Below, piece by piece: positions 1-64,000 of a DNA stretch of 64,000 nt. The stretch spans positions 632,383 through 696,382 of the forward strand of contig CBDCDS010000003.1 in the NCBI GenBank assembly GCA_965215365.1. The letters run 5' to 3'. Numbering within the stretch: position 1 is the first letter of the stretch; each line of letters begins with the position of its first letter. A program made the translations under genes and the position numbers. The notes below the pieces were generated by a model. It was not told where the DNA came from, made no database searches, and saw nothing but the letters and a program-made list of their open reading frames with translations. Source of the stretch: Gammaproteobacteria bacterium. Lineage in GTDB: Bacteria; Pseudomonadota; Gammaproteobacteria; Eutrophobiales; Eutrophobiaceae.

Positions 1-1388
1 GCATTCGCATCCCGCCGACCAAGCTGTATCGCAACGGGGAATTGCAAGCCGACATGCTCGAACTGATTCTGCACAATGTGCGCACCCCGCAATGGAACCG
101 CTTTGACTTAAATGCCCTGGTGGCGGCTTGCAATACCGCTGCGCGGCGCTGCGCGGAACTGGCCGAACGCTTCGGCGATGACGTGTTCTACTCCACCATG
201 GAAGTGATGCTGGAGCGCAACCATAGCGCCATGCAGCAGATCATCGAGATGATCGTGCCGGAACAACCCCGCAGTTTTGAGGACTACGTGTGTGATGATG
301 GCGTGGGCAACGGCCCCTACAAGATCAAGTGCACCCTCTGGCGCGAAGGCTCGCGCGCCATTTTTGACTTTGCCGGCACCGACCCGCAAGCGAACAGCTC
401 GATCAATTTCTTCCTGAGTGAGGACATGTTCAGGATGTTCTTTGGCGCCTTCACCATCAACCTGTTCGACCCGCAGATCCTGTTCAATGACGGGTTCTAC
501 GACCTGGTCGAGGTGCGCATCCCCCAAGGTTCGCTGCTGAAACCGAACTACCCCGCGGCCCTGTCCGGCCGTACCCATGCCTTGGGGCGGATTTTTGATG
601 TGATGGGCGGCCTGCTCGGCCAGGGCGCGCCGGAAGCCCTGAACGCAGCCGGCTTCTCCGACAGCCCACACCTGTTCTATTCCGGCTATGACGACAACGG
701 CGAGTGGTTCCAGCTGTTCCAGATCGGCTTCGGCGGCATCCCCGGCCGCCCCGCTGGCGACGGCCCGGACGGCCATTCGCTGTGGCCGAGCTTTACCAAC
801 GTGCCGAATGAGTTTATCGAAGCCTACTTCCCGTTGCGCATTGAAAAATACGAACCCATAGCCGATTCCGGCGGCGCCGGCCTGCACCGCGGCGGCAACG
901 GCCTGAGCGTGGCTTACCGCTTCCTGTGTGACGGTGCCATTGCCATCCACGATGAACGCTGGCTCACCTATCCCTGGGGTGTGAACGGCGGCGAGCCGGG
1001 ACAGCGTTCCAGCAAACAGCTGGTACGCGCCGACGGCACCGAGCAATGGCTGCCCGCCAAGTGCGAGGGGGTAGCAGTAAAAGTCGGCGACATCCTGTAT
1101 TTCAACACCTGGGGCGGCGGCGGCTGGGGCGACCCGTACCAGCGCGATCCCGAAATCGTGCGGCTGGACGTGGAACGCGGCCTGGTCAGTGCCGCCGGCG
1201 CCCGGCGCTACGGCGTTGTACTACACGATGACGGTAGCGTCGATGCAGCGGCCACGGACGCCCTGCGCGCGCAACTGAGCGCCGACAGAGGCGCAACGCC
1301 GATGTTCAACTTCGGCGGAACCATCGAGGACATCAAGGCCCGCGCGCTGGCAGAAACCCACCTGCCACCACCACAGACGCCGGGTTAG
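1..1388 (+). CDS. hydantoinase B/oxoprolinase (HyuB) family protein, 5'-partial; reading frame is open back to the window start
   Basis: ORF 42..1388 is in a frame with no stop back to nt 3. The sequence is HyuB/acetone-carboxylase-alpha-like and its length fits the C-terminal two thirds of the family. Confidence 0.6.
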   Translation, partial: IRIPPTKLYRNGELQADMLELILHNVRTPQWNRFDLNALVAACNTAARRCAELAERFGDDVFYSTMEVMLERNHSAMQQIIEMIVPEQPRSFEDYVCDDGVGNGPYKIKCTLWREGSRAIFDFAGTDPQANSSINFFLSEDMFRMFFGAFTINLFDPQILFNDGFYDLVEVRIPQGSLLKPNYPAALSGRTHALGRIFDVMGGLLGQGAPEALNAAGFSDSPHLFYSGYDDNGEWFQLFQIGFGGIPGRPAGDGPDGHSLWPSFTNVPNEFIEAYFPLRIEKYEPIADSGGAGLHRGGNGLSVAYRFLCDGAIAIHDERWLTYPWGVNGGEPGQRSSKQLVRADGTEQWLPAKCEGVAVKVGDILYFNTWGGGGWGDPYQRDPEIVRLDVERGLVSAAGARRYGVVLHDDGSVDAAATDALRAQLSADRGATPMFNFGGTIEDIKARALAETHLPPPQTPG

Positions 1389-1416
1389 GGTTGACCGGGG
1401 AAATCAGCAGCAGGTT

Positions 1417-1647
1417 TTAATTCACACTATCCGGGGCGGATGGCATATCAATGTTCCATGCCTCCATCAACAATGCCAACTGTCCCTCAATACGCGCCGT
1501 GCGCTGCTGTAAATCCACTACATCTCCTCTGATTCCGGCAATCTCCCCCTTTATTCCACTCTGCCCGGACAAGATCAAGCCAGCCAACAATGCGCCTACT
1601 GCAAAAATACTGATAATGATGCTGGTAACATCCGTTAGTTTGTACAT
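1417..1647 (-). CDS. small single-pass membrane protein with a coiled-coil tail (hypothetical)
   Basis: 76-aa ORF with a hydrophobic N-terminal helix followed by a heptad-like segment. The overlapping + strand ORF has non-protein-like composition. Confidence 0.3.
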   Translation of the reverse strand: MYKLTDVTSIIISIFAVGALLAGLILSGQSGIKGEIAGIRGDVVDLQQRTARIEGQLALLMEAWNIDMPSAPDSVN

Positions 1648-1737
1648 AACAGCCTCCTTTATTTGGGTAGCGCAAGTCTAGCGTGCCATTGAGATAATGG
1701 CAAGCACCAGTTCCGAGGCCGGGAGATAGAAACCTGC

Positions 1738-2553
1738 ATGTGGCGTCGTCGCAAGTCTATCAGTGACGCCGATTGGGTGGCCGCGCTGGACGCTGTTCCC
1801 ATGCTTGCCCCGCTTGCTGACGCTGAGCGCTTACAACTCAGGGAACTGTCTGCGCGTTTTATCGCCAGCAAATCCATTGAACCGGTGCGCGGACAGCGCC
1901 TCGATACGGCTGATCTTGTTGTGTTGGCCGCGCAAGCCTGCCTGCCGGTACTGGCCCTGGGTCTTGAGGCTTACGCCTCGTGGCAGAGTGTTGTGGTTTA
2001 TCCCGGCGGGTTTGTTGCGCGTGAACGCGAGGTGGACGAAGCCGGGGTCGAACACGAATGGGATGAGGCACGCGCCGGCGAGTCCTGGTTGCGCGGCCCG
2101 GTCATCCTGTCCTGGGAGGACGTTCTGGCCTCAGGACAAGGCGAGGGTTATAACGTCGTCATCCACGAGATGGCGCACAAGCTCGATATGCTCGACGGCG
2201 AGGCCAACGGCCGCCCGCCACTGCACCGGGAGATGGACGCAGAGCTCTGGCGCCGCGACTTCCGCGCCGCCTTCGACGACCTGAAACGTCGTATCGATGC
2301 CGGTGAGAAATCGGCAATCGATGACTACGCAACCACCGACCCCGGTGAGTTCTTTGCCGTGACCAGCGAGTATTTCTTTGACGCCCCCGGTGTGCTTGCC
2401 GACGAGTATCCGGCCGTTTATACGCGCCTGAGCGAATTCTATCGCCAGCGCCCACGCGCGCGCTTTGAGCGGTCAAAAGCAGTTTATCGTGAAAAGTTGC
2501 CGGGCAAGGGCAATAACAGTACCATTGACTCAGCTCATCCGCCCAGAAGATAA
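1738..2553 (+). CDS. mtfA: MtfA-like zinc-dependent peptidase (M90 family)
   Basis: HEMAHKLD zinc-binding motif. Length of 271 aa and overall sequence are typical of MtfA / DUF980. Confidence 0.65.
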   Translation: MWRRRKSISDADWVAALDAVPMLAPLADAERLQLRELSARFIASKSIEPVRGQRLDTADLVVLAAQACLPVLALGLEAYASWQSVVVYPGGFVAREREVDEAGVEHEWDEARAGESWLRGPVILSWEDVLASGQGEGYNVVIHEMAHKLDMLDGEANGRPPLHREMDAELWRRDFRAAFDDLKRRIDAGEKSAIDDYATTDPGEFFAVTSEYFFDAPGVLADEYPAVYTRLSEFYRQRPRARFERSKAVYREKLPGKGNNSTIDSAHPPRR

Positions 2554-2585
2554 AATTACACAAAGAAAATGACCACCGAACAACT

Positions 2586-2948
2586 TTGGGGGACAGAGGA
2601 ATCCCCTTAGAAAATCTGACGGGTTCGGAACATGACGACATCCTGGCAGGTGACCGGCGTGATAACTTTCTCATTGGCGGCGGCGGGCACGACACCTTCA
2701 AGCTCTCCACCGACCCGTTCTTTTATGCCTCGTGGCTCAACCAAGTGGAGCGATGGTTCGGACTCATCACGCAACAGGCTATCCGACGCGGCTCCTTCTC
2801 CTCAGTGAAACAACTTGTCAACAAAATCAACCAATTTGTGAACCACTACAATGATAACTCTCGCCCCTTCGTCTGGACTGCCACGGCTGAATCCATCCTC
2901 AACAAAGTAGAAAGATTATGCACAGTTATTTCCGGGACAGCACACTAG
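2586..2948 (+). pseudogene. mosaic remnant: an RTX-type Ca-binding repeat fragment (about 2586-2700) fused to an IS630-family transposase C-terminal fragment (about 2700-2948)
   Basis: N-terminal part carries GGxGxDxUx-like nonapeptides (LAGDRRDNFLIGGGGHDTFK). C-terminal part, SWLNQVERWFGLITQQAIRRGSF...YNDNSRPFVW, is the conserved end of IS630/Tc1 DDE transposases. No intact N-terminus is present. Confidence 0.55.
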
Positions 2949-3205
2949 AGGTGGCCATTCAAGCGGATTTATGCCCTTGTGCGGGTGCCGACCAGAGTTT
3001 TTCCAGTTGGTAATAGTCTCTGGTATCGGGGTGCATGACGTGGGCAATGACGTCGCCGAAGTCGATCAGAATCCACTCTGCCTGCTGCCGGCCTTCCACA
3101 CCCAGCGGTCTGATCTGCCGGGCCCGCGCCACCTCTATCACCTTGTCCGCAATGGCCTTGACCTGACGGTCGGAAGCGCCGCTAGCGATGATCATGTAAT
3201 CGGTC
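2901..3205. repeat. 305-bp direct repeat (left copy) flanking the IS1634-like element; identical to 5099-5403
   Basis: Base-for-base identity to 5099-5403 by direct reading. Contains the 3' end of the IS630 fragment and the 3' 78 codons of rsfS. Confidence 0.85.
2959..3195 (-). pseudogene. truncated duplicate of rsfS (C-terminal 78 codons only)
   Basis: Translation is identical to the C-terminus of the full rsfS at 5157-5495. It lies inside the 305-bp direct repeat. Confidence 0.8.
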
Positions 3206-5098
3206 CCGACTTCGACGGTCTGGTGCTTACTTTATCTGAAAATCTCTTGTAAATCAAAACGTGTTTTGGAGCAGGCAGTTGTAGTGCCTAGTTGATATTT
3301 GTAGCTTGACATTGTGGGCGGCGCGTGGTATCCTCCGGGCTATGTTCGTGCGCGTCAAAACCACCCCCAACAGCCCGCGTCAATCCGTACAACTCGTCGA
3401 GTCAGTGCGTGACGGCAAGGCCGTGCGCCAGCGCATTGTGCGCCATATCGGTATTGCCTTCGATGAAGACGAGCTCGTCCGGCTCAAAGACTTAGCCGAA
3501 GTGGTCAAAGCCAAACTTCAGGCCGAGACCCAGCCCGAGCTGTTCCCGCCCGAAGATGTCGCCGAGCAACTCAGCGCCGCCCGCGCCCGGCAGGACGACT
3601 CACCGCTGAAAGTCGAGCTCAAAGCCCTGCGGGAAACCCAGCGTGTCATCAGCGGCATCCATGCGGTGTACGGCGCCGTGTACGAGGACTTAGGGCTGTC
3701 CCGGTTGCTGCCAGCCTGGCGCTACCGGGCCTCGCACAAAGCGCTGTTCCATACGGTGATGGCGCGCCTAGCCAACCCGGACAGCAAACGGGCCAGTGTG
3801 CGCGCCCTGACAGCCGACTTCGGCGTGCAAGTGTCCCTGCCCCAAATCTACCGCATGATGGACTTGCTCGATGCGGCCTGTATCGAACGCCTCAATACCC
3901 TGGCCGAGACCCAAGCCCGGGCGCTGCTCGGCGGGCCGCTACGCGTGCTGTTCTTCGATTGCACCACCTTGTACTTTGAATCATTCACCGACGATGAGCT
4001 CAAACAACCCGGCTACAGCAAAGACGCCAAGTTCAAAGAATGCCAGGTGCTGCTGGCCCTGGCCGTCACCGACACCGGCCTGCCCGTGCGCTACACCGTG
4101 CTGCCCGGCGCCACCTTCGAGGGACACAGCCTCATCCCGGTGGTCAAAGCCTTACAAACCGACTGTCAGGCCGACAACGCCGTGGTCGTTGCCGACCGGG
4201 GGCTGCTGAGCAGGGATAACCTCAGCGCCTTAGAGGACGCCGGCCTGCACTACATCGTCGGTGCCCGACTCAAGTCCCTGCCGCACGCCCTGCAAACCCA
4301 AGTGCTCGATGAAGACCGCTATGAGACCCTGACAGATAGCGACGGACTGCGGGTGGCGGACCTACCCCACGACTCCCGCCGTCTGGTGGTGGGCTACTCC
4401 CCAGTGCGTGCCGAGAAAGACCGGCATGACCGCGACCAGGCCATCGCCAAGCTCCGTGAGAAACTGGCCAAAAGCCAAAACCCCAAAGACCTGCTCAACA
4501 ACTACGGTTATAAGAAATACCTCAAGGTAGACGGCAACAGTACCCTCAGCGTCAACCCCGATAAAATTGCCCAAGCACAACGCTGGGACGGCCTGCACGG
4601 GGTTATCACCAACCTGCCAACATCTACCACCGCCCCCGCCATCTTAAGCCAGTATCGCGGCCTGTGGCAGGTCGAAGATACCTTCCGGGTAAGTAAGCAC
4701 GATCTCAAGATAAGACCCATCTACCACTGGACCCCCCGACGCATCGAAGCCCACATCGCCATCGCCTTTATGTCCCTGCTCTGTGTCCGACACCTGCAAT
4801 ACCGCATGACCCTGCAAGCCAAGCCGGTCTCCCCCGAAGTCATCCGCAACGCGCTGGCCCACGTGCAGCACAGTGTCCTGACACATCAACAGACACACCG
4901 CCGCTACGTGATTCCCTCCGCCATCAGTGAAACCGCCCGGCGCCTCTACAAAATCATGGGATTGAGTCACTCCACCACCCCCTACGAGCTCAAATAGCCC
5001 GCCCCTGAGAACGCCGAAACAAGGCAATTGTAGTGCCTACGGGTCAACGCGCCTTCAATAAAATCAATCAGTTAGAGAAATAAACCGTCGAAGTCGGG
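3206..5098 (+). mobile_element. IS1634-like insertion sequence (IS4 superfamily), about 1.9 kb, with 14-15-bp terminal inverted repeats (CCGACTTCGACGGT)
   Basis: Left end cccgacttcgacggt and right end accgtcgaagtcggg are perfect inverted repeats. A single 563-aa transposase ORF lies inside. The element is flanked by 305-bp direct repeats. Confidence 0.75.
3306..4997 (+). CDS. DDE transposase, IS1634 family-like (IS4 superfamily)
   Basis: 563 aa. The N-terminus MFVRVKTT...SVQLVESVRDGKAVRQRIVRHIG resembles IS1634-group transposases. It sits between the IRs. Confidence 0.7.
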   Translation: MTLWAARGILRAMFVRVKTTPNSPRQSVQLVESVRDGKAVRQRIVRHIGIAFDEDELVRLKDLAEVVKAKLQAETQPELFPPEDVAEQLSAARARQDDSPLKVELKALRETQRVISGIHAVYGAVYEDLGLSRLLPAWRYRASHKALFHTVMARLANPDSKRASVRALTADFGVQVSLPQIYRMMDLLDAACIERLNTLAETQARALLGGPLRVLFFDCTTLYFESFTDDELKQPGYSKDAKFKECQVLLALAVTDTGLPVRYTVLPGATFEGHSLIPVVKALQTDCQADNAVVVADRGLLSRDNLSALEDAGLHYIVGARLKSLPHALQTQVLDEDRYETLTDSDGLRVADLPHDSRRLVVGYSPVRAEKDRHDRDQAIAKLREKLAKSQNPKDLLNNYGYKKYLKVDGNSTLSVNPDKIAQAQRWDGLHGVITNLPTSTTAPAILSQYRGLWQVEDTFRVSKHDLKIRPIYHWTPRRIEAHIAIAFMSLLCVRHLQYRMTLQAKPVSPEVIRNALAHVQHSVLTHQQTHRRYVIPSAISETARRLYKIMGLSHSTTPYELK

Positions 5099-5403
5099 AA
5101 CAAAGTAGAAAGATTATGCACAGTTATTTCCGGGACAGCACACTAGAGGTGGCCATTCAAGCGGATTTATGCCCTTGTGCGGGTGCCGACCAGAGTTTTT
5201 CCAGTTGGTAATAGTCTCTGGTATCGGGGTGCATGACGTGGGCAATGACGTCGCCGAAGTCGATCAGAATCCACTCTGCCTGCTGCCGGCCTTCCACACC
5301 CAGCGGTCTGATCTGCCGGGCCCGCGCCACCTCTATCACCTTGTCCGCAATGGCCTTGACCTGACGGTCGGAAGCGCCGCTAGCGATGATCATGTAATCG
5401 GTC
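5099..5403. repeat. 305-bp direct repeat (right copy) flanking the IS1634-like element
   Basis: Identical to 2901-3205. Confidence 0.85.
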
Positions 5404-5495
5404 ATGGGGCTCGATGCGCGTACATCGAAGGTCTGTATGTCCCGGGCTTTAAGGTCGTCCATGGTGGCGGCGAGCAGACGGGTGAGGCTGTTCAT
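5157..5495 (-). CDS. rsfS: ribosomal silencing factor RsfS (Iojap/YbeB)
   Basis: 112 aa with the Iojap-like sequence. Conserved position downstream of nadD, with a 4-bp overlap. Confidence 0.85.
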   Translation of the reverse strand: MNSLTRLLAATMDDLKARDIQTFDVRASSPMTDYMIIASGASDRQVKAIADKVIEVARARQIRPLGVEGRQQAEWILIDFGDVIAHVMHPDTRDYYQLEKLWSAPAQGHKSA

Positions 5496-6205
5496 GTGTA
5501 TAACTGGCGCTCCTTGATGTAAGCGTGGACGCCGGGGGGCAGGAGACGCTCTGCAGGCCCCGCTTCGTGCAGCAATGCGCGCGCCTGTGACGATGAAATA
5601 TCCGGGACTGTGAGCGCGGCGCGGTGGATACAGCCGGCCCGGCGCTCATGCAGGCGCGCCGCGTCAGGGCAGGCGCGCGCGTCATAATACTCGCGCAACG
5701 GTTCGCGCCAGGTCGTTGGCCGCGCCGCGCCCCGGTCGATGATCACCAGGTGTGCATGGTCGGTGAGCTCGCGCCAGCGGCGCCAGCTGGGCAGGGTGGC
5801 AAACGCGTCCGCGCCCAGGATGAAACAGAATGATTGCTGCGGCGCGGCGGCGCGCAGGCTGAGCAAGGTGTCGATAGTGTAGGACATCCCGCCCCGGTCG
5901 ATCTCGATGGCACTGGAGGTCAGTTGCGGATAGGGCCGCAACGCCAGTTCCAGCATGGCCAGCCGCGGCTGCGGCCCGGCGCTGGCAACGACTTTATGGG
6001 GTGGGATATGAGCCGGGATAAAACGCACTTCCTGCAGATCCAGGATGTCGAGACAGGCCCGTGCAATCTGAATATGAACGCTATGCACCGGATCAAAGGC
6101 GCCACCAAGCAAACCGATGGGCTTCCCTTCACTCACTGCCGGGCGTCTCGAAGGTGCTGTGAGCGGCGCTTTCAGGGGTTCCTTACTCTCTGATATGACC
6201 ATCAC
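5492..6205 (-). CDS. nadD: nicotinate-nucleotide adenylyltransferase
   Basis: [15 protein letters not shown] (the HxGH nucleotidyltransferase motif). Conserved synteny proA-nadD-rsfS. Confidence 0.85.
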
Positions 6206-7439
6206 CGATAACGATGAACTTCTGCGAGGTCAACCCTTCCAGCCCCACCGGGCCGCGCGCATGGAACTTGTCGGTGCTGATGCCGATCTCCGCGCCCAGG
6301 CCGTACTCATAACCGTCGGCGAAGCGGGTCGAGGCATTCACCATGACCGAACTGGAATCGACCTCGGCTAGGAAGCGCCGGGCGTGGGCCAGGTTTTCGG
6401 TGACAATGGCGTCGGTGTGCCTCGAGCCGTAGCGCGCGATATGTTGCAGCGCTTCATCGAGGCCGCTGACGACCCGCAACGACATGATCGGTGCCAGATA
6501 CTCCGTATAGTAATCCGCGTCGGTCGCAGCCGTTATCTGCGGCAGGATTTGCCGGGCCCGGGCATCGCCGCGTATCTCCACGCCGGCCTCAGCCAGCATG
6601 GGGCCGAGGCGCGCCAGCACGGCTTCGGCTTGCGCCTCTGCCAACAGCAGGCACTCCATGGTGCAGCAGGTGCCGTAACGCTGGGTCTTGGCGTTATAGG
6701 CGATGGTGACGGCCTTGTCCACATCCGCATGCGTATCCACATAGACATGGCAGACCCCGTCCAGATGCTTGATCACCGGCATTCTGGCCTCCTTGCTGAT
6801 GCGTTCGATGAGCCCCTTGCCGCCGCGCGGGATAATCACGTCGATATACTCGCTCAGGGTCAGCAGCTCGCCCACCGCGGCGCGGTCGGTAGTCTCTACC
6901 ACCTGCACCGCCGCGCCCGGCAGGCTGGCGTCCTGCAAGCCGGCGGCAATGGCGGCGGCAACGGCCTGATTAGAATTGATCGCCTCGGAGCCGCCTCTCA
7001 GGACGGTCGCATTGCCGGATTTTATGCACAGGCCGGCGGCGTCGGCGGTGACGTTGGGGCGGGACTCGTAGATAATGCCCACCACCCCCAGCGGCACGCG
7101 CATCCGCCCCACCTGAATCCCGGTCGGCCGATAGTTCAGATCCGTGACCGCGCCGATAGGATCCGGCAACGCCGCCACCTGTTGCAAGCCGTCAGCCATG
7201 GCCTCGAGGCGCGCCGGGGTCAACTCCAACCGGTCCAGCAATGGCGCCGCCAGCTGTTGTTCCCGCGCCGCGGCAAGGTCGGTGGCATTCGCTGCGAAAA
7301 TGGTTTCGCGGCGCGCTCGCAGATGTTCGGCCACGGCCGCCAGCGCAGCGTTTTTTGCGCCCGTGTCGGCGCGCGCCATAGCCCGCGCCGCGTCCCGCGC
7401 GGCGCGCCCCAGTGACTGCATATAATCCCGAATAGTCAT
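6183..7439 (-). CDS. proA: gamma-glutamyl phosphate reductase
   Basis: 418 aa. ProA/aldehyde dehydrogenase family sequence in the conserved position upstream of nadD. Confidence 0.85.
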
Positions 7440-7446
7440 GCGGTTG

Positions 7447-8475
7447 TCATGCTCTTTTACGCTCCAGCCGGTGCCCGCTCAGGCTGAACAGGAAGCGCTC
7501 CAGCAGTTGCCAGCCATCCGCCGGCAGCGCGCCTTTCAGAGCCTTGTCCACCTCTAGGGCGTCAACCAGCAGCGCCGACATAGCTGCCGGACTGAGGCGC
7601 GCCAACAGCATTTTAAGCCCCTTCCGGTCGCGCTCCAACACCCGCTGGGCCTGATATACCTGCTCTTGCGGTTTGCCGCGCGCCACCTCATGGGCGATCG
7701 CGCCGGCGCGCCGCAAGCCCCACATCAGCGCGCCATACACACTGAGCGGCTCGGCGCCTTCGTGTTTAAGTCCGCGCAACATCCTAGCGACGCGTTCGGA
7801 GCGCCCCAGAAAGACGTTCTCAATCAGGTCGAACACCTGGTAACGGGCACTGTCCACCACCATGTTCAACACCGCGTCACGGTCGATATCCGCCTGTTCC
7901 ACCAGCAACGCCAGTTTATCAATTTCCTGCTGTGCCGCCAGCAGGTTGCCCTCCACCCGTTGCGCCACCAGCTGTGCGGCCTCCCGGGTCATCTGTTTCC
8001 CCTGCGCCCGGCAGCGGTCCATAATCCAGCCCGGCAATCTGGCTCCCTCAACCGGCCAGATCTGCATGCAACAGCCTTGTTGTTCCAGTGCCTTGAACCA
8101 TTTCGTCTGCTGAGTCTTGCGGTCAATACGCGCCGTGGTCAACAGCAACAGGTTATCCGCAGCACACCCGGCTGCGTAATCGGTCAGGGCCGCGCCACCT
8201 TCCCGGCCGGGCTTGCTGCTACCCAGCCGCAACTCGATGATGCGACGACTGGAAAACAGCGACAGGTTGGCGCCGGCCTCACGCAGCTCGCGCCAGTCAA
8301 ATCCGTTGGCGGCATCCAGCACCACACGTTCTTCGTAACCCAGCGCGCGGGCGCGCGTGCGGATGCGGTCGCTGGCTTCCAGCATTTGCAACGGCTCATC
8401 GCCGCTGAGGTAATAGACCGGCAGTAGCTCGGGTTTACTCAGGTGCGCCGGGAGTTGCTCTGGCTTCAGTCGCAT
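7447..8475 (-). CDS. holA: DNA polymerase III delta subunit
   Basis: 342 aa, HolA-like, in the conserved leuS-lptE-holA arrangement. Confidence 0.8.
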
Positions 8476-8535
8476 CGGGTGTTCCTGCTACCTGCTACTC
8501 TTGTAACCTGATTTTGACATGTTCAGGCAGCGGGC

Positions 8536-9045
8536 TTACTGCGCCAGCGTATTGAGCCGTTCTGCAATGCGGGCCGCAGCCTGTTCGAGCAGTTCTTCCT
8601 TGATAGTCTCCTCCTCGGCAAATTTCCCCAGCGCCGCATCTTCGTCTAAGGCGTAGTCGCCGCTGACCCGCAGCGGCTGCCGGGCCACCAGCGCCTCGCC
8701 GTCGGCATTGCTGATACTGATGTGGGTGTTGAACACGATCAGGTACTCTTCCACCTTGCCGGTGGCGGGCGATACACTGGCCACCTGCCGCACAAATTCC
8801 TCGCCGTGCAAGGTCAGCGTGTAGTCGGCGTCCTTACGGCCGGCGCTGAGGGTGGCCCCGGCCGTAACCAGACGCGCCCGTAGCGCATCGGCAAGCGGGC
8901 CGGCGGCACCAATAACGTGGACGCGGTAAGCAGCCGGGGCGGGGGCGCCCTTGGCGGCACTCAAATTCTGACCGCGCAGGTGATAGCCGCAACCCTGGGC
9001 CAGGATTATGGCGAGCAGGACAACATGCCAGAACGGGATTCTCAT
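8536..9045 (-). CDS. lptE: LPS-assembly lipoprotein LptE
   Basis: Signal peptide plus lipobox (LAQGCGYHLRG is the LptE signature). Located downstream of leuS. Confidence 0.85.
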   Translation of the reverse strand: MRIPFWHVVLLAIILAQGCGYHLRGQNLSAAKGAPAPAAYRVHVIGAAGPLADALRARLVTAGATLSAGRKDADYTLTLHGEEFVRQVASVSPATGKVEEYLIVFNTHISISNADGEALVARQPLRVSGDYALDEDAALGKFAEEETIKEELLEQAAARIAERLNTLAQ

Positions 9046-9096
9046 TGCCTCAAAGGATACGGTGTTATGGCGTTCGATACAAGGCCAGACGGCGCC

Positions 9097-11712
9097 TCAG
9101 CCGCCGACTACGATGTTGACCAGGCGTTGCGGCACGACAATGATTCTGTCTATGGGCTTGCCGGCTAGGTGCCGTTGCACGTTTTCATCGGCCAGCGCCA
9201 GGGCCTTGATGTCGTCCTCGGTGGCTTGCGGCGAGACCAGCAGCTGTGCCCGTTTCCTGCCGTTTACCTGCACCACCAAGCGGAGCTCGTCGGCACTGAG
9301 CGCGGCCTCATCCACCTGCGGCCAGCGCGCGTCGACAAGTGGGGTGTCCTTGCCCATAGCGCGCCAGATGGCGTCGGTGATGTGTGGGATAATGGGAGAT
9401 AACAGCACGGTCATGACTTCCAGCCCCTCGCGCCGCAGCGCCTGATTGTTGTCGGATTGGGTGTCGTCGGAGCGGGTATTATCGGGCTGCTCACCCAGCC
9501 GGTTCAGGGCGTTCAATAACTCCATGACTGCGGCGATGGCCGTGTTGAACGTATAGCGCCGGCCAATATCGTCATTAACCTTGACAATGGTCTGATGAAT
9601 CTTGCGCCGCACCTGCCGTTGTTCCCGGGTATACGCGTGCGTCCCGGTCGAGGCGTTGCGGTAATTGTCACAGGCGAATTTCCACAGCCGCTTGAGGAAC
9701 CGGAAGGCGCCCTCAATCCCCGCGTCCGACCATTCCAGGCTTTGCTCGGGGGGGGCAGCAAACATGATGAACAGGCGCACGGTATCAGCACCGTATTGGT
9801 CGATGATGTCCTGCGGGTCGATGCCGTTGTTTTTCGATTTCGACATTTTCTCGCGTTTACCGATGGTGACCGGCTTGCCGTCCGCCTTCAGGGTTGCGGC
9901 AGTAATACGACCCTTCTCATCACGGGCAAACTCCAGTTCACTGAAGTTGTAGTAAGTCCTGTGCCCCTGTACCTCCCGGTAAAACGTTTCCGCTACCACC
10001 ATGCCTTGCGTCAGCAGGTTTGTGAACGGCTCACCATAGCGGGTAAGGCCTTGATCACGAGCCAGTTTCTGAAAAAATCTCGAATACAGCAAATGCAGCA
10101 CTGCGTGCTCAATACCGCCCACGTACTGGTCCACCGGCAGCCAATAATCGGCCCGTTCGTCGAGCATGGCCTGCCGGCTATCCGGGCAGCAAAAGCGCAT
10201 GAAATACCAGGAGGACTCGAAAAACGTATCAAACGTGTCGGTCTCGCGGCGCGCCGGCAAGCCGCTGTCCGGGTGGGTGGTTTGCAGAAAGTGTTCCAGT
10301 TCGTGCAGCGGCGAACGCACCCCGGACAACTCCACCTCCTCCGGCAGCAGCACGGGCAGGTCGGCAGCCGGCACTGCTGCCTCGGCGCCGTCCTCAGCCG
10401 TCACCACGGGGATGGGGCAACCCCAGTAACGTTGTCGGGAGATACCCCAGTCGCGCAGTCGGTAATTGACCTTGCGCCGGCCCCGGCCCAGGTCTTGCAG
10501 GCGTTGTGCAATCGCGGCAACGGCCTGGCTGGAACTCAGACCGTCAAATTCACCGGAGTTTTCCAGCAGGCCTTTTTCAACAAACGCGCCGCGCTCCGGA
10601 TCAGCGGCGGCATCAGTGGCGGCGGCTACCGGGCGAATGACCGGCTTGATCGGCAGCCGGTATTGGCGTGCGAACTGCCAGTCGCGGGCATCATGCGCCG
10701 GCACCCCCATCACCGCGCCGGCACCGTAACCCATGAGGATGAAATTCGCTACCCACACCGGCACGGTTTCCCCGCTGAGCGGGTGGGTGACATGTATCCC
10801 CAACGGCGCGCCGGCTTTTTCCATGGTTTCCAGTTCGGCCTCGGAGGTCGCGGCATTACGGTAGCGTTGCAGAAACGCGGCCACCTCCGGGTTGCTCGCC
10901 GCAGCCGCCACCGCAAGCGGATGCTCTATCGCCACCGCCATGTAACTGACGCCGAACAGTGTGTCCGGGCGGGTGGTGAACACCGTCAGGACGCCGCCGT
11001 CATTGAAGGGGAAATCTATCTCCACCCCTTCCGAGCGTCCAATCCAGTTGCGCTGCATGGTGCGCACTGATTCGGGCCAGCCGTGCAGGTTGTCCAGCTC
11101 GGCCAGCAACTCTTCGCTGTAGTCTGTGATCTTCAGAAACCACTGGGAAATCTCCTTCCTTTCCACCGGCGCGCCGGAGCGCCAGCCGCGGCCGTCGATG
11201 ACCTGTTCATTAGCCAGCACCGTCTGGTCGACAGGGTCCCAGTTGACCGGCGCGGTCTTCTTGTACACCAGTCCCTTGCGGTACAACTCGGTAAAAAACC
11301 ACTGCTCCCAGCGGTAATAGTCCGGCTTGCAGGTGGCCAGCTCCCGCTCCCAGTCGTAGGCAAACCCCAGTCGTTGTAACTGAGCGCGCATGTAATCGAT
11401 ATTCTGCTCGGTCCAGCGCGCCGGGGCTACCTGATTTTCTATGGCGGCGTTCTCCGCCGGCAGGCCGAAGGCATCCCAGCCCATGGGTTGCAGCACATTC
11501 TTGCCCTGCAGGCGCTGGTAGCGCGCAATCACGTCGCCGATGGTGTAATTGCGCACATGCCCTATATGCAGTTTGCCGCTGGGGTAGGGAAACATGGACA
11601 GGCAGTAGAACTTTTCCCGGTCGGGGTCCTCGGTGGCCTTAAATGCGCGCGTGGCCTTCCAGTTGGCCTGTACTTCCCGTTCGATGGTTTGGGGCTGGTA
11701 TGCGGTATCCAC
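9097..11712 (-). CDS. leuS: leucine--tRNA ligase
   Basis: 871 aa with class I aaRS HIGH (HIGHVRNY) and KMSKS motifs. Confidence 0.95.
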
Positions 11713-11809
11713 GTAGTCTGCGCGCCGGTGTATGAAAACGTGAAGGATACCGCAAACAGGGAGCGGGGAACAGTGACCACCGTCCCCCGCCGCAGTTTCC
11801 CCCTCCCGC

Positions 11810-12082
11810 CTATTCCGGCAGTTCGCCGACAGTCAGCACATCCTTGTTCTTTTCTATCAGCTTCGGCCCTATACCTCTTATGTCAGTCAATTCCTGTACC
11901 GACCTGAATCCGCCGTGCTGTTCCCGGTAGTCGATGATCCGCTCGGCGTAGGACGCGCCGATACCGCGCAAGGTCATCAGTGTATCCCTGTCTGCCGTGT
12001 TGATATCAATCATCCCCTCGGCAAACAGCGCGAGGGGCAGGCAGAGCAAGACAAGGGCTGTGAGTTTCCTGAATAGTTGCAT
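11810..12082 (-). CDS. comEA: ComEA-like helix-hairpin-helix DNA-binding (competence) protein
   Basis: 90 aa with a signal peptide and tandem HhH ([24 protein letters not shown] ... [15 protein letters not shown]). Confidence 0.8.
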
Positions 12083-12393
12083 AATGGTCTCCTTCAGTTA
12101 ACAGGTTTAAGTTCCGTGATCCTTATAACCACGCAGTAAAAAGAACCTCTGATTGCCAGAGGCGACCTGAAGTCTAGCAACAGCGCGCCGGTTGCACAGG
12201 AAAAAATTGGCAAAAATGTGGGAAAAGTCACATTTTTGCGAAAATTTTTGTGACGTTGTTCGTCTCGCACCCTTTGTGGGTCGATTTTGCCATCCACAAT
12301 GATGCTGATGCGACAGTTGTAATCCGCTTTGCGGACCTATCGAGCGCATACTGGCGAGCGTTATCTTCCTGGGCAGGCGACATAACGCAACGG

Positions 12394-12861
12394 TCAGCCG
12401 GCCGGATCCGCGGGAACGGCGTCCATGTCCAAGCGGGTTTCTATCCTGGCTACGCGTTCGCTTAGTGCGTACACCTGTTCTCGCAGAACGGCGATCTCTT
12501 CTCGCAGAATATCGATCTCGTCCCTGATGTCGGCAAATTGGGCTTGCATTTCCGCGCGCAGCTTGTTGATCTCGGTGTGCAGCTCGGTGCGCAAGTCGGT
12601 GCGCAAGTCGCTGATCTGTATTTGTATATCGCGCTGCAAACCCATGATAGCCGCATACAAAAACCCCTGGCTGGAGAGAATGGCTGCCAGCGCAATACCC
12701 ACCAGCCATTGCGCCTGCCGGAATTCACGCCAGCGCACCACATCATCGTCCGGGCGACCGGCGGGGCGGGACGTTACGCCCTGTTGGCGGACATCATCTG
12801 CAGGATTGGATGTATCGGGGCGCATGCCGTTCATAGTCGTTTCCATGAGTTTTACCTCCAT
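12394..12861 (-). CDS. hypothetical single-pass membrane protein with a long coiled-coil domain
   Basis: 155 aa with one TM helix (WLVGIALAAILSSQGFLYAAIMG) followed by heptad repeats. No recognisable family. Confidence 0.4.
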   Translation of the reverse strand: MEVKLMETTMNGMRPDTSNPADDVRQQGVTSRPAGRPDDDVVRWREFRQAQWLVGIALAAILSSQGFLYAAIMGLQRDIQIQISDLRTDLRTELHTEINKLRAEMQAQFADIRDEIDILREEIAVLREQVYALSERVARIETRLDMDAVPADPAG

Positions 12862-13323
12862 GGTGTTATTCGGTTCCTGTCCAGCGGTGCCTCACCGCCG
12901 ATCTTGTTTCAAAGTATAGCCGTGGGAGCAAAAATAGCAAGCATTTATTTGCGGCGCAAGTTTCACCTGCCACGGGCTGTTTACATCCCTGCCCCTAACC
13001 CGCAATCGTCCTGCATCAGGCCGGAACAGATCAGTAATACCAATGAACCGGTGCTACGGCGCATCACGGTAAAGGTTGGCGCTGACCCTGACAACACAGG
13101 ACGGGTTTATCAGGCGACCGGAGTAATCAGGGGGCTTCCAGTCTGTACACGATTGTGTTATAACGCTGAGGTATGCTGTGTACAACCTGTTTGTTTTCCG
13201 GTATGGCGCCGGGGTGTTGCGGTTATGCACAGGCAGTCAAGCGCATGTCAACATGGACAAACACCGTAAATAAAATATAAACTTTTGATTTATAAGTAAA
13301 AAAAACATAATCCAGAACTACTG

Positions 13324-14445
13324 TTGCCCTATAAACACAATACTATGAATATAACCTTAAATAGAGAACAACTGTTACCTGCCTTGTCTGATCTGAATGG
13401 TGTTGTTGAATCCAGGCCGGCCTTGGCAATTCTGGCCAATGTCCTGATCAATATTTCGCCCCAGGAAATCAGGCTGACGACAACAGATATGGAAGTTGAA
13501 CTTTCCGAAGCTATCCCAGGCGAGTTTGGAGAAACGGGGGAAATTACTGTTCCGGCGCGCAAGCTCTTGGACATTTGCCGGACTTTGCCGGAAGCCGCCG
13601 AGATCGCACTGACAGTTGAGGACGAACGGGTAAATGTGGCCTCTGGCAGAAGCCGATTCTCCTTGTTGTCACTGCCGGCACAGGAGTTTCCGAGAGTGGA
13701 ACCCGGCCAGACCGACGTCAGTTTTTCGTTATCGCAGGCGGTGTTCAAGTCGTTGCTGGAGCGTACCGCCTTTGCCATGGCTAGGCAGGATGTGCGCTAT
13801 TACCTGAATGGAGTCCTGTTGGAGGCGGAGGCAGGGCAGCTGCGCGCGGTCGCCACGGACGGACACCGGCTGGCCCTGTGTGAAGTTGACATTACGTTTC
13901 CCGCGGAGGAGAAAAAACAGTTAATCATGCCAAGGAAAGGCGTCATGGAGCTGCTGCGCTTGCTGCATGACTCGGAAGACGAGGTGGAAATCGTCATGAG
14001 CGGAAATCATATCCGCATTGTCAGGGGCGACCTGATCTTCACCAGTAAACTGATAGACGGCAAATACCCGGATTACAACCGGGTCATCCCGGCCCCGGCC
14101 CAACAGCCCGTGCTGGCCCAACGGGAGATATTGAAGCGGAGTCTCGGCCGCGCCTCAATACTATCCACCGACAAATACCGGGGGGTGAGAATAACGCTGG
14201 AAGAAAACAAACTCAGCGCAAACGTCCACAATCCTGAACAGGAACAGGCCGAGGACGAGATTGACGTCGAGTATTCGGGAGAGAAGCTGGAAGTCGGCTT
14301 CAACGTGAGTTATCTGCTTGACGCAGTCAGTATTATTCAGACCGACAAGGTAAAACTTTCCATCTCATCTCCGAAAAGCGGCTGTCTGGTATTGCCTGAG
14401 GAAGGCGAAGGGTGCAAGTACATCGTCATGCCGTTGATGCTTTAA
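13324..14445 (+). CDS. dnaN: DNA polymerase III beta sliding clamp (true start probably ATG at 13345)
   Basis: Full-length DnaN-like sequence (LSLLSLPAQEFP etc.). No dnaA is present upstream. Confidence 0.9.
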   Translation: MPYKHNTMNITLNREQLLPALSDLNGVVESRPALAILANVLINISPQEIRLTTTDMEVELSEAIPGEFGETGEITVPARKLLDICRTLPEAAEIALTVEDERVNVASGRSRFSLLSLPAQEFPRVEPGQTDVSFSLSQAVFKSLLERTAFAMARQDVRYYLNGVLLEAEAGQLRAVATDGHRLALCEVDITFPAEEKKQLIMPRKGVMELLRLLHDSEDEVEIVMSGNHIRIVRGDLIFTSKLIDGKYPDYNRVIPAPAQQPVLAQREILKRSLGRASILSTDKYRGVRITLEENKLSANVHNPEQEQAEDEIDVEYSGEKLEVGFNVSYLLDAVSIIQTDKVKLSISSPKSGCLVLPEEGEGCKYIVMPLML

Positions 14446-14493
14446 CCCGCATATCTCACCAAGTCACTTGTTTTAACACTGCTATCGCAGCCG

Positions 14494-15582
14494 ATGCGCA
14501 TTGAATGGCTGCACATCCGAAACGTTCGTAACCTGTCGGAACTGAGGTTAGAGCCGGCCGCCGGGCTTAACCTGATCTGTGGCCCGAACGGTAGCGGCAA
14601 GACGGCGCTGTTGGAAGCTATCTATTTTCTGGGGCGCTGTCGCTCATTTCGCACTGCCGCCATACAGCGGGTTATCCGCAACCAGCAACGCGCATTGCAG
14701 GTCAGCGCCGGATTGCTGCTTACCGATCAGCGTCGAATTGTTACGGGGGTGGAGCGCAGCCGGACGGCGCTCGATATCCGTTACAACAACACCACTGTGC
14801 ACAAGGTGTCCGAACAGGCAGCGCAGCTCCCCGTTATTACAATTATTCCGGAAAGCCACAGACTGGTTTCTGGCAGCCCGATATACCGCAGACGCTGGTT
14901 GGACTGGGCCATGTTTCACGTGGAACCACACTATATCAATCTCTGGCGGGACTATTACAAGGCGTTAAAACAGCGCAACAGCTTGCTTCGCTCGAACAGG
15001 GTCGAACAACTGGGTGCATGGGAACAAGCCATGGCGCGTGCCGCAGAAGCTATGACCGCACAGCGTACCGGCTTTATCGACGAACTGGCGGTGGCTATGA
15101 GCGCAGCCGCCCGGCGCTTGCAGATTGCACAAACTACGCTGGAATATGAGTGTGGTTGGCAGGCAGACACTGAGTTAGCCTCATTCCTCGCAGAGCAACG
15201 CAAAGGCGATCAGGAAAGAGGCACAACGCGACAAGGACTGCACCGCAGCGATATGACCATCCACCACGAGGGGAGGGAAGTCGGGCATTTTTATTCACGC
15301 GGGCAGATTAAGCTGTGCATTATTGCACTGTCGCTGGCCCTGGATAGTGTGTTCAGGAAGCGCACCGGGCGCATCCCGCTGATCTTGGCGGACGACCTGC
15401 CGGCGGAGTTGGATCAGAACAGCTTGCTGCGCGTTGTGGATGGATTGGCCGGGCAGGGGAGTCAGGTTTTCATCACTTCAACAGACTCGATTCCGGCAGT
15501 TTCACAGCATCCGCTAAAATTGTTTCACGTGGAACAGGGGCAGATTACCGACTCGGTGTTGTCCGGGTTCAGAAACAAGTGA
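14494..15582 (+). CDS. recF: DNA replication and repair protein RecF
   Basis: Walker A GPNGSGKT. RecF family; conserved position after dnaN. Confidence 0.9.
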   Translation: MRIEWLHIRNVRNLSELRLEPAAGLNLICGPNGSGKTALLEAIYFLGRCRSFRTAAIQRVIRNQQRALQVSAGLLLTDQRRIVTGVERSRTALDIRYNNTTVHKVSEQAAQLPVITIIPESHRLVSGSPIYRRRWLDWAMFHVEPHYINLWRDYYKALKQRNSLLRSNRVEQLGAWEQAMARAAEAMTAQRTGFIDELAVAMSAAARRLQIAQTTLEYECGWQADTELASFLAEQRKGDQERGTTRQGLHRSDMTIHHEGREVGHFYSRGQIKLCIIALSLALDSVFRKRTGRIPLILADDLPAELDQNSLLRVVDGLAGQGSQVFITSTDSIPAVSQHPLKLFHVEQGQITDSVLSGFRNK

Positions 15583-15613
15583 GACTCGAATAGACAAAAA
15601 ATCGGGTAGTGAA

Positions 15614-16045
15614 GTGTGTAAAGTGATTTCGATTAACTTACACAGGAGGACTACCCGATGCAGATCAAAAGGTAAGCGGGTGAAATCATATCGCAGTTGG
15701 CGCGTGGATGATACTACCGATGCTGACGCGCGCGGTCGTTTGAAGCAGTTGGAATGGGTTGCGACGTTACGCGAGGATGGGTGTGGTGAGGCGACGGCAC
15801 TGGCAGCAGTAGGTGGGTCGAGGGCGACCTACAACGGCTGTGTAGAACGCGCCAATGCCACCAGCCGCTATGAGTTCTATCCGTTCTACGAGGGTCCACT
15901 GACCGTGGCGGCCATCAACCGCAAACTGGCCGAGTATCAGCAATACTACAATACCTACCGCCCGCATGACGGTATTGGTTTATTAACCCCAATGGAGTAT
16001 TATCAACAACTCACACAGCCTGCCTCTGAGTCTCATATGTATTGA
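15614..16045 (+). pseudogene. integrase-core (rve) transposase C-terminal fragment, IS3/IS481-type
   Basis: Ends with ...YYNTYRPHDGIGLLTPMEYYQQL, a typical rve C-terminus. The N-terminal part is not transposase-like and there is no DDE N-terminus. Confidence 0.55.
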
Positions 16046-16060
16046 ACCTGGACAATCCGG

Positions 16061-16440
16061 TTGACACAGCATCAGCCGCAGTCCATACTGGCCGTACTAT
16101 GTCCGCTAAGTTTATCTGGCTCAATCTCGCCGGTTTGGGCCGTGACGGGCAAGATCGGCGCGTTCTTGCTGGTGTGGGGTTTCATTATTTGTCCGCTCAT
16201 TGCCATCAATGACTTAGCGCGATTGCTGGACAACATACTACACAGATGGGACGAGTAACCCAAATACTGCTGTGGATCAGCGTGGCCCTGGTGGTGGTCT
16301 GGCCGGCGCTGTTCCTGATTGTGCTGTTGGTGTGGGGATATATCATCTTGCCGATCATCCTGTTGCGGCTGCTGTATCTCTGGTGGCGGTTGCTGGTGGA
16401 CGGCCCCTCAGCCCTCGGCCAGCCGCACGAGCTCCCGTGA
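16061..16440 (+). CDS. two tiny overlapping hydrophobic ORFs (65 and 64 aa), hypothetical membrane peptides
   Basis: Hydrophobic composition only. Could equally be non-coding. Confidence 0.15.
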
Positions 16441-16647
16441 CACCACGTTGAGTTGACCGAGCAGGCGCGGGCCCGGGCGGATGTGCAGCCAGCGACACAG
16501 CGCTAACGCCTGCTCGTAGTCCAGACCGGCCACGCCGCCCAGCGGTAAGGTGTGGATGACGGCGGGGGCGCCCTGTATCAGGATGCGGATGGCATCGTGA
16601 TTGACCGGCAGCACATCGCAATCCTCGCCTCCCCACCAGGCCTGCAC
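16408..16647 (-). CDS. gpT-like frameshift extension of the tail assembly chaperone (G/GT arrangement)
   Basis: 79-aa ORF in a different frame directly after the gpG-like ORF. Contains a G..GLDYEQALALCRWL segment resembling the conserved GT-extension region. Confidence 0.4.
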   Translation of the reverse strand: MQAWWGGEDCDVLPVNHDAIRILIQGAPAVIHTLPLGGVAGLDYEQALALCRWLHIRPGPRLLGQLNVVSRELVRLAEG

Positions 16648-16655
16648 CGCCGCCG

Positions 16656-17000
16656 TCAGTTTCCCAGGGCGCGCGCCTCACCGAGTACCGCTCCGATATA
16701 CGCCGTGACCACCGCCGTGCGCACCCGCGGACGGGCGGTGAGCAGGTCGCGATTCGTCTCATTGAACGCCAGCGCCTTGCCGGCGGAGTCGGTTACATCG
16801 TCCCAACCAATCAGCACCCGGTTGACCAGGGCAATATCCGCGCGCGGCGCATCGAGCAGCGCATCGAGCTCAGCTTGCGTGAGCTCGACAAAGCGGGCGG
16901 TAAAGGTCTGCTTGTCGTGACCACTGCCGCCCGGCGCGGACACGCTCACCGGCATGGTGAACTCGCTGCTCTGCTCGGGTGTCAATAATTTTAATGTCAT
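16656..17000 (-). CDS. phage/GTA tail assembly chaperone, gpG-like
   Basis: 114 aa. Position and size are typical of gpG. Immediately followed by a gpT-like ORF in the -1 frame. Confidence 0.45.
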   Translation of the reverse strand: MTLKLLTPEQSSEFTMPVSVSAPGGSGHDKQTFTARFVELTQAELDALLDAPRADIALVNRVLIGWDDVTDSAGKALAFNETNRDLLTARPRVRTAVVTAYIGAVLGEARALGN

Positions 17001-17350
17001 GTGCTATACTCCTGATTATGTGTCGTGCTCTGATACTCACCGCTCTGCTCACGCTGCCCGTAGTGGCGCTGGCGCACGAGCCCCACTGGTTGCCGCCGGC
17101 GCCCTGGGGTGTGAATCCTTGTGATCTGCCCCGGGTGCGGTGCCCGCTGGCACTGATCAATATCCATGATAATCTGGTCTTAGCGCAACGGCGCCAGGAC
17201 ACCACGCAAGAGCGTTACTGGCTGGACCGGCTGGCGGGGTGGTACGCTTACAACCCCGACTACCGCCACCACCTGCATCCGCACCGCTAGACCGCCGGGT
17301 CTTATTCGTTGTTCCTCCCATGGCCCCGAAGCCGTCCCGGCGGCGGTGCG

Positions 17351-17924
17351 TTATGTCGCCTGGCCGTTGATGATCAAGGCCGGGCCGCTGGGCGGCTGTA
17401 AAATCTCGGCATTGAGTTGCAGCTGCTGCTCGGCGCTACGCCCGGCGGCTTTCATGGCCGCCTCGCCGGCGGGCGAGATGGCGCACAGCGGCGCATAATA
17501 GTCATTGCCGCGCCCGAAGGCGGCGGTCTCAAGATAGCGCACCCCGCGCCGGATTTGGCGCACCTCGCCGGTGATGGCCTGCTCGACGGTACCCGCCACC
17601 GGCGTGTAGGTCACTTTCAGCACATTGTCGGCCTTAATCTTGCCGCCCGGCTCAATGTACAGCCGGGCGCGCGCAGCGTCTAAGGTGTAATCGTCACCGG
17701 CCTTGGCCATCTTGCTCGCCGCCGATGGAATCGCCCAAGTAGCGCTCGCCGATGGGCGCATCGGCGTCGCTCAGGTCAACGAGGTAGAACTCGCCGGCGC
17801 CGATGATGATGTTCGATTTGCCATGTTTGTCTGTGGCTAAGCTCATAGTGTGTCTCCTAGGTCGGGTGGCTCTGTAACAGTCGTTCGCTCTGATAGCGTT
17901 GGCCGTACCACACCACGCCGGCAA
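17351..17924 (-). pseudogene. phage/GTA major tail protein-like gene disrupted by a frameshift
   Basis: Two overlapping ORFs in different frames (17694..17924 and 17351..17761), beta-rich tail-tube-like sequence, upstream of the chaperone pair. Confidence 0.35.
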
Positions 17925-18467
17925 AGTGTTCCGGGCCGACGATCCGATCTGGAAAACCCACTACCCGCCGAACGGGTTCGGCTGCCGCAGCCGACGAGCT
18001 GGGCAAGATCAGTGTCCCCAAACTGGAAGGGGCGCCACCGGCTATCGCCCGCCCGCACGTGCAGGACGCGCTGGATTATGGCGAGGTGTTGATTGACCAG
18101 CCGGAATCTTATGAAAGGCAAGGCAAACGTCACACGCTGATCGCCTATTACGAGGATGACGGCTGGTGGCGACACGTCATCGAAGTGCGGCACAAGCAAC
18201 TGCTGCTGCTGACAGCATTTCGAGACGAATATTCTGATATACGCACCGAGGATGTACTGCGCCGCCCGGGCCTGGTGACCGTGAGAGACTGGGACGAGAA
18301 CCGCTGGCGGGACAGACCGAAAGAGAGTGGGAAGTGAAGCATGGAAGGCGAATATCTCCACGGGCTCCCCGGCACAATCCGCTATGGATAGCCGGGTTCT
18401 ACGGTAAATCTGTACTCTACCTCACTTCCCAGAGTGCAGTATAACACAAAATGAAAACAGAACGTAA

Positions 18468-19991
18468 CTACTCGCCCCCCTTACCCTGATCTCTTGTTCT
18501 GATCTGGTTTTTCTTAACCGTTTTATTTTTGAGCGGTTTTTCCACCATGGTGGCGGCGTCTCCCTTGAGTGCTATCTCGATGGCGGCGAGGGGATTGTAG
18601 CCCTTCAGGGTCATAGACTGCAAGTAGCTGGAGATGCGGCAGTAGGTGTCGGCGTAGGCGGTGGTTCGGAAGCAGCCGGAGACTTTTTGTTTGACTTTAG
18701 CCATACGGATATCGCGTTCGGCGCGGTTGTTGGTGAACGGCACGTTGGGGTCGCGGGCGAAGCGGAGGACTTCGGTTTCGTACTTGACGAGGGCATCATG
18801 GAGGTTTTGTGCCTCACATTGGGCAATCCGTCCGCGTTGGCCGGTGAGCCGTTTCGGGGGTGTGGGGAGTTCCCGTTTGGCTTGTGTCAGGATAGTCCGG
18901 TAGCGGGTGCGCAGGGACTGGTAGTCGGTCTCGCTGAGTGCCTTGTTTTTATGTGTGCGCACCTGTCGGCAGGTCTTGAGCAGGAGGCGGCTCATACGTT
19001 GGGCCCAGGCATGGCCGTGGGCGTCCTCGATAAAGGCCAAGTTACGCAACAGGTGACTGCCGCACAGGGCATGCTCGCAGTTGTCATAGGCGAAGTAGCT
19101 GGCCCAGCGGTCGTGCACGAGAACACCGCCGTAGCGGGGGACGATGCCGATGTCCTTGAGGGCGTCCCCGCCCCGCTTGCGGTGGCAGTGTTTCAGTACC
19201 AGGTTCCCGGCACTGGTGCTGTGCAGCCAGTGTTGTGTGCGGTCGATGCGCAAGGAGGTCTCATCGGCGTGCAGCACGGGCTCTGTGAGCAGGCGGGCGA
19301 TAGCCGCCCGCTCCCACCCGGCCAGGGCCTCATGCACCCGCGTGAGCCAGGCCAGTAAGGTCGCCTCGGCGACGGCGCGCCCGGTCAGTGCATGAAGTGT
19401 CTGCGCCGTACGTTTGAGCGAGAGCATTTGGGCCGTTAACAGGTGCGTGGCGAAAGCCACGATGCCAGGGCCGTATTGTAAAGGCCCCGGCATGTCATCG
19501 GGAAACGCCCCGTGGGTCTCAGTGCCACAGCGCGGACAGGTTTTTATCTCGGCGTCAATGGTCAACTCGGTCGTCTCGAAGACTATATCGACCTTGACTC
19601 GTCGCACATGGCCGGTGGGGGCGGTGCCTTTGAGATCATGCCCGCAGGCCCGGCAGCCGGTCACGGGCACCGTGCGGGTCTGAGCCACCACGCGCCGGGA
19701 CGCGCTGGGCACCGTCCCGGTCTGCGGCCCCTTGCCCTGCTTGCCGGGCCGTGTGCGCGCACTGTCATCGGGGTCGGTGCGGGAACTGGGCAGGCTGGAG
19801 TTGTGCGCCCCCTTCGGTGTGGTCTTCTCTAAGAACACCGCCAGCAGCAACTCGAATAGCAGCAACATCGACTCGAACAGCGCACGCCCTTCGGGACTCA
19901 GCGCGCCGTCGGCGCACAACGCCTTAAAACGCATTCGGATGGCCTCGAACTCCGCACGCAATGAGGCCTTGTTCACCGTGGCCATGTGCAC
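18468..19991 (-). CDS. IS66-family transposase (TnpC-type)
   Basis: 507 aa with HADETSLRI, CGSHLLRNL and NNRAERDIRMAKVKQKVSGCFRT, the hallmark IS66 TnpC motifs. Confidence 0.85.
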   Translation of the reverse strand: MHMATVNKASLRAEFEAIRMRFKALCADGALSPEGRALFESMLLLFELLLAVFLEKTTPKGAHNSSLPSSRTDPDDSARTRPGKQGKGPQTGTVPSASRRVVAQTRTVPVTGCRACGHDLKGTAPTGHVRRVKVDIVFETTELTIDAEIKTCPRCGTETHGAFPDDMPGPLQYGPGIVAFATHLLTAQMLSLKRTAQTLHALTGRAVAEATLLAWLTRVHEALAGWERAAIARLLTEPVLHADETSLRIDRTQHWLHSTSAGNLVLKHCHRKRGGDALKDIGIVPRYGGVLVHDRWASYFAYDNCEHALCGSHLLRNLAFIEDAHGHAWAQRMSRLLLKTCRQVRTHKNKALSETDYQSLRTRYRTILTQAKRELPTPPKRLTGQRGRIAQCEAQNLHDALVKYETEVLRFARDPNVPFTNNRAERDIRMAKVKQKVSGCFRTTAYADTYCRISSYLQSMTLKGYNPLAAIEIALKGDAATMVEKPLKNKTVKKNQIRTRDQGKGGE

Positions 19992-20665
19992 TGTGCCTCC
20001 ACCGCCATCATCGCCGCCAGCACCGCCAGCCGCTCGGCCGGGGGCAAGTCACGATAACGCCGCCCCCAGTTCTCAGCCTTGCGCTTGACCTGCTGGCGGT
20101 GCGTGAAGTTGCGCCCCGCATAGCGCACCCAGTGCACCCGGTCCGGCACAAAATTGAACCAGACCCGCTCGGTCACCACCCCGCCCTGATTCATCACCTG
20201 CAAGGACACACTGCGCCAGCCCGCCAGCACCTCATCATACAAGGCCGAAGGATACCCCGACACCATCACCGCACAGGGCAGCCCCTGCAGTAACGCCAGC
20301 AGCGCCTCATGGTCTGAGTCCTCGTAGTCATACCGGTAACGGTGCCGTGACTTGCGCGTGCTGTGCAGGTAGGGCGGGTCGCTGTACACCAACTCCGTGC
20401 CGTCAAACGGAAAAGTCGCCAACCAGCGGTGACAACACCCCTGCACCAACTCCACCGGATACCCACACGTAAACCCCGCCAACGCCCGCACATCAAGATC
20501 AATCCCAATGTTGCGCAACGCCGCCGGCTTGCGCTGCATAATCGCCCCGCCGCCTAAGTGTGTCTCAATGTACACACTGTGCGGCGGCATCATCGCAATG
20601 AGCGGCTGGCACAGACCCGTCGTGGCTTTCGACCCTCGGTACGCATTCCCCATGACGACCAACAT
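19973..20665 (-). CDS. D12-class N6-adenine DNA methyltransferase (Dam-like), cargo of the IS66 element
   Basis: Motif I-like YIETHLGGGA and motif IV DPPY. 230 aa. Overlaps the transposase start by 19 bp. Confidence 0.65.
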   Translation of the reverse strand: MLVVMGNAYRGSKATTGLCQPLIAMMPPHSVYIETHLGGGAIMQRKPAALRNIGIDLDVRALAGFTCGYPVELVQGCCHRWLATFPFDGTELVYSDPPYLHSTRKSRHRYRYDYEDSDHEALLALLQGLPCAVMVSGYPSALYDEVLAGWRSVSLQVMNQGGVVTERVWFNFVPDRVHWVRYAGRNFTHRQQVKRKAENWGRRYRDLPPAERLAVLAAMMAVEAQCTWPR

Positions 20666-20817
20666 AACGCCATGACGCTATGTTGTCAAGGACGCCTTGA
20701 CAAAAAATTCAGTAGAATTAGAGGGAGGGGGCGAGTAGTTACAACAGAACAATTCATACCAGTAAGTATATCACGGCGGTCTGTTTTGTGGTCAGTTTGG
20801 GTAAGTATTTGATACAG

Positions 20818-21669
20818 TCAGACTTTTTCAAACAGGGTCAGGCTTAATATCTGTAATATTGTGTAGAGTTCGGTAGGCAGATCGAGCCGTTTTTTGATGA
20901 TGGCGACCAAGACATAAACGCCAATAGCGGTCCGGATTTGGGTTTTCACAGCATTCTCAGAGGTGCCGAAGAAGGCCTTGATACGCAGGTGTTGTTTGAT
21001 CCATTTGAAGAACAACTCGACCTGCCACCGGCAACGATACAAATCGGCAATGGTGACGGCCGGCAGGGTCAAGTTGTGGGTGAGGAACACCCGTGTTTTG
21101 CCGGTGTTGGCATCGTGATAGCGGATACGACGCAGGGTGTCGGGATAGCGCGGTGCGGAGCGTTGGCCGGTCAGCACGCCGGTCTGGTCGATGCGGCGGG
21201 AGTAGCGGCGCGCAAACTTGAGGTTGGACTTGGCTCGGATTACGAACAAGGCCGAGGCTAAGGTGAGGCCATGCAGTCGTTCGAAGTCGAGGTAGGCACG
21301 GTCCATGACGTAGAAGGCGCCGGGCTCGGGGATAAGCAGGTCGAGGGCATTGACATCGTGCAGTTTACCGTCGGAGACATGGATAAAGGCGGGGATACTG
21401 CCTTGTAAGTCCAGTAAGGTATGCAGTTTGATGGCGGCCTTGGTCTGTCGGAAGTGCGCCCAGGGGAATACGGACAGGCACAGGTCGACCTCGATATCGC
21501 GCAGGCTCTCGCGGTGGGTGAGTTGGGCGAAGGCCAGGCATAGGAACTGGTCAAGACAGGTAAAAGACTTGACGTAGCGATTGCCGTGGTAGCGTTGGAC
21601 GCAGCGGCGGAAAGTGTGCATGGGCAAGTGGGCCATGAGTTGTGAGAAGACGAAATTGCCGGTATACAT
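20818..21669 (-). CDS. DDE transposase, IS4/IS5 superfamily (DDE_Tnp_1)
   Basis: 283 aa with ...DRAYLDFERL... and YRCRWQVELFFKWIKQ (the catalytic E/K region). Confidence 0.7.
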   Translation of the reverse strand: MYTGNFVFSQLMAHLPMHTFRRCVQRYHGNRYVKSFTCLDQFLCLAFAQLTHRESLRDIEVDLCLSVFPWAHFRQTKAAIKLHTLLDLQGSIPAFIHVSDGKLHDVNALDLLIPEPGAFYVMDRAYLDFERLHGLTLASALFVIRAKSNLKFARRYSRRIDQTGVLTGQRSAPRYPDTLRRIRYHDANTGKTRVFLTHNLTLPAVTIADLYRCRWQVELFFKWIKQHLRIKAFFGTSENAVKTQIRTAIGVYVLVAIIKKRLDLPTELYTILQILSLTLFEKV

Positions 21670-21884
21670 GGGGCTGCACTCCTTGGTTATGAATGGGAGT
21701 CACAGCATGGCAGTCAGGGTCGGTGGAGTTCAAGTCGATGACAGGCATAAAACGACTGTTTATTAAGTTGTATCAATGAGTTATGATGCACGAACAAGGT
21801 TTTCTTGGGACACTAGTGAGGCGGCCTCTAAAAATCAGGGAATTATATACGATAGCGCCGAACCGCTATCAAGACCGATATTGG

Positions 21885-22514
21885 TTACTCCGGCTCAAAT
21901 CTTTGCAGGAATGCAAGCGCATTTTTCAAAAAGTCCTTGCCATTGCGGAATCTCCCCAACCCTGTATTGCAACTATCGCAAACATAATCCCTTGCATCTC
22001 CAGTTAAATGTCCATGATCTAAAACAATCTTGACGGTTACCCCCACTATGCCGTCTTTTTCACATATAGGACAACGCCAGAACACTCCTATTGGGGGCTT
22101 ATAAGGAACAGAGCCATCTTTACGCTTCGCATGATTGCGCACGCCGTCAATGCCCCTTCTGCAATCTACGCAGGTAGGACGATATATCGTTGAACCATCC
22201 TTCCGAGTTTGGTTTGCATCGAAATGTTTTAACGCTTTAAGGGTAAAACACTGATTACAGACTTTTTCAATTTGATCTTTTGGCTTCAATCCTACATGCT
22301 TCATAAACTCGCGCTGACGGGCGCTGATTTGAATAGGATATTCCTCTGGAGCAAAAGGCTTAACCGCATCTGTCGGTAAAACTTGCACGCGTCCACCCAA
22401 TGGAATTTTAACTTCGACCCCTCGGTCTGTGCGTTTTTGCACCATTGCCAACCGCCCATCAGCAACAATGACAACCCATTCAGGGGGCTGCTCTGGCGGT
22501 TCATTTGATGTCAT
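21885..22514 (-). CDS. HNH/Endonuclease VII-fold nuclease; putative type II restriction endonuclease
   Basis: C-terminal CPICEKDG...LDHGHLTGDARDYVCDSCNTGLG matches the CxxC...DHxHxTGxxRGxxCxxCNxxLG signature of phage T4 Endo VII-like HNH nucleases. It overlaps the upstream MTase gene by 4 bp (ATGA). Low GC. Confidence 0.55.
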   Translation of the reverse strand: MTSNEPPEQPPEWVVIVADGRLAMVQKRTDRGVEVKIPLGGRVQVLPTDAVKPFAPEEYPIQISARQREFMKHVGLKPKDQIEKVCNQCFTLKALKHFDANQTRKDGSTIYRPTCVDCRRGIDGVRNHAKRKDGSVPYKPPIGVFWRCPICEKDGIVGVTVKIVLDHGHLTGDARDYVCDSCNTGLGRFRNGKDFLKNALAFLQRFEPE

Positions 22515-23293
22515 GCGGTTGCTGCCATGATCTGGTTTCCCAGCCTGGTTTTTGCAATGTCAATGTATTCCTCGGATATATCAATGCCGATCCAATCACG
22601 ACCGTTATAAGCTGCCATTTTGCAAGTTGTGCCTGACCCGCACATCGGATCAAATACCAGATCGCCGGGATTCGTCCACGAAAGGATATGATCTTCGGCC
22701 AGCTTTTCTGGAAATACTGCCGGATGATTAAATGCTATTTTGTCCCTTGTGGTTCCTCCCAGACCAACCGCATAAGCCCATATATTGGTCCTGGTCTTTT
22801 CTTTCTTTAATTCTTTCAGCACTTTGTTATTGACCGCATCCGGGCCCTTGTTGTGAACCATCATTTCGTAGCCGTTGCGGACTGTTTTTTCCTTAATCGG
22901 ATTGAATGTATCAGGTGACCCTTTGGAAAATACAAACATGAACTCGTGACAGTTAGTGTAAGCGTTGCTGCGCATGAAAGGTGTATTTTTCTTCTGGTAA
23001 ATCATCACGTCATGGACGCGGAATCCCAAAGCCTGGAAAAACAGCGCTTGCTTCATACTGGTCAGCGTCCTGCCGCCATGACCATTTATCTTGTCACCCA
23101 CGACCCAAACAACCACGCCTCCTTCCTTCGTGACACGAAACAGTCCTGCCGCTATATCTTCAAATGGAAATGAATAACCCTGGTAATTCCTCAAATTGTC
23201 ATACGGCGGCGATGTGACAGTTAAATCAACCATGCCCTCATCCATGGCGGCCATAATTTTCACACAGTCGCCCGTGTAAAGGTGGTTTCTCAT
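22511..23293 (-). CDS. DNA methyltransferase (beta-class N4-C/N6-A; TSPPY motif IV precedes FDPMCGSGTT motif I)
   Basis: 260 aa with TSPPYDNL and FDPMCGSGTT in permuted order, typical of beta-class amino-MTases. Low GC. Translationally coupled to the nuclease gene. Confidence 0.75.
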   Translation of the reverse strand: MRNHLYTGDCVKIMAAMDEGMVDLTVTSPPYDNLRNYQGYSFPFEDIAAGLFRVTKEGGVVVWVVGDKINGHGGRTLTSMKQALFFQALGFRVHDVMIYQKKNTPFMRSNAYTNCHEFMFVFSKGSPDTFNPIKEKTVRNGYEMMVHNKGPDAVNNKVLKELKKEKTRTNIWAYAVGLGGTTRDKIAFNHPAVFPEKLAEDHILSWTNPGDLVFDPMCGSGTTCKMAAYNGRDWIGIDISEEYIDIAKTRLGNQIMAATA

Positions 23294-23327
23294 GCGATCA
23301 GGTTCTCATAATTCAGGGCGCGTTGCT

Positions 23328-24338
23328 TCAACGCGACTGCGGGTAGTGGTCTCGAATCAGTGATAACAAGCGGGTGGCATCATCTGTTGCCTCCCATTCA
23401 TTATCCTCATTGACCACAATCAGCTCGGTTTTGTTACCGACACCAGTCAGGCTGATTTGCCATGAACCGGACGCGTTGCTGGCATTTTTCTCACGCGTTT
23501 GTCCACTTGCGCCGAGCTGATAGGCACCCTGTTCCGAGTCGCTGCCGGTTACCTGCAGACCACTGTTTTGTAAGGCAATTCCGGTGTTCTTCCAGGCCTG
23601 TTCAAAGGCTTCGGGAATGGCCAGATACATTTTGCCGTCACCGGCATCGACTACCCGTAAGGCACCATCAGCGCCAGTTTGGGAAGCACCTGCCCCCGGC
23701 TCATCGACAGGCGCGGCCGGCGCCGGTGTTGCGGCAGGTTCACCGGCGCCAAGGAACCGGGCGAGCTCGGCAGCAAATAGTCTTTCCTGTTCCTGGTCTT
23801 GGTCTTGCTCGAGCCAGTCGGCATTGTCATCAATTCGGGTTTGGCGCAGTTGGCTGATGACCAGCGTTGAGCTGTCCGGCGTGCCGCCGGCTTCGGCAAA
23901 AATTTTGTATTTGTAACGATACTGCAAGCCAGCCTGTTGTTCGGTCGCAGACCAACCGGTCTCCAGCACCCCCAGCTCACTATCGTCAAGCTCAACAGAG
24001 TAATTTTCCGAGGCAATAAACTCAAGCAAGCGCGGCCACAGCTGTTGTGTTGACATCGGCAGGGTCAACCACTGTTCGCCTGTTTCGGTGCTGCCCGAAG
24101 CAATATCGGGGCCGCCGGGCGCGCGCGGATTTTTATAACTGGACAACGTGACCGGTGCCTCGCCCGGTATGTTCATGGAATCATTGATAGCATTGGCGGT
24201 CAAATCCGGCGGGATTTCCAAATCCGGCATGCTCTCGCTTTTCTTGTACTCGCTCTTTTTGTCGGGCAGGTACGCGCAAGACGCTAGCAGAGACAGGCCC
24301 GACAGGATGGTTGCAAGAGTTAAAACAGGTGTTTTCAT
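23328..24338 (-). CDS. bamC: outer membrane protein assembly factor BamC (NlpB) lipoprotein
   Basis: Lipobox LLASC, 336 aa. Conserved position downstream of dapA. Confidence 0.75.
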   Translation of the reverse strand: MKTPVLTLATILSGLSLLASCAYLPDKKSEYKKSESMPDLEIPPDLTANAINDSMNIPGEAPVTLSSYKNPRAPGGPDIASGSTETGEQWLTLPMSTQQLWPRLLEFIASENYSVELDDSELGVLETGWSATEQQAGLQYRYKYKIFAEAGGTPDSSTLVISQLRQTRIDDNADWLEQDQDQEQERLFAAELARFLGAGEPAATPAPAAPVDEPGAGASQTGADGALRVVDAGDGKMYLAIPEAFEQAWKNTGIALQNSGLQVTGSDSEQGAYQLGASGQTREKNASNASGSWQISLTGVGNKTELIVVNEDNEWEATDDATRLLSLIRDHYPQSR

Positions 24339-24400
24339 AACAGACCTCTGGTTGGTATTGCGTGTTCATACAAGGGGCATCCCGCTCAGGAGCGGCCCTG

Positions 24401-25297
24401 TCAAATCACCTCTGCTTGTTGCATGGCCGCTTCAACCCGAGCATGGAGCTCTTCGGAAAGCCAGGTCATGGGCAGGCGGATGCCGTTTTCGATCAGGCCG
24501 AGCCGTTGCATGGCCCACTTGGTCGGTATCGGGTTGGATTCAAGAAACAGCGATTGGTGCAAGCCCAGCAGTTTGGTGTCTAAAGCCTTGGCTGCGTCCC
24601 GGTTACCGGCGCGCGCCAGCCGACACAGTTCGTGCATTGCCGCCGGCGCCACATTGGCCGTGACGGAAATCACCCCATCGCCACCCATCAGCATAAAATC
24701 ACAAGCCGTCTCATCATCGCCGCTGAGCAGCAGAAAGTCCTCGCCACAGGTTGCGCGCAGCGCGCAGACCCGGTCCACCTCGCCGGTTGCTTCCTTGACC
24801 CCGATGATGTTATCGACCTGCGCCAGCCGGGACACGGTTTCAGGCAGCAGGTCGCAAGCCGTGCGCGCCGGCACATTGTAGAGCAGCTGGGGAATGGAGA
24901 CACTATCGGCAATCACCTTGAAGTGTGCATACATACCGGCCTGGGTCGGTTTGTTGTAGTACGGCGTCACCAGCAAACAGGCGTCGGCGCCGGCTTGTTG
25001 TGCATAGGCCGTCAACTCGATAGCCTCGATCGTTGAGTTTGCGCCGGTACCGGCGATGACCGGCACGCGCCCGTTGACGACCTCCACAACCTGTTTGATG
25101 ACCCGGCAGTGTTCATCCGGCATCAACGTTGCTGATTCGCCTGTTGTGCCTACGGCAACAATACCGTCCGACCCGTTGTCAATGTGGAATTCGACCAGCT
25201 GCGCCAAGGCGTTGAGGTCCAGCGGCGCATCCGGGGCGACGCCCCCCTGCATGGGGGTGATGATGGCAACTAGGCAGCCTGAGAACAGATCTTTCAT
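24401..25297 (-). CDS. dapA: 4-hydroxy-tetrahydrodipicolinate synthase
   Basis: 298 aa, full DapA-like sequence (GTTGE, YNVP). Confidence 0.9.
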   Translation of the reverse strand: MKDLFSGCLVAIITPMQGGVAPDAPLDLNALAQLVEFHIDNGSDGIVAVGTTGESATLMPDEHCRVIKQVVEVVNGRVPVIAGTGANSTIEAIELTAYAQQAGADACLLVTPYYNKPTQAGMYAHFKVIADSVSIPQLLYNVPARTACDLLPETVSRLAQVDNIIGVKEATGEVDRVCALRATCGEDFLLLSGDDETACDFMLMGGDGVISVTANVAPAAMHELCRLARAGNRDAAKALDTKLLGLHQSLFLESNPIPTKWAMQRLGLIENGIRLPMTWLSEELHARVEAAMQQAEVI

Positions 25298-25319
25298 ATT
25301 CTTTGATATTGCATAAGAT

Positions 25320-25385
25320 CACCTCTCACAAACACGAGGTGACTGTGCAGCACAGGGATGTGTTGCCAGTAACTGCAATCATGTC
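25320..25385. repeat. REP-like hairpin (CACCTCTCACAAACACGAGGTG) plus adjacent conserved module
   Basis: The same hairpin recurs at 27971-27992 and, as its complement, at 55985-56006. Confidence 0.7.
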
Positions 25386-25450
25386 AGTGGCCTGTTAAGT
25401 GCCCCTATAGCGGAATCCGTGTATAATACACCAGTTTAAGCCGCCGTGCA

Positions 25451-26014
25451 TTGGCCCTGTTTGACTGCCTGATCCGGATTTCAATAATGATACAATTCCT
25501 TGCGCTGACCGTTATTGGTAAGTATGACCTTGCCCTGCCGGAACGGTTGACCGGCGTTATCGCAGAATCAGGATGCAATATCCGGGAAAGTCGGATCACC
25601 ATACTCGGACAGGAGTTTTCCATGCTGTTGCTGCTCGCCGGGAACTGGAACGCGGTGGTCAAGGTTGAGGACGCGCTGGGCCGGCTGGGGCAGGAACAGG
25701 ATTTATCCGTCAGTATGCGCCGCACGGAATTGGACAAGGCGGAAAAGAATCTCATGCCTTATGCCATCGACGTAGTATGCAGCGATCGTGTTGGCGTGGT
25801 CAACCGGATAACCCGTTTTATCCTGGACAATGGCATCCAGATTCGGGATTTATCCACAACCACCTACGAAGCCTCGCATACCGGCACCGAGATGTTTTCC
25901 CTGCACCTGACCATTCACGTGCCGGTGGAGATATCCATTTCCTCATTACGCAACGACTTTCTGGAGTTTTGCGACCAGTTGAACCTGGACGCGATTATTG
26001 AACCGGTGAAATGA
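25451..26014 (+). CDS. gcvR: glycine cleavage system transcriptional repressor GcvR (tandem ACT domains); likely start near 25487
   Basis: ACT-domain protein in the conserved dapA-gcvR-bcp arrangement. Confidence 0.7.
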   Translation: MALFDCLIRISIMIQFLALTVIGKYDLALPERLTGVIAESGCNIRESRITILGQEFSMLLLLAGNWNAVVKVEDALGRLGQEQDLSVSMRRTELDKAEKNLMPYAIDVVCSDRVGVVNRITRFILDNGIQIRDLSTTTYEASHTGTEMFSLHLTIHVPVEISISSLRNDFLEFCDQLNLDAIIEPVK

Positions 26015-26033
26015 CGAACACGGCACTATTTCT

Positions 26034-26077
26034 GGGAACCTCTAAAAATACCCTCCGTGGTATTTTTAGAGGTTCCC
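26034..26077. repeat. REP-like perfect hairpin GGGAACCTCTAAAAATACC-CTCCGT-GGTATTTTTAGAGGTTCCC
   Basis: 19-bp perfect inverted repeat with a 6-nt loop. Family members are at 31509, 37969, 41221, 45211, 50189, 55794 and 56838. Confidence 0.8.
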
Positions 26078-26080
26078 ATC

Positions 26081-26380
26081 ACTTATTGAGAGCCATCATG
26101 TTTCACAAGGCAACAAGCGACTGGGTGAGATCTGCGGGATAGCCCGCATATCTCACCGAGTGATGCGAAGATCGCGCCGGATTGGTTCTGCCTGCGGGTG
26201 CCTGCGACCGAAACCATAGTGGTTCTCTGGTTGAGGAAGCACGTGCCTGCAGGCAGAACCAAGACCCGCGAGGGCGCATCAAGCGCAGTGGGTTATGGGG
26301 AAAGAGTAGCAGTATGATCATCACTTATTGAGAGCCATCATGTTTCACAAGGCAACAAGCGACTGGGTGAGATCTGCGGG
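26081..26380. repeat. MITE-like element, inverted orientation: 58-bp terminal partial copy plus one full 238-bp copy separated by ATAG; ends 17 bp before the bcp start codon
   Basis: Reverse complement of the 239-bp unit at 31690-31928, with terminal inverted repeats CCCGCAGATCTCACCCAGT / ACTGGGTGAGATCTGCGGG. Confidence 0.8.
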
Positions 26381-26397
26381 CTAAGGGTGACGCGACT

Positions 26398-26871
26398 ATG
26401 AGCACAATTAAGACCGGCGCCAAGGCGCCGGATTTCGAGCTGCCGGCCACCGGCGGCCAGACTATCAGGCTGTCCGATCTTAAGGGTAAAAACGTGGTTA
26501 TTTATTTCTACCCCAAAGACAGCACCTCGGGGTGTACCAGAGAAGGGGCAGATTTCCGTGACAACATTGAGGCTTTCAACGCGCACGACACAGTCATCCT
26601 CGGTGCCTCTAGGGACAGCATGAAGTCTCACGAAAACTTCAAGGCCAAACAGGCGTTTCCGTTCGACCTGTTATCCGACGAGGACGAACACCTATGCGCG
26701 CTGTTCGACGTCATCAAGGAAAAAAGCATGTACGGCAAGAAATACCTGGGTATTGAGCGCAGTACCTTCCTGATCGACAAAACCGGCGTCCTGCGCAAGG
26801 AATGGCGCAAGGTGAAGGTAGCAGGACATGTGCAGGAGGTGCTGAACAGCGTGATGGAATTGGCGGGTTAG
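26398..26871 (+). CDS. bcp: thiol peroxidase Bcp (peroxiredoxin Q)
   Basis: 157 aa with the YFYPKDSTSGCT peroxiredoxin active-site motif. Confidence 0.9.
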   Translation: MSTIKTGAKAPDFELPATGGQTIRLSDLKGKNVVIYFYPKDSTSGCTREGADFRDNIEAFNAHDTVILGASRDSMKSHENFKAKQAFPFDLLSDEDEHLCALFDVIKEKSMYGKKYLGIERSTFLIDKTGVLRKEWRKVKVAGHVQEVLNSVMELAG

Positions 26872-26880
26872 CCCGAACCT

Positions 26881-27945
26881 TCAGGAGGCCGGCTCCTGCT
26901 CCTGCGTCGGCCAGACGTTGATCAAGGCTTTTACTAGGGTAGCCAGCGGGATGGCAAAAAACACCCCCCAGAAACCCCAGAGTCCGCCGAACACCAAGAT
27001 GGCGATGATGATCGCCAACGGATGCAGGTTGACGGCGTCTGAAAACAGCAGCGGCACCAGGATGTTGCCGTCTAAGAACTGGATGATGAAGTAGGCCACA
27101 ACCAGCCAGACAAAGACCGGCTCAAAGCCCCACTGGAAATAGGCAACCAGTGCTACAGGCAGGGTCACCACGGCGGCGCCGATGTAGGGAATCAGGACCG
27201 ACAGTCCCACAGTGATAGAGAGCAGGGAAGCATAATTGAGCCCGAACAGCTTGAAAACGATATACGAAGTCGCGCCGACGATGGCGATTTCATACACCTT
27301 GCCGCGGATATAATTGCCGATTTGTGCATCCATCTCCCGCCACAGGTGGCTGACCAGACTGCGGTCGCTGGGCAGAAAACGGCTCAGCCAGCCGCGGATG
27401 CTGTCTTTGTCCTTGAGAAAAAAGAAAATCATCAACGGCACCAGGACCAGGTAAACCAGCACGGTGATGATAGCCGGAATCGACGCCACCGACACGGTTA
27501 CCAGTTCCTGGCCGAAATCACTGGCGCCGCGGCGCAGGGCCAGACTGATCTCAGTCACCAGCTCGGCAGAAAAAATACCCGGATAGCGCTCTGGCAGGCG
27601 CAACAGCAGCTCCTGCCCGCGGTTCAGCATACCAGGCAATTCCTGGAAAAACTGGCTGGTCTGTCCGGACAGGATGGGCAGCAGGCCAACCGTGATGAAT
27701 CCCATCACCAGTACAAACAGCAGGAACACCAGCACTACCGCGCCGAATCTGGGCACATTGTGGGTGGTGAGTTTCTGTATCGGGGCTTCCAACAGGTAGG
27801 CCAACACAACCGCAGCCAGCAGCGGCGCCAGCATGCTGCCCATGAAATAAAAGATGATGAACCCACCTACCAGCAAAACAACTAGCACGGCAGCCTGTGG
27901 ATGGGTAAAATAGCGCCGGTACCAGTTACTGAAAAAGTCGAACAT
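26881..27945 (-). CDS. AI-2E family transporter (PerM/TqsA-like)
   Basis: 354 aa, polytopic membrane protein with AI-2E/UPF0118-like features. Confidence 0.65.
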   Translation of the reverse strand: MFDFFSNWYRRYFTHPQAAVLVVLLVGGFIIFYFMGSMLAPLLAAVVLAYLLEAPIQKLTTHNVPRFGAVVLVFLLFVLVMGFITVGLLPILSGQTSQFFQELPGMLNRGQELLLRLPERYPGIFSAELVTEISLALRRGASDFGQELVTVSVASIPAIITVLVYLVLVPLMIFFFLKDKDSIRGWLSRFLPSDRSLVSHLWREMDAQIGNYIRGKVYEIAIVGATSYIVFKLFGLNYASLLSITVGLSVLIPYIGAAVVTLPVALVAYFQWGFEPVFVWLVVAYFIIQFLDGNILVPLLFSDAVNLHPLAIIIAILVFGGLWGFWGVFFAIPLATLVKALINVWPTQEQEPAS

Positions 27946-28115
27946 AGGTATTTCCTGTCAGCCTTAAGGCCACCTCTCACAAACACGAGGTGACCTTAAA
28001 CTTTATCATAACCTCAAAAAATGATTGAAGCCAATACTGTACACCGCATCGACCAGACCGGGCTGGCCTGGAGTCCGGTTGCAGGGAGGCGCGCCGGCTC
28101 AGCGGGGGATAGCCA

Positions 28116-28721
28116 ATGAAGCTGCGAGCAAAGCCGTTAATCATCATCCTGTGCGCGGTGTTTGCCCTGCCGCCGTTGTTGTCTTGGTACTTGTTCAACT
28201 ATACGGATCTGGGCCAGAACGCCACCGGTGGCGGGCAGCATGGAGTTCTGATTGTGCCGCCGCGCCCACTGCCTGACTGGCCGCTGATCAACCCGGCCAG
28301 CGAGCCGGCCAGCGACCCGGTCGCGCTCGGGCTGCACGGTAAATGGACGTTGCTGTCCCTGCTCGAGGGCGACTGCGCGCAAAGCTGTGCGCGCAGTCTG
28401 TACAAGATGCGCCAGCTGCGGCTGGCAACCGGCAAACACGCCCGGCGCGTACAGCGCGCGCTGCTGCCGGCCAATGGTGACCCGAACGCCCTGAGCCCGA
28501 CCCAACTGCAGGAATATCCCGGCCAACTGCTGTTGCTGCCGGGGGCAGCTGACATCACCACTTGGTTTGCTCTGTCGGACGCAGACAACCCGTTTACGCC
28601 GGGCCGGCTGTACCTGATCGACCCGCAGGGTAACCTGATGATGAGTTATGCCGACGCCACCGAACCCAAGGGTATCATCAAGGACCTGACCCGCCTGCTG
28701 AAGTATTCCCGGGGCGGATGA
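28116..28721 (+). CDS. hypothetical Sco-like thioredoxin-fold protein with CxxxC motif, first gene of the ctaA-cyoE cluster
   Basis: 201 aa with an N-terminal TM helix and CAQSC (CxxxC). LYLIDPQGNL near the C-terminus resembles SCO/SenC. Translationally coupled to ctaA. Confidence 0.4.
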   Translation: MKLRAKPLIIILCAVFALPPLLSWYLFNYTDLGQNATGGGQHGVLIVPPRPLPDWPLINPASEPASDPVALGLHGKWTLLSLLEGDCAQSCARSLYKMRQLRLATGKHARRVQRALLPANGDPNALSPTQLQEYPGQLLLLPGAADITTWFALSDADNPFTPGRLYLIDPQGNLMMSYADATEPKGIIKDLTRLLKYSRGG

Positions 28722-39892: not shown

Positions 39893-41161
39893 TCATGGCA
39901 GCTCAAACCCGTTCGCCAGTTTTTTTGTCACCGGCGCATTTTGCAGGCGCACATAGTCGGGCAGGCCGTCCCGGTAGGGAGGGTAATCCTCGCCCTGGAT
40001 CAGGGGTTGCAGGTAGTTACGACAGGCTGGCGTAATGCCAAAGCCGTCGGCACTGATGTAGTCCCGGGGCATGAATTTTTCCGTGTTGGCTACCTGAGCC
40101 AGATCGGCCTGACCTATTTCCCAGCGATACGGATTGTCCGAGGTGCGCACGATAGTGGGCATGATGGCACTGTGCCCGGCCAGTGCCAGTTCCACCGCAG
40201 CCTGACCTAGGGCATAAGCCTGCTCAACATCCGTCTGTGAGGCAAGGTGGCGCGCCGCGCGTTGCAGGTAATCAGCCACGGCCCAGTGGTACTTGTAGCC
40301 CAATTCCTGCTTGACCAGATTGGCCACTACCGGTGCCACGCCACCTAACTGGGCATGACCGAAGGCGTCGCGGGTGCCCTGTTCCGCCAGGAACCGGCCA
40401 TCAGCCGTGCGCGCGCCCTCCGACACCACCACGGCACAGTAACCGTCGCGCGCAACGCAGTCCTGCACGCGGGCGATAAAGCGTTCCTGCTCGAACGGGA
40501 TTTCCGGGAACAGGATCACCACCGGGATGTCGTTGTGCTCGTCGGCAGCCAGCCCGCCGGCCGCGGCAATCCAGCCGGCGTGCCGCCCCATCACCTCGAT
40601 GACGAACACCCTGGTAGAGGTCCTGGCCATGGCGCGCACATCGTAACAGGCCTCGCGCACCGAGACTGCGATGTATTTCGCCACCGAGCCGAAACCGGGA
40701 CAGTTGTCGGTGACGGGCAGGTCGTTATCCACCGTCTTGGGAATATGTATGGCCTGGATCGGGAATCCCCATTGTTGCGACAGTTGCGCCACCTTGTGGC
40801 AGGTATCAGCCGAATCGCCGCCGCCATTGTAGAAAAAATAGCCGATATTGTGAGCCTTGAAGACCTCCACCAGACGTTCGTATTCGACCCGGTTCTGTTC
40901 CAGCCCCTTGAGTTTGTAGCGGCACGAGCCGAACGCCCCGGAGGGCGTGTGTCGTAACGCGGCAATGGCTGCCGCCGGCTCCTTGCCGGTATCGATCAGG
41001 TCTTCGGTGAGGGCACCGATAATGCCGTCGCGCCCGGCATAAACGTTGGCGATTTTGTCGGCATGGCGGCGCGCGGTCTCAATCACGGCACCGGCGCTGA
41101 CATTGATAACGGCGGTCACCCCGCCGGATTGCGCGTAAAAGGCATTTTTTGTCTCGGTCAT
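39893..41161 (-). CDS. pfp: pyrophosphate-dependent 6-phosphofructokinase (PPi-PFK); ORF track extends the N-terminus to 41386
   Basis: GGGDSADT and PKTVDNDL PFK motifs. About 420 aa, the PFP-type length. MTETKN chosen as the start. Confidence 0.8.
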   Translation of the reverse strand: MTETKNAFYAQSGGVTAVINVSAGAVIETARRHADKIANVYAGRDGIIGALTEDLIDTGKEPAAAIAALRHTPSGAFGSCRYKLKGLEQNRVEYERLVEVFKAHNIGYFFYNGGGDSADTCHKVAQLSQQWGFPIQAIHIPKTVDNDLPVTDNCPGFGSVAKYIAVSVREACYDVRAMARTSTRVFVIEVMGRHAGWIAAAGGLAADEHNDIPVVILFPEIPFEQERFIARVQDCVARDGYCAVVVSEGARTADGRFLAEQGTRDAFGHAQLGGVAPVVANLVKQELGYKYHWAVADYLQRAARHLASQTDVEQAYALGQAAVELALAGHSAIMPTIVRTSDNPYRWEIGQADLAQVANTEKFMPRDYISADGFGITPACRNYLQPLIQGEDYPPYRDGLPDYVRLQNAPVTKKLANGFELP

Positions 41162-41255
41162 CAAAAAAACTCCCCCAGGCCCATGAAATAGGCTTGAAAA
41201 TGCGATATGGTTAGCTCTGAAAATACCACGGAGGGCATTTTCAAATGGTTCCGGT

Positions 41256-45210
<3,955 letters not shown>

Positions 45211-45285
45211 GGGCGCCTCTAAAAATCAGAGGTGCCTTTACAGCATTATGGATATGCTGCCAGTAACAGCAAGCACGCACCTCAT
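45211..45285. repeat. REP-like hairpin (GGCGCCTCTAAAAATCAGAGGTGCC) plus conserved module immediately after the gyrB stop
   Basis: Member of the same repeat family as 26034 and 55794. Could also serve as a terminator hairpin. Confidence 0.65.
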
Positions 45286-45395
45286 CAGCGACAATCCGAC
45301 TTCAGTTTATTTGAATACGGAACAGAACCAATATAGAATTCAGCCTCCTGTACTCCTGTGTAACGCTCTTCAACAACCCCGGGGATAATATAATT

Positions 45396-45626
45396 GTGGA
45401 ACAAATTGCTACCGTTCATATCGAAAAACTGCCGGAGGGGGTGTATCTGGTTACCAGTGAGGATATCCCGGGCCTAGTTGCTCAGGGACGTACAATTACC
45501 GAAATACTGGAAACCGCCCGCGATGTGGCAAAGAAGCTGCTGGAAGCAAAAGCGGAGCGCCACCAACAAGCCAAATTGAAACATGCTGAAGATTCTTTCG
45601 ATTACCCACTGGTTTTTGGCGCCTGA
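45396..45626 (+). CDS. HicB/UPF0150-family antitoxin-like protein (orphan)
   Basis: 76 aa. VHIEKLPEGVYLVTSEDIPGLVAQGRTITEILETARDV resembles the HicB N-domain. No hicA is adjacent. Confidence 0.4.
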   Translation: MEQIATVHIEKLPEGVYLVTSEDIPGLVAQGRTITEILETARDVAKKLLEAKAERHQQAKLKHAEDSFDYPLVFGA

Positions 45627-45652
45627 TGGGTCGTATGCGAGAATGGTTTTCC

Positions 45653-46333
45653 CTACCCCTCCAACACCGCCCGGGCCAGACACCAGACTTGTACCTGTTC
45701 GGCGCCGTGGGCTTTCAGCAAACGCGCCAGCTCGTTAGCGGTGGCGCCGGTGGTCAGGACATCGTCGATGAGGGCGATATGTTTGTAACTCATGGTCTTC
45801 ACCAGAGAAAAAGCATTCTTAACGTTGCGCGCCCGGTGTTCGGGACGCAGGTCGAATTGTTGTGCCGTGGGTTTATGCCGGCGCACCAGCTGCTCATCGA
45901 CGGGGACCGACAGGGCGCGCGCCAGCAGCTGCGCGATTTCCCGGGCCTGATTAAAACCGCGCCGCCGTTGCCGGGCGCGGTGTAACGGGATCGGCAGCAG
46001 GCACTCCGGTGGCGCCTGACGCGCCGGCTCAAGCAGTTCGATAAGCGGCCCGGCCAGGGCGCGCGCCAGGTCCAGGCGGGCCTGATATTTCAGCTTCCTG
46101 ATCATCCGGTCCACCGGATAGTGGTAGCTGTGCGCGGCGATGCAGACATCGAACGCAGGCGGCCTGGCGAGACAACGGACGCAGACCGCGGCCTGTTCCG
46201 ACTGCGCGCCGCAACCGGGACATATTGCGCTCGGCAACGGCAGCAAATCCTCCCGGCAGGCGCGGCAAAAGCCGTCCGCGCTGGCGCCAGCGCGCGCGCC
46301 GCACAAGACACAGACAGGGTCAATGAACATCAT
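45653..46333 (-). CDS. comF: ComF-family phosphoribosyltransferase (GntX)
   Basis: N-terminal CxxC pairs and the C-terminal PRTase motif [11 protein letters not shown]. Divergent from bioB. Confidence 0.8.
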
Positions 46334-46396
46334 CGGGTCAACCCCTGGAAACTACAGGTGTTGACAGGATTCGATTCGAGGTTAACATATTCATCC

Positions 46397-47485
46397 ATGT
46401 TGAACGAACCAACAGCGTCCAAGTCCGCAGAGGCAGTAGCCCCGAAGACAGTAGCCGGAAAAACGGCAGCCGCGCAAACAACGACCAGAACAGCTCCCGG
46501 GCCGGAGCCCAAGCATGACTGGAGCCTGGATGAGATCATAACACTTTACCGGCAGCCCTTGAACGATTTATTGCAGCGCGCACACACCGTCCACCGCCGC
46601 AACTTTGACCCGAATCGCATCCAGTTGAGTACCTTACTTAATATCAAGAGCGGTGGTTGCCCGGAAGACTGCGCCTATTGCCCGCAGAGCGTGCGCTATA
46701 ACACCGGACTGGAAAATGAGACTTTGATGTCCTGTGAACAAGTGCTGGACGCGGCGCGGCGCGCGCGCGACTCGGGCGCCAGCCGGTTTTGTATGGGCGC
46801 GGCCTGGCGCAGCCCGAAAGACCGGGACCTCGATCAGGTTGTGGCGATGGTCGCCGGGGTCAAACAACTGGGCCTTGAAACCTGTGTAACGCTGGGAATG
46901 CTGAAAGACGGGCAGGCCGCGCGCCTGCGCCAGGCCGGCCTGGATTACTACAACCATAATCTCGATACCTCCGAAGAATTTTACGATCAGGTCATCACCA
47001 CCCGCAGCTACCAGGACCGCCTTGATACCTTGCAACAGGTGCGTGATGCCGGTATCAATGTCTGCTGCGGCGGCATTATCGGCATGGGCGAGTCGGTGAC
47101 CGATCGGGCCGCGCTGTTGCAGACCCTGGCCAACCTGCCGCAACAGCCGGAGAGCGTGCCCATCAATACCCTGGTCAAGGTGTCTGGCACCCCGCTGGAC
47201 GCACAGGACGATATCGACCCGCTGGAACTGGTGCGCACCGTCGCCTGTGCCCGCATCCTGATGCCGAACGCATACCTGCGTCTGTCTGCCGGGCGCACCG
47301 ACTTGAGCGATTCGACTCAGGTCCTGTGTTTTTTTGCCGGCGCCAACTCCATCTTCTACGGTGAGAAGCTGCTGACCACGGATAACCCGCAATTCAATGA
47401 GGATCAGTCCCTGTTTGAACGCCTGGGGTTGACCCCTGATACGGACCCGGTCTCCGCAGCATGCGCGACCGCGCCGGGCGGTTAA
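46397..47485 (+). CDS. bioB: biotin synthase (ORF track begins at 46121; start set at MLNEPT)
   Basis: Radical-SAM CPEDCAYC motif; BioB family. Confidence 0.9.
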
Positions 47486-48666
47486 TGGTCCAAGCGCCGC
47501 CGCCGGATCCGTTTTCACTGGCAACCGGGCTGGACCGGATCAGGGCTGCGGGACAATTCCGCCGCCGGTATATGCTGACTGCTGCGCAGGGTGCCACGAT
47601 ACAGGTCGAAGGGCGCAGCTATGTCAACTTTTCCGGCAACGATTACCTCGGCCTTGCCGGCGACGCGCGTTTGGCGCAGGCGTTTCAAACCGCCGCCGCC
47701 CGTTACGGGGTGGGCAGCGGCGCCTCGCAACTGCTATCCGGCTACAACCGCATGCACGCGCAGCTCGAAGAGGCGGTTGCCGCACACTTAGGGCGCGCCC
47801 GCGCGCTGCTCTTTTCCAGCGGTTACCTGGCCAACCTGGCCGTAGTCACCAGCTTTGCCAGGCGTCGGGAGGACCGGGTGGTGATGGATCGGGACAATCA
47901 CGCCTCGCTCATAGATGGTGCCTTGCTGGCGCGCGCCGGCCTGCGCCGTTATGCGCACCATGATCTGGCCGGGCTGGAAAACCTGCTTGGCAAGGGCCGC
48001 ACCCTGGTGGCCACCGACGGGGTGTTCAGCATGGACGGCAGCATCGCCGCATTACCGGACCTGGTCGCCTTGTGCGCCCGCCATGGTGCCCTGCTGGCCG
48101 TGGACGATGCCCACGGTTTCGGGGTGCTGGGCGCGACCGGCGCCGGCTCACCGGAGCATTTTTCCCTAGACCAAAATCAGGTTCCCATCCTCATGGCCAC
48201 CTTCGGCAAGGCCTGTGGCGTTATGGGCGCGTTCGTGGCCGGGTCGGAAGACGTGATAGAAACCCTGATCCAGACCGGACGCACCTGCATTTACAGCACC
48301 GCCATGCCGCCGGCCCTGGCCGCCGCCGCGACTACGGCACTGCATCTCAGCGTCCGGGAAAGCTGGCGCCGGGATAAGTTGCAGGCGCTGGTGCAACGCT
48401 TTACGCAAGGGGCGCGGCAACTGGACTTGCCGGTATTACCCTCCACTACGCCGATCCAGAGCTTTATGGTAGGCAACGCGGCGCTGGCGCTCAGCGGCAG
48501 CGAATATCTGCGCGCCGCCGGCATCCGGGTCAGCGCCATCCGGGCGCCCACGGTTGCGCGAAATACCGAGCGCCTCAGGATCACATTGAGCGCCGGTCAC
48601 AGCGAACAGCAGGTGGACCGGCTGCTGGAACACCTGGCGCAACTGGCGCGGCGGCTGGCGCCATGA
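47461..48666 (+). CDS. bioF: 8-amino-7-oxononanoate synthase
   Basis: PLP-dependent class II aminotransferase, FSGNDYLGL, located between bioB and bioC. Confidence 0.85.
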
Positions 48667-49604
48667 ACGATCCTGCCTACCAGCGTGATAAAACTGGCGT
48701 GCGGCGCAACTTCAGCCGCGCCGCGCCTGATTACGAGCGCGTGGCCGTGTTGCAACAGACCATCGGGCAACGCCTGCTGGAGCGCCTAGAAGTGATCAAG
48801 CTGACGCCGCAGCGCATACTGGACCTGGGGGCTGGCGCCGGTCGCCTGTCGGTGCAACTGGCGCAACGTTACCACCGCGCCCGGCTGGTGCAACTGGATC
48901 TGGCCTTGGGAATGTTGCAACAGGCCGGCCAAGGGCCGGATTTTTCCGCTCGGCAGTCGCTGCTGTGCGCCGATGCCGAGCACTTGCCACTCGCCGGGGA
49001 GTGCGTGGAGTTCGCCTTCTCCAACCTCATGTTGCAATGGGTCACGCAACTCGATAGAACGCTGGCAGAGGTGTACCGGGTGTTGCGCCCCGGCGGCCTG
49101 CTGCTGTTTGCCACGTTCGGGCCGGATTCCTTGGCGGAGTTGCGGGCAAGCTGGGCCCGCGTGGATGATTATGTGCACGTCAACGCCTTCACCGATATGC
49201 ACGACGTGGGTGATGCCCTGGTACGGGCCGGTTTTGTTGAACCGGTGATGGAAACGGAGTCCTTTACCCTGGTTTATGATGACGTACCAACACTGTGTCG
49301 GGAACTCAAGAGTCTGGGCGCCGGCAATGTCAACGCCGGCCGGCGCAAGACCCTGACCGGCGCCGGCGCGTTCCGTGCCATGCAGGCCGAGTACCGGCGC
49401 CGCTACGCGCATGCAGAGGGCGTGCCGGCCACCTTCGAGGCCATCTACGGCCACGCCTGGGTACCGGAGGTAAAGCAGCCACGGCAGGCAGGGCTGGAGC
49501 CCGGGGTTTTTCCGATTACTTTCTCGACCTCTAGCAGCCTGTCGGACTTGACCGCCAAGCTGCTAGGCGCTCGTCGTGACGAATATATTCATCACCGGCA
49601 CTGA
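48663..49604 (+). CDS. bioC: malonyl-ACP O-methyltransferase BioC
   Basis: SAM-MTase motif I ILDLGAGAG in the bio operon. The C-terminal tail overlaps bioD. Confidence 0.75.
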   Translation: MNDPAYQRDKTGVRRNFSRAAPDYERVAVLQQTIGQRLLERLEVIKLTPQRILDLGAGAGRLSVQLAQRYHRARLVQLDLALGMLQQAGQGPDFSARQSLLCADAEHLPLAGECVEFAFSNLMLQWVTQLDRTLAEVYRVLRPGGLLLFATFGPDSLAELRASWARVDDYVHVNAFTDMHDVGDALVRAGFVEPVMETESFTLVYDDVPTLCRELKSLGAGNVNAGRRKTLTGAGAFRAMQAEYRRRYAHAEGVPATFEAIYGHAWVPEVKQPRQAGLEPGVFPITFSTSSSLSDLTAKLLGARRDEYIHHRH

Positions 49605-50199
49605 TACCGGCGTCGGCAAAACCCGGGTCACGTTGGCGCTGATGGCGGCCTGGCAGGCGCGCGGGTGGGTGGTGAACGGCATGAAGCCGGTTGCCAGCGG
49701 CAGCGAGTGGCGCCACGGGCGTCTGGAAAACGAGGACGCGCGCCTGATTCACGCGCAGTGCAGCCTGCCGGTTAGCTACGAACAGGTGAATCCGTACGCG
49801 TTGGCCGAGCCAATCGCCCCGCATATTGCCGCAACCAAGGCCGGGATCGAGGTTGAACCGGACACCTTGGTTGCGGCCTACCGTTGCCTGACGGCCGGGG
49901 CCGACCGGGTGGTGGTGGAAGGGGTCGGCGGCTGGCGGGTGCCGCTGGCACCGGGGCTACAAACTGAAGATCTGGTGCGGTCTCTGGACCTGGCTGTAGT
50001 GCTGGTGGTCGGGCTGCGTCTGGGCTGCATCAACCATGCTTTACTTACCATGGAGGCCATAAGCGCCGCCGGGGCGCCTTGCGCCGGGTGGCTGGGCAAC
50101 AGCATCTGCCGTGACTATGCCGAGCAGCAGGCCACCCTGGACTATCTGCGCGACCAGCTGCCGGCACCTTGCCTGGGGTTCATTCCGTGGCATTTTTAG
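49576..50199 (+). CDS. bioD: dethiobiotin synthetase
   Basis: P-loop GTDTGVGKT. 207 aa. Confidence 0.85.
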   Translation: MTNIFITGTDTGVGKTRVTLALMAAWQARGWVVNGMKPVASGSEWRHGRLENEDARLIHAQCSLPVSYEQVNPYALAEPIAPHIAATKAGIEVEPDTLVAAYRCLTAGADRVVVEGVGGWRVPLAPGLQTEDLVRSLDLAVVLVVGLRLGCINHALLTMEAISAAGAPCAGWLGNSICRDYAEQQATLDYLRDQLPAPCLGFIPWHF

Positions 50200-50208
50200 A
50201 GGTTCCCG

Positions 50209-53154
50209 TTAATCTATCCCATCAATAAACGTATCAATATATGACATAATCCGGCTGACGATACGCTCGCCAACTGTACGTCTTTCCCGGAGCCTGGGTT
50301 GTTGGTCCATAATCCGGATGACGTCAGCCGGTAAAGGCCTTCTGCTGGTGTACAGGCAATTAGCGATCACCTTGTCTAATCCATCCCGGTCTAGTCCCTC
50401 CTCCGCGCATAGCGACTGCAGGGCTTGTTGCCGTTGTGCTGACAGGTATTGTGCAAACGCGTGGTTAACGTCTCCATTCTGCGGCAGTGTCGGCACCTGT
50501 TCTTCAATGAAGCGTTGTATCAGTTCTTGCTTGCTGCGCAGTTCGGGTTCATTCTCCAACGTGCTGATAATCGCCTGCACCTGTCGGTGGTATGCGTCCG
50601 GTTTGGCTTGGCGCAGTCTGATGACCAGCTCGAGGATGTAGCTGACGTTGATGTTATCTCTGTGGATCAGCTCCACCTCAAAGTCGATATCGTCCAGTAT
50701 GGATACTGTTTCCTTCTGCCGGTCGGTCTTTACCTTGTCGTTCAAATCCAGGTATTTGCTCTTGTAGTCCGCAAAGGTCTGTTGCTCCAGGGCCAGCTCA
50801 GCAAAATCAAATTCGGTGAAGCCAGTCAGTACGTTCATAAGACGCAAGAGATTCCTGAACGCCTTAATAAAGGCAAGCTGCTCTGCCTCCTGTTGTAGTG
50901 TGTCAACACAATCTGGCGTGGCCGCGATGCCAAGCAGCGCCGCCACGGCGTCATTGAACCGTTTAAGGTATGCCTGGTAAGGTTCAAGGGTGATGGTGTC
51001 AACCGCCTCCTTGTCGGCAAACAGCGCGATGGCTTCGTCCGTGGCCGGTTTCAGGTTCCGATAACAGACGACATTGCCGTGTGACTTTTTCGAACCCAGG
51101 ATGCGATTGGTACGGGAGAACGCTTGCACCAGGCCGTGGTATTTCAGGTTTTTGTCCACGTAGATGGTATTGAGCCACTTGCTGTCAAACCCGGTCAGAA
51201 ACATATTCACCACCAGCAGGATATCAATGCCGGCGCCCGTGCGTCGGTTTTTGTCCCGATACCGGACTCGTTTACCGATGTCTCTGTAATAGTCGTAGAA
51301 GGTGTCGGTTTTATAGTTCGTGCCGTACGCCTTGTTGTAATCCCTGATGCAGTGCTCCAGCCGCGCCCGGCTGTGCCGGTCGGTGTACTGGCGGGAACTG
51401 TCGGCGGGATCATCGGCGCCGTAGGCTGCTTCCTGGTCTCGCACCCGGTTCTCATCCTCGGCCCGGCCTGGTACACTCCCCGACCCCGCCGCCATGCCGG
51501 CGAAGTACGTATCGGCAACATCGCTCACCTCGCGGTCTTCCTCATTGGCCTGCCAGGAAAATATGGTTGCTATGTTGAGGTCATGCGTGCCGGCCTCCCG
51601 TTTGCGCCTGAACAGGTCGTAATACTTGAGCAAAGTCCTGATATCGGCAACGCAAAATAGCGCGTTGAACACGCGGCCATGAGTCTTGCCGTCATGGTGG
51701 GCGATGATGTGATCGACGATGGCCTCAAGACGTTCTGCCGCGGCCAGCGCCTCGGCGGTGTCTATCGCCTCCACCCGGATATCCGCCCGGTTGTGCTGCC
51801 GGTCTTTGAAAGTGCCGATATATTCAATGGAAAACCGCAGTACATTCTCATCGTTAATCGCATCCGTGATGACGTACTTGTGCAGACACTCGCCAAACAG
51901 ATCTGTGGTGGTGCGCTTGCCATACTCATTGCCCAGCGCATTCTCGGCAAAGATGGGGGTGCCGGTGAAGCCGAACAGCTGCGCTTTGGGGAAGTGGTCG
52001 CGGATACGCTTATGGGTGTCGCCAAACTGGCTGCGGTGGCATTCGTCAAAAATGAATACCATGCGCTTGTCCCGCAACGGTGTCATGGTGGTTGCATGGC
52101 GGCGCTTGTGAATGGCGTTGTTTAACTTCTGCAAGGTGGTGACAATCAACCTGGTATCATCGCCGAATTGTTCTACCAGCCTGGTGGTATTGTCGGTCCC
52201 GTCAACGCTGCCTTTTTTATAGCTGTTGAAGTCCTGGATGGTCTTGTAGTCCAGATCCTTCCGGTCCACCACGAACACCACCTTGTGGATGCCGGAGGTG
52301 CCGGTGAGGATTTGCGCCGCCTTGAACGACGTCAGTGTTTTGCCGGACCCGGTAGTATGCCAGATATAGCCGAACCGGTCGGAAGTCCTGACCCGCTCGA
52401 CAATCGCCTCCACCGCATGATACTGATACTGGCGCAGCGCCAGCAGCAGCTGGTCGGTTTCGTTCAACACCACGTATTTTGTAACGAGCTTGGACAGCTG
52501 GCACGGCTCCAGGAAAGTATCGGCAAACTCGCTGAGTTGCGTGATACGCCGGTTCTCCCGGTCGGCCCAGAAAAACGTTTGCTTGAAGTCGCGCTGTTTG
52601 ATCGGGTTGTTGGCGTAATATTTGGTATTGACGCCGTTGCTGAGCACAAACACCTGAATGTATTCGAACAACCGCCATCCTGCCGAATAGGAATGACGCT
52701 GGTAACGGTTGGTCTGGTTAAAGGCCTCCTTGAGCGCCAGGCCGCGGCGTTTTAACTCTATCTGTGCCAGCGGCAGGCCATTGATGAGCAAGGTCACGTC
52801 ATAGCGATTCCGGTAGCTGCCCGCCATCTCCAGCTGTTGGGCCACCTGAAACTCGTTCTTGCACCAGTTGATCTGATCGACCAGTTCCAGATACCCGACC
52901 TCGCCGTCGTCCCTGTGGTAGTCCAGCTTGGCCCTGAGCTTTTTGGCTTTGTCGAAGATATTGCCTCCGGAGAGCGCTACCAGGATGTTTTGAAATTCCT
53001 TGTCGGACAGGGTGATGCCGTTGTGCTGCTGCAGTTGTGTTTTCAGGTTGCCGACCAAGTCGTCCTCATTGCGGAGAAGGACATGCTCGTAACCCAGGGC
53101 TTGCAGCTGGACAACCAGTTTCTGTTCCAGAACCGCTTCTGATTGGGTGGCCAT
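50209..53154 (-). CDS. hsdR: type I restriction enzyme R subunit
   Basis: 981 aa with TGSGKT, DECHR and helicase motifs. Confidence 0.9.
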   Translation of the reverse strand: MATQSEAVLEQKLVVQLQALGYEHVLLRNEDDLVGNLKTQLQQHNGITLSDKEFQNILVALSGGNIFDKAKKLRAKLDYHRDDGEVGYLELVDQINWCKNEFQVAQQLEMAGSYRNRYDVTLLINGLPLAQIELKRRGLALKEAFNQTNRYQRHSYSAGWRLFEYIQVFVLSNGVNTKYYANNPIKQRDFKQTFFWADRENRRITQLSEFADTFLEPCQLSKLVTKYVVLNETDQLLLALRQYQYHAVEAIVERVRTSDRFGYIWHTTGSGKTLTSFKAAQILTGTSGIHKVVFVVDRKDLDYKTIQDFNSYKKGSVDGTDNTTRLVEQFGDDTRLIVTTLQKLNNAIHKRRHATTMTPLRDKRMVFIFDECHRSQFGDTHKRIRDHFPKAQLFGFTGTPIFAENALGNEYGKRTTTDLFGECLHKYVITDAINDENVLRFSIEYIGTFKDRQHNRADIRVEAIDTAEALAAAERLEAIVDHIIAHHDGKTHGRVFNALFCVADIRTLLKYYDLFRRKREAGTHDLNIATIFSWQANEEDREVSDVADTYFAGMAAGSGSVPGRAEDENRVRDQEAAYGADDPADSSRQYTDRHSRARLEHCIRDYNKAYGTNYKTDTFYDYYRDIGKRVRYRDKNRRTGAGIDILLVVNMFLTGFDSKWLNTIYVDKNLKYHGLVQAFSRTNRILGSKKSHGNVVCYRNLKPATDEAIALFADKEAVDTITLEPYQAYLKRFNDAVAALLGIAATPDCVDTLQQEAEQLAFIKAFRNLLRLMNVLTGFTEFDFAELALEQQTFADYKSKYLDLNDKVKTDRQKETVSILDDIDFEVELIHRDNINVSYILELVIRLRQAKPDAYHRQVQAIISTLENEPELRSKQELIQRFIEEQVPTLPQNGDVNHAFAQYLSAQRQQALQSLCAEEGLDRDGLDKVIANCLYTSRRPLPADVIRIMDQQPRLRERRTVGERIVSRIMSYIDTFIDGID

Positions 53155-53168
53155 ACAGATGACCCGCG

Positions 53169-54401
53169 TTAAATAAACATTTGCTGCAACAGCCCCTGCT
53201 TGAAGAAGCAGGCCTGTTCGACCTGTTTCGCTACCAGTTCTATTTTCCGGTCGATGGCGGAGAGGAAATTGGCGATTTTTTGTTGTTCACATTTTGAGGG
53301 TATGCTTAATTTGAGGAATCTGAGATGAGAAGCATATAAATGAATAACCGATATTCCCTGCGCCAATCTGGCTATATCAGCCTTCTTATAATTCAAATAA
53401 TACGCAAGAAACACCCCGTTTTCCTGGCAGCGAATTATGTTTATGTCACCTCCCAGCGCAACCCCGTCAAGCCTTACACAAGCGGCGGTTGCTATGTCTG
53501 ATGCAATCTCGCCGGATGAGGGAATAATGACATCGTTTTTGTTGCTCAATTCCAGCTGAGAAGGTGGGATATTAGTGCTCGAAATTACCAGGGAAATTGT
53601 AGTTCCATAGTGGGTGTAGAGTTCCCCATACCTGATACACTTTAATTCTCCATTTGTTACGACATCGCTCTTTGAAATTCCTTTACCCTTACTTATCTTT
53701 GAAATATCACCCAATGATTTCTCCTCCCAATCCGGATAATCCCTCCCATCCTCATCCTTGAACCGAATTTCCTGACTGAACAGTTTTTGCATCATGCCTT
53801 GCTTGTACTGTTCCAGCAGCGACTGCTTCCGGCTCAGTTGCTCAATTTTGATATCAACCGCCGACAGGAAAGCAGCGATTTTTTGTTGTTCTCTTATAGC
53901 CGGAATACATAGTGGGATCTTTTTGATCTCACTCTTGCTTATTTCAAGGAAGGTAGAACCATTTGCTCTACGCAAAAAATGCTTTTTGTTTGCAAGAAGC
54001 CAATAGTAAAGATACTCATTTGAGAACATTGAGTCATTTACAATAAACGACTGAAACCCCTGGTTTGTTGTGCAGACTTCACGAGCAATGCTGACCTCGC
54101 CTATTGTTGCCCTGCTGGTGAATAAAATTGTCCCAACAGGCAGTAAGGCAGCAGAGGATTGAGCAATACCTTCCCTGGTTATTTTGCGGATACTGCCAGT
54201 AGCATATTTCGTCTTGATTTCTGTCGGAGTGAACCAGTTTATATCACCGTCCCATAAGCTCCTCTTGCCAGTGCTGGGGGTGCCACCCCCAACAATATCT
54301 CCGACATGATCCAACTTTTTCATCTCCCAATCCGGATAATCCCCCCCATCCTCATCCTTAAACCGCAACGCCGGCACGCGTTGTTGTTGTGCTGTAATCA
54401 T
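53169..54401 (-). CDS. hsdS: type I restriction-modification S (specificity) subunit
   Basis: 410 aa with two target-recognition domains, each preceded by the conserved repeat RFKDEDG(G/R)DYPDWE. Confidence 0.85.
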   Translation of the reverse strand: MITAQQQRVPALRFKDEDGGDYPDWEMKKLDHVGDIVGGGTPSTGKRSLWDGDINWFTPTEIKTKYATGSIRKITREGIAQSSAALLPVGTILFTSRATIGEVSIAREVCTTNQGFQSFIVNDSMFSNEYLYYWLLANKKHFLRRANGSTFLEISKSEIKKIPLCIPAIREQQKIAAFLSAVDIKIEQLSRKQSLLEQYKQGMMQKLFSQEIRFKDEDGRDYPDWEEKSLGDISKISKGKGISKSDVVTNGELKCIRYGELYTHYGTTISLVISSTNIPPSQLELSNKNDVIIPSSGEIASDIATAACVRLDGVALGGDINIIRCQENGVFLAYYLNYKKADIARLAQGISVIHLYASHLRFLKLSIPSKCEQQKIANFLSAIDRKIELVAKQVEQACFFKQGLLQQMFI

Positions 54402-54659
54402 TCGCTCACGTTAATCAGGACATCGGGCAGGTGGCGCATGGACAGGATTACTCAGAATCAATATGCTCATTATTACGGACGTGATGACAATCAGTGGGCG
54501 CATGATAATTTCAATCATGTTTTTCCTCTGATGATCGGGCTAACGCTGAAATCGCTGCCATTATGGCGAATGGGATTGCGATATGCAAATCTACCATCCC
54601 TTTGATTTTCAGGCCGGTAACGGTATAGTAAATCTACCCTCAATAAGCATTAAAGAGAT

Positions 54660-55043
54660 ATGAACCTGCATGTGACTATTCCTGAGAGCAAGGCGTTGGC
54701 GGCTTTTTGCCTAGAGAACGGTATCATAAAGCTGGCTGTTTTCGGCTCAGCCCTGCGCGAGGATTTCAACGCGGAAAGTGATATTGACCTGTTGGTCAAG
54801 TTCAGGCCTGAGGCCGCTGCTGACTTGTTCAAAATGGCTGGAATTGAAATTGCCCTTTCTCCATTGTTTGGCGGACGCAGTATCGACCTGCGCACGCTGG
54901 AGGAGCTGAGTCCCTACATCAGAGGTAGAGTACTTAACGACGCAATATTACTGGTAGATATTGCTGCGTCGGAAGACGAAGGGAGTAAAGTAAGGCATGA
55001 CCATTCCAGCGCGGCCGATGTGATAACCCATGTCCATCATTGA
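54660..55043 (+). CDS. MNT-domain nucleotidyltransferase (MntA-like antitoxin of a HEPN/MNT pair)
   Basis: GSALRED...SDIDLLV (GSx10DxD nucleotidyltransferase motif). Confidence 0.75.
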   Translation: MNLHVTIPESKALAAFCLENGIIKLAVFGSALREDFNAESDIDLLVKFRPEAAADLFKMAGIEIALSPLFGGRSIDLRTLEELSPYIRGRVLNDAILLVDIAASEDEGSKVRHDHSSAADVITHVHH

Positions 55044-55413
55044 TGACAATACCCGGTTACGGCACATGCTGGACGCAGGATGTGAAGCTATTGAAATGAG
55101 TAAGGGTAAAAGTCGAAATGATTTGGCCAATGATCGTAAGCTGTCCTTAGCATTGGTGAAGCTTTTGGAGACTGTTGGAGAGGCTGCGTATAAGGTGTCA
55201 CAGGAAAAAAGACTTGAACTTGATCAAATTGAGTTTGAAAAGATCATCAAAATGCGTCATCGGCTTGTCCACGACTATTTCGACATTAACTACGGCGTTA
55301 TCTGGAATACGATACAAAATAGCCTGCCTGAATTGGTGAGGCAACTTCAAGAGCTGCCCGAATGCAGCAATGATATGGTGCCTGCCTCATCGATGCCTTT
55401 AGATAAATGGTAG
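55030..55413 (+). CDS. HEPN-domain protein (HepT-like toxin)
   Basis: RHRLVHDY (the Rx4-6H HEPN motif). Overlaps the MNT gene by 14 bp. Confidence 0.7.
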   Translation: MSIIDDNTRLRHMLDAGCEAIEMSKGKSRNDLANDRKLSLALVKLLETVGEAAYKVSQEKRLELDQIEFEKIIKMRHRLVHDYFDINYGVIWNTIQNSLPELVRQLQELPECSNDMVPASSMPLDKW

Positions 55414-55454
55414 TGGAGACACCTGTGAGTCCTGGTTGCGCTCCCCGGTCATAC

Positions 55455-55612
55455 CGACTATCAGGTGGCATTGCGGGAAATAGAAACCCTGATGACGGCC
55501 CGGCCGGATTCGCCCGAGGGTGGAAAACTGGATGTGTTGACGACACTGGTCGAAGCATACGAGCGCAGGCATTATCCTCTGGAGCTACCCGATAATGAAC
55601 TGCCGCGCTAGC
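55455..55612 (+). pseudogene. HigA-like antitoxin N-terminal fragment (about 90% nt identity to 56494-56640)
   Basis: Encodes ...[46 protein letters not shown] then an immediate stop. The HTH domain is missing. Confidence 0.7.
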
Positions 55613-55793
55613 GCTGTTCGCAGTCCAGCAGATAATCATCTACCGCTTCCTTGAAGGCCTGTTCAAGTTGTTCTACGTTTTGACCTTCATAGCTGACCAG
55701 CGGTTCAATAAATTCCAACTTCCCGAAAAGACAATTATCCTCTATGCTGGCTTGTACGGAACCGTAAAAGCCCTTGTAACTGAATAAACTCAT
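55608..55793 (-). pseudogene. truncated hicB (first 60 codons only, identical to 57611-57790)
   Basis: Identical N-terminus to the full hicB. It diverges and stops at the junction with the higA fragment. Confidence 0.7.
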
Positions 55794-56014
55794 GGGAACC
55801 TCTAAAAATACCCTCCGTGGTATTTTTGCTGTGTAAATTTTGAAGATTTACATACTGGCGGGGTGTGCAGCGCTCTGATCATGAGGGTTTAGAGACGGAA
55901 ACGAAAAAGTATGATTTTTCGTTTCCTTCATTTTCAAGCACTTACGTGCTTGCTGTTACTGGCAGCACATCCCTGTGCTGCACGGGCGCCTCGTGTTTGT
56001 GAGAGGCACCCTCA
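55794..56014. repeat. full-length composite REP-like element (about 220 bp) made of several hairpin modules
   Basis: Contains all hairpin modules seen individually elsewhere (26034, 37969-38118, 25320, 45211). Confidence 0.75.
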
Positions 56015-56145
56015 TAACATTTTCGCTCGAATAAGATGGTCTGAATTATGATGTGGCACAACCTTATTTGCAACTACAAATGAGTTACTGTTGTAATTTC
56101 CGGTATCGCTGGTTAGAATAGTCCCGATTTAGGACATATTGGATT

Positions 56146-56448
56146 ATGAGAATTATTGCGCTCTCCACACTAAAGCAGTTCTGGGAGCGGAATGTTGCAT
56201 ACATGGATGCTGCGGAGCCGGTCCGGGTCTGGTATCGGCGCGTGTTACGGGCTGATTGGGCGTCTCCTTCTGACGTCAAACGGGATTTTGGCAATGCCAG
56301 CATCCTGAAGGATGGACGGGTGGTGTTTAACATAGCAGGCAACAAGTATCGATTGGTGGTATGGATCAATTACGCCTACCGTGTGGTTTACATAAGGTTT
56401 ATCGGTACCCATAACCAATATAACCAAATCGATGCACAGGCGATTTAA
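56146..56448 (+). CDS. higB: HigB-family toxin (RelE/ParE superfamily)
   Basis: 100 aa with VVFNIAGNKYRLVVWINYAYRVVYIRFIGTH. Directly upstream of an XRE-type HigA. Confidence 0.75.
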   Translation: MRIIALSTLKQFWERNVAYMDAAEPVRVWYRRVLRADWASPSDVKRDFGNASILKDGRVVFNIAGNKYRLVVWINYAYRVVYIRFIGTHNQYNQIDAQAI

Positions 56449-56451
56449 TCC

Positions 56452-56838
56452 TTGGAAAAACAGTTGATGGATGTCAAACCTATCAGAACAGATACCGACT
56501 ACCAGGCGGCACTGCGGGAAATAGAAACCCTGATGACGGCCCGGCTGGATTCGCCCGAGGGTGAAAAACTGGATGTGTTGACGACACTGGTTGAAGCGTA
56601 TGAACGCAAGCATTATCCTTTGGAGATGCCCGATGCGATAGCGGCTATCAGATTTGAAATGGAACAACAGGGATTGAAGGCAAAAGACTTGGAACCGATG
56701 ATTGGGAAGCGAAACCGCGTTTATGAAGTGTTGAACGGGAAACGTTCCCTCACGCTGAAAATGATCTGGCGTCTGCATGAGCAGTTGGGCATCCCCGCCG
56801 AATCGTTGATTAAGCAGCCTTCCCGGCCTGGTAATTAA
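56452..56838 (+). CDS. higA: HigA-family antitoxin (XRE helix-turn-helix)
   Basis: 128 aa with a C-terminal HTH (KDLEPMIGKRNRVYEVLNGKRSLTLKMIWRLHEQLGI). Confidence 0.75.
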   Translation: MEKQLMDVKPIRTDTDYQAALREIETLMTARLDSPEGEKLDVLTTLVEAYERKHYPLEMPDAIAAIRFEMEQQGLKAKDLEPMIGKRNRVYEVLNGKRSLTLKMIWRLHEQLGIPAESLIKQPSRPGN

Positions 56839-56872
56839 AGGCCACCTCTAAAAAATTAGAGGTGGCCGTGCA

Positions 56873-57434
56873 GCAGTACCCTCAGCGTCAACCCCGATAA
56901 AATTGCCCAGGCACAACGCTGGGACGGCCGGCACGGCGTCATCACCAACCTGCCGACATCCACCGACACGACCGCCATCTTAAGCCAGTACCGCGGCCTG
57001 TGGCAGGTCGAAGACACCTTCCGGGTAAGTAAACACGACCTCAAGGTCAGACCCATCTACCACTGGACCCCCCGACGCATCGAAGCGCACATCGCCATCG
57101 CCTTTATGTCCCTGCTCTGTGTCCGACACCTGCAATACCGCATGACCCTGCAAGCCAAGCCCGCATCCCCCGAAGTCATCCGCAACGCGCTGGCCCACGT
57201 GCAGCACAGTGTCCTGACACATCAACAGACACACCGCCGCTACGTGATTCCCTCCGCCATCAGTGAAACCGCCCGGCGCCTCTACAAAATCATGGGGTTA
57301 AGTCACTCCACTACCCCCTACGAGCTCAAATAGCCGGTCGCTGAGAACGCCGAAACAAGGCAATTGTAGTGCCTACGGGTCAACGCGCCTTCAATAAAAT
57401 CAATCAGTTAGTGAAATAAACCGTCGAAGTCGGG
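56873..57434 (+). mobile_element. truncated copy (3' 562 bp including the right IR) of the IS1634-like element
   Basis: About 97% identical to 4538-5098. The 5' truncation point abuts a REP hairpin at 56838-56870. Confidence 0.8.
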
Positions 57435-57454
57435 AGAATGATCCGGCCAACGCG

Positions 57455-57790
57455 CTAGCGCTGTTCTACGGCTCGTTCAATGGACAGCTTGACGAATTCG
57501 TTCAGGTTGAGATTGTTTTCTTTTGCGGTGATGAGCGCATGCCTGTGCAATTCCGGGCTGATACGCACATTAAATGAGCCTCTGCATGGCTTGGCAGGCT
57601 CCCTGCCAAGCTGTTCACAGTCCAGCAGATAATCATCTACCGCTTCCTTGAAGGCCTGTTCAAGTTGTTCTACGTTTTGACCTTCATAGCTGACCAACGG
57701 TTCAATAAATTCCAACTTCCCGAAAAGACAATTATCCTCTATGCTGGCTTGTACGGAACCGTAAAAGCCCTTGTAACTGAATAAACTCAT
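57455..57790 (-). CDS. hicB: HicB-family antitoxin with a C-terminal ribbon-helix-helix
   Basis: 111 aa. N-terminus MSLFSYKGFYGSVQASIEDNCLFGKLEFI is HicB-like. The C-terminus is CopG/RHH-like. Confidence 0.75.
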   Translation of the reverse strand: MSLFSYKGFYGSVQASIEDNCLFGKLEFIEPLVSYEGQNVEQLEQAFKEAVDDYLLDCEQLGREPAKPCRGSFNVRISPELHRHALITAKENNLNLNEFVKLSIERAVEQR

Positions 57791-58035
57791 AACATTTTCG
57801 CTCGAGTCAGTTTGTTTACGACCAATTTGATTGCATATCGTTTCAGCTCGTTGTCAGGGTGCGGGCGATGCAAGTTGATTGTATCGTCCGGGTTGCCATT
57901 ATCGAATTTCACCCTTGAGCCGTCCCCCTTAATCTCCTTGTAGTCCAGTGCTTTCAATAACGTTACCAGTTCATTCCAGGTAACAGCCTGCCTGCCATGC
58001 AGCAATTTAGCTTTCAATTTATCACGCTTTCCCAT
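57787..58035 (-). CDS. hicA: HicA-family mRNA interferase toxin (start at MGKRDK; ORF track extends it to 58071)
   Basis: LLKALDYKEIKGDGSRVKF...NLHRPHP are HicA/YcfA motifs. 4-bp overlap with hicB. Confidence 0.7.
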   Translation of the reverse strand: MGKRDKLKAKLLHGRQAVTWNELVTLLKALDYKEIKGDGSRVKFDNGNPDDTINLHRPHPDNELKRYAIKLVVNKLTRAKML

Positions 58036-58148
58036 GGCCTGAATTATGATGTAGCAAAGCCTTATTTGCAACTATAAATCAGTTACAAGACCCAGTAAGC
58101 CTCGGGAAATAATCGAGCGGAGGATCGGGTCAGAACCGAGCCAACCGG

Positions 58149-59738
58149 TTAAAACGGGCTGTCTATCCCCAGTTCCCGGCAGTATCCTGCGATAGTACCA
58201 TCTGTTGCCTGCATAGCTTGCTCCAGGGTTTTCAGTTGTTTGGACACGGCGGTGATATCAACCGGCTCCTCTTCCTCAAAAGTATCCACGTAGCGTGGAA
58301 TGTTCAGGTTGAAGTCGTTCTCCCTGACCTGGCCTAAAGTGGCGACACTGGCATACTTGTCGATGGCTTCACGGTTTTTGTAAGACTCAATGATCCGGTC
58401 CACATGCGCATCGGTCAGCACATTCTGGTTGCCCGCCTTGTCATAATGCTGTGAGGCGTCGATAAAGAGGATATGGTCATCCTGTTTGCGGCATTTTTTC
58501 AGTACCAGGATACAGGTTGGGATACCGGTGCCATAAAACAAATTGGCCGGCAGGCCGATGACAGCATCGAGATAGTTCAGTTGTTCAATGATATAGCGCC
58601 GGATTGTGCCTTCCGCCGCGCCTCGGAACAGTACGCCGTGTGGCAGCACCACGGCCATGGCGCCGTGCTCTGCAAGCTGGTAAATCATGTGCTGCACAAA
58701 GGCGAAATCAGCTTTGCCTTGCGGCGCCAGTTTACCGTATTGGCTGAAACGTTCATCGTGCGCGTGCAGCGGATTGCTGTCGCCTCGCCACTTGGCGGAA
58801 AACGGTGGGTTGGCAACCACCGCCTCAAAGCGCATATCCTGGTGCTGAGGTTTGTCCAGGGTATCCTCCTGACGGATGTCAAACCGGTCAAAATGCACGC
58901 CATGGAGGATCATGTTCATGCGCGCCAGGTTGTAGGTGGTGCGGTTGAGTTCCTGTCCGTACAGCTCAATCAGGACCTCATCACCCGCCCGGGCTTGTGC
59001 TCTGGCCTCCTTTTCGATGCGCAGCAGCAGTGAGCCGGAACCACAAGTGGGGTCATAGGCATTGCGGATGCGCTCCCGGCCTGAGGTGACGAGCCTGGCA
59101 AGTATCTTCGACACCTGTTGCGGCGTATAGAATTCCCCGGCCTTCTTGCCGGCGCCGGATGCAAACTGACCGATCAGGTATTCATAGGCGTCGCCCAGAA
59201 TGTCTGCATTGGCTTGCTCAGGGCCGAAATCGATACGGTTCAGATTCGCCATGATGTTAACGACCAGTTTATTGCGGTCATCGACCTCCCGACCCAGCTT
59301 GCTGCTGTCTAGGTTCAGGTCTTCAAACAGGTTGTTGAAATCGTCGGCGCTGCCCGTTTGACTGGCGGAGGCCTCGATGTTTTTGAAGATCGCTTTCAGA
59401 TCGCCGATGATATGGGTGTCCCGTTCCTCAGCGGCCCCCTGGCCTTTCGCTATGACTGCGGAAAATGTCTCATCAGGTGCCAGAAAATAGCCCAGCCGTT
59501 GCAGCGATTCATCCTTGATGGCCGCAATATCCTCGGCATCTGTGACCTGGTAATAATCCTTTACCTCCTCGGTTTCCAGCAGTTCATTGGCTAACGCATA
59601 TTGCCTTTCCGACAGATATTTGTAGAAAATGAACCCGAGGATGTAATCCTTGAACTCATCTGCATCCATCTTGCCGCGCAGGTCATTGGCGATATTCCAG
59701 AGTTGTCTTTCCAGCGCTTGCTTCTGTGCTGCTGTCAT
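58149..59738 (-). CDS. hsdM: type I restriction-modification methyltransferase subunit
   Basis: 529 aa with NPPF motif IV and N6-adenine MTase motif I. HsdM N-terminal domain. Confidence 0.9.
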   Translation of the reverse strand: MTAAQKQALERQLWNIANDLRGKMDADEFKDYILGFIFYKYLSERQYALANELLETEEVKDYYQVTDAEDIAAIKDESLQRLGYFLAPDETFSAVIAKGQGAAEERDTHIIGDLKAIFKNIEASASQTGSADDFNNLFEDLNLDSSKLGREVDDRNKLVVNIMANLNRIDFGPEQANADILGDAYEYLIGQFASGAGKKAGEFYTPQQVSKILARLVTSGRERIRNAYDPTCGSGSLLLRIEKEARAQARAGDEVLIELYGQELNRTTYNLARMNMILHGVHFDRFDIRQEDTLDKPQHQDMRFEAVVANPPFSAKWRGDSNPLHAHDERFSQYGKLAPQGKADFAFVQHMIYQLAEHGAMAVVLPHGVLFRGAAEGTIRRYIIEQLNYLDAVIGLPANLFYGTGIPTCILVLKKCRKQDDHILFIDASQHYDKAGNQNVLTDAHVDRIIESYKNREAIDKYASVATLGQVRENDFNLNIPRYVDTFEEEEPVDITAVSKQLKTLEQAMQATDGTIAGYCRELGIDSPF

Positions 59739-59863
59739 GGTGGTAATGTCGTTGGTTTTAAGCTGTAAAGGAAGTCGTGAAAGGGGTTGGAAACAGGGAT
59801 GCCGACATCACTTTTTGTGGCGGCATAGTCAGGTTGTCTCGCAATCTGGCTGTCAAGAAGGCA

Positions 59864-60166
59864 TCAGGCAGCTTGCCGCCTTGGTTTCACTTGCTTGACA
59901 ATATCCTTGCCCGATTTGAGTTCGACTACCCGCAGTTCGTAGGTTTTCTGTAAGTTCAGCCAAACTTGCGGGGTTGTATTAAAATAGCGGGCGAGCCGCA
60001 GCGCCGTGTCGGCAGTAATGCCCCGCCGGCCTCTCAAAATATCCGAGATACGGTTTTGCGGCACGCCCAACTCACGAGCAACCGCCTTGGCTGACATGCC
60101 CAACTCCGCTAATTCTTCACACAAAATCTCACCAGGGTGCACCGCTTGCATACCATTATTTGTCAT
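59864..60166 (-). CDS. higA: HigA-family antitoxin (XRE HTH)
   Basis: 100 aa with the [26 protein letters not shown]. Downstream of higB. Confidence 0.8.
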   Translation of the reverse strand: MTNNGMQAVHPGEILCEELAELGMSAKAVARELGVPQNRISDILRGRRGITADTALRLARYFNTTPQVWLNLQKTYELRVVELKSGKDIVKQVKPRRQAA

Positions 60167-60179
60167 ATCTTCACACTCG

Positions 60180-60458
60180 TCAGTGATAATCTACTATTTC
60201 AACATCGTAGGGACCATCGTCTTCCCAACGAAAACAAATTCGCCAGCGTCGGTTGATGCGGATACTGTACTGTCCAGCCCGGTTGCCGGATAACGATTCC
60301 AGCCGATTACTTCGCAGGCCCGCTAAATCCCGCAATGATTCCGCGTTGTCCAAAAATGTCAACCGCCGCGTTGCCTGAGCAGCAAACCCCTGAAAAGTGT
60401 TCGTTCGCTGACCACTGAAAAACCGTTCCGTTTTTGAATCCTTGAAACTACGAATCAT
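60180..60458 (-). CDS. higB: HigB-family toxin ('plasmid maintenance system killer', RelE/ParE fold)
   Basis: 92 aa with YSIRINRRWRICFRWEDDGPYDVEIVDYH, the conserved C-terminal signature. Confidence 0.8.
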   Translation of the reverse strand: MIRSFKDSKTERFFSGQRTNTFQGFAAQATRRLTFLDNAESLRDLAGLRSNRLESLSGNRAGQYSIRINRRWRICFRWEDDGPYDVEIVDYH

Positions 60459-60469
60459 AGGCTGGAATT

Positions 60470-62494
60470 ATGACAGACAATACGGGATATGTATATGCTA
60501 TTATCAACATACAAGCAGTTTACGCATTATCCTCTGGAGCTACCCGATGCGGTAAAGGTGCATCGCAGCGTCGCCCCTTCTTTGCTACAATTCCAGCCCT
60601 GATGATATCAAGCGACCAGAAATATGATGTAATTGTTGTCGGTGGCGGCCATGCCGGGACTGAGGCGGCGCTGGCCGCGGCGCGCATGGGCGCCAGTACT
60701 CTGTTGTTGACTCACAGTATCGATACCCTGGGGCAGATGTCGTGCAACCCGGCCATCGGCGGCATCGGCAAGGGGCACCTGGTGAAGGAGCTCGATGCCC
60801 TGGGCGGGGTCATGGCCGGGGCTGCGGATCGCAGCGGGATACAGTTTCGCACTCTCAACGCGCGCAAGGGGCCGGCGGTGCGCGCCACCCGGGCGCAGAT
60901 TGACCGCAGCCTGTACAAAGGGGTCATCCGCCCGCTGCTGGAGGGCGCAGATAACCTGCACCTGTTCCAGCAACCCGTGGACGACCTGGTGCTTGCGGGC
61001 GAGCGCGTCACCGGCGTGGTAACCCAGGCCGGGTTGCGCTTCTGCGCTCCTTGCGTGGTGTTGACCGTAGGCACCTTCCTGGCCGGGCAGATTCACATGG
61101 GCGAGTCCGGCTACCAGGGCGGACGCGCCGGCGAGCCGCCGGCAAACACCCTGGCGCAACGTCTGCGCGACCTGCCGTTGCGCACTGGGCGGCTGAAGAC
61201 CGGCACCCCGCCGCGCATCGACGGGCGCAGCATTGACTACAGCCGTCTCACCGAACAGCCGGGCGATGAGCCGCTACCGGTGTTCTCATTCATGGGCACG
61301 GCGGCGCAACACCCGCGTCAGGTTTCCTGCCACATCACCCATACCAACGAGCGCACCCACGACATCATTCGCGCCGGCCTGGACCGCTCGCCCATGTACA
61401 GCGGCAGGATTGACAGCGTCGGGCCGCGCTATTGCCCGTCGGTGGAAGACAAGGTCGTGCGCTTTGCCGACCGTACTTCCCACCAGATCTTTATCGAACC
61501 GGAGGGATTGACCACGACGGAAGTGTATCCGAACGGTATTTCCACCAGCCTGCCCTACGATGTGCAACATGAGCTGGTGCGCTCGATCAAAGGCTTTGAG
61601 CAGGCCCGCATTACCCGCCCCGGGTATGCCATTGAGTACGATTATTTCGACCCGCGCGACCTGCACCCGTGGCTGGAGACCAAGGCCGTCGCCGGGCTGT
61701 TTTTTGCAGGGCAGATCAACGGCACCACCGGCTACGAGGAGGCAGCCTGTCAGGGACTGGTGGCCGGCATCAACGCGGCGCTACGGAGCCAACAGCGCGA
61801 CCCTTGGAGCCCGCGCCGTGATCAAGCCTACATCGGCGTACTCATCGACGATTTGACCACCCGCGGCGTCACCGAGCCTTACCGCATGTTCACCAGCCGG
61901 GCGGAATACCGCCTGTTGCTGCGGGAAGATAACGCCGACCTGCGCCTGACTGAAACCGGTCGTGAACTGGGCCTGGTGGATGATGCGCGTTGGCGCAGTT
62001 TCGAGGCCAAGCGCGCGGCTATTGATACGGAACAACAGCGCCTCGCTGCCACTCGTCTGGCTGCGGATACCCTGCCCGCAGACATTACCGCAGACACCCT
62101 CGGACAACCCTTGCGCAAGGACGTCAGCCTGTTGCAACTGTTACGCCGTCCCGGTATCGGCTATGCCGAGCTGGCCCGCCTGCCCGGGTTTGAGCCCGCC
62201 GACATAACGCCGCAAGTAGCCGCACAGGTGGAAGTGCAGGCCAAGTACCACGGCTATATCGAGCGCCAGCAGCAGGAGATTGCCCGCAACCGCCGCGACG
62301 AACAGGCGCGCCTGCCCGAGCACATCGACTATCTTGGAGTCACCGGCCTGTCCAACGAAGTGGCGCAGACACTCTCGACACAACGGCCCGATACCCTGGG
62401 CCAGGCCTCCCGCATCCCCGGCGTAACCCCCGCGGCCGTGTCCCTGTTGCGGGTGTACCTGAAGAAGCGCTCCCTGTTGAAGCAGGCTTGCTGA
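60470..62494 (+). CDS. mnmG: tRNA uridine-5-carboxymethylaminomethyl modification enzyme MnmG (GidA); true start about 60602 ([19 protein letters not shown])
   Basis: FAD-binding [10 protein letters not shown] with high overall MnmG identity. The 5' extension of the ORF contains a higA-like fragment and is not part of the gene. Confidence 0.9.
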
Positions 62495-62613
62495 GGTCGG
62501 GCAGCGGCTGCCAAGCCCCCGTAGTAGCCGCAGGGAACCATCTGAAAGTGCCCGCAGTGGCATTTTCAGGAGTGGCCTGTACCTCTTTCCGCCCAGTCCT
62601 GACTTGTTGAATA

Positions 62614-62751
62614 CGTTGTATTGCTATCGCTGAACTCGTTACAATTCTATCGCTGTATGCGTTACAATTCTATCGCTGAACTCGTTGCATTTCTATCGCT
62701 ATGTGCGTTACAATTCTATCGCTGTATGCGTTACAATTCTATCGCTGATTA
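62614..62751. repeat. 23-bp direct tandem repeat x6 (consensus CGTTACAATTCTATCGCTGNANN)
   Basis: Six consecutive 23-bp units read directly from the sequence between mnmG and the downstream ATPase gene. Confidence 0.8.
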
Positions 62752-62778
62752 TTGGCATAGAGATATTTTACCAGTTAT

Positions 62779-64000
62779 ATGACTTATCATCCCCGCATTG
62801 TCGATGCCGAGCTGGAGCAGCAACTTGCTGCCGCGGGAGGGGTCGTTATTGAAGGCCCTAAAGCCTGCGGAAAAACGGCTACCGCCAGACAGAGCGCTGC
62901 CAGTGAAGTACTGCTGGATGTAGATAAAGAGGCCCGACGCACAATTGCAATCGATGCTGCTTTGGTTCTGGATGGCGCAACACCGCGCTTGATTGATGAG
63001 TGGCAACTCGAACCCGACATCTGGAACCATATCCGCAGAGCCGTGGATGCGCGCGTACATTCCGGCCAGTTCATCCTTACGGGCTCGGCGGTGCCGGCGG
63101 ATGATGTTACCCGACACACGGGAGCGGGGCGTCTGGCGCGCCTGCAGATGCGGCCGATGTCCCTGTTTGAGGCCGGATACTCATCCGGCGCGCTGTCACT
63201 GGCGGCCCTGCTTGACGGCGCGCCGCCGCGCAGTCCAAGGGCCGAATTGCCCGTCAGGAAGGTGGCTGAACTGGTGTCGATCGGAGGCTGGCCGAGCCAC
63301 CTGGGTCGTTCTCCAAAGTCCGCGCAACAGGCCAACCGGCATTACCTCGCCGAGATTTGCCGAAGTGACATCGAACGAGTGGATGGCATACGGCGGGATC
63401 CGGTGAGGGTCGGTCGCTTGCTGCAGTCCCTGGCACGCAACGTGGCGACCCAGGCAACAGTATCAACCTTAGCCAGGGATGTGGGTGGCGCCGACAACAT
63501 TTTGCGAGAGAACACAGCACATGAATACCTGGCGGCCCTTGGACGGCTGATGATCGTCGAGGACCAACCGGCATGGGCGCCTCACTTGCGTTCAAAGTCG
63601 AAGTTACGGGGCACGCCCAAGCGGCATTTCGTCGACCCCTCCCTGGCAGTGGCGGCCCTGCGCACGCGCCCCGAGCGATTATTAAAAGATCTCAACCTGC
63701 TCGGCTTGCTGTTCGAATCCATGGTGATCCGCGATTTGCGCATTTACGCCCAGGCCGCCGAGGCTGAAGTGCTGCAATACCGTGACAATACCGGATTGGA
63801 AGTGGATGCCATCATCCAGGCCGGAGACGGGCGCTGGGCGGCCTTTGAAGTCAAGCTGGGAGCGGCTCGTGTCGATGAGGGCGCTGCCAACCTGCTGAAG
63901 TTCGCCGAACGGGTGGATCTGAATCGGTGCGGCAAACCGTCAACGCTTGGCGTGATCGTATCGGACGGCTATGGATATGTGCGCGCAGACGGCATAAGCG
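62779..64000 (+). CDS. AAA ATPase with DUF4143-type C-terminal domain, 3'-partial (runs off the window end; not in the ORF track because no stop is reached)
   Basis: Hand translation from ATG 62779 gives about 407 codons with no stop. Walker A is GPKACGKT. Confidence 0.6.
   Translation, partial: MTYHPRIVDAELEQQLAAAGGVVIEGPKACGKTATARQSAASEVLLDVDKEARRTIAIDAALVLDGATPRLIDEWQLEPDIWNHIRRAVDARVHSGQFILTGSAVPADDVTRHTGAGRLARLQMRPMSLFEAGYSSGALSLAALLDGAPPRSPRAELPVRKVAELVSIGGWPSHLGRSPKSAQQANRHYLAEICRSDIERVDGIRRDPVRVGRLLQSLARNVATQATVSTLARDVGGADNILRENTAHEYLAALGRLMIVEDQPAWAPHLRSKSKLRGTPKRHFVDPSLAVAALRTRPERLLKDLNLLGLLFESMVIRDLRIYAQAAEAEVLQYRDNTGLEVDAIIQAGDGRWAAFEVKLGAARVDEGAANLLKFAERVDLNRCGKPSTLGVIVSDGYGYVRADGIS

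Follow-up and report, generated by a model that had tools for sequence, protein, structure and literature searches.

Organization of the locus

The window, that is, the whole 64,000-nucleotide stretch of DNA analysed here, contains an insertion sequence of the IS1634 family situated between two copies of a segment that includes the 3' part of rsfS, the gene of the ribosome silencing factor. The features of this locus, together with a truncated copy of the element elsewhere in the window, are listed below.

2724..2956, + strand: 5'-truncated remnant, probably of the IS630 family, C-terminal ~75 transposase codons
2901..3204, no strand: left copy of the target duplication, 304 bp, 100% identical to 5099-5402, abutting the left tip
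2959..3204, - strand: headless rsfS pseudogene, codons 32-112 plus stop, same sequence as the 3' part of intact rsfS
3205..5098, + strand: IS1634-family insertion sequence, 1,894 bp
3205..3219, + strand: left terminal inverted repeat CCCGACTTCGACGGT, perfect complement of 5084-5098
3279..3292, + strand: left subterminal box TTGTAGTGCCTAGT, conserved
3306..3334, + strand: predicted sigma-70-like promoter of the transposase gene (TTGACA, 17 nt, TATCCT, TG extension)
3342..4997, + strand: transposase gene, 551 aa from its probable start, DDE type (D206, D285, E445; NF033559, PF01609)
5027..5038, + strand: right subterminal box TTGTAGTGCCTA
5084..5098, + strand: right terminal inverted repeat ACCGTCGAAGTCGGG
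5099..5402, no strand: right copy of the target duplication, 304 bp, abutting the right tip
5157..5495, - strand: intact rsfS, 112 aa, directly downstream of nadD
56873..57435, + strand: 5'-truncated, diverged copy of the element, last ~560 bp, right inverted repeat at 57421-57435

The limits of the element were set by comparing its junctions with those of relatives, which places the tips at CCCGAC...GTCGGG across more than 60 related copies. The perfect inverted repeat as called by the tool is TCCCGACTTCGACGGT (3204-3219 and 5084-5099). Once the tips are corrected, the terminal inverted repeat is 15 bp long and perfect, in agreement with the original prediction of a 1.9-kb element having inverted repeats of 14-15 bp. 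The tip CCCGACTT has a C at position 1 and TT at positions 7-8, as in the IS1634-family end consensus C-----YT, and the form CCYGACTT is kept in all relatives. A TTGTAGTGCC box is present near each end. The core of the left subterminal box, TGTAGTGCC, is invariant in seven aligned elements, down to 39% amino acid identity; the right box has the same orientation as the left, and its core is invariant in seven aligned right ends.

The direct repeat that brackets the element (2901-3205 and 5099-5403) is identical at 305 of 305 positions, and similarity ends immediately beyond it on both sides. The 305th matching base (C, at 3205 and 5403) is the first base of the element and coincides with the base following the target, so that the true duplication measures 304 bp. 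The perfect identity that had been predicted for the repeats is thus borne out, whereas their predicted length of 305 bp is not. The 5-6 bp AT-rich duplication typical of the IS1634 family is absent at the window junctions. Identity of the two copies had been taken as a sign of very recent transposition, with which it is compatible, as it also is with gene conversion or survivorship.

The intact rsfS on the right matches the Pfam RsfS profile PF02410 (1.2e-33) and TIGR00090 (4e-36; 123 bits against a cut-off of 56.9, model positions 3-99 of 99). Codons 1-31 are missing from the left copy, whose mechanically called open reading frame (2959-3195) begins at an internal Met. These profiles and the identity of the left repeat confirm an intact rsfS on the right and a headless pseudogene on the left, but the duplicated part of the gene amounts to 81 codons (32-112, plus the stop) rather than the last 78. 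The gene beside nadD is left intact because the duplicated interval extends beyond the rsfS stop codon.

As had also been noticed from the sequence, the repeats contain the end of an older, probable IS630 fragment, namely the final 56 bp of the remnant (2901-2956). The remnant is fused on its upstream side to an RTX-repeat fragment. Its stop codon occupies 2946-2948, and the terminal sequence TAGAGGTGGCC extends over 2946-2956. Residues 47-89 of its open reading frame align with positions 258-299 of the 299-position IS630 model NF033545 (E 2.7e-7), the score of 30 bits falling below the cut-off of 100 since the remnant is a fragment. About 42 C-terminal residues match the profile; there is one terminal sequence and no left end. 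The same reading frame has weak matches to Pfam DDE_3 and HemolysinCabind. The IS630 tip motif recurs at 56840-56867.

The truncated copy of the element aligns by blastn with element positions 1322-1896 at 94.4% identity; it corresponds to positions ~1335-1894, the right inverted repeat included. It is situated between higA-like and hicB-like genes within a type I restriction-modification (RM) locus, in a low-GC RM/toxin-antitoxin island. The truncated copy expected in the hsd locus is therefore real, although it is the second copy and not the third. No clean duplication flanking it could be reconstructed. Nor could an ancient long duplication around it be established, as the partial repeats found there (55451-56088 and 56492-58086) are mosaic and do not start at the element tip. 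The copy may have arrived together with the island, and hence offers weak evidence for the second transposition in this genome that had been claimed.

The transposase and family assignment

The element has one long open reading frame (3306-4997), which encodes 563 aa if counted from a TTG codon. That TTG forms the -35 box of the conserved promoter, which casts doubt on it as a start, and translation probably begins at the ATG at 3342 to give a protein of 551 aa. Of the predicted single 563-aa transposase, the single intact reading frame stands and the length is likelier to be 551 aa. A 551-aa protein identical to the element's transposase is on public record (P0001). The putative promoter is the sole promoter-like site within 2800-5600 and matches at 10 of 12 positions. 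Its hexamers and their distance to the ATG are kept in relatives. The ATG lies just 8 nt downstream of the predicted promoter, suggesting that the transposase mRNA is probably leaderless.

The transposase matches the profile NF033559 (transpos_IS1634) over model positions 1-482 of 483 with 356.5 bits (cut-off 100). The runner-up, the IS4 profile, gives 49 bits, under its cut-off of 115, and the match to PF01609 (DDE_Tnp_1) scores 53 bits. The search that had been suggested as a check thus places the protein inside the IS1634 family. Residues D206, D285 and E445 do not vary among 13 relatives, and the D285-E445 spacer is 159 aa long. The motif Y438-x2-L441-x3-E445-x6-K452 is a YREK signature without its arginine, with L441, invariant in relatives, in the place of the R. 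Family members are described as having an unusually long second D-to-E spacer, a YREK motif from which the arginine is usually absent, a length of 1,500-2,000 bp and the end consensus C-----YT (PMC2266710). The element agrees with this description in profile, triad and spacer, incomplete YREK motif, length, single reading frame, inverted repeats and end consensus. Its plasmid homologues carry the annotation "IS1634 family transposase". Some IS1634-family transposases bind the beta sliding clamp (PMC4549789). No obvious Q-L-x-L-F clamp motif of the QLxLF type is seen in the C-terminus ...IMGLSHSTTPYELK, though the C-terminus is conserved among relatives.

Comparison with a sister strain

The only related genome found, L001, is 98.4% identical to the window over 5.3 kb and encodes an identical rsfS protein. 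It has one rsfS, and neither a duplication nor an element at the rsfS locus. Across the right-hand limit of the duplication L001 is colinear with the window; homology stops 2 bp past the rsfS stop codon. At the level of sequence, the comparison establishes L001 as a partial empty site and a single rsfS as the ancestral state. A comparison with sister strains had been proposed as a means of revealing a duplication that lacks the element; L001 displays no such duplication. A perfect empty site, with the IS630 remnant beside a single rsfS and no element, was not found, L001 being different downstream of rsfS. Pattern scans of metagenome contigs for the left flank followed by 295-315 N and the right flank, and for the junction of the IS630 remnant with rsfS, each gave 0 matches. 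Exact-protein look-ups for the 563-aa reading frame, the M90 peptidase, ProA, the 120-aa reading frame, P0001 and P0122 returned nothing on record.

Five copies of the element, 98.4% identical across the full 1,894 bp, are present elsewhere in the sister strain. Their own flanking repeats measure ~80, 150, 211, 219 and 568 bp. The window has no empty sites for these five insertions. At one locus, L090, the distal flank alone matches the window (45636-49535), and the match ends 680 bp short of the insertion. No insertion sites shared between the sister strains were seen in the few comparable places.

Target duplications in related elements

The comparative set consists of 63 insertions in 12 replicons. 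The relatives, which have 39-90% amino acid identity, come from eight further genomes and two plasmids. Repeats touching the element tips are found in 55 of 62 usable full-length relatives (8 genomes). They are 28-1,682 bp long with a median of 245 bp and differ in length at every site, the 304 bp of the window being in the middle of the distribution. Seven relatives have no simple abutting repeat (L003, L018, L042, L047, L052, L063 and L079). At five loci the repeats reach 1,057-1,682 bp (L007, L009, L016, L049 and, close to 1 kb, L064). The plasmid copies have repeats of 680 bp (pCNAC48 of Aliarcobacter cryaerophilus) and 44-45 bp (plasmid of Mycobacterium sp. SMC-8). Older copies have slightly diverged repeats, with identities of 97.1% (L002), 99.1% (L087) and 99.8% (L088). 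Repeats of 5-6 bp were absent from all of the approximately 70 junction pairs examined. Long target duplications thus fit this type of element, as had been supposed, since nearly all of its relatives have long repeats, variable in length, that touch their tips.

The distribution of lengths is roughly log-normal, from 28 to ~1,700 bp. A preferred length near 240 bp was considered and rejected: 10 of 56 values fall between 224 and 255 bp, with P 0.31 under a log-normal and P 0.21 under an exponential distribution. Nor do the lengths show helical periodicity: for periods between 8 and 13 bp, Rayleigh R peaks at 0.29, which is not significant given that 51 periods were scanned.

Both ends of the element join the sequence 5'-(T)S^ARA, on opposite strands and with the two motifs facing each other. 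Of 108 junctions, 89 have an A at +1, for which the background is 23% (chi-square p 2.5e-45), 92 have R at +2 and 87 have S at -1. The two ends share this motif, in mirror orientation. These statistics are dominated by the 1,992-bp Ruegeria/Kordiimonas element, which contributes 38 of 54 insertions; the motif also holds in the non-Ruegeria subset (24/32). The window junctions read c^AACAAA and g^ACCGAT, and the five copies of the sister strain have A at +1 in just 6 of 10 junctions. Two further ideas were rejected. Pairing of the two target sites via longer inverted repeats finds no support in the number of matches out of 35, which is 9.3 for sites of the same insertion and 9.7 for sites of different insertions. 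The second end does not simply take the nearest motif, as candidate TYT|S sites lie inside the duplications, with a median of 5 per duplication.

Origin of the duplication

Very probably, an active IS1634-family element inserted itself into the 3' region of rsfS and, in doing so, duplicated 304 bp of its target. This is the best explanation because the repeat copies meet both element tips exactly, there was a single ancestral rsfS, and the same pattern is found in relatives. We infer as follows how the strands were transferred, in what order the two events took place and how the gaps were repaired. The two 3'-OH ends of the element would attack the two target strands at separately chosen sites with a 5' stagger. 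The distance between these sites would range from tens of base pairs to over 1,000 bp, in place of the 5-9 bp spanned on a single bent duplex. DNA synthesis starting at both free 3' ends of the target would then copy the interval, leaving it on both sides of the element. In a sequential variant of this process, the first end would be transferred, unwinding or strand-displacement synthesis would proceed from the nick, and the second end would join later. Alternatively, the element might capture two segments at once, from a target that is looped or supercoiled. The sequential variant is tentatively preferred, as it would fix the polarity and give broad, roughly log-normal lengths that include very short values. 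Once formed, the perfect 304-bp repeats should allow homologous recombination to remove the element and so return the site to its original state.

Unequal homologous recombination could in principle produce the same structure. The 304-bp interval would have received an independent copy of the element at either end, the two copies being carried by sister chromosomes or different cells, and crossing-over within the element would yield exactly interval-IS-interval. The element is multicopy in the species (the sister strain has five copies), and a few related loci (for example L059, L063 and L066) do have two adjacent copies. However, this route needs paired independent insertions tens to hundreds of base pairs apart at each of ~63 loci in 12 replicons. 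The primary insertions should moreover bear short duplications of their own, yet no 5-6 bp repeats occur at any junction. The reciprocal deletion should be about as common as the duplication, whereas 89% of copies show duplication. We therefore regard this origin as very improbable.

Still less credible is a 304-bp tandem segmental duplication that arose first and received the element exactly at its joint. Tandem duplications do arise spontaneously, which is nothing specific to this locus, but both tips match the repeat boundaries to the base, the sister strain has one copy, and the same chance agreement would be needed at over 60 unrelated sites, with differing lengths. It is equally hard to believe that the assembler used one unique flank twice, on either side of a repeated element: many related copies do come from metagenome-assembled genomes, but the same architecture is seen in independent assemblies, including complete chromosomes and the finished isolate plasmids (pCNAC48, SMC-8), an artefact would not give the slightly diverged older repeats, and long direct repeats have been demonstrated experimentally for IS1549 and IS1634 (PMC2266710).

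Relation to known systems

In the published picture, IS1634-family duplications are typically 5-6 bp, and long, variable ones of 8-514 bp are known only for IS1634 and IS1549, with no mechanistic model (PMC2266710). The original prediction that long duplications are a hallmark of the family as a whole therefore does not agree with the literature. IS1634 is from Mycoplasma mycoides subsp. mycoides SC (Vilei et al. 1999) and IS1549 from Mycobacterium smegmatis (Plikaytis et al. 1998), both summarised in De Palmenaer et al. 2008 (PMC2266710). The absence of a 5-6 bp duplication does not disqualify the window element from the family, since the name-giving members deviate likewise. The element resembles these two, which were compared by description only, in family, single reading frame, short inverted repeats, a length of ~1.6-1.9 kb and long direct repeats that vary from copy to copy. 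It differs in that the repeats of its relatives reach 1,682 bp and in its hosts, which are GC-rich Gammaproteobacteria. The plasmid members from Actinomycetota are ~30% identical to the window transposase at the amino acid level. As in the long-repeat subgroup, one and the same element has repeats of different length, 304 bp in the window and ~80-568 bp in the sister strain. The single rsfS of L001 suggests that these repeats, too, are generated during transposition.

Short-duplication members include ISGka5 of Geobacillus kaustophilus (6 bp, PMC8024623) and an element of Acidiphilium sp. PM with 6-bp flanking repeats (PMC4549789). They share with the window element the family HMM, the DDE triad, the R-less YREK motif, the long spacer, the C-----YT ends and a length of 1.5-2 kb. 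Unlike the window element, which duplicates 304 bp, they have a 5-6 bp AT-rich target. The long-duplication mode is thus not universal in the IS1634 family, as typical members are reported with 5-6 bp (PMC2266710, PMC8024623, PMC4549789).

The IS4 family proper (IS10/Tn10, IS50/Tn5) has a related DDE_Tnp_1 catalytic domain (PF01609), and the target is presumably attacked by two 3'-OH element ends in the same way. In contrast to the window element, the YREK motif of IS4 members is complete, and their duplications, made across one turn of bent target, are of fixed length (8-13 bp; PMC2266710). The duplication of IS1630 (19-26 bp) is likewise well over 10 bp and variable, and RM gene units (Furuta et al. 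2010, PMC2853133) also insert with long, variable target duplications; the enzymes are different or not known. The RM units have neither transposase nor inverted repeats, their repeats are mostly 45-50 bp, and they are not homologous to the window element.

Implications

For this genome the finding is an ordinary one: one more mobile element, with rsfS left functional. Intact, apparently active elements with a putative promoter, mapped tips and subterminal boxes are now identified. Annotation tools that seek duplications shorter than 15 bp will mis-annotate such elements. The long repeats also break short-read assemblies, and many relatives lie alone on ~2-kb contigs. Insertions of this kind leave pseudogene fragments and occasionally duplicate genes. 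Models of transposition are constrained by the two-fold symmetric target motif at both distant joints and by the strong bias to duplication over deletion. They must also accommodate approximately log-normal lengths, the lack of helical periodicity and the lack of extra complementarity between the two sites. The modest novelty lies in the occurrence of the pattern across the clade, in the target motif and in the upper limit of 1.7 kb; the long duplication itself has already been described for the family, as a rare habit.

A wider reading, to which we give an even chance, is that the element belongs to a large cross-phylum clade of the IS1634 family in which long-stagger insertion is the normal mode and not a peculiarity of two species. 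The ends would be joined independently at (T)S^ARA on opposite strands, 28 to ~1,700 bp apart, and the insertions would be self-erasing. The clade would comprise members in Gamma- and Alphaproteobacteria, Bdellovibrionales and Campylobacterota, and possibly in Actinomycetota. If this is true, the upper limit of ~1,700 bp is three times the published maximum duplication length. Self-erasure would account for the perfect identity of nearly all repeats, and for an element that has diverged between the sister strains as far as the core genome has (98.4%) without shared sites being seen in the few comparable places. Insertions of this clade would then spare genes, could duplicate whole open reading frames, and would erase themselves via recombination between their own repeats.

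Boundaries of the element and of the duplicated target

Sequence reading and a repeat finder both show a perfect direct repeat (305 of 305 bases) at window positions 2901-3205 and 5099-5403, outside which the similarity ends abruptly. Such a repeat cannot be due to chance. One long open reading frame lies between its two copies. The exact boundaries were obtained by comparing the junctions with about 60 related copies, which share the conserved tips CCYGACTT...AAGTCRGG. The repeats are thus as the original prediction described them, but the true duplication is 304 bp long: matching base 305 is the first C of the element, which by coincidence is the same as the base following the target. The relatives often show the same coincidence, because the target prefers C or G at that position. 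The predicted 1.9-kb length and 14-15-bp inverted repeats agree with the boundaries found:

2901-3204 and 5099-5402: duplicated target, 304 bp
3205-5098: IS1634-family element, 1,894 bp, with a perfect 15-bp terminal inverted repeat, CCCGACTTCGACGGT
3342-4997: transposase, 551 aa
3279-3292 and 5027-5038: box TTGTAGTGCCTA

A single transposase had been predicted correctly. Its length, however, is 551 aa and not 563 aa, since TTG 3306, where the mechanical reading frame begins, is the start of a TTGACA-17-TATCCT promoter, the sole promoter-like site in window 2800-5600. Relatives down to 39% amino acid identity retain the two hexamers as well as an ATG that follows 7-8 nt later; all relatives start with MF(V/I)R, and an identical 551-aa protein (P0001) is present in public data. 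The transposase mRNA is probably leaderless.

The box TTGTAGTGCCTA is present at both ends of the element, in direct rather than inverted orientation, some 75 nt in from the left tip and some 60 nt in from the right one. It also occurs in the related elements L004, L008, L009, L010, L014, L035 and L039, and its core does not vary among relatives down to 39% amino acid identity. A possible role is the binding of the transposase or of a host factor, which would make the two ends asymmetric.

Family assignment

The transposase belongs to the IS1634 family, as predicted. It matches the full length of the equivalog model NCBIfam NF033559 with 356.5 bits (cut-off 100 bits), and scores far below the cut-offs of the IS4, IS1182, IS701 and other family profiles. 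The Pfam match is DDE_Tnp_1. Residues D206, D285 and E445 do not vary among 13 relatives, the spacer between the second D and the E is 159 aa, and the YREK signature reads Y-x2-L-x3-E-x6-K, the arginine being missing. These catalytic, YREK and spacer features, the length and the tip pattern C-----YT all match the traits given by De Palmenaer et al. (PMC2266710). Plasmid homologues with about 30% identity are annotated as IS1634 family transposases. The element agrees with the family in all these traits and departs from it in the "typical" short duplication, a deviation shared with the name-giving members IS1634 and IS1549.

The interrupted gene

The duplicated interval begins 58 bp past the rsfS stop codon, within the last 56 bp of the older IS630-type remnant (2724-2956), and its other end falls exactly between rsfS codons 31 and 32. 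Because the interval extends past the stop codon, one complete gene is left despite the insertion:

5157-5495, minus strand: intact rsfS, 112 aa (Pfam RsfS 1.2e-33, TIGR00090 4e-36), continuing from the right repeat copy, with nadD directly upstream

The left repeat copy holds codons 32-112. The predicted arrangement, an intact gene on the right, a headless one on the left and the end of an IS630 fragment in the repeats, is therefore correct, except that 81 codons are duplicated instead of 78. The IS630 assignment is based on a weak C-terminal profile match. The reading frame ending in the remnant starts with an RTX calcium-binding nonapeptide-repeat fragment (2586-2723; HemolysinCabind, E 1e-4), so that part of an RTX-protein gene is joined to the remnant.

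The sister strain

A protein identical to the window's RsfS is encoded on one public contig, contig_9 of the sister assembly ENA ERZ25072445 (L001). This contig is 98.4% identical to window 10495-5155, uninterrupted through the equivalent of the right boundary of the duplication, and carries a single rsfS and no element. However, nadA takes the place of the IS630 remnant downstream of rsfS, and the locus is therefore only a partial empty site. A perfect one was not found by pattern searches and exact-protein look-ups in public data. Synteny between the strains breaks at the remnant; in the sister, nadA, an EcoRI-like restriction-modification system and ruvCAB lie downstream of rsfS.

The sister assembly has five copies of the element (L086-L090), each 1,894 bp long and 98.4% identical to the window copy, with one identical transposase (P0121). 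Each copy has its own repeat touching the tips (about 80, 150, 211, 219 and 568 bp; 99.1-100% identity), and the gene calls show split or duplicated neighbors, PRTase-CE in L088 and secretin/GspD in L090. Between the two strains the element has diverged by 1.6%, just as much as the flanking core genes. The sister has an empty rsfS site, and its own five insertion sites lie outside what could be compared with the window. These comparisons suggest that the element is an ancestral, long-term resident whose insertion sites turn over.

Other repeated sequences are common to both strains. Fragments at window 15560-16056 are 95-98% identical to a sister gene (L086 8332-9466) encoding an rve_3/HTH_32 (IS481-like) transposase of another mobile element. 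A 243-bp unit forms 2.3 tandem repeats with 99% matches (31686-32255), has inverted partial copies about 5.5 kb away (26077-26386) and is 94% identical to L087 10323-10572; it resembles a dispersed or tandem repeat specific to this species.

The truncated copy

The third, truncated copy predicted in the hsd locus is present, although it is better described as a second, partial copy of the element:

53169-54401: hsdS, type I restriction-modification system
54660-58086: toxin-antitoxin cluster (MNT/HepT, HigB/HigA, HicB/HicA) inserted between hsdS and hsdM
56840-56867: 28-bp palindrome GGCCACCTCTAAAAAATTAGAGGTGGCC
56873-57435: last ~560 bp of the element including the right inverted repeat, 94.4% identical to the intact copy
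58149-59738: hsdM, type I restriction-modification system

The partial copy sits between the higA-like and hicB-like genes and is 93.9% identical to the sister-strain copies. The GC content of the toxin-antitoxin region is 47-53%, compared with about 60% elsewhere. The partial copy represents an older or foreign copy, and the conclusion that the element was active at least twice does not necessarily hold for this genome. No clean duplication was found around it, the nearby partial repeats being mosaic: a degenerate partial duplicate of higA'-hicB'-hicA-upstream (55451-56088) consists of pieces 91%, 98.9% and 89% identical, with a 143-bp deletion between GCTGTTC microhomologies. The truncation point adjoins the palindrome, which consists of two IS630-type tips; the tip sequence TAGAGGTGGCC is that of the remnant terminus at 2946-2956 and 5144-5154. 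The palindrome could be a tip-to-tip footprint or a minimal MITE, either of them from the IS630-type element, or else a terminator hairpin after higA. Farther along, about five repeats of a 23-bp unit, CTATCGCTGAACTCGTTACAATT, at 62614-62748 directly follow mnmG/gidA (60470-62494) and may be iteron-like or origin-proximal.

Duplications in related elements

When species-representative genomes were scanned, 80 loci with 39-90% amino acid identity to the transposase were found. Direct repeats touching both tips flank 55 of the 62 full-length copies that have usable flanks; the hosts are four gammaproteobacterial MAGs, a Bdellovibrionales and an Oxydemutatoraceae chromosome, and Ruegeria and Kordiimonas MAGs. 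The repeats are 28-1,682 bp long (median 245, geometric mean 224) and almost all 100% identical. Four exceed 1 kb, namely L007 (~1,682 bp; 2218-3899 / 5806-7490), L016 (1,663 bp; 2182-3844 / 5765-7427), L009 (1,078 bp) and L049 (1,057 bp), and L064 approaches it (967 bp). Complete mechanical reading frames of 229 aa (L016) and 271 aa (L049) lie inside such duplications, showing that one insertion can duplicate a whole gene.

The simple abutting repeat is absent in L003, L018, L042, L047, L052, L063 and L079. Several of these seven have adjacent (tandem) or nested elements; in L063 a second copy begins 22 bp after the first and the pair is flanked by a 115-bp repeat. Such copies may reflect a deletion-type outcome, recombination or secondary insertion. 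Among more distant relatives on ~2-kb contigs, which have the same tips and flanks uninformative on duplication length, no 5-6 bp repeat was seen.

An assembly artefact specific to MAGs is ruled out by long repeats on finished plasmids of cultured isolates: the repeat in Aliarcobacter cryaerophilus pCNAC48 is 680 bp long and includes part of a crp/fnr gene, and that in a plasmid of Mycobacterium sp. SMC-8 measures 44-45 bp. The structure might also have arisen if the element had inserted exactly at the joint of a pre-existing tandem duplication, or by unequal recombination between two nearby independent insertions. Each of the three explanations, however, must recur at more than 60 unrelated sites. 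As a group they are also contradicted by junctions free of short duplications, by the sister strain's allele with its single copy, and by the finished plasmids together with slightly diverged older repeats.

Target choice

For a total of 108 junctions, two per insertion, the second was reverse-complemented and all were aligned.

Base preferences at the target junctions
Position -2: T, 44/108
Position -1: G or C, 87/108
Position +1: A, 89/108 (background 23%, chi-square p 2.5e-45)
Position +2: A or G, 92/108
Position +3: A, 57/108

Both ends show this pattern, as does the non-Ruegeria subset (A at +1 in 24/32). It follows that the 3' ends of the element are joined at (T)S^ARA, on the 5' side of an A-rich run, and that the two sites are on opposite strands, facing each other across the interval to be duplicated. 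The sites used in the window are c^AACAAA and g^ACCGAT. No further complementarity was seen between the paired sites of one insertion. A median of five candidate sites is passed over inside each interval, and the lengths show neither significant clustering nor significant 8-13 bp periodicity. Intervals of 28-54 bp make up 9/56 cases.

Possible mechanism

The repeats abut the tips exactly, their lengths are specific to each copy, the target motif is mirror-symmetric and the bias toward duplication is strong (89%). In a model based on general DDE transposase chemistry, the two 3'-OH ends of the element would each attack a different target strand, at sites that are chosen separately and lie tens to more than 1,000 nt apart with a 5' stagger. 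The two target 3' ends left free would then be extended, so that the interval is copied to both sides of the element. In a sequential variant, transfer of the first end would be followed by unwinding, or strand-displacement synthesis from the nick, and then by transfer of the second end. Intervals of 28-54 bp fit poorly with a simple loop of naked duplex DNA; these and the polarity bias make the sequential variant slightly preferable. Transposases of the IS1634 family bind the beta sliding clamp (PMC4549789), which makes coupling to replication conceivable; the window transposase, however, has no obvious QLxLF motif.

Perfect 304-bp repeats 1.9 kb apart would lend themselves well to RecA-dependent deletion, and the locus would thereby be restored precisely. 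Such loss could explain the near-universal identity of repeats on surviving copies, so that the identity observed here does not strictly mean a very recent transposition, as had been proposed.

Significance

Overall, the predicted observation is confirmed and its interpretation supported with minor corrections. One of these concerns long duplications as a hallmark of the family: the usual duplication in the family is 5-6 bp, only IS1549 and IS1634 being reported to have long repeats of variable length (8-514 bp), and no model exists (PMC2266710). ISGka5 has a 6-bp duplication (PMC8024623) and an Acidiphilium element 6-bp flanks (PMC4549789), in contrast to the 304 bp found here. New relative to the reviewed literature is that long duplications are the norm throughout a broad clade and reach about 1.7 kb. 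The defined symmetric target motif also goes beyond it, the original IS1634 and IS1549 descriptions aside, where a preference may have been reported earlier. How one transposase makes duplications of variable, very long length is an old unsolved question, which becomes directly testable with the comparative data set to which this locus gave access.

Follow-up and report, generated by a model that had tools for sequence, protein, structure and literature searches.

The replication origin of Escherichia coli, oriC, lies beside mnmG (gidA), about 40 kb from dnaA, and cyanobacterial origins lie beside dnaN, with dnaA elsewhere. In the Bacillus subtilis type of arrangement, oriC occupies the dnaA-dnaN spacer, and for the gammaproteobacterium Thioalkalivibrio sulfidiphilus it has been predicted in this spacer as well (bioRxiv 10.1101/2025.08.05.668638). 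Structurally, such a site is recognized by a gene that is transcribed away from it, followed by an unwinding element and then by an R1-type DnaA box, which usually lies about 20 bp, or roughly two helical turns, from the unwinding element (bioRxiv 10.1101/2025.08.05.668638). [quoted passage not shown] The E. coli representatives are DARS1, between bioD and uvrB, and DARS2, between rppH and mutH. A further E. coli locus with clustered boxes, datA, serves DnaA-ATP hydrolysis or titration.

The window analyzed here, a 64-kb stretch of DNA from an uncultured gammaproteobacterium, carries intact dnaN and recF genes, with recF directly 3' of dnaN after a gap of 48 bp, as in the canonical dnaA-dnaN-recF-gyrB cluster (Table 1). 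An in-frame TTG at 13324 lies upstream of the dnaN start used here. The sequence-only reading had described dnaN-recF without dnaA, a spacer of about 480 bp and a divergent coiled-coil-type gene 5' of dnaN, a transposase fragment after recF, gyrB 27 kb downstream of recF behind bepA, and mnmG another 15 kb further on. This description was borne out in full: a tblastn search of the whole window with two DnaA proteins returned no match even at E ≤ 10, the divergent gene is a minus-strand open reading frame of 155 residues, the fragment is a piece of an integrase core, and the positions of gyrB and mnmG agree.

Table 1. Features of the 64-kb window, with coordinates counted from its first letter
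Feature	Position	Strand	Remarks
comEA-like helix-hairpin-helix gene	11810-12082	-	TIGR00426/PF12836; left neighbour of dnaN in L001-L015
CRP-type palindrome TGTGGGAAAAGTCACA	12216-12231	neutral	read from sequence; ~135 bp upstream of comEA
Window-specific insert, ~800 bp	12360-13160	-	variable middle of comEA-dnaN spacer; carries the 155-aa ORF; pairwise alignment
155-aa coiled-coil/TM ORF	12394-12861	-	Pfam matches weak, coiled-coil type; leaves ~480-bp spacer to dnaN
dnaN-proximal conserved module, candidate oriC, 185 bp	13160-13344	+	alignment with relatives
Weak DnaA box TGTGTACAA	13177-13185		within candidate oriC; kept across clade
Strong DnaA box TTATGCACA	13223-13231		within candidate oriC; TTATCCACA in most relatives
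AT-rich putative unwinding element	13266-13325		within candidate oriC; top AT 60-mer of the 64 kb, 82% AT
dnaN (DNA polymerase III beta clamp)	13345-14445	+	TIGR00663, 350 bits; three beta-clamp Pfam domains
recF	14494-15582	+	TIGR00611, 322 bits
parS-like site GGTTCCACGTGAAACA	14912-14927	neutral	one mismatch; inside recF
Perfect parS site TGTTCCACGTGAAACA	15521-15536	neutral	3' end of recF
IS-rich island, 7.75 kb	15552-23300	neutral	deleted IS481-like copy, IS66, IS4 fragment, endonuclease VII + methyltransferase
rve_3 / IS3-IS481 integrase-core fragment, 143 aa	15614-16045		profile matches
IS66 transposase	18468-19991		in IS-rich island
IS4 fragment	20818-21669		in IS-rich island
Endonuclease VII/His-Me + DNA methyltransferase pair	21885-23293		in IS-rich island
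Relocated chromosomal block between recF and gyrB	23300-42762	neutral	recF-gyrB adjacent in L003-L015
DARS-like element, non-coding, between convergent rpmE and engB	34066-34400	+	kept across clade
DARS-type core: box I TTATCCACA, 5 bp TTTTC, box II TGTGGATAA, 3 bp CTT, box III TGTGGATAC	34140-34174	+	box scan
Fourth DnaA box TTATGCACA	34346-34354	-	~180 bp from core, in conserved block GATCTGTGCATAA
bepA	41256-42749		end of relocated block, before gyrB
gyrB	42769-45210	+	then comF, bioB-bioF-bioC-bioD, as in relatives with recF-gyrB adjacent
mnmG (gidA)	60602-62494	+	in ORF 60470-62494; likely true start 60602

Gene order was compared with a close set of 15 related species-level genomes (L001-L015; DnaN 70-96% identical) and with 12 distant outgroup loci (L016-L027). 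All 12 outgroup loci carry dnaA immediately upstream of dnaN, an arrangement found neither in the window nor in the close set, where tblastn detected no DnaA within 10 kb of dnaN. The close loci instead have in common a junction of minus-strand comEA with plus-strand dnaN (15/15), and wherever a locus reaches far enough left the order is proA-holA-lptE-leuS-comEA followed by dnaN-recF. Since the junction is shared by 15 species-level genomes, it is ancestral to the lineage, and neither an IS nor a dnaA remnant was found at it. On this comparison of gene order, the separation of dnaA from dnaN is old and lineage-wide and is not recent damage by mobile elements. The coiled-coil gene had been read as occupying the place of dnaA, but it lies in an insert specific to the window (homology to L001 ends at about 12360 and resumes at 13160), gave no tblastn match among the relatives and did not replace dnaA.

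As to where dnaA itself resides, tblastn matches among the 40 fetched loci came from the outgroups only. Loci around mnmG were chosen on the assumption that this gene keeps its outgroup position close to rpmH-dnaA, and those of the clade (L037, L038), of a sister group (L039) and of a conspecific, 99%-identical strain (L040) have no dnaA within 10 kb; in the conspecific strain an AAA_14 gene, rsmG, parA and parB come after mnmG. Exact-sequence look-ups of the window's MnmG (with two start choices), MtfA and EngB gave no match. An origin of the E. coli type upstream of mnmG was also considered and is unlikely, because the spacer at this place in clade relatives measures only 55-180 bp and carries no cluster of DnaA boxes; in this respect the lineage differs from E. 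coli.

The second break in the cluster has a different history. Thirteen relatives (L003-L015) keep dnaN-recF-gyrB-comF-bioBFCD, and the window has 27.2 kb between recF and gyrB; judged by this distribution, the split of recF from gyrB is derived. The intervening DNA consists of the IS-rich island and of a block of ordinary chromosomal genes, namely bamC, dapA, an ACT-domain gene, bcp, an AI-2E transporter gene, ctaA, ctaB, rpoH and an AAA_22 ATPase gene, then rpmE, a DARS-like element, engB, a cytochrome c gene, resB, ccsB, dsbA, PPi-PFK and bepA. In three relatives the rpmE-engB part is 76-270 kb from dnaN and points the other way. The two closest relatives, L001 and L002, have the recF|bamC junction without the island, with only about 0.5 kb between the two genes in L001, and the island therefore entered an existing break or came later and is not necessarily its cause. 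The sequence-only reading had held that the whole cluster was broken up, with IS and prophage remnants at the break points, and had proposed a comparison with relatives as the check. Its claim stands for recF and gyrB, where the canonical order is not intact, the junction is derived and mobile-element remnants are present, and fails for dnaA and dnaN, whose separation is ancestral; an order shared with relatives was the very outcome that this reading had named as its refutation.

Two explanations that would make the gene order a recent or a technical event can be weighed against these data. That IS or prophage activity in the window's own genome broke up the entire cluster, including the link between dnaA and dnaN, is very improbable: all 15 genomes share one and the same comEA|dnaN junction, even at 70% DnaN identity, and it is free of IS and dnaA remnants, which already refutes the dnaA/dnaN part at the level of sequence comparison, and the recF|bamC junction exists without the island, even though IS and methyltransferase remnants do follow recF directly, the recF|gyrB break is derived and even a 99%-identical strain departs from the window's large-scale order at IS-flanked junctions. 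Hardly any weight can be given to a chimeric metagenome-assembled contig joined at repeats. All data are metagenome assemblies, and the large-scale order of the window and of the 99%-identical strain differs at IS-flanked or repeat boundaries, but independent assemblies made in separate projects agree on the key junctions (comEA|dnaN in 15 assemblies, recF|bamC in L001 and L002, bepA|gyrB in L028 and L030).

The 185 bp preceding dnaN resemble an origin of the dnaA-dnaN-spacer type. Going away from dnaN, whose start lies 20 bp past the AT-rich tract and whose transcription leads away from this putative unwinding element, the tract is followed after about 34 bp by an R1-type box in the right orientation, which reads TGTGCATAA with dnaN on the left (TGTGGATAA in most relatives). 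An AT-rich tract occupies the equivalent place in the relatives too, and the two DnaA boxes hold their positions at -122 to -132 and -167 to -178 in 11 genomes. The single DnaA-box-like 9-mer previously noted before dnaN (TTATGCACA, 13223) is indeed the only one at one mismatch, but a second, weaker and conserved box had been missed. The pair matches outgroups that still carry dnaA-dnaN, in which a reverse box is followed 25-45 nt on by a forward consensus box before dnaN; the clade keeps its outgroup-like pair at -170 and -125. In the nearest outgroups the dnaA-dnaN spacer is richer in DnaA boxes than the region upstream of dnaA. Compared with the B. subtilis type, this candidate origin has lost dnaA along with any boxes 5' of that gene, two conserved boxes are left, and the neighbour is comEA. 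On balance, the module is probably an oriC inherited from the ancestral dnaA-dnaN spacer, despite having only two conserved boxes, one of them weak, and a distance between box and AT-rich tract of about 34 rather than about 20 bp. As in E. coli and the cyanobacteria, dnaA and the place where its product probably acts would then lie at separate loci, with dnaN as the landmark gene, as in cyanobacteria. The question of where oriC lies, raised in the sequence-only reading, would thereby find a plausible answer within the very stretch that it described.

Nucleotide skew and parS sites point to the same region. The cumulative GC skew of the window, a local measure, has its minimum at 12-13 kb, near comEA|dnaN. 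It is confounded with gene strand: in L003-L014 skew and gene strand both change at comEA|dnaN, and because the two switches coincide, the effects of replication and transcription are not cleanly separable. Per-gene GC3 and all-position skews, computed to part the two effects, are suggestive but noisy (about +/-0.08), and a locus 348 kb away (L037) did not show the predicted sign. For the strand bias of KOPS-type GGGNAGGG there were too few sites, and no clear polarity was seen. The window contains two parS sites, both within recF, where 0.07 would be expected at ≤2 mismatches, and the one at the 3' end of recF is found at the same position in 15/15 clade loci and in several outgroups.

The only DnaA-box cluster of the window lies elsewhere, at 34140-34354, with four near-consensus boxes, two of them perfect, inside 215 bp. 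The earlier scan had correctly reported one near-consensus box before dnaN but overlooked this cluster. [quoted passage not shown] With DARS2 it also shares the identical spacer TTTTC and an extra DnaA box some 180-200 bp away; beyond the core, no alignable similarity to DARS2 was found. The element differs from the E. coli ones in its location between the convergent genes rpmE and engB, in having all three core boxes near consensus and in a host far from the Enterobacterales. With datA it has in common that it is a non-coding DnaA-box cluster near the origin with an IHF-like site, as the conserved block TATTTCAA(A/T)TAGTTAG comes within one mismatch of the IHF consensus, but datA has no head-to-head trio of boxes at 5/3-bp spacing, and the architecture in the window is that of DARS. 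At the nucleotide level the element is conserved in L028-L034, whose EngB proteins show only 67-92% identity, and four further clade genomes have an unchanged core. No match to the core pattern is expected in the window by chance, and the roughly 0.8 Mb of fetched loci contain it at no other place. Known RNA genes do not explain the rpmE-engB spacer, since neither the Rfam nor the tRNA scan of the window gave a hit. Its architecture makes the element a putative DnaA-reactivating site of the DARS type.

Two other placements of the origin compete with the dnaN-proximal one. After the box scan, the 34.1-kb cluster had at first been read as the origin, and the density of its boxes and the strong conservation of non-coding DNA speak for that reading, for which the adjacent AT-rich tract, surpassed in the window by one other only, leaves some room. 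It was rejected as the origin, and any oriC there, in place of a DARS-type site, is now regarded as quite improbable: rpmE and engB are both transcribed towards the site, against the rule that the gene points away (bioRxiv 10.1101/2025.08.05.668638), three relatives show no skew switch and have flanks of the same sign, what is conserved in the AT-rich flank are specific sequence blocks and not base composition, the trio matches the DARS core, and the distance to dnaN and parS ranges from 21 to 270 kb among relatives. A departure of the origin together with dnaA, which would leave the module upstream of dnaN as a mere DnaA-regulated promoter or leader of dnaN-recF, has to be taken more seriously but is still unlikely. 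It would fit the presence of just one strong and one weak box, the tolerance of the spacer middle between comEA and dnaN for insertions of 0.2-7.7 kb, the need of a dnaN cut off from dnaA for its own promoter and the occurrence of pre-dnaN DnaA boxes in outgroups, wherever their origin may lie; it fits poorly with the extreme AT-rich tract adjoining a DnaA box, the origin-type skew and strand switch, the parS sites within recF, the box-rich dnaA-dnaN spacer of the nearest outgroups and the oriC predicted there in a related gammaproteobacterium (bioRxiv 10.1101/2025.08.05.668638).

The reading preferred here, an ancient clade-wide split with a dnaN-proximal origin, later insertions and a DARS-like element, is given a probability of about 0.65 as a whole. 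According to it, dnaA would have parted from dnaN once, in the common ancestor of the lineage, by a break that fell in the old dnaA-dnaN spacer immediately 5' of its DnaA boxes, put comEA-leuS-lptE-holA-proA to the left of dnaN and retained the dnaN-proximal 185 bp. Later, in the narrower group to which the window belongs, recF and gyrB would have been separated by about 19.5 kb of ordinary chromosomal genes, so that another DnaA-binding element came to lie 21 kb from dnaN, and in the window's own genome the 7.75-kb island would then have been added at the recF junction; this order of events is inferred. The module most likely goes on working as the chromosomal origin: DnaA encoded at another locus would bind its boxes, open the AT-rich tract and load the helicase, and ParB, bound to the two parS sites in recF, would segregate the new origins. 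The boxes may double as a DnaA control of dnaN-recF transcription, and the DARS-like element would strip ADP from ADP-DnaA and regenerate active ATP-DnaA, as in E. coli.

Taken one step further, and only tentatively, replication in the whole lineage might start from a reduced origin of two boxes that remained at dnaN when dnaA moved away, with parS in recF and a DARS-type element that is free to move. If this were true, the position of the element in the window, inverted and only 21 kb from the origin as against 76-270 kb in the relatives, could alter the timing of initiation, and the lineage would amount to an experiment of nature in which initiator gene, origin and DnaA-recycling site have been uncoupled. 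The dnaA-dnaN link, which is very stable in Gammaproteobacteria, can evidently be lost while the candidate origin module on the dnaN side stays, and box trios of the DARS type extend well beyond the enterobacterial relatives in which DARS was defined. Origin finders keyed to dnaA or to counts of DnaA boxes would misplace the origin of this lineage and would probably pick the rpmE-engB cluster; comEA|dnaN together with parS in recF is more likely the better landmark. The differences in large-scale order, present even between 99%-identical strains, matter for the binning and scaffolding of these metagenome-assembled genomes.

The left part of the comEA-dnaN spacer holds a further conserved sequence, a CRP-type palindrome, which is kept as TGTGAGAAAACTCACA in six of the relatives (L002, L003, L005, L008, L013, L014) and probably belongs to the comEA promoter rather than to the origin.

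A search with the DnaN protein of the window, taking one genome per bacterial species, returned 27 loci. Twelve are distant (DnaN 44-51% identical), and in all 12 dnaA lies directly upstream of dnaN; the other 15 are close (70-96% identical), all come from uncultured Gammaproteobacteria, and in every one dnaA is missing from the 10 kb on either side of dnaN. Every close locus that reaches far enough left carries proA-holA-lptE-leuS-comEA on the minus strand followed by dnaN-recF on the plus strand, an order identical to that of the window. Because the comEA/dnaN junction is common to the close loci, the dnaA/dnaN split dates to the ancestor of a lineage that numbers at least 15 species. The sequence-only reading had described dnaN-recF without dnaA, and this was borne out: HMM scans confirmed its gene calls, and tblastn with two DnaA proteins (E ≤ 10) matched neither dnaA nor a remnant in the 64-kb window. 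Its view of the missing dnaA as a break specific to this genome gave way in the gene-order comparison, since relatives share the junction, the outcome it had itself named as counting against that view; the dispersal that it described, taken as recent and IS-driven, and its puzzle over oriC are largely explained. In the relatives examined, dnaA was not found within 10 kb of dnaN, the DARS-like element or mnmG. By collinearity with a 99%-identical strain, the ~8.5 kb to the right of the window also lack it and hold an AAA_14 gene, rsmG, parA and parB.

Features of the window, with the E. coli DARS cores for comparison
Feature	Position	Strand	Details	Source
proA, holA, lptE, leuS		-	left of dnaN	
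ComEA-like gene	11810-12082	-	left of dnaN	
155-aa ORF	12394-12861	-	left of dnaN; weak coiled-coil-type Pfam matches only	
Weak DnaA box	13177		TGTGTACAA; TGTGAACAA or TGTGGACAA in relatives	
Strong DnaA box	13223		TTATGCACA (near-consensus), 37 nt after weak box; perfect TTATCCACA in most relatives	
AT-rich tract	13266-13325		82% AT, most AT-rich 60-mer of window; 34 bp beyond strong box	
dnaN	13345-14445	+	in-frame TTG at 13324	HMM scan
recF	14494-15582	+		HMM scan
parS, one mismatch	14912-14927		in recF	
parS, perfect	15521-15536		TGTTCCACGTGAAACA, in recF	
rve_3 integrase-core fragment	15614-16045		after recF	HMM scan
DnaA-box cluster	34140, 34154, 34166, 34346		34140 perfect; 34154 perfect, opposite strand	box scan
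DARS-type core	34140-34174		box I TTATCCACA, TTTTC, box II TGTGGATAA, CTT, box III TGTGGATAC	
E. coli DARS1 core			box I TTATCCACT, ATTCC, box II TGTGGATAA, CCA, box III TGTGTATTA	
E. coli DARS2 core			box I TTATTCACC, TTTTC, box II TGTGGATAG, AGT, box III TGTGAAGAA	
bepA	41256-42749			HMM scan
gyrB	42769-45210			HMM scan
mnmG	60470-62494 (ORF)		real start probably 60602	HMM scan

The 185 bp before dnaN (13160-13344) are conserved across the clade and contain its only two conserved DnaA boxes before dnaN. The same reverse-then-forward box pair occurs in the 200-250-bp dnaA-dnaN spacer of outgroups, which makes the clade module the dnaN-proximal portion of such a spacer. The outgroup spacers hold two to four boxes and the regions upstream of dnaA at most one, the sole exception being a Legionellales locus (L021) with a box cluster there. 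In Thioalkalivibrio sulfidiphilus, a published manual method placed oriC in the dnaA-dnaN spacer, and the general features that it names are an unwinding element, an R1-type box beside it and a neighbouring gene whose transcription runs away from the element (bioRxiv 10.1101/2025.08.05.668638); all three have counterparts at 13160-13344 and the dnaN next to it. Cumulative GC skew within the window has its minimum at 12-13 kb, and in relatives L003-L014 comEA/dnaN is the point at which skew changes together with gene strand, the one switch being inseparable from the other; per-gene skews are noisy, and one distant locus does not fit. The only two parS sites of the window lie in recF, and a parS at the recF 3' end is found in 15 of 15 clade loci and several outgroups. 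We put the probability that 13160-13344 functions as the chromosomal origin at roughly 60%.

Upstream of this module the comEA-dnaN spacer is variable. Homology to the closest relative (L001, ~89% nucleotide identity) runs from comEA to ~12360 and resumes at 13160, leaving ~800 window-unique bases where L001 has ~215 bp and other relatives 0.2-7.7 kb; the coiled-coil ORF is thus outside the conserved arrangement. A 153-bp repeat around the resB/ccsB junction (37968-38119) has a 96%-identical copy in the variable middle of the L001 spacer (9662-9814), a spacer in which small elements seem to land. A CRP-type palindrome, TGTGGGAAAAGTCACA, at 12216-12231, ~135 bp upstream of the ComEA-like gene, recurs in six relatives in the form TGTGAGAAAACTCACA, suggestive of a promoter of the competence type.

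Scanning the window for TTATCCACA with at most one mismatch gave 24 matches and a single cluster, situated in the 561 bp that separate the convergent rpmE and engB genes. Through homologues of the window EngB, this spacer was located in four more genomes (EngB 67-98% identical); all of them keep a 38-bp core, TTGTTATCCACATTTTCTGTGGATAACTTTGTGGATAC, without change, and several blocks flanking it are conserved. A reading of the cluster as oriC was rejected: both neighbouring genes point into the element, and in three relatives the GC skew keeps one sign across it. A DARS core is defined by boxes I and II facing in opposite directions 5 bp apart and by boxes II and III sharing one orientation (PMC6868365), and in alignment the window core is the same as E. 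coli DARS1 and DARS2 in box order, orientation and 5/3-bp spacing. The pattern TTATNCAC-N6-TGTGGATA-N4-TGTG occurs once in the window, where zero matches are expected, and across all loci compared it is confined to the rpmE-engB elements and the pair of DARS sites of E. coli. We therefore read 34066-34400 as a DARS-type element, with a corresponding predicted function. The strictly conserved consensus boxes argue for a canonical DnaA in the lineage. Between the element and the engB 3' end, GC-rich hairpin-forming blocks (CCCCGGTCTTCCCAACCGGG and GGCCCCGG...CCGGGGCC) at 34440-34560 are kept in relatives' loci L029, L030 and L033, missing in L031 and without an Rfam match.

Origins unlinked from dnaA are well known, as are origins beside dnaN, and the present case adds a new example, at the level of a lineage, to kinds already known: a gammaproteobacterial clade in which the dnaA-dnaN link is lost, the candidate dnaN-side origin module is retained and a DARS-like trio occupies a new locus.

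The gap between recF and gyrB is derived. In 13 relatives (L003-L015) the order is dnaN-recF-gyrB-comF-bioB-bioF-bioC-bioD, equivalent to window 13.3-15.6 kb fused straight to 42.8-50.2 kb; in the window, L001 and L002, recF is followed by bamC-dapA and subsequent genes through rpoH. Mobile elements, which the sequence-only reading had placed at the break points, are indeed present at this break, but the IS-rich stretch (15552-23300) is missing from L001 and L002, which share the break and have at most 0.5 kb at that place. The rve_3 fragment is a copy, shortened by an internal deletion, of an element that is intact (334 aa) in a conspecific strain.

Gene order is very fluid in this group. On the L001 chromosome, 270 kb separate dnaN from the rpmE...bepA part, which is in opposite orientation, and bepA does not adjoin gyrB. 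The 99%-identical strain (L040) has mtfA-TA-hsdR...hsdM-mnmG adjacent, whereas in the window 47 kb including dnaN separate mtfA from hsdR; these ~47 kb between mtfA and the restriction island/mnmG point either to a large rearrangement of very recent date or to a difference between assemblies. In relatives, with window 1-2553 and 50209-64000 set against L038 and L040, mnmG normally has as its neighbours on the upstream side hydantoinase B and mtfA, which the window carries at its left end. Copies of a ~250-bp repeat, which may be a small mobile element, occur at 26077-26384, 31686-31931 and 31926-32255, in L028 (375-623 and 9756-9856) and in L040 (16202-16356); two stand in tandem upstream of an AAA_22 gene, and copies are found at between-strain synteny breakpoints. 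An AAA_16/AAA_22 ATPase gene (~400-440 aa; window 32449-33759, L028 5372-6655 and 8493-9770, L029 5895-7106) varies in position among closely related genomes, adjoins an IS481-like transposase in L028 and behaves like part of a mobile element.

Between bioD and mnmG, a low-GC island (46-52%; 50209-60458) carries a type I restriction-modification system (hsdR, hsdS, hsdM) interspersed with toxin-antitoxin modules, HigB/HigA-like in the window and called MNT/HepT in the 99%-identical strain. The first 44 codons of the long mnmG ORF (60470-60601) form an N-terminal extension unmatched by the MnmG model, and translation probably begins at the ATG at 60602; a database entry for the sister strain holds the long form (674 aa).

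Follow-up and report, generated by a model that had tools for sequence, protein, structure and literature searches.

A two-gene IS66-family insertion sequence bearing a promoter–methyltransferase cassette

The stretch of DNA analyzed here (the window, 64,000 nucleotides) contains an intact and recently active two-gene insertion sequence (IS), in which the gene of a predicted orphan N6-adenine methyltransferase (MTase) precedes that of an IS66-family transposase. In our judgment, this element is probably a two-gene ISBst12-like member of IS66 which carries a portable, possibly phage-derived promoter–MTase cassette with a proposed protective or self-regulatory role. ISs are usually viewed as minimal entities, made of a transposase and two ends, and their accessory genes, including tnpA and tnpB of IS66, are poorly understood. 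No published description of such MTase-bearing ISs was found in the literature searched. The features of the element are as follows.

18456..18463, no strand: target-site duplication, copy 1, AACAGAAC, directly abutting the IS end
18464..20742, minus strand: complete IS, 2,279 bp, with its genes on the minus strand
18464..18479, plus strand: terminal inverted repeat, transposase end, GTAACTACTCGCCCCC
18468..19985, minus strand: IS66-family DDE transposase gene, 505 aa from ATG 19985
19973..20653, minus strand: putative orphan N6-adenine-type MTase gene, 226 aa from ATG 20653
20369..20380, minus strand: motif IV codons (D-P-P-Y), read from the sequence
20661..20689, minus strand: sigma-70-like promoter predicted by promoter scan (TTGACA, 17-nt spacer, TATGTT)
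20664..20681, minus strand: inverted repeat in the spacer/-10 region (ATAG-N10-TTAT), candidate operator or methylation site
20727..20742, minus strand: terminal inverted repeat, MTase end (left in gene orientation), GTAACTACTCGCCCCC
20743..20750, no strand: target-site duplication, copy 2, AACAGAAC, directly abutting the IS end

Boundaries and mobility of the element

The IS boundaries were set by the inverted repeats and by alignment to two independent copies (L001 and L002), whose similarity to the window IS begins and ends exactly at GTAAC. The two GTAACTACTCGCCCCC repeats are perfect over 16 nt, form the longest inverted pair of the region and are the sole matches to this sequence in the window when up to three mismatches are allowed. 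The transposase stop codon falls within the repeat at 18464–18479, and the opposite terminus (20727–20742) recurs in L001, L002 and L013–L018. By simple arithmetic, chance would account for the inverted repeat with an expectation of ~1e-3 and for the exactly abutting 8-mer with one of ~1.5e-5. The G+C content is 62% in the IS, versus ~47–53% in its immediate flanks. Terminal inverted repeats starting with GTAA and an 8-bp target duplication are typical of IS66, and the window IS possesses both. The 16-bp repeats and the 8-bp duplication of the preliminary description were thus found again, and their pattern is reproduced in the sister copies, with other 8-mers in place of AACAGAAC at the matching position.

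The comparison of copies further supported mobility. L001 and L002 share the ends and the MTase–transposase pair of the window IS, and identical MTase and transposase units lie in eight different neighborhoods (L003–L010). Within single genomes, sets of copies of 2,264, 2,339, 2,292 and 2,508–2,511 bp are bounded by GTAACTAC ends and by copy-specific 8-bp duplications; the closest sister element with multiple copies (L013–L018) has A+T-rich duplicated 8-mers in its five copies. One metagenome-assembled genome contains 45 copies more than 95% identical, 29 of which are full length with both ORFs intact, and several transposase variants are found on the 2.63-Mb contig bearing the protein of the window. 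The hosts are uncultivated Alpha- and Gammaproteobacteria, Chloroflexota and others, many of them from sponge metagenomes, in which the elements have expanded to dozens of copies per genome. Since the ends and the gene pair remain constant and the flanks differ, the MTase is an integral part of an active IS and the window element is, or recently was, mobile, as had been suspected from its sequence. The sister copies examined all carry the MTase between their ends, which agrees with its earlier assignment to the mobile unit, although the loci were found by an MTase-based search and counts of its presence are accordingly biased. One locus (L039) has an MTase homolog with no transposase downstream.

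The gene pair and its promoter

The assignment of the transposase to IS66, already made in the preliminary description, was borne out by matches above the cut-offs of NF033517 (IS66; 249 bits, cut-off 180) and PF03050 (E=2e-42, 145.9 bits, cut-off 23.1). The window protein contains the invariant residues C111/C114/C150/C153, D241-E-T, D292, C308/H311 and E423 (NNxAER), and the catalytic D, D and E together with the CxxH following the second D are invariant among 18 diverse sequences. The accessory Pfam domains of canonical IS66 transposases (LZ_Tnp_IS66, zf-IS66 and IS66_C) were not detected in it, though the CxxC...CxxC pair is conserved. Conservation in homologs fixes the transposase start at ATG 19985, so that its ORF overlaps that of the MTase by 13 nt; the overlap of 19 bp reported earlier presumed a GTG start at 19991. 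The overlap itself exists only because a 5-bp deletion in the window lineage removed the ancestral TAA stop, situated 4 nt ahead of the transposase ATG.

The open frame of the MTase extends upstream to ATG 20665 (230 aa), but this codon sits inside the predicted -10 hexamer and translation therefore probably starts at 20653 (MGNAY...), with a leader predicted to be short or absent, possibly as a leaderless transcript. In the 230-aa numbering, motif I (ETHLGGGA, residues ~34–41) precedes motif IV (DPPY, residues 96–99). DPPY is invariant in 36 close and 41 diverse homologs, as are GxK and xLGxG across the homolog alignments. The protein matches PHROG_56, "DNA methyltransferase" (E=4e-20), and PADLOC MTase_II (E=7e-21), and it falls under the cut-offs of PF02086 (18.6 bits, cut-off 22) and TIGR00571 (22.9 bits, cut-off 114.85). 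When the family profile was compared with solved structures, DpnM (2dpm; E=1.6e-7) and E. coli Dam (E=2.4e-5) were the best matches. The same enzymes, with McbE1, make up the top 16 Foldseek matches, at a TM-score of ~0.3 obtained with a low-confidence model (pLDDT 59). Similarity to Dam and DpnM (D12, alpha-group) thus extends to the catalytic core, motif I (xLGGG) and motif IV. In contrast to these enzymes, the window MTase has a basic C-terminal extension and, in HMMER alignments, no counterpart of their insert of ~90–100 residues, which is the target-recognition segment between motifs III and IV; its specificity would therefore come from the ~50-aa basic C-terminal region or from a partner. 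Collectively, these comparisons identify the protein as a predicted remote relative of Dam and DpnM with a Dam-like catalytic core. The D12 class proposed earlier stands as far as DPPY and this remote similarity are concerned, but not at the PF02086 and TIGR00571 thresholds. No curated Pfam or NCBIfam model exists for the MTase family, and the ISs are annotated only as "IS66 family transposase", "ISNCY family transposase" and "DNA methylase" or "hypothetical protein".

Upstream of the MTase lies the single promoter predicted in the element; the scan found no further promoter-like site in the window IS, and the transposase would thus seem to rely on the cassette for its expression. In addition, the transposase frame abuts or overlaps the MTase stop, and its translation is thus probably coupled to that of the MTase. 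Sampled cassette lineages of every type share the promoter design TTGACA-NN-ATAG-N10-CTATGGT. Among the sampled IS copies, the half-sites (ATAG and CTAT) hardly ever change, in contrast to the freely variable spacers of 2 and 10 nt; the window repeat reads ATAG-N10-TTAT where most lineages have ATAG-N10-CTAT. The repeat likewise occurs ahead of the MTase of L103, the closest phage-borne relative.

Portability of the cassette and competing explanations

The unit of ~0.7 kb comprising promoter and MTase is 71–80% identical in nucleotide sequence across IS lineages, including IS66 lineages with transposases just ~30% identical to each other. At least four IS66 lineages contain it, as does an unrelated ISNCY-type IS, which speaks against an arrangement peculiar to one IS. 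Between clades AB and C, the transposases share 29–35% identity and the MTases 67–76%, the same range as inside clade AB, and the clade C transposase is nearer to those of MTase-less elements (44–48%) than to those of clade AB. The ISNCY-type units (L019, L095/L096 and L097) have CAGCA(A/G)TTCTCATTTT repeats and 9-bp duplications, and their MTase-less relatives are 57–58% identical. Between IS types, nucleotide similarity starts at the -35 element and ends at the MTase stop. In the MTase tree, which is star-like, the IS types are intermixed and plasmid and phage MTases fall far outside. The IS-borne MTases form a separate tight clade (at least 67% identity), almost all of whose members are transposase-linked. 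Since the unit occurs in several unrelated IS lineages, it looks like a reusable module, not a one-off passenger, and has apparently been passed around between distantly related IS66 lineages and an ISNCY-type IS, always in one and the same position.

The closest MTase relative outside ISs (55% identity) is found among the tail genes of a phage and has a matching promoter design, and a phage-moron origin of the cassette is consistent with both observations. Other mobile relatives are IncP-1 upf31.0 (44%) and MTases of a Novosphingobium plasmid (46%) and of a Klebsiella P2-like phage (49%). Such orphan MTases, including upf31.0, a sphingomonad plasmid "DNA adenine methylase" and that of Klebsiella phage 3LV2017, resemble the window MTase in family, size and motifs (44–55% identity), and their presumed role is anti-restriction. 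Unlike the IS-borne enzymes, they stand alone in plasmid or phage backbones.

Several explanations of this gene arrangement have to be weighed. According to one, which develops the earlier proposal that the MTase replaced tnpA and tnpB, a three-gene IS66 element would have lost both genes to a captured orphan MTase, as a peculiarity of the window element. The window IS does belong to IS66 and lacks tnpA and tnpB: between the IS ends, no long ORFs other than the MTase and the transposase have family matches, and profile searches of the ORFs there gave no match to TnpB_IS66 or HTH_Tnp_1. However, no remnant of tnpA or tnpB was seen among these ORFs, the MTase–transposase arrangement is common to thousands of homologs, and the nearest annotated transposase relatives (34–37% identity) belong to IS66 elements whose single ORF is the transposase, tnpA and tnpB being absent. 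Examples include ISGst1 on the Geobacillus plasmid pGS18, one element from Chlorohelix, and another from Bradyrhizobium, which is 1,547 bp long, has GTAACTGCCCAGGT at its ends and is flanked by an 8-bp duplication. Replacement is thus extremely improbable, and the MTase appears instead to have been added onto a transposase-only IS of the ISBst12/ISGst1 type. It is also very improbable that the MTase-like protein is a transposition accessory, re-using the methyltransferase fold for DNA binding or end pairing and standing in for TnpA/TnpB. The missing target-recognition insert, the sub-threshold family scores and the constant translational adjacency to the transposase would suit such a factor, but the SAM-binding motif and DPPY are invariant and the phage and plasmid homologs occur with no transposase. 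Moreover, the MTase pairs with two unrelated transposases and with unrelated ends, which is hard to reconcile with a specific protein–protein or protein–end contact. That the MTase is a neutral or hitch-hiking passenger, retained merely by its position between the ends, has a precedent in the transporter ISs (tIS) of ISfinder, a recognized category of ISs with passenger genes, methyltransferases included, and the MTase-less relatives transpose perfectly well. As in a tIS, the ends enclose a gene that has no evident part in transposition and moves along with them. Against this explanation, dN/dS is 0.11–0.38 for the MTase (0.16–0.38 for the transposase), its catalytic motifs do not vary, and, of the five pairs in which both genes were measured, four show stronger constraint on the MTase than on the transposase. 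Purifying selection thus maintains the MTase, and is generally stronger than that acting on the transposase. In clade AB, dS is similar for both genes in four of five pairs, which fits their co-descent. Unlike the extra gene of a tIS, the cassette generally shows better conservation than the transposase, brings the operon promoter, the only one predicted, and recurs, identically placed, in several IS66 lineages and a second IS family, which is not the pattern of an occasional passenger. We therefore hold the passenger explanation to be improbable.

A further explanation, which we advance tentatively and consider unlikely, is that with the cassette the IS encodes its own epigenetic regulator of transposition, akin to host Dam acting on IS10, IS50 and IS903. 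The MTase would methylate adenines of the ATAG-N10-CTAT repeat overlapping its own -10 region; full methylation, or binding of the MTase, would turn the operon off, and passage of the replication fork would leave a hemimethylated and briefly active promoter. Transposase synthesis would therefore be low, coupled to replication and independent of host methylases, a module which could be useful to any IS. This possibility is favored by the near invariance of half-sites among variable flanking and spacer bases, by their overlap with the scan-predicted promoter, and by a repeat which accompanies the MTase regardless of the transposase, being already present upstream of the closest phage-borne MTase. 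The lack of a promoter-like site proper to the transposase, whose frame adjoins that of the MTase, points the same way. In addition, autoregulation through promoter binding is known for several type II MTases, and it is established that Dam controls IS10 and IS50. IS10/Tn10, IS50/Tn5 and IS903 thus offer a conceptual tie between adenine methylation, transposase promoter and timing of transposition, but they rely on host Dam and on GATC in promoter and ends, whereas the window IS carries its own MTase. No conserved GATC was found in the promoter or terminal repeats of the compared IS units (the L013 unit has none, L002 one and the window copy four), which sets the cassette-bearing ISs apart from Dam-regulated ones. 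No motif common to the promoter and the terminal repeats of both IS families was found either, one half-site of the window copy is TTAT instead of CTAT, and the repeat may bind a host factor or be a mere conserved promoter spacer.

Proposed role and significance

Among known ISs, the element can best be regarded as an ISBst12-like backbone with an added cassette. As in the ISBst12 group, an IS66-type DDE transposase is the sole transposition gene, the termini start with GTAA and the duplication is 8 bp. ISBst12 members have a single gene and a length of ~1.35–1.9 kb, whereas the window IS (2,279 bp) has a second gene in an extra promoter–MTase cassette of ~0.7 kb upstream of the transposase, the MTase-bearing elements measure 2.26–2.51 kb, and the window transposase is 30–37% identical to those of annotated members. 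Canonical IS66 elements (IS66 and IS679; tnpA-tnpB-tnpC) share the NF033517/PF03050 transposase, the GTAA ends and the 8-bp duplication, but in the window IS the MTase stands upstream in place of tnpA and tnpB.

In the reading which we favor, that of an ISBst12-like IS with a portable promoter–MTase cassette, the transposase would recognize the GTAACTAC... terminal repeats and insert the element through an 8-bp staggered cut. The strong sigma-70-like promoter of the cassette would drive the MTase and transposase as one operon, and the MTase would methylate adenines at a short motif in host, co-resident plasmid and phage DNA. This methylation may pre-protect DNA, including the vehicles carrying the IS, from restriction systems of matching specificity. 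Shielding of incoming DNA presupposes methylation in the donor. The conserved promoter repeat could, in turn, enable the MTase, by itself or through methylation, to limit expression of the operon as a whole. The MTase could serve in anti-restriction methylation or in self-regulation of the operon, and the earlier suggestion that such an IS could spread epigenetic marks or anti-restriction protection is plausible. One MTase copy per genome would suffice in trans, so its linkage to the transposase in two families is not obviously a matter of host protection alone. A bolder and rather doubtful proposal would combine both roles, the cassette being a portable epigenetic module, repeatedly acquired by unrelated IS families, in which the MTase, by methylating or binding the ATAG-N10-CTAT repeat of its promoter, throttles transposase synthesis and ties it to replication independently of the host, while methylation across the genome shields the vehicles of the element from restriction.

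It is unusual that a small MTase with its own promoter should be generally more constrained than the transposase and swapped between IS lineages and families, and methylation appears to give the transposon itself a selective advantage. Two testable ideas follow: mobile elements may carry epigenetic regulators of their own, and ISs may disseminate orphan methylation specificities in restriction-rich communities. If the proposal of an epigenetic module is true, the cassette would be the first equivalent of Dam-type transposition control to be encoded by an IS, as well as a reusable "plug-in" moving between transposon families.

Structure and gene content of the element

The insertion sequence (IS) is delimited by terminal inverted repeats, which a repeat finder returned as the longest inverted pair of the region, and by a duplicated target.

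Ends of the element, as read from the sequence
18464-18479: terminal inverted repeat, GTAACTACTCGCCCCC
20727-20742: exact reverse complement of this repeat
Immediately outside both ends: 8-bp repeat AACAGAAC

The terminal repeat has no further copy elsewhere in the 64-kb window with up to three mismatches allowed, and the flanking 8-mer occurs five times there, two of these occurrences exactly abutting the element. The perfect 16-bp repeats and the 8-bp target duplication reported in the preliminary description are thus real. No other copy of the IS was found in the window, whether the repeat or the proteins were used for the search. The insertion spot is A+T-rich and intergenic, with no recognisable gene interrupted, and no Rfam RNA family was found within the element.

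Both ORFs located between these ends are on the minus strand, a methyltransferase (MTase) gene upstream and a transposase gene downstream. The transposase is of the IS66 type, as had been claimed (NF033517, 249 bits for a cut-off of 180; PF03050, E=2e-42), and it retains all the residues invariant among 18 diverse relatives, namely C111/C114/C150/C153, D241-E-T, D292, C308/H311 and E423. Homologues place its start at the ATG at 19985 (MATVNK...) and not at the GTG at 19991. In relatives, the gene junction reads MTase-TAA-GGGG-ATG-tnp, while in the window lineage a 5-bp deletion takes out the TAA; the MTase consequently extends by nine codons and, given the start supported by homologues, overlaps the transposase gene by 13 nt instead of the 19 bp initially described.

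By its transposase, the element belongs to the IS66 family. It has neither tnpA nor tnpB, which sets it apart from the canonical IS66 group, and its second gene sets it apart from the ISBst12 group in the strict sense. The MTase had been proposed to replace tnpA and tnpB. This proposal is at odds with the best annotated transposase relatives, which are single-gene IS66 elements devoid of MTase (34-37% identity), including ISGst1 on pGS18, a Chlorohelix element and Bacillus elements; the closest relative of one MTase-bearing clade is a 1,547-bp single-gene element of Bradyrhizobium, which has GTAACTGCCCAGGT ends and a duplication of 8 bp. Since the nearest transposase relatives are single-gene elements, the MTase was, judging from these comparisons, added onto a transposase-only backbone.

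The assignment of the upstream ORF to the D12 class of MTases is only partly borne out: the DPPY motif is present (codons at 20369-20380), but the scores against PF02086 (18.6 vs 22) and TIGR00571 (22.9 vs 114.85) are both below threshold. Among solved structures, a single-sequence search returned no match and a shallow profile reached DpnM at E=0.098; significant matches to DpnM (E=1.6e-7) and E. coli Dam (E=2.4e-5) were obtained only after relatives from phages and plasmids had been added to the profile. The protein also matches PHROG_56 'DNA methyltransferase' (E=4e-20) and PADLOC MTase_II (E=7e-21). Its AlphaFold model is of low confidence (pLDDT 59) because the alignment was shallow, and the best Foldseek matches of this model, DpnM, Dam and McbE1, lend weak support. 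GxK, xLGxG and DPPY are invariant in the homologues, the nearest of which outside ISs (44-55% identity) are IncP-1 upf31.0, a sphingomonad plasmid 'DNA adenine methylase', the MTase of a P2-like Klebsiella phage and MTases on IMG/VR contigs. The predicted resemblance to the Dam family has to be set against these subthreshold scores and against profile alignments in which the protein lacks the target-recognition insert of ~90-100 residues that separates motifs III and IV in Dam and DpnM, and has a ~50-residue basic C-terminal region instead. We call the protein a putative adenine MTase related to Dam, from a separate family that has not been curated.

Sister copies and genomic neighbourhood

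In metagenomes, relatives of the MTase are abundant (75-90% identical; 4,565 clusters at E <=1e-3), transposase clusters numbering roughly 4,000-7,000, and in all the contexts of close relatives that were read, the gene is followed 4 nt on by an IS66 transposase. One contig (L002) is practically an entire element, with GTAACTACTCGCCCCC at its start and the complement at its end, and another locus (L001) has the identical left end with a different flank. A one-genome-per-species scan yielded 79 loci, in metagenome-assembled genomes (MAGs) of Gamma- and Alphaproteobacteria, Caldilineaceae and Dehalococcoidia. An IS66 transposase lies directly downstream of the MTase in 80 of the 89 loci, the remaining nine being two contig ends, four truncated copies, a very divergent IS66 element (L081), an element of another family (L019) and a locus without transposase (L039).

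Within genomes, copies are 99.5-100% identical across 2,264, 2,339, 2,292 or 2,508-2,511 bp and all start with GTAACTAC. In most cases, the flanking 8-bp duplication is specific to the copy (e.g., GAATTAAG, GAAAAATT, GTTCTTTC, CATTCAAG, ATCTAGAA, GAATCTTC and AGAGGAAG). Copies in other genomes share their ends and differ in their flanks, which fits the mobility suggested in the preliminary description. Sister copies lacking the MTase would have spoken against the initial finding; the gene is present in them, which favours it. In one alphaproteobacterial MAG, 45 copies exceed 95% identity, and 29 of these are full-length elements in which neither ORF is disrupted. The window transposase is identical to one (P0121) on a 2.63-Mb NCBI/ENA contig, which, by cluster membership, has five more variants from this transposase cluster, either full-length or truncated. 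No copy of the IS was found among 72,556 plasmids and 50,697 phage records, where the only matches were remote relatives of the MTase (64-75% nucleotide identity) and IS66 transposases of single-gene elements, likewise distant. Collectively, the shared ends and gene pair, the differing flanks and duplications and the multi-copy genomes establish that the element is a real, recently active IS.

In the window, the IS is part of a ~7-kb mobile-element island, which is located directly downstream of dnaN-recF, is bounded on its other side by bamC/nlpB-dapA and includes the G+C-rich stretch listed below.

Neighbourhood of the element (13324-25297)
13324..15582: dnaN-recF
16.2-18.0 kb: stretch of 65-69% G+C, with a weak phage tail-assembly-chaperone match at 16656..17000
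20818-21669: IS4-family transposase ORF, 283 aa, ~70 bp from the IS end (NF033592, 190 bits; DUF4372 and DDE_Tnp_1)
21885-23293: His-Me finger / Endonuclease VII ORF (21885..22514) and beta-class N6_N4 DNA methylase (22511..23293), with a 4-nt overlap
23328..25297: bamC/nlpB-dapA

The nuclease and the methylase, ~1.1 kb from the IS, look like a compact type II restriction-modification pair. The IS4-family ORF is seemingly shortened relative to its 332-position model and has no second copy in the window; the ORF at 30633..31484 was considered as such a copy and rejected, the proteins being unrelated. Sister copies (L003-L010) often adjoin defence or toxin-antitoxin genes, such as hsdS/hsdM (L005), RES-Xre (L007) and PIN (L010), and one (L006) is flanked by two N6_N4 MTase genes, with UvrD/ResIII present. 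Such neighbours could mean that the copies simply gather in islands or that the element prefers certain targets. The locus without transposase, in a Rhodobacter MAG (L039:1-630; 71-73% identity), has a ubiG-like gene after the MTase homologue; its contig begins within the MTase, so that a solo cassette is indistinguishable from a remnant.

A promoter-methyltransferase cassette shared by unrelated transposases

The sole sigma-70-like promoter predicted in the IS (TTGACA, 17 nt, TATGTT; 20689-20661, gene strand) precedes the MTase. As the ATG at 20665 sits inside the -10 hexamer, the MTase probably starts at 20653, 7 nt past this hexamer, with a product of 226 aa, and the leader of its mRNA would be very short or absent. 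The motif TTGACA-NN-ATAG-N10-CTATGGT is common to the sampled cassette lineages of all types, with nearly invariant ATAG/CTAT half-sites and variable adjacent positions. The ATG within CTATGG was rejected as an alternative start; in the B and D lineages, this ATG does not share the reading frame of the gene, which indicates that the promoter motif is a DNA signal and not a coding one. In B-lineage cassettes (L022:3930-3990, L040, L082 and L003), a conserved hairpin (e.g., GGCTCCCAT...ATGGGAGC) lies between the -10 element and a GTG start, where A-lineage and ISNCY-type cassettes have merely 7 nt; this hairpin is a possible translational control element.

Among IS66 transposases associated with the MTase, clades A and B share 53-62% identity, while clade C is only 29-35% identical to either and is nearer to elements devoid of MTase (44-48%). 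The MTases of clade C are nevertheless 67-76% identical to those of A and B, the same range as within A/B, and the very divergent IS66 transposase of L081 comes with a cassette MTase at 70% identity. Similarly, the same MTase (77-79% identical to that of the window) is found with a transposase of 428-429 aa that belongs to another family, ending 13 nt before it or overlapping it by 4 nt. This transposase has weak DDE_Tnp_1_assoc and DDE_Tnp_1 matches, and its relatives are named 'ISNCY family' by NCBI.

ISNCY-type two-gene ISs
L019:3845-6065
L095:2913-5065 (same MTase arrangement in L096)
L097:2873-5081 (same MTase arrangement in L098)

These units (2.15-2.22 kb) have CAGCA(A/G)TTCTCATTTT inverted repeats, copy-specific 9-bp duplications and the same promoter and MTase as the IS66 elements; relatives with a transposase 57-58% identical to theirs have this one gene only. 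Between IS types, nucleotide similarity is restricted to the cassette: the window element and L095 are 80.5% identical over 646 nt, the MTase coding sequence, and L003 and L042 are 76.6% identical across a 714-nt stretch that runs from the -35 element through the MTase stop. In a neighbour-joining tree, the MTases of ISs group in a single clade, tight and star-like, in which IS types are mixed, with plasmid and phage MTases far outside.

Within clade AB, the dS values of MTase and transposase agree in four of five pairs, which fits co-descent of the two genes for most pairs. Strict co-descent between AB, C and the ISNCY type is ruled out by the discordant identities, the tree and the cassette-limited similarity. 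The dN/dS ratio of the MTase is 0.11-0.38; of five pairs for which both genes were measured, four have a lower ratio for the MTase than for the transposase. These comparisons show the cassette to have been exchanged as a module and the MTase to be under purifying selection. At L042, another IS66-family transposase gene (L042:2066-3571) lies directly upstream of the MTase-bearing unit, and two adjacent IS66 types are an arrangement that could permit cassette exchange.

The closest phage-borne MTase relative (L103; 55% identity) lies among tail genes, without transposase, and has the same promoter design. The bare ATAG-N9-11-CTAT motif has two matches among 46 phage and plasmid relatives, and only L103, one of the two, has TTGACA alongside. 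This is consistent with an origin of the cassette as a phage moron.

Possible roles of the methyltransferase

ISs carrying passenger genes are known. Full-text literature searches turned up no account of an MTase in an IS66 or ISNCY element; such elements may have been catalogued earlier in ISfinder or REBASE.

The element combines an intact IS66-type transposase, matching ends, a duplicated target, an MTase gene that abuts the transposase gene in the same orientation, and a single conserved promoter-like site. Transcription of the operon would start from the cassette promoter, translation of the transposase may be coupled to that of the MTase, and the putative MTase would methylate adenines at some motif. 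That the MTase is a neutral passenger is unlikely, considering the selection acting on it and the recurrence of the cassette. The recurrent, position-specific coupling to unrelated transposases and the conservation of an operator-like repeat leave room for self-regulation, in which the operon would be controlled via the conserved promoter repeat; we regard this reading as possible though somewhat doubtful. Dam control of IS10 and IS50 is a known case in which the enzyme is host-encoded and the site is GATC. In the MTase-bearing ISs, by contrast, GATC is not conserved, which rules out regulation of this host Dam-like kind.

Anti-restriction, together with a role of the cassette as promoter donor, is placed slightly ahead of self-regulation, because the other members of the MTase family are orphan MTases of phages and plasmids; these roles are not mutually exclusive. 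Genome-wide methylation in the donor could protect exported DNA, including the vehicles of the IS, and could make the host itself immune to restriction systems of the same specificity.

Follow-up and report, generated by a model that had tools for sequence, protein, structure and literature searches.

Introduction

The locus described here raises the question of whether two overlapping genes, which lie between mobile DNA and the dapA-bamC genes, form a working restriction-modification (R-M) system and, if so, of which kind it is and how it arrived at this site. An initial annotation had proposed a horizontally acquired type II system with the gene order methyltransferase (M) then restriction endonuclease (R). 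We consider it very probable that the pair is an intact type IIP R-M cassette of the Hpy99I/M.Hpy99I family, with CGWCG as the predicted target and N4-methylcytosine (m4C) as the predicted protective mark. The same annotation presented the pair as an unusual candidate, a view that does not hold, as the family is already characterised: its prototype has been crystallised and the methylation motif mapped. Throughout, the window means the whole stretch of DNA analysed, 64 kb in length.

Gene organisation and genomic context

The cassette spans about 1.5 kb (window ~21811-23327), and M and R are its only open reading frames; a gene for a C-protein is absent. An HTH_19 gene does occur upstream in some relatives whose genes are in convergent arrangement (L005/L006). 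Its parts and neighbours are as follows.

24401..25297, minus strand: dapA, context only (PF00701, 7.8e-102)
23328..24338, minus strand: bamC, context only (PF06804, 2.1e-17; BamC homologues)
23294..23327, minus strand: 34-nt spacer from the bamC stop to the methyltransferase start, the upstream cassette junction (sequence)
22511..23293, minus strand: methyltransferase gene, 260 aa (ORF list; PF01555)
22511..22514, minus strand: ATGA overlap of the methyltransferase stop with the nuclease start (sequence read)
21885..22514, minus strand: predicted restriction endonuclease gene, 209 aa, Hpy99I family, beta-beta-alpha-Me type IIP (phmmer, PADLOC, AF2/Foldseek)
21811..21884, minus strand: 3' flank of the cassette, with a 7-bp hairpin (sister-strain blastn, junction sequences)
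15583..21810, no strand assigned: mobile-DNA block between the cassette and recF, context only (absent from the sister strain)
20818..21669: IS4-family transposase gene
18468..19991: IS66 transposase gene

The nuclease ATG (22514-22512) overlaps the methyltransferase TGA (22513-22511), forming the ATGA that the initial annotation had reported, and relatives show an overlap of 4-17 nt in the identical gene order. We infer that translation of the two genes is coupled through this overlap. The bamC stop codon occupies 23330-23328 and the methyltransferase ATG starts at 23293, which bears out the close spacing proposed earlier, although the distance counted is 34 nt and not 35 bp. An in-frame stop codon 12 nt 5' of the methyltransferase start rules out a longer protein. 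No terminator was predicted in the spacer, and the promoter search for the cassette returned a single promoter-like match located within the methyltransferase ORF, and hence no recognisable promoter. This spacing, together with the absence of any predicted terminator and of a promoter that could serve the cassette, makes it plausible that M and R are transcribed along with bamC-dapA. A terminator 3' of the nuclease gene was also considered and rejected, since the 7-bp hairpin folds no more stably than shuffled sequence does (z=0.11) and the terminator scan did not report it.

The position between IS elements and bamC-dapA was as previously described, and so was the lower GC content (0.45-0.485 across 21800-23199 versus 0.525-0.62 in bamC/dapA); gene by gene, the values are 45-48% for the pair and 55-60% for its neighbours. 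Besides the two transposase genes, the mobile-DNA block holds phage-tail remnants and a Dam-like methyltransferase fragment. A composite transposon with a second IS4 copy at 30633..31484 was rejected: no linking repeat was present, and the 283-aa ORF at those coordinates encodes a sigma-70 family factor that is conserved in relatives. No close homologues were found on plasmids.

The nuclease

The features mapped on the nuclease are the following.

22353..22478, minus strand: N-terminal SH3-like five-strand beta-barrel, aa 13-54 (AF2 model, Foldseek)
22083..22268, minus strand: first beta4-alpha2 repeat, aa 83-144, with zinc site C86/C89/C115/C118 and residues N101, Q102 and R112 (PF18275, residue mapping)
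21891..22082, minus strand: second beta4-alpha2 repeat, aa 145-208, with D166/H167/N183, zinc site C148/C151/C179/C182 and residues D180 and R188 (PF02945, mapping)

The endonuclease VII signature noted earlier is present and reads C148-x-x-C151 ... D166-H-G-H-L-T-G-D-A-R-D-Y-V-C179-D-S-C182-N183-T-G-L-G, as are the two further cysteine pairs, C86/C89 and C115/C118. The protein matches PF02945 (Endonuclease_7, E=1.4e-12) and PF18275 (His_Me_b4a2, E=5.7e-9), both well above the curated Pfam cut-offs, and PADLOC model REase_II PDLC03494 (8.1e-36, profile positions 64-189 of 190); the NCBIfam models gave no match. When the PDB was searched with phmmer, Hpy99I (3fc3/3gox) matched at E=5.8e-34 and no other structure passed. 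Residues 81-207 align without gaps to residues 73-199 of the Hpy99I chain, with 57 of 127 positions identical (45%).

This alignment places D166, H167 and N183 opposite Asp148, His149 and Asn165 of Hpy99I, of which Asp148 and Asn165 are the metal ligands and His149 is the general base (PMC2699513). Similarly, N101, Q102, R112, D180 and R188 are identical to Asn83, Gln84, Arg94, Asp162 and Arg170, the residues that read CGWCG in Hpy99I, the first three in the major groove and the last two in the minor groove (PMC2699513). The two zinc sites also correspond: C86/C89/C115/C118 align with Cys68/71/97/100, and C148/C151/C179/C182 with Cys130/133/161/164. In an alignment of 70 homologues, conservation of the catalytic, base-contacting and zinc-binding residues is complete or at least 90%.

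The SH3-like barrel of Hpy99I is needed for solubility and activity. In the window nuclease this domain is seen structurally and not by sequence, PF18350 (SH3_17) giving no Pfam match. The AF2 model has a pLDDT of 90.8 overall and above 90 in the barrel (aa 13-54), whose strands are E13-16, 21-29, 32-36, 44-46 and 51-54. A Foldseek search with this model returned 3fc3 as the sole significant PDB match, superposed along the whole protein (204 columns, TM 0.64/0.70), and SH3/Tudor domains were weak secondary matches. By sequence and by model, the protein is thus a homologue of Hpy99I in its full architecture, beyond a generic endonuclease VII protein. Most named public records of its relatives carry the label 'endonuclease domain-containing protein'. 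The closest full-length relatives are 53-79% identical and come mostly from marine metagenome-assembled genomes (MAGs), many with sponge-related names.

The methyltransferase

The methyltransferase matches PF01555 over its full length (E=1.4e-42, well above the curated Pfam cut-off), and its motifs stand in the beta-class order, TSPPY followed by FDPMCGSGTT, as the initial annotation had stated.

23201..23215, minus strand: catalytic motif IV, TSPPY, aa 27-31 (translation)
22625..22654, minus strand: AdoMet-binding motif I, FDPMCGSGTT, aa 214-223 (translation)

In alignment A1, T27, S28, P29, P30 and Y31 are invariant, as are D215, P216, M217, C218, G219, G221, T222 and T223. Methyltransferases that are 61-76% identical adjoin nuclease homologues in 84 of 86 loci, Helicobacter loci among them; identity is 63-73% to the partners in L001-L005, 67-69% over aa 1-251 to those of Helicobacter loci L025, L026, L028, L030 and L035-L037, and 63% over aa 1-156 to the frameshifted H. 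pylori copy of L042. Judged from these comparisons, the protein is a beta-class N6/N4 DNA methyltransferase and an orthologue of M.Hpy99I. The latter is a beta-class m4C enzyme acting on CGWCG, as established by SMRT sequencing (PMC3936762). Orthology of the nuclease and methyltransferase to Hpy99I and M.Hpy99I thus leads to the predicted CGWCG specificity and m4C protection, and the serine in motif IV likewise points to m4C in CGWCG as the probable product of the methyltransferase.

The best PADLOC model for this protein is labelled 'orphan methyltransferase' (oMTase). We reject this assignment, and with it a match to a characterised orphan enzyme, since the methyltransferase stop codon overlaps with an intact nuclease gene of the Hpy99I family and relatives also have an adjacent cognate nuclease.

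Insertion and decay of the cassette

Two related genomes document the history of the site, and both have kept the dapA-bamC synteny. In the distant relative L088, bamC and recF abut or overlap without an insert and represent the empty site. In the sister strain L087, with 91-98% DNA identity, the cassette is present at the identical site, but unrelated DNA has taken the place of most of M and of the 5' portion of R, the deletion breakpoint lying directly before the TSPPY motif of the methyltransferase. Window positions 22238..21810 match L087 positions 10973..11402 at 96% identity (blastn). The spacer after bamC differs in L087 by a 9-nt indel, and its bamC is frameshifted. The empty site and the decayed sister copy show that the cassette was inserted horizontally, as the initial annotation had suspected; its view of the pair as a type II system in M-then-R order agrees with the Hpy99I-family nuclease and the 84/86 linkage.

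In L087 the prophage/IS block is missing and the 3' flank of the cassette joins recF directly, so that the cassette and the block must have been acquired separately. The loss in L087, together with the frameshifted copy in H. pylori SHZY19, indicates that the family decays readily, and the window copy could itself carry an inactivating point mutation. The comparison of the window, L087 and L088 offers a clean natural example of the life cycle of an R-M cassette, in which insertion between convergent genes is followed either by retention or by one replacement that removes M and R jointly.

Alternative explanations

The cassette may belong to the Hpy99I family and yet no longer restrict, in which case the methyltransferase would be a de facto orphan with an epigenetic or leftover protective role, and the nuclease would be inert or unexpressed and decaying. 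The losses in L087 and the frameshifts in SHZY19 are in line with this, as are the 'orphan' class of the top PADLOC model and the lack of a detected promoter. The sequence composition could be read in the same way, because CGWCG is not avoided within the 64-kb window (133 sites observed versus 156 expected, rank 73/512). The site count is thus no independent indicator of lasting restriction pressure, although a recently acquired system would be expected to show the same lack of avoidance. Against a non-restricting cassette, both window ORFs are full length relative to the 70 homologues, the catalytic, zinc-binding and base-reading residues are all intact and the ATGA overlap is preserved. Moreover, M and R disappeared from L087 in a single event, as one would expect of a system whose R is still active. 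Taking these observations together, we consider such a loss of restriction unlikely.

It is also conceivable that the system restricts with an Hpy99I fold but recognises a site other than CGWCG or modifies a base in a way other than m4C, given that the nuclease is only 45% identical to Hpy99I over the two repeats and that its N-terminal barrel is divergent in sequence. We regard this as distinctly improbable: the five base-contacting residues are all identical and conserved family-wide, the family-wide identity of the partner methyltransferases, which includes the Helicobacter prototypes, argues for one specificity, and the barrel of Hpy99I makes no contact with the recognised bases (PMC2699513). 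Finally, the two proteins could be cargo of the adjacent degraded prophage, namely an endonuclease VII-type resolvase or a homing or packaging HNH protein accompanied by an anti-restriction methyltransferase. Both have PHROG matches (phrog_67, DNA methyltransferase; phrog_2633, endonuclease VII), and no more than 5 kb away there are phage-tail remnants as well as a Dam fragment of phage type. However, the best phage matches are distant (26-36% identity) and none covers at least 80% of the nuclease, in contrast to the restriction endonuclease match described above; the prophage/IS block is absent from L087, where the cassette abuts recF; the cassette has a GC content of 46% versus 60-67% in the phage remnant; relatives reside among chromosomal IS and defence genes and not in phages; and the methyltransferase is linked to a nuclease homologue nearly throughout the loci compared. 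A phage origin of this kind thus appears scarcely credible.

Proposed working and implications

The cassette entered between the convergent genes bamC and recF in an ancestor of the window strain, and mobile DNA later landed between the cassette and recF. We propose that the cassette would be transcribed by read-through from dapA-bamC. The M-then-R order and the ATGA would allow the methylase to be made first and the nuclease by coupled translation. The methyltransferase most likely N4-methylates one cytosine of CGWCG on both strands, which would protect the CGWCG sites of the host, the window alone contributing its 133. The most likely form of the active nuclease is a homodimer wrapped around unmethylated CGWCG; in the major groove, N101, Q102 and R112 would recognise the outer C:G and inner G:C pairs, and D180 and R188 would do the reading in the minor groove, that of the central W included. 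Each strand would be cut, in a reaction that requires a divalent metal, by a single-metal beta-beta-alpha-Me site made up of D166, N183 and the general base H167, and the cut would leave the unusual 5-nt stagger of this family.

The pair hence merits a confident annotation as a type IIP R-M system of the Hpy99I family with predicted CGWCG specificity and m4C protection, a result of little import beyond annotation. It should be noted, though, that phyla very far apart share the base-reading residues and the partner methyltransferases, which points to a single-specificity family. If true, this would make methylation motifs predictable from sequence alone in many MAGs. A more far-reaching idea is that the window nuclease represents a marine and sponge-MAG sub-branch in which the divergent barrel confers secondary-site binding, altered fidelity or changed recognition and, separately, that expression of the selfish cassette, lying 34 nt behind dapA-bamC, has become tied to this essential operon, which cannot be silenced. 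We hold this to be highly improbable. Neither the properties ascribed to the barrel nor the operon dependence is demanded by the evidence.

Comparison with known systems

The nearest characterised system is the type IIP R-M system Hpy99I/M.Hpy99I of Helicobacter pylori J99 (jhp0755/jhp0756; PDB 3fc3, 3gox); the nuclease of H. pylori locus L042 is identical to the crystallised Hpy99I at 123 of 127 positions. The window pair shares with this system the catalytic and base-contacting residues, an orthologous beta-class N6/N4 methyltransferase with TSPPY(D) that is 63-69% identical to the Helicobacter copies, and the layout of the Helicobacter loci, in which the genes are adjacent on one strand with M upstream. 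It differs in that identity over the repeats is 45%, in that its barrel and linker are some 18 residues longer and too divergent to be recognised from sequence, and in that the host is an uncultured gammaproteobacterium of about 58% GC.

The window nuclease also has the beta-beta-alpha-Me core and the CxxC...CxxC zinc site of T4 endonuclease VII (PF02945), a relationship that Sokolowska et al. draw for Hpy99I too (PMC2699513). However, T4 endonuclease VII is a structure-specific Holliday-junction resolvase of a phage, with one zinc-binding nuclease domain and without a methyltransferase partner, whereas the window nuclease has a duplicated sequence-reading repeat, an SH3-like barrel and a conserved cognate methyltransferase. 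The other HNH type II restriction endonucleases share its catalytic class and single-metal mechanism (PMC4081073) but have different recognition modules and target sites, and none was detectable as a PDB sequence match. Among type II enzymes, only one catalytic class is more common than HNH (PMC4081073); the earlier description of such enzymes as uncommon was therefore overstated, although the Hpy99I family itself, to which we assign the window pair, is small.

Layout of the gene pair

ORF calling placed both genes precisely where the initial annotation had put them, and the motifs quoted there for the two proteins were all found in the translations:

22511..23293 (-), methyltransferase (MTase) gene, ORF of 260 aa
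21885..22514 (-), nuclease gene, ORF of 209 aa

Read on the minus strand, the MTase TGA and the nuclease ATG share an ATGA (22514-22511), and 34 nt separate the bamC stop (23330-23328) from the MTase ATG, which must be the start because an in-frame stop lies 12 nt 5' of it. The GC content is 0.45-0.485 over 21800-23199, lower than in bamC/dapA (0.525-0.62) or in most mobile DNA beyond the opposite end of the cassette (0.60-0.69).

Architecture of the nuclease

The translated nuclease contains CPIC followed by DHGHLTGDARDYVCDSCNTGLG, and two additional Cys pairs (C86/C89 and C115/C118). Pfam assigned Endonuclease_7 to residues 147-204 (1.4e-12) and His_Me_b4a2, a domain defined on a restriction enzyme, to residues 83-124 (5.7e-9), and the PADLOC type II restriction endonuclease model PDLC03494 matched at 8.1e-36. 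The sole real phmmer match among all PDB sequences was Hpy99I of Helicobacter pylori J99 (3fc3/3gox; E=5.8e-34), and nuclease residues 81-207 align without gaps to residues 73-199 of the Hpy99I chain (57/127 identical). It has been shown that Hpy99I contains two beta4-alpha2 repeats with one Cys4 zinc site apiece, that Asp148 and Asn165 are metal ligands and His149 is the general base, that bases are contacted in the major groove by Asn83, Gln84 and Arg94, that Asp162 and Arg170 make minor-groove contacts, with Arg170 reading the central W, and that solubility and activity depend on an N-terminal SH3-like barrel (residues 1-53) (PMC2699513). After residue mapping (window number = native Hpy99I number + 18), all eight catalytic and base-contact residues (N101, Q102, R112, D166, H167, D180, N183 and R188) and all eight zinc-site cysteines (C86/89/115/118/148/151/179/182) are identical in the two enzymes. 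When 70 homologues were aligned, conservation at these positions was complete or at least 90%.

The first 80 residues gave no sequence match in Pfam or in the phmmer search of the PDB. An AlphaFold2 model built from the same 70-sequence alignment (mean pLDDT 90.8) contains a five-strand barrel at residues 13-54, and the only significant Foldseek match of this model in the PDB was again Hpy99I (204 columns; TM 0.64/0.70), trailed by weak matches to SH3 and Tudor barrels. The nuclease thus has the architecture of Hpy99I throughout.

The methyltransferase and its linkage to the nuclease

The MTase is a full-length PF01555 N6/N4 MTase (1.4e-42) with the beta-class motif order, TSPPY (residues 27-31) preceding FDPMCGSGTT (residues 214-223). 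The motif IV Ser is compatible with an N4-cytosine MTase. At five loci, the MTases adjoining nuclease homologues are 63-73% identical to the window MTase, even where the paired nucleases share only ~35%, and TSPPYD and DPMCG(S/A)GTT are present in all five extracted proteins. In a tblastn survey, an orthologous MTase (61-76% identity) was adjacent in 84 of 86 loci, being upstream on the same strand in 60 and downstream and convergent, mostly in Bacteroidota, in 24; one of the two loci lacking it, L072, ends at a contig edge. Helicobacter loci are among those surveyed, and over residues 1-251 their intact MTases (L035 of H. canis, L036 of H. cinaedi and others) share 67-69% identity with the window MTase. 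In H. pylori SHZY19 (L042), a TSPPYD MTase adjoins a nuclease that is identical to crystallised Hpy99I at 123/127 positions. SMRT sequencing has shown M.Hpy99I (jhp0756) itself to be a beta-class m4C MTase with CGWCG as its target (PMC3936762).

The top PADLOC model for the MTase was "orphan methyltransferase" (1.3e-84), followed by MTase_II (1e-61). The intact adjoining nuclease and the conserved linkage rule out this label, which reflects the training set of the model and not the window MTase. In L042 (9025-10375), the Hpy99I and M.Hpy99I genes are each split across reading frames, and this copy is therefore a pseudogene pair.

Proposed mode of action and expression

By analogy with Hpy99I, the MTase would N4-methylate CGWCG, so protecting host sites, and a nuclease dimer would recognise and cleave unmethylated CGWCG. 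The window alone contains 133 CGWCG sites, so that an active nuclease would be intolerable without the MTase. M precedes R with a 4-nt overlap, an arrangement common to the relatives (overlaps of 4-17 nt) that suggests coupled translation in which the methylase is made first. The cassette contains no C-protein gene; an HTH gene lies upstream in some convergently arranged relatives, namely L005 and L006, the two convergent loci with gene calls examined. Because no terminator-like site is predicted between bamC and the MTase, and the single promoter-like match for the cassette (23280-23253) lies within the MTase ORF, read-through transcription from dapA-bamC is plausible.

Acquisition of the cassette

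Two informative loci were reached via BamC homologues. In the distant relative L088 (BamC 66% identical; DNA 74-81% identical to the window), the genes run ACT-domain gene, dapA, bamC, convergent recF and dnaN; bamC and recF overlap at their 3' ends, and the site is thus empty. In the sister strain L087 (DNA 91-98% identical over shared genes), bamC is followed by the same spacer as in the window and by the first ~25 codons of the MTase, which break off directly before TSPPY. Replacement DNA of 1.79 kb, unrelated and containing a 197-aa ORF and a DDE_Tnp_1_assoc fragment, leads to nuclease codons 93-209 (97% identical), the same 3' flank as that of the window cassette and, immediately after it, the recF end. 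These nuclease codons are in frame with the DDE_Tnp_1_assoc-like fragment, forming a 187-aa chimeric ORF (10763-11326 (+)) that has neither the SH3-like barrel nor the first CxxC motif. On the L087 contig, bamC appears as ORFs of 230 and 136 aa, reflecting either a frameshift or an assembly error.

In the window, recF and the cassette are separated by mosaic mobile-DNA debris (15583-21810), which is missing in its entirety from L087:

16656..17000, phage tail assembly chaperone/TMP-like
17351..17761, major tail protein-like
18468..19991, IS66 transposase
19973..20665, Dam-like MTase fragment (phrog_56)
20818..21669 (-), IS4-family transposase ORF, 283 aa

Plasmid-borne relatives of the IS4-family transposase span ~1083 nt and match the 283-aa ORF in two pieces, suggesting that this element has an internal deletion and is a defective IS; its candidate terminal inverted repeats (20802-20816 / 21769-21783) are 15 nt long and 80% complementary. 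The last few recF codons at the junction differ between the window and L087.

The empty site in L088 and the layout of L087 show that the cassette (~21811-23327) entered between convergent bamC and recF before the window and L087 strains diverged, that L087 lost M and R jointly in one replacement, and that the window strain retained both genes intact and subsequently acquired the block 15583-21810, which now separates the cassette from recF. Horizontal acquisition, as originally claimed, is thereby confirmed, and adjacency to bamC-dapA is an accident of insertion.

Alternative explanations

An origin of the cassette from phage Endo VII or a homing HNH protein is rejected, because phage matches to the nuclease show 26-36% identity without ever spanning its full length, comparison with L087 separates the cassette from the prophage remnant, from which it also differs in GC content, and the relatives lie in chromosomal IS/defence islands with DruA, BrnT, PemK and IS elements. 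That the window copy is decaying and no longer restricts is unlikely: the Hpy99I family readily decays, as in L042 and L087, and CGWCG is not avoided in the window, but all functional residues are intact. A specificity changed from CGWCG is unlikely, since the contact residues are identical and the partner MTases are highly conserved.

Other features of the window

Over the whole 64 kb, CGWCG has an observed/expected ratio of 0.85. GGWCC (GGACC/GGTCC, AvaII-type) is the second most under-represented 5-mer, with 59 sites observed where a third-order Markov model predicts 128 (ratio 0.46); this depletion suggests that the genome has long been exposed to a GGWCC-specific R-M system encoded elsewhere. 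The genes of a type I R-M system lie within 50209-59738 (-), with ~3.7 kb of uncharacterised DNA between hsdS and hsdM:

50209..53154 (-), hsdR (HSDR_N, SWI2_SNF2, EcoR124_C)
53169..54401 (-), hsdS (Methylase_S)
58149..59738 (-), hsdM (HsdM_N, N6_Mtase)

A 243-nt repeat is present as 2.3 tandem copies (31686-32255; 99-100% identical) and as inverted copies (26077-26386; 92-94% identical); its unit boundaries carry a perfect palindrome, ACTGGGTGAGATCTGCGGGTT|AACCCGCAGATCTCACCCAGT, and the repeat resembles intergenic elements of the MITE/REP type. Four further genes concern chromosomal organisation:

13324..14445, dnaN
14494..15582, recF
42769..45210, gyrB
60470..62494, mnmG (gidA)

With ~27 kb between dnaN/recF and gyrB, the usual dnaN-recF-gyrB cluster is broken. 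The convergence of recF with bamC is also seen in L087 and L088 and is thus lineage-typical, and the position of mnmG is consistent with an origin-proximal region.

Relationship to known systems

The initial annotation regarded Endo VII/HNH restriction enzymes as uncommon; as a class they are not rare, since HNH ranks second in frequency among the catalytic classes of type II restriction endonucleases (PMC4081073). The Hpy99I family, in contrast, has few members. Of 1.84 billion cluster representatives (50% identity), 8,100 matched the nuclease at E≤1e-3, a set that represents the Endo VII superfamily; only 123 did so at ≤1e-10, and no more than about 50 are Hpy99I-like over both repeats. A word-indexed search gave 83 clusters and a genome scan 145 loci. 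The closest full-length relatives (65-75% identity; L007-L086) are concentrated in marine MAGs of several phyla, and such identity across phyla points to recent exchange among organisms of a single habitat.

In substance, the first interpretation of a horizontally acquired R-M pair was right, and the pair can now be placed in the already known Hpy99I / M.Hpy99I family, one source (P0083) already using the name "Hpy99I family type II restriction endonuclease". All that is mildly new is a sub-branch whose N-terminal barrel has diverged in sequence, found in the genome scan mostly in marine MAGs, several of them bearing sponge-related names (among the scan names for L007-L086 are Candidatus Poriferihabitans, Poriferisocius, Poribacteria, Spongiihabitans thiooxidans, Arenicellales and Rhodothermales). 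All testable defining features of the family were found in the window pair.

Follow-up and report, generated by a model that had tools for sequence, protein, structure and literature searches.

A short inverted-repeat element arrayed upstream of bcp and rpoH belongs to an apparently undescribed, dispersed MITE-like family with a 4-bp YTAR target-site duplication

Introduction

Upstream of bcp and again upstream of rpoH, the 64-kb stretch of gammaproteobacterial DNA analysed here (hereafter the window) carries a strongly structured repeat whose units stand head to tail, separated by four nucleotides. The host genome has a G+C content of 60%. A preliminary description, made from the sequence alone, read the repeat as a 239-bp element resembling a miniature inverted-repeat transposable element (MITE), set in arrays with a fixed TTAA spacer, inserted in the promoters of stress genes and possibly transcribed as a structured RNA. 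These proposals raise the question of what the repeat is: a mobile element, an RNA, a regulatory or nucleoid-structuring device of the host, or a local duplication. They also raise the questions of how its arrays arose and whether the genes beside them are affected.

Results

Copies of the element in the window

The reference unit is 239 bp long and occupies positions 31690-31928. Its ends form a perfect 19-bp terminal inverted repeat (TIR), CCCGCAGATCTCACCCAGT and ACTGGGTGAGATCTGCGGG, so that both the size and the terminal repeats given in the preliminary description were correct. Searching the 64-kb window for the 19-bp TIR pattern with at most three mismatches returned 11 matches, compared to an expectation of 0.01. 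A TIR-like match at 20115, with three mismatches, lies within an ORF with no element sequence alongside and was discarded. Copies, spacers and remnants are listed below.

14446-14472, plus strand: left-end remnant of 27 nt between dnaN and recF, with TTAA on both sides (14442-14445 and 14473-14476)
26077-26138, minus strand: partial copy on the bcp side, unit positions 1-62, 95% identical to the unit by BLAST (repeat family D10)
26139-26142, minus strand: spacer between the partial and full copies at bcp, CTAT in element orientation (ATAG on the plus strand)
26143-26380, minus strand: full-length bcp copy, 238 bp, 92.5% identical to the unit over positions 1-239
31686-31689, plus strand: TTAA flank of the rpoH-side array, from the sequence and a TRF period of 243; the same 4-mer recurs at 31929-31932 and 32172-32175
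31690-31928, plus strand: full-length copy 1 of the rpoH-side array, 239 bp, the reference unit
31933-32171, plus strand: full-length copy 2 of the rpoH-side array, 99.6% identical to copy 1
32176-32378 (end approximate), plus strand: degenerate copy 3 of the rpoH-side array, aligned with the 311- and 395-bp variants L030, L020 and L075 (repeat family D16)
34541-34594, minus strand: mini-element of 54 nt, running from the right TIR to an internal CCTGCGGG pseudo-end, then CTAT
35900-35927, minus strand: left-end remnant of 28 nt between a cytochrome c gene and resB, with TTAA at 35928-35931

The rpoH gene lies on the minus strand (30633-31484), and the array begins 202 bp upstream of its start codon. 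TRF reported a period of 243 with 2.3 copies and 99% matches over 31686-32255. The array had been described as 2.4 copies reaching 32270; two full copies and a degenerate third are indeed present, but the third extends to about 32378. The initial 80 nt of this third copy are 98.8% identical to the unit and are followed by an internal deletion and then by sequence typical of the longer variants, which carries a nested module of ~72 nt, while the right arm and right TIR are missing. Two 79-aa ORFs cross the array in the window.

At bcp, inverted copies had been reported to end 17 bp before the gene, and this arrangement was borne out by the full copy, which ends at 26380 with the bcp ATG at 26398, and by the partial copy behind it. 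The left, variable AT-rich end of the full copy points toward bcp, and the copy is 92.5-92.9% identical to rpoH copies 1 and 2. The partial copy comprises the left TIR and part of the variable region; its sequence matches the initial 62 nt of the adjoining full copy exactly and is truncated against a REP-like hairpin at 26034-26079. The TTAA spacer that had been taken as fixed therefore holds for the rpoH array but not for the bcp array, where the spacer is CTAT and the outer flank of the full copy (26381-26384) is TTAG in element orientation (CTAA on the plus strand), with no match to the CTAT opposite. TTAA is one allele of a broader target, YTAR, described below.

Window copies are intergenic. 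Truncated ends had been placed at 34538-34600 and 35896-35935, and fragments do lie there, at 34541-34594 and 35900-35927; the first, however, matches a recurrent mini-element rather than a simple truncation. The remnant at 14446-14472 was absent from the earlier list. Insertion into the promoters of stress genes was not upheld, since other window copies lie between dnaN and recF, at the stop codon of a GTPase gene and between the cytochrome c gene and resB, and there was no bias toward stress genes among the window copies.

A dispersed family in gammaproteobacterial genomes

A scan for the TIR in one genome per species returned at least 72 loci, ~60 of which, among the matches listed, lie in gammaproteobacterial metagenome-assembled genomes (MAGs); the remaining loci were scattered single matches, about as many as chance alone would give. 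Dispersed copies, most of them ~240 bp long, occur in at least eight gammaproteobacterial MAGs. As a group, the hosts are uncultured gammaproteobacteria, marine or sponge-associated. MAGs with the TIR belong to Ca. Azotimanducaceae, Ca. Azophilus and several further lineages, and include the sponge-derived bins SB0662_bin_58 and RHO3_bin_19. BLAST with the unit gave 26 full-length matches at 61-86% identity, mostly of 238-243 bp.

When we scanned for pairs of TIRs, 57 complete elements of 66-468 bp were recovered among the matches listed, with size classes near 158, 240, 287 and 311-340 bp; size variants overall range from 56 to 468 bp. The larger classes consist of the 240-nt element plus other small nested hairpin modules, not gene remnants, and because the duplications that flank them still match, these variants moved after the modules were gained. 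None of the size variants contained a transposase remnant, and across an alignment of 24 copies the variable region has no conserved reading frame. Many copies are truncated or degenerate. A mini-element of 54-56 nt, bounded on one side by a TIR and on the other by the internal CCTGCGGG with YTAR after it, occurs in the window (34541-34594) and in L067 and L025, which suggests that the enzyme cuts at the terminal CCCGC/GCGGG. The MITE-like nature proposed earlier thus stands: this is a TIR-bounded, non-coding, multi-copy mobile element, and copies outside the window retain the TIRs together with 4-bp target-site duplications, contrary to the pattern that would have marked a simple segmental repeat.

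Target-site duplication

Among the matches listed, the flanking 4-mers were identical in 33 of 57 complete copies and differed by one base in 15 more, while the next-outer 4-mers, used as a control, matched in none of the 57. YTAR fits 92 of 114 flanks. Identical flank pairs were CTAG in 19 copies, TTAG and CTAA in five each and TTAA in four, and the target logo reads C/T (91%), T (92%), A (94%), G/A (100%). The non-palindromic CTAA and TTAG, with five CTAA/CTAA and five TTAG/TTAG pairs, occur as direct repeats, and it follows that the element makes a true 4-bp duplication, rather than a TA duplication outside a longer TIR. An element of the IS630/Tc1-mariner type, with a TA duplication and a 20-bp TIR, was rejected because its terminal bases would need to vary with the target. 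The IS630-like element of a relative (L082) was also dismissed as kin, its TIRs, GTGTRCTGTCCC, being unrelated.

Since YTAR includes TAA or TAG, targets frequently fall at gene ends. Two window remnants lie on stop codons: the left TTAA of the remnant at 14446-14472 overlaps the dnaN stop, and the CTA of the CTAT beside the 34541-34594 mini-element is the stop codon of a minus-strand GTPase ORF at 34595-35551 (probable engB/yihA). In two relatives, L075 and L081, the TTAA/TAA at the dnaN site leads into different sequence. YTAR is duplicated by IS5 and ISXo1 (PMC10359306; bioRxiv 10.1101/2023.04.27.538605), and CTAG/YTAA by MITEPsy1 (PMC3189936).

A long palindrome interrupted by a variable insert

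We aligned 24 copies of ~240 nt (alignment A1) and calculated pairing statistics over the 23 distinct copies. Conservation covers the ends and the 140 nt on the right, and positions 19-102 are variable and AT-rich. In the consensus fold, positions 1-18 pair with the last 18, and positions ~103-165 with ~166-226. The element is a palindrome of ~160 bp (positions 1-18 and ~103-165 opposite ~166-239) whose left arm is interrupted by the variable AT-rich insert of 84 nt, and the 158-bp class (L046, L070) is the insert-free form. The long internal palindrome of the preliminary description is therefore real; folded as single-stranded DNA, the unit reaches -68.9 kcal/mol (z = -10.6).

Pairing was found in 97.8% of the arm cells, compared to 87.3% in column shuffles and 28-54% with slid partners, and in 98.3% of cells in the TIR columns. 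Changes on both sides were seen in 23 of 55 arm pairs. The counts of 1215 Watson-Crick, 18 G-T (15 of them in one column) and 16 A-C pairs reveal no strand asymmetry in arm pairing, with G-T no commoner than A-C. Because covariation is strong and has no strand bias, the constraint on the arms looks to be at the level of DNA rather than RNA. Arm complementarity is maintained even between subfamilies within one genome (L011 versus L012 and L068). As such subfamilies presumably share one transposase, binding of both ends by the same protein would not suffice to explain the covariation.

The variable insert contains an IHF-like motif, TTTCAATnnGTTA, which is conserved in 21 of the 24 aligned copies. 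The IHF consensus is WATCAANNNNTTR, and in most copies the motif has one mismatch to it, a resemblance at the level of sequence.

Mobility and comparison with relatives

Three copies in OZ242179.1 (L001, L008 and L016) are 99-100% identical, lie at different sites and are each flanked by their own CTAG. Occupancy also differs between the window and its relatives. The closest relative found (L075, OZ241347.1), whose Bcp is 94% identical and whose shared genes have ~89% DNA identity, keeps the gene order of the window from leuS up to and including rpoH, except for a 7.7-kb island present only in the window. Its 117-bp gcvR-bcp spacer has no copy and there is none upstream of rpoH; instead, a 395-bp CTAG-flanked copy of its own separates recF from bamC, at the place taken by the 7.7-kb island in the window. 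In L081 (OZ220714.1), which is less closely related, neither the bcp nor the rpoH site has a copy.

Neither window site forms a clean pair of empty and filled sites. At bcp, the array stands in place of a 29-bp sequence found in the relative (TTTTAGAGATTTCTTGAACTTATAAAACC), and the full copy has mismatched flanks, TTAG and CTAT. At rpoH, homology with the relative stops at 31675, 11 bp before the array; past this breakpoint the relative goes on with ftsY and the window with an AAA ATPase gene. That both sites are unclean argues that rearrangement, not simple insertion alone, shaped them. The rpoH array thus sits at a synteny breakpoint, and recombination between copies could have caused it. 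A link to the multi-copy AAA_22/AAA_16 ATPase beside the array was considered and dropped, as a cluster of paralogues in L082 has no copy nearby.

Arrays and end-like targets

Tandem full-length copies are not a trait of the family, as two complete copies in tandem occur only in this window of the ~60 loci among the matches listed. In 8 of 112 flanks the duplicated 4-mer is immediately preceded by GCGGG, the outer sequence of an element end, where our base-composition estimate gives ~0.3. The eight are not all independent events, as they include two or more tandem junctions from the window itself. The target logo also has an excess of G between positions -10 and -5. Abutted ends with a single common 4-mer were also present in L039, where a probable IS end adjoins a related 159-bp element, and in L015, L041 and L071, where a copy adjoins bare GCGGG. 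We infer that the enzyme prefers YTAR beside end-like sequence (GCGGG-YTAR). Such a preference would turn sequence beside a copy already in place into a favoured site and give rise to end-to-end copies that share one 4-mer, which may explain the arrays. The third rpoH copy differs in structure from the other two, which implies that two or more separate arrivals took place at that site. The near-identity of copies 1 and 2 would fit either local re-insertion or unequal exchange between the flanking TTAAs, and we give the two about equal weight.

Promoters at bcp and rpoH

The bcp promoter had been described as probably lying inside the element, yet no sigma-70-like promoter was predicted in or beside the element at bcp. 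In the window, bcp may be transcribed by read-through from gcvR or from a promoter of an unrecognised kind. The sole promoter-like site for rpoH, on the minus strand at 31667-31638, falls in the interval that separates the gene from the array; the sequence there is conserved in the array-free relative, and the predicted rpoH promoter is likely to be outside the array.

Candidate transposases and family assignment

The window itself yielded no autonomous partner; its transposases are of the IS1634, IS4 and IS66 families or are IS630/IS3 fragments, all with other ends or of other families. Those at 3306-4997 (IS1634 family, TIR CCCGACTTCGACGG), 20818-21669 (IS4 family) and 18468-19991 (IS66) were considered as partners and rejected. 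There were no TIR pairs 0.6-3 kb apart in the 72 loci listed and no partner in ~80 fetched loci, nor in viral contigs or plasmids. Of two metagenome scans, one with the putative IS left end and one with the TIR plus A, the first returned nothing and the second two chance matches within genes. A 1.07-kb extra segment that distinguishes L028 from L054 looked IS-like at first and proved to be a length difference in a coding region.

The sole lead comes from MAG_seacave_114, in which two contig ends (L038 1510-1631 and L039 1-70) bear the same TIR followed by unrelated sequence. Both the CAATAAGTTA motif at a MITE-like distance and a ribosome-binding site with an ATG ~95 nt from the end are present there; ~95 nt in is also where the left part of the MITE ends. 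The end in L039 is probably that of an IS, a candidate for the autonomous partner.

The YTAR target is the one feature that points to an IS5-group enzyme, and it is from this target that descent within that group would be deduced. Known IS5-group ends start with GG or GA, not CCC. The MITEPsy1 TIR, GGAAGGT, is of this kind (PMC3189936). Because the CCC ends match neither known IS5-group ends nor the IS701 consensus, the target does not settle the family assignment. IS701 elements make a duplication of exactly 4 bp and have the end consensus ---YACT-Y--YR, which does not span the whole family (PMC2266710). The ends do not agree with a derivation from IS701: the duplication length fits, but TIR positions 4-7 read GCAT, not YACT.

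Discussion

The repeats are very probably copies of a non-autonomous DNA transposon, a MITE, whose transposase is supplied in trans. In the mechanism we propose, the element would be cleaved at its CCCGC...GCGGG ends and inserted into a 4-bp YTAR target, which would be duplicated in the process. The enzyme may be a DDE transposase acting in trans. IS5-group elements behave in this way. Foldback or cruciform formation, perhaps with bending of the IHF type, may bring the ends of so short an element together for synapsis. Insertion would favour YTAR beside G-rich, end-like sequence, such that the flank of a resident copy would itself be a good target. We take the positions at bcp and rpoH to be incidental intergenic landing sites, and the element not to be a dedicated regulatory device.

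A bolder version of this account, which we think unlikely, would make the element an offshoot of an undescribed IS lineage marked by CCC...GGG ends, a TA-centred 4-bp duplication, the use of its own junctions as targets (GCGGG-YTAR-CCCGC) and foldback-dependent transposition. If foldback were needed, pairing of the arms would be a mechanistic requirement, whether for a cruciform, a single-strand hairpin intermediate or IHF-assisted synapsis, and not a by-product. Such a requirement would account for the 55 arm pairs kept by double substitutions across subfamilies of the same host.

The strength of the palindrome also invites readings in which the host, rather than a transposase, maintains it. 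Recruitment of the palindrome by the host for protein binding or nucleoid structuring, in the manner of REP/BIME or ERIC sequences, with IHF or a similar protein bound and bcp or rpoH affected, would agree with the IHF-consensus-like motif in 21 of 24 aligned copies, the intergenic positions of the window copies and the 29 bp upstream of bcp in the relative that the element replaces. However, the sites are not conserved, as a close relative lacks both insertions, the neighbouring genes are functionally unrelated, no promoter was predicted in the element, and many copies are truncated or degenerate; taken together, these points make such a role very unlikely. We see still less of a case, and only a slight chance, for a dispersed structured non-coding RNA gene or a cis-acting RNA element whose hairpin is kept for RNA folding. 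The very strong covariation and stability and the conservation of a ~240-nt length between genera are what an RNA would show, and the strong fold of the unit that had prompted this idea stands. The idea itself did not find support: wobble intermediates and strand asymmetry are lacking (18 G-T pairs, 15 in one column, versus 16 A-C), Rfam gives only generic miRNA-hairpin matches far below threshold, and no sigma-70-like promoter was predicted in the element. In addition, T-runs precede the hairpin rather than follow it, so it forms no intrinsic terminator on either strand, and both the perfect duplication of target sites and the range of size variants (56-468 bp) are features of a transposon.

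Plain local tandem or segmental duplication, with no transposition and with TIRs that are merely part of a palindrome, is extremely unlikely for the family as a whole. In its favour, identity reaches 99.6-100% between adjacent copies, compared to a difference of ~7.5% between the two arrays, unequal exchange between flanking 4-mers would yield exactly one 4-mer per junction, and two complete tandem copies occur in this window only, among the matches listed. Against this, it leaves unexplained the ~60 dispersed copies elsewhere with YTAR duplications of their own, and the third rpoH copy is a structurally different variant. For the origin of copy 2 from copy 1, on the other hand, duplication is plausible and stands roughly level with re-insertion. 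A MITE mobilized in trans is the reading we retain for the repeats as a family.

The family has practical consequences for annotation and assembly. Its repeat model (TIR, YTAR duplication and size classes) can be used to annotate Ca. Azotimanducaceae, Ca. Azophilus and sponge-associated gammaproteobacteria, in which copies are otherwise prone to being miscalled as small ORFs. The repeats may also break short-read assemblies, and one MAG has the TIR at two contig ends. Copies mark points of genome change, as with the rpoH array at the end of synteny and the 29 bp replaced upstream of bcp. The strand-neutral palindrome and end-like targets make the element a practical system for studying how the ends of very short transposons are brought into synapsis, a modest question.

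Comparison with known systems places the element as an apparently undescribed MITE family of a familiar kind. There was no indication of a novel type of system, nor of a regulatory function at either bcp or rpoH. In Neisseria, the Correia elements (CREE/NEMIS), which are short MITEs bounded by TIRs, occupy ~100 or more intergenic sites, carry an IHF-binding site, fold as a hairpin and often adjoin promoters or gene ends. They are 100-155 bp long, have 26-bp TIRs and a TA duplication, and have documented promoter, terminator and RNase III effects. The present element is likewise a short TIR-bounded MITE with a hairpin and an IHF-like motif, here a resemblance in sequence, and differs in its 4-bp duplication. 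piggyBac elements have CCC...GGG ends and a TTAA target, and IS1380-family ends start with CC and are associated with 4-5-bp duplications. The CCC...GGG ends and TA-centred 4-bp duplication are alike, but the preferred target here is CTAG, not TTAA, and no IS1380-type transposase was found. REP/BIME and ERIC sequences are similarly intergenic, palindromic and multi-copy, and some of them bind IHF; they lack TIRs together with target-site duplications, and REPs are moved by a Y1 enzyme (RAYT) without duplication, in contrast to the 4-bp duplication made here.

The nearest likenesses in target choice are with IS5 and ISXo1, which share the 4-bp YTAR duplication (PMC10359306; bioRxiv 10.1101/2023.04.27.538605). 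These are autonomous elements of ~1.2 kb that bear a transposase, whereas the present TIRs were not recovered around any transposase gene. MITEPsy1 of Pseudomonas syringae, for which movement has been demonstrated and which probably derives from ISPsy2, an IS5-family element, is also non-coding, with 18-nt TIRs, insertion at CTAG/YTAA, a 4-nt duplication and a gammaproteobacterial host (PMC3189936). It differs in its length of 100 nt and in its GGAAGGT... ends, which are unrelated to the present CCCGCATATCTC (PMC3189936). Its partner IS is known, while that of the present element was not found, and it has neither the long covarying palindrome nor the variable insert, both of which are present here. 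The long, strand-neutral covarying palindrome and the preference for end-like targets are the unusual points of this family, and they give an element of an otherwise familiar kind some mechanistic interest.

Presence and absence of nested modules in MITE copies

Within copies of the MITE, the ~240-bp palindromic element with terminal inverted repeats, we compared orthologous insertions in paired Azotimanducaceae genomes (L031 6421-6701 versus L044 3027-3357, and L028 6294-6761 versus L054 6545-6908). Nested hairpin modules of ~50-100 nt were present in one orthologous copy and absent from the other. Because the genomes in these pairs share ~94% DNA identity, gain or loss of the modules must be rapid in evolutionary terms, and the modules may themselves be mobile elements.

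Other repeats and an expanded ATPase family

Another short repeat family in the window is a ~44-nt hairpin, GGAACCTCTAAAAATRCCCTCCGTGGYATTTTTAGAGGTTCC.

Copies of the ~44-nt hairpin in the window
26034-26079
31506-31527
37968-38006
41207-41252
50189-50202
55788-55831

Its core matched the window 9 times, compared to 0.5 expected, with most copies at gene ends, and it was also found in the relative at orthologous spots. The family looks REP-like or terminator-like. At 62608-62748, a short distance downstream of mnmG/gidA (60470-62494), lie 5.4 repeats of the 23-bp unit CTATCGCTGAACTCGTTACAATT, which may be iteron-like or origin-associated.

The tandem MITE array upstream of rpoH adjoins the following gene.

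32449-33759, AAA_22/AAA_16 ATPase

This ATPase family is strongly expanded. Several paralogues with 65-80% identity lie on the same 2.63-Mb contig, or ~10 if more distant or partial ones are included. A relative carries a cluster of three (locus L082), and another contig has >12. No MITE copies were found within 10 kb of the L082 cluster.

Island and restriction-modification locus

A 7.7-kb island occupies 15552-23300, where the closest relative found (OZ241347.1) has 0.5 kb instead; a MITE copy of 395 bp lies within that stretch, along with a REP-like hairpin.

Features within 15552-23300
18468-19991, IS66 transposase
20818-21669, IS4-family transposase
IS3 fragment
HNH/endonuclease VII-like protein
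N4/N6 DNA methylase

A second locus encloses an MNT/HepT toxin-antitoxin pair (54660-55413).

53169-59738, type I restriction-modification locus
53169-54401, hsdS
58149-59738, hsdM

Several direct repeats inside this locus (55451-57790) are 91-99% identical and may be substrates for shuffling of hsdS fragments.

Insertion sequences and a 305-bp duplication

One insertion sequence contains an ORF with a family match (3306-4997, NF033559, 356 bits) and has a 14-bp terminal inverted repeat, CCCGACTTCGACGG.

3206-5098, IS1634-family insertion sequence

A partial second copy of this region lies at 56870-57169 (93%). On either side of the element lies one copy of a 305-bp direct duplication (2901-3205 and 5099-5403). 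The two copies match perfectly and open with the right-hand terminus of an element of the IS630 family, ...GGGACAGCACAC TA G (2586-2948). An intact copy of the latter is present in a relative.

L082 19803-20948, IS630-family element

This copy encodes a DDE_3 transposase and has the terminal inverted repeat GTGTRCTGTCCC, with a TA duplication within CTAG; the IS630-family element is unrelated to the MITE. Target duplications of IS1634/IS1549 elements are reported to be very long and variable (PMC2266710), and the 305-bp duplication is consistent with them.

Follow-up and report, generated by a model that had tools for sequence, protein, structure and literature searches.

A type I restriction-modification operon split by a variable mosaic of toxin-antitoxin cassettes

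A type I restriction-modification (R-M) operon in the 64-kb window, the whole stretch of DNA that was analysed, is split by a mosaic of toxin-antitoxin (TA) cassettes. Profile searches of 50.2-60.5 kb found 3747 bp of this mosaic between hsdM and hsdS, in agreement with the preliminary description of a TA-rich insert, and the content of the locus varies across the three lineages compared: this genome, a strain about 99% identical to it (L001), and a sister species with core genes about 88-90% identical (L167). The same searches identified four intact TA pairs at the locus (MntA/HepT, a HigBA of the E. coli K-12 type, HicAB and a HigBA of the Rts1 type), accompanied by remnants of higA (two), hicB and hicA, an IS1634-family fragment and a REP composite. 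With a probability of roughly 0.75, we read the locus as a variable island, in which self-contained TA cassettes turn over around an intact type I R-M core and hsdM is probably expressed separately.

Gene content and setting of the locus

Positions are those of the window.

50186-50207, no strand: REP half-site TCCGTGGCATTTTTAGAGGTTCCC at the bioD/hsdR junction; left synteny breakpoint relative to L001
50209-53154, minus: hsdR, 981 aa, intact, type IC-like (HSDR_N, SWI2_SNF2/ResIII, T1R_D3 and C-terminal EcoR124_C, E 1e-39 to 6e-63)
53169-54401, minus: hsdS, 410 aa, two target-recognition domains (Methylase_S, two stretches, E 3e-50)
54402-54659, no strand: divergent intergenic region with promoter-like sites for hsdS (minus strand, 54589-54560) and MNT (plus strand, 54602-54629)
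54660-55043, plus: MntA-type nucleotidyltransferase antitoxin (MNT), motif GS...DxD FGSALREDFNAESDIDL (NTP_transf_2/Polbeta; PADLOC PDC-S09)
55030-55413, plus: predicted HepT-type HEPN RNase toxin, Rx4H motif RHRLVH (PF01934, E 3e-19)
55451-55593, plus: higA pseudogene fragment, N-terminal part only, without HTH domain; 91% identical to 56492-56634 (higA1)
55608-55793, minus: hicB remnant, 61 aa; 99% identical to 57610-57790
55794-56010, no strand: composite REP of several hairpin modules, flanked by a CTCAT duplication; missing from L001
56011-56088, minus: hicA remnant, last ~10 codons with leader and promoter retained; 218 nt of the coding region deleted
56090-56841, plus: higBA1 cassette, promoter to stop; higB 56146-56448 (PF09907, E 3e-30), higA 56452/56467-56838 (HTH_3)
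56840-56867, no strand: REP-family hairpin GGCCACCTCTAAAAAATTAGAGGTGGCC, perfect 12-bp stem, terminator-like
56860-57435, plus: IS1634-family 3' fragment; right inverted repeat retained, transposase truncated
57455-57790, minus: hicB, 111 aa, intact (PF05534)
57787-58035, minus: hicA, 82 aa, intact (PF07927)
58149-59738, minus: hsdM, 529 aa, intact (N6_Mtase, E 2e-111; HsdM_N; motifs DPTCGSGS and NPPF)
59773-60522, minus: higBA2 cassette; higA2 59864-60166 (TIGR02607, E 6e-29), higB2 60180-60458 (PF05015, E 2e-14)
60524-60556, plus: further higA remnant, 25 nt identical to 55569-55593, inside a spurious N-terminal extension of the mnmG ORF
60604-62494, plus: mnmG (gidA), conserved right flank; start adopted from the 630-aa gene call of the sister species

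Profile and self-comparison evidence recovered every feature of the preliminary description at, or a few bases from, its claimed coordinates. The hicA remnant at 56011-56088 and the higA remnant at 60524-60556 are additions to that list.

The R-M genes form an intact core in the type IC-like order M-S-R. This order holds in all related hsdM loci, so that the split here is an insertion into the operon. hsdR, hsdS and hsdM each have a full-length reading frame with its full set of domains, HsdR is matched by PADLOC as REase_I (E 7e-300), and hsdS lies 14 bp upstream of hsdR, whereas hsdM lies 3747 bp upstream of hsdS. HsdM and HsdS would together act as a methyltransferase, and addition of HsdR would give a nuclease that translocates at the expense of ATP and cuts incoming DNA if it is unmethylated.

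The TA pairs, judged from their sequences, would encode active toxins. MntA and HepT both score under the NCBIfam equivalog cut-offs; in this pair the nucleotidyltransferase would neutralise the HEPN RNase. HicAB would act as an mRNA interferase; its HicA is without the canonical GSH histidine and has instead GSR...LHRPHP, which is invariant in its subfamily. The two HigBA pairs, unrelated to each other, would be ribosome-dependent mRNA nucleases. higBA1 is located past the 3' end of hsdM, and higBA2 directly upstream of hsdM on the same strand.

Among the remnants, the higA fragment at 55451-55593 has no Pfam match. The hicB remnant has an in-frame deletion of 150 nt between two GCTGTTC repeats, by which the DNA-binding HicB domain is gone. 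Both fragments described earlier as joined are present, but they are not a fusion made by a single deletion; the hicB remnant has its own stop codon in addition to this deletion. Copies of the REP composite occur at 37964-38119, 26033-26067, 25322-25389 and 45207-45277, and the IS fragment matches, at 94% identity, the 3' end of an IS1634-family element that is complete in the window (3204-5099).

Promoter-like sites precede every cassette and also hsdS; those of higBA2, hicA-hicB and the hicA remnant lie at 60495-60467, 58071-58043 and 56073-56045, respectively. In a promoter scan of the spacer between higA2 and hsdM, a consensus-like promoter was not found. As predicted transcription units, hsdS-hsdR would use the promoter in the hsdS/MNT spacer, and hsdM would probably be expressed alone or through read-through from higB2-higA2. 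It is plausible that hsdM is uncoupled in transcription from hsdS-hsdR, as was claimed at the outset: of the six intact genes in between, four run on the other strand, the hairpin at 56840-56867 also lies there, and hsdS has promoter-like sites upstream.

GC content is 0.42-0.58 within 50.2-60.5 kb versus 0.62-0.67 outside it in the window. The block had been described as inserted between bioD and mnmG. However, L001 and L167 alike have a Peptidase_M90 gene as left neighbour, and this gene is found at 1738-2553 here. The bioD junction sits on the REP half-site, where a 47.7-kb block of core genes ends; the half-site supplies the last five bioD codons, and homology to L001 begins exactly at 50209. 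By sequence comparison, the bioD junction is peculiar to this genome and the conserved site spans the Peptidase_M90 gene to mnmG. The locus would be a variable island of the chromosome, close to the replication origin and upstream of mnmG-gidB-parAB, with the Peptidase_M90 gene as its ancestral left border. A search of the locus gave no recombinase, tRNA or att site that accounts for cassette movement.

Variation among the three lineages

L001 was read from an independent metagenome contig of 370 kb. Its gene order, hsdR-hsdS-MNT-HepT-higA'-hicB'-higBA1-hsdM-higA2-mnmG, is the same as here, the split between hsdM and hsdS is kept, and its HepT is identical. It differs structurally in four ways: it has no REP composite, it has neither the IS fragment nor hicAB, its HsdS has another recognition domain, and it carries an extra pair, RHH/PemK (MazEF-like), outside the operon. 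The hairpin at 56840-56867 is the beginning of the segment that stands in for 23 nt of L001. The C-terminal recognition domain of hsdS (53289-53692) is unmatched in L001, whose hsdS encodes 390 aa. Such an exchange between ~99% identical strains is expected only if specificity matters. Together with pN/pS values against L001 of 0.19 for hsdR and 0.13 for hsdM (pS ~0.045), it fits a working R-M system, and the system is probably active.

L167 is devoid of hsdR and hsdS, and its hsdM is reduced to pieces of 80 and 89 nt, beside or between which higBA1, higBA2 and MNT are 96-99% identical to those of this genome. higBA1 is a 752-bp unit with identical boundaries, 97.6% identical, placed there between the two hsdM fragments. 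higBA2 is 96% identical and its HigB2 protein is identical. The MNT-HepT cassette is shared with a left edge at 54593, and HepT is cut to 67 aa. At the site of the higA remnant next to mnmG, L167 has an 85-nt higA 5' piece. Between the two species the TA genes show 98-99% identity (pS 0.01-0.07) and mnmG only 88%, so the cassettes were shared after the species split. The pN/pS of 0-0.25 for MNT, higB1, higA1 and higB2 indicates that most cassettes are under purifying selection; higA2 has pN/pS ~1, from only 4-5 differences.

These differences bear out the proposal of a variable hotspot for TA cassettes. Neither failed profile searches nor an identical, uninterrupted arrangement in relatives, the outcomes named beforehand as contrary to it, occurred. 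Self-contained cassettes, each extending from a promoter of its own to the stop codon, would have accumulated between hsdM and hsdS and also to either side of the hsd genes. Turnover probably proceeds in five ways: by insertion of cassettes at different points, by deletion between short repeats (hicB, hicA, higA), by REP and IS elements that strike cassettes, by allele replacement as in the HsdS recognition domain, and by transfer of cassettes between species. Selfish addiction modules are the most likely reading of the TA pairs; a role as abortive-infection backup is possible.

Alternative explanations

The most serious alternative, which we consider rather unlikely, is an integrated multi-layer defence. 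The position of the TA pairs inside the operon would then be functional, and they would serve as abortive-infection back-ups once a phage disables or escapes R-M, as PrrC does with EcoprrI. Embedded genes are indeed the rule among loci with a related hsdM: more than 500 bp separate hsdM from hsdS in 33 of 125 loci (26%) and hsdS from hsdR in 58 of 82 (71%). The inserts of these relatives are mostly Abi_2, AbiEii, PD-(D/E)XK, Fic, RhuM, Shedu, KAP NTPase or reverse-transcriptase genes. DarTG2, PrrC and HEPN toxins are known from the literature inside type I loci, and MNT and HigB1 match PADLOC candidate family PDC-S09 and PD-Lambda-2_A, respectively. However, among 160 related loci, none has MNT/HepT or HicAB, and none has HigBA in the M-S or S-R gap. 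Embedded ORFs of relatives lie on the hsd strand in 91 of 100 cases, whereas four of the six intact embedded genes here are antisense to the hsd genes. Moreover, the cassettes stay intact in the lineage without an R-M system, three cassette wrecks adjoin intact ones, and HigBA2 and the RHH/PemK pair of L001 are located outside the operon. The label "defence island" exceeds the evidence: PADLOC recognises only R-M, the PDC-S09 candidate (MNT) and a partial resemblance to PD-lambda-2.

It was also suggested that the TA cassettes stabilise the R-M locus: if the segment were lost, stable toxins would be set free and segregants would die, so that the R-M genes are retained. TA pairs do lie beside and among the hsd genes, and any large deletion of the locus would therefore take antitoxin genes with it, and a comparable idea was put to the test for tvrAT of the pneumococcal tvr locus. 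This explanation is improbable, because L167 lost hsdM by small deletions that spared the adjacent higBA1 and higBA2, hsdS and hsdR are missing there as well, its HepT toxin is itself truncated, and the tvrAT experiments gave no addiction effect.

Equally doubtful is a decaying junkyard, in which separation of hsdM from hsdS has left R-M dead and the block is heading for loss. The 3.7 kb do hold three remnants of cassettes as well as an IS fragment and an inserted REP, the end state is visible in the sister species, and a clear hsdM promoter was not found. Against this stand the full-length hsd frames, their pN/pS of 0.13-0.19, the exchanged HsdS recognition domain and the split shared by this genome and L001. 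A chimeric assembly, joined through the two hicB copies, two higA copies, IS or REP, is very improbable: the region has several repeats of 140-580 nt, but the order recurs in the independent L001 contig, and more than 10 sister-species contigs contain parts of it.

Comparison with known systems

Genes embedded in type I loci have already been described in the literature. In EcoprrI-PrrC, an anticodon nuclease is embedded in a type Ic hsdMSR locus. Both there and here, a type IC-like locus is broken by the gene for an RNA-targeting HEPN toxin, which would serve as a suicide RNase behind the restriction barrier. However, PrrC is a single ABC-ATPase-HEPN protein silenced by binding the R-M enzyme, whereas HepT has its own MntA antitoxin, the opposite orientation and three other unrelated TA pairs alongside.

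DarTG2 is likewise a complete TA pair within a type I R-M operon, in an RptR-regulated island of enteropathogenic E. coli that its authors regarded as a possible recombination hotspot; the small HTH gene that comes first in that island is a further likeness. DarTG2 lies between hsdS and hsdR, in operon orientation and under one promoter, whereas the present insert separates hsdM from hsdS, has genes on both strands and comprises several cassettes with a promoter-like site each. In the pneumococcal tvr (SpnIV) type I locus, the TA-like pair tvrAT (phd-doc homologues) is located between hsdM and hsdR; a stabilising role was proposed, but the action of the pair was regulatory, not that of an addiction module. 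That locus has a tyrosine recombinase and shuffled hsdS segments, and the present one has neither a recombinase nor spare hsdS segments.

PD-lambda-2 consists of a HigB-like protein, a HigA-peptidase fusion and a P4-antitoxin-like protein. HigB1 gives a full-length match to PD-Lambda-2_A (E 2e-34), and the match of HigA1 to PD-Lambda-2_B covers the first 122 positions. However, HigA1 has 128 aa against a profile of 402 positions and is without the peptidase domain, and the third gene is missing. The assignment was therefore rejected in favour of an ordinary HigBA pair.

Payne et al. (2024) described "guilt-by-embedding" gene sets (PADLOC PDC families) for loci of BREX, DISARM and type I R-M. 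The general rule that embedded genes are frequent in type I loci is confirmed for the present HsdM family, but here they are small TA pairs of the classical type II/VII kind, together with remnants of such pairs, and not the larger Abi and nuclease genes of relatives. The locus is thus a well-documented case of a known pattern rather than a new kind of system.

The restriction-modification genes and the embedded cassettes

The block from hsdR to mnmG (50.2-60.5 kb of the window) is a well-resolved type I restriction-modification (R-M) locus with embedded toxin genes, within a variable island. Its GC content is 0.42-0.58, against 0.62-0.67 outside. Every gene named in the preliminary description was recovered in the ORF listing and profile searches, and the inventory comes to four intact toxin-antitoxin (TA) pairs beside three or four wrecked ones, in a set that has undergone turnover.

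Features of the island (coordinates, strand where assigned, description)
50209-53154, minus: hsdR, complete type I R-subunit domain set including EcoR124_C (Pfam)
53169-54401, minus: hsdS, two Methylase_S stretches (Pfam), that is, two recognition domains
54660-55413, plus: overlapping MNT/HepT pair (profile search)
55451-55593: higA fragment, a sequence repeat of higA1
55608-55793, minus: hicB remnant, own stop codon kept
55794-56010: REP composite, 217 nt
56011-56088: hicA remnant, last codons and promoter region only
56146-56838, plus: intact HigB (PF09907)/HigA pair, higBA1
56840-56867: perfect hairpin
56860-57435: IS1634-family element, 3'-terminal 576 nt only
57455-58035, minus: intact HicA/HicB pair
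58149-59738, minus: hsdM, HsdM_N and N6_Mtase (Pfam), motifs DPTCGSGS and NPPF
59864-60458, hsdM strand: HigB (PF05015)/HigA (TIGR02607) pair, higBA2, upstream of hsdM
60524-60556: third higA remnant, 25-33 nt, directly before the true mnmG start

The R-M system is a type IC-like type I system with its gene set intact. HsdM, HsdS and HsdR all give full-length matches in Pfam and PADLOC, the PADLOC models naming hsdR, hsdS and hsdM as type I restriction endonuclease, specificity subunit and methyltransferase, respectively, so that the three subunits of a type I system are present: the N6-adenine methyltransferase HsdM, HsdS with its two recognition domains, and HsdR, in which nuclease, motor and C-terminal domains are combined. 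The order hsdM-hsdS-hsdR is retained on one strand, with an M-S gap of 3747 bp and an S-R gap of 14 bp. From the established biology of the family, HsdM2S1 would methylate host DNA in a sequence-specific manner, and HsdR would join this complex for ATP-dependent cleavage of unmethylated DNA. In consensus scans, a promoter-like site precedes each cassette and hsdS. The spacer between higA2 and hsdM, which lie 125 nt apart on a common strand, contained no consensus-like promoter or terminator in the same scans, and hsdM may therefore be transcribed by read-through from higB2-higA2. With antisense cassettes and a hairpin (56840-56867) in the way, a transcript running from hsdM to hsdS is unlikely. 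It is conceivable, though improbable, that HigA2 acts as a controller of hsdM, which would tie methylase supply to TA autoregulation.

Each intact pair was assigned to a family. The MNT and HEPN genes overlap by 14 nt and carry the motifs FGSALREDFNAESDIDL and RHRLVH, which places them in type VII HepT/MntA, defined by overlapping neighbours with GSx(9-13)DxD and Rx4-6H motifs. Both proteins exceed the Pfam gathering cut-offs; they score below the NCBIfam equivalog cut-off of 60 bits (MntA 40.4 bits, HepT 32.1 bits) and are thus superfamily members, not equivalogs of the characterised pair. The pair higBA1 is of the E. coli K-12 type (the toxin gene first, PF09907 at E 3e-30, and 3 nt later an HTH_3 antitoxin gene), and higBA2 of the Rts1/Vibrio type, its toxin gene lying upstream of the antitoxin gene (PF05015, 54.6 bits against a cut-off of 27; TIGR02607, 99.7 bits against 47.7). 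HicA lies upstream of HicB with a 4-nt overlap, and both score above cut-off (PF07927, 40.1 bits; PF05534, 59.2 bits). The catalytic histidine of HicA usually lies within a GSH motif. Instead, HicA of the window shares an invariant GSR and an LHRPHP motif with 17 homologues; it belongs to a conserved subfamily with GSR for the usual GSH, and its activity is therefore uncertain. Sequence searches of the PDB with HicA and HepT gave chance matches only and no relative. By family biology, HepT, HigB and HicA would be RNases restrained by their partners.

What had been described as a tail-to-tail fusion of higA and hicB is a decayed hicAB cassette next to a separate higA fragment. Exactly 150 nt are missing from the hicB remnant between two GCTGTTC repeats, and with them the DNA-binding domain; the hicA beside it has lost 218 nt. 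The block does not fit an integrative genomic island of the tRNA/att/integrase type, since no integrase occurs among the ORFs, a tRNA scan of 45-64 kb found none, and the TA gene copies themselves are the sole long direct repeats. An Rfam scan of the island returned no family. Two short direct repeats might be taken for att-like scars, namely a 25-nt repeat at 55569-55593 and 60524-60548, and a stretch of ~26-29 nt resembling the MNT 3' end between higA1 and hsdM in L001, the closely related metagenome contig compared below. More probably, they are residues of additional copies of higA and MNT.

A near-identical strain and a sister species

L001, a contig of 370 kb, was found by a look-up with HigB1, is 98.5-99.1% identical to the window, and has the same split arrangement of hsdM and hsdS. 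Its locus differs in five respects, of which the REP composite and the left neighbour are taken up with the junctions below. L001 has 23 nt where the window has 56843-58114 (hairpin, IS fragment and hicAB), and carries a RHH/PemK (MazEF-like) pair at 3758-4332, a fifth TA family at the locus, which adjoins the hsdR 3' end and is missing from the window. The C-terminal target-recognition domain of HsdS (window 53289-53692, L001 7426-7769) is unrelated between these strains, which are ~99% identical elsewhere, and HsdS is 410 aa long in the window and 390 aa in L001; different restriction specificities are thus predicted. The intact hicB and the hicB remnant of the window are 99% identical, with 96% for the comparison with the L001 remnant. 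Gene conversion between the two was considered, but with pS locally at ~0.045 it cannot be told from ordinary neutral change, and it is not claimed.

Divergence between the window and L001 is uneven. For hsdR and hsdM, pS is 0.04-0.05 and pN/pS 0.13-0.19, and the latter means that purifying selection acts on the hsd genes, with which the large hsdM-hsdS gap and its antisense cassettes are compatible. MNT, HepT and higA2 are identical in the two strains and mnmG has a pS of 0.004. Thus, the island is a mosaic of segments of differing age. Within mnmG (60604-62494), ~10 nonsynonymous and 2 synonymous changes give a pN/pS of ~2, odd for a housekeeping gene, which may come from metagenome consensus errors or a short recombined patch. 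A recombined tract was sought in the part of mnmG beside the island, but the identity gradient tracks domain conservation and is uninformative.

A sister species, with core genes 88-90% identical, is represented by the contigs L082-L085 and L167-L176, including one of 3.5 Mb. Here the site from Peptidase_M90 to mnmG contains, from the left, an RTX protease gene, MNT with a HepT truncated to 67 aa, 89 nt of the hsdM 3' end, a REP, an orphan ORF of 182 aa, higBA1, 80 nt from inside hsdM, higBA2, 85 nt of higA, a second orphan ORF (138 aa) and mnmG. The sister species lacks hsdS and hsdR. The orphan ORFs lie among the TA cassettes (9345-9893 and 11743-12159 of L167, and also in L082-L085 and L168-L176), and their lengths differ between contigs. 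The first (182/174 aa) has no match at all in Pfam and none in NCBIfam; the second (138/121 aa) has no significant Pfam match, only one weak sub-threshold match to DUF6185. Elsewhere in L167, at 18502-20303 just past parB, a type II-like R-M pair (RE_AccI and an Eco57I-type N6 methylase) adjoins another REP composite, a further defence locus near the origin.

The TA genes of the window and the sister species are 97-99% identical (pS 0.01-0.07), whereas mnmG is only 88.4% identical, so the island was shared between the lineages well after their split. The HigB2 protein is the same in both, pN/pS is 0-0.25 for MNT, higB1, higA1 and higB2, and the hsdM fragments are 90-91% identical, near the neutral rate of the cassettes. 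By these numbers, selection has maintained most of the TA genes, and the R-M genes were lost afterwards in one lineage. The proposal that the TA pairs stabilise the R-M system is contradicted by this sister lineage, which kept the cassettes and lost R-M; the reading of the locus as a variable hotspot gains support from the real variation among these relatives.

Junctions, REP elements and the flanks

The placement of the island between bioD and mnmG holds on the mnmG side, and the bioD border is specific to the window genome. On its left side, L001 has a Peptidase_M90 gene where the window genome has bioD. This peptidase gene lies at 1738-2553 in the window, separated from hsdR by a 47.7-kb block of core genes (leuS, recF, ResB, gyrB, bioBFCD; 2517-50208), which intervenes there in the window genome only, compared with L001 and L167. 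Since the Peptidase_M90 gene and hsdR are near neighbours in L001 and L167, a large translocation or double rearrangement has occurred in the window genome. An IS1634 copy (3204-5099) lies close to one end of the block, and the other end falls on a REP half-site (50186-50207) that provides the final five codons of bioD. An IS66-family transposase gene lies within the block (18468-19991). An RTX/serralysin-like protease gene that comes after Peptidase_M90 in the sister species (1123 aa, L167 4456-7827) is deleted in the window, where an 89-nt remnant at 2610-2698 is 92% identical to it. On the other flank, the long mnmG ORF (674 aa, called in L001; extension at 60470-60603 of the window) begins 44 codons early and runs through the higA remnant, and the 630-aa call of the sister species fits a start at 60604. 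Just 3' of mnmG, a ~70-nt unit stands in two tandem copies (62608-62748), and it is repeated likewise in L001 and the sister species. Next comes an AAA_14/DUF4143 gene, an insertion that separates mnmG from gidB.

The REP family with core CCTCTAAAAA is genome-specific; the 64 kb contain 9 copies where 0.03 would be expected (21825, 26039-26072, 31514, 37973, 45216, 50193, 55799, 56845), as simple hairpins and multi-hairpin composites. The 217-nt composite is absent from L001 and flanked in the window by a CTCAT duplication; it is a recent insertion, and the family therefore appears mobile. The share of copies in the island (3/9 of those in the window) is statistically unremarkable by itself. 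All three island copies sit exactly at junctions where the window departs from the ~99%-identical strain.

The higBA1 unit has identical ends (56090-56841) in both species. In the window it lies past the hsdM 3' end, but in the sister species it has a fragment of hsdM on either side. Thus, it must have arrived on two or more occasions, or have moved. Sharp boundaries immediately upstream of the promoters are seen for the MNT-HepT cassette and higBA2 too. Taken together, the higBA1 boundaries, these sharp edges and the REPs on variable junctions would fit a reading in which TA pairs move as discrete ~750-bp promoter-to-stop cassettes, within the island and between species and with no recombinase of their own; REP-associated recombination or short-homology capture could then drive the cassette traffic. 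In our estimate this reading is improbable.

Split type I loci and known systems

To place the split hsd genes, HsdS and HsdR were located within 160 loci with HsdM relatives 52-70% identical. Gene order is M-S-R in all of them. More than 500 bp separate M from S in 33/125 loci (maximum 3722 bp) and S from R in 58/82 (maximum 5243 bp), so embedding is normal for this HsdM family. Among the embedded ORFs of a first set of relatives (n=100) are Abi_2, AbiEii, PD-(D/E)XK, RhuM, Fic/DOC, GIY-YIG, KAP NTPase, Shedu, reverse-transcriptase and integrase genes, and 91/100 lie on the hsd strand. The window is unusual in three respects: the size of its M-S insert is at the top of the range among relatives, 4/6 of the intact embedded genes are antisense, and the gap is filled with classical small TA pairs. 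None of the window's TA families was found in the M-S or S-R gaps of the 160 relatives. HsdM scans of genomes and metagenomes gave no relative above 70% identity, and thus no candidate for the nearest unsplit ancestor of the R-M system. Exact-protein look-ups yielded contigs for HigB1, HigB2, HepT and one HigB1 variant only, and nothing for HsdM, BioD, HicB, the 123-aa HigA1 or HicA.

The three states form a natural series, from the intact split R-M locus through the variant in the near-identical strain to the R-M-less relic in the sister species. It shows small TA cassettes colonising a restriction locus, decaying there and outlasting the R-M system, counter to the common assumption that adjacent TA pairs guard defence genes against loss.

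Toxins embedded in type I loci are already established (PrrC, DarTG2, HEPN families, 'guilt-by-embedding'), and no new mechanism is involved here. Such loci "frequently contain embedded genes", with PrrC almost exclusive to them, and a 2013 catalogue already listed HEPN toxins in R-M operons as well as PrrC of a type Ic system. In the pneumococcal tvr locus, a phd-doc-like pair had no addiction effect that could be found. PD-lambda-2 was considered for higBA1 and rejected. Besides its HigB-like gene, this three-gene defence system needs a HigA fused to a peptidase and a third, P4-antitoxin-like gene, the latter being required for defence. HigA1 spans only profile positions 1-122 of 402, so the peptidase fusion is missing, and so is the third gene; higBA1 is thus an ordinary HigBA pair.
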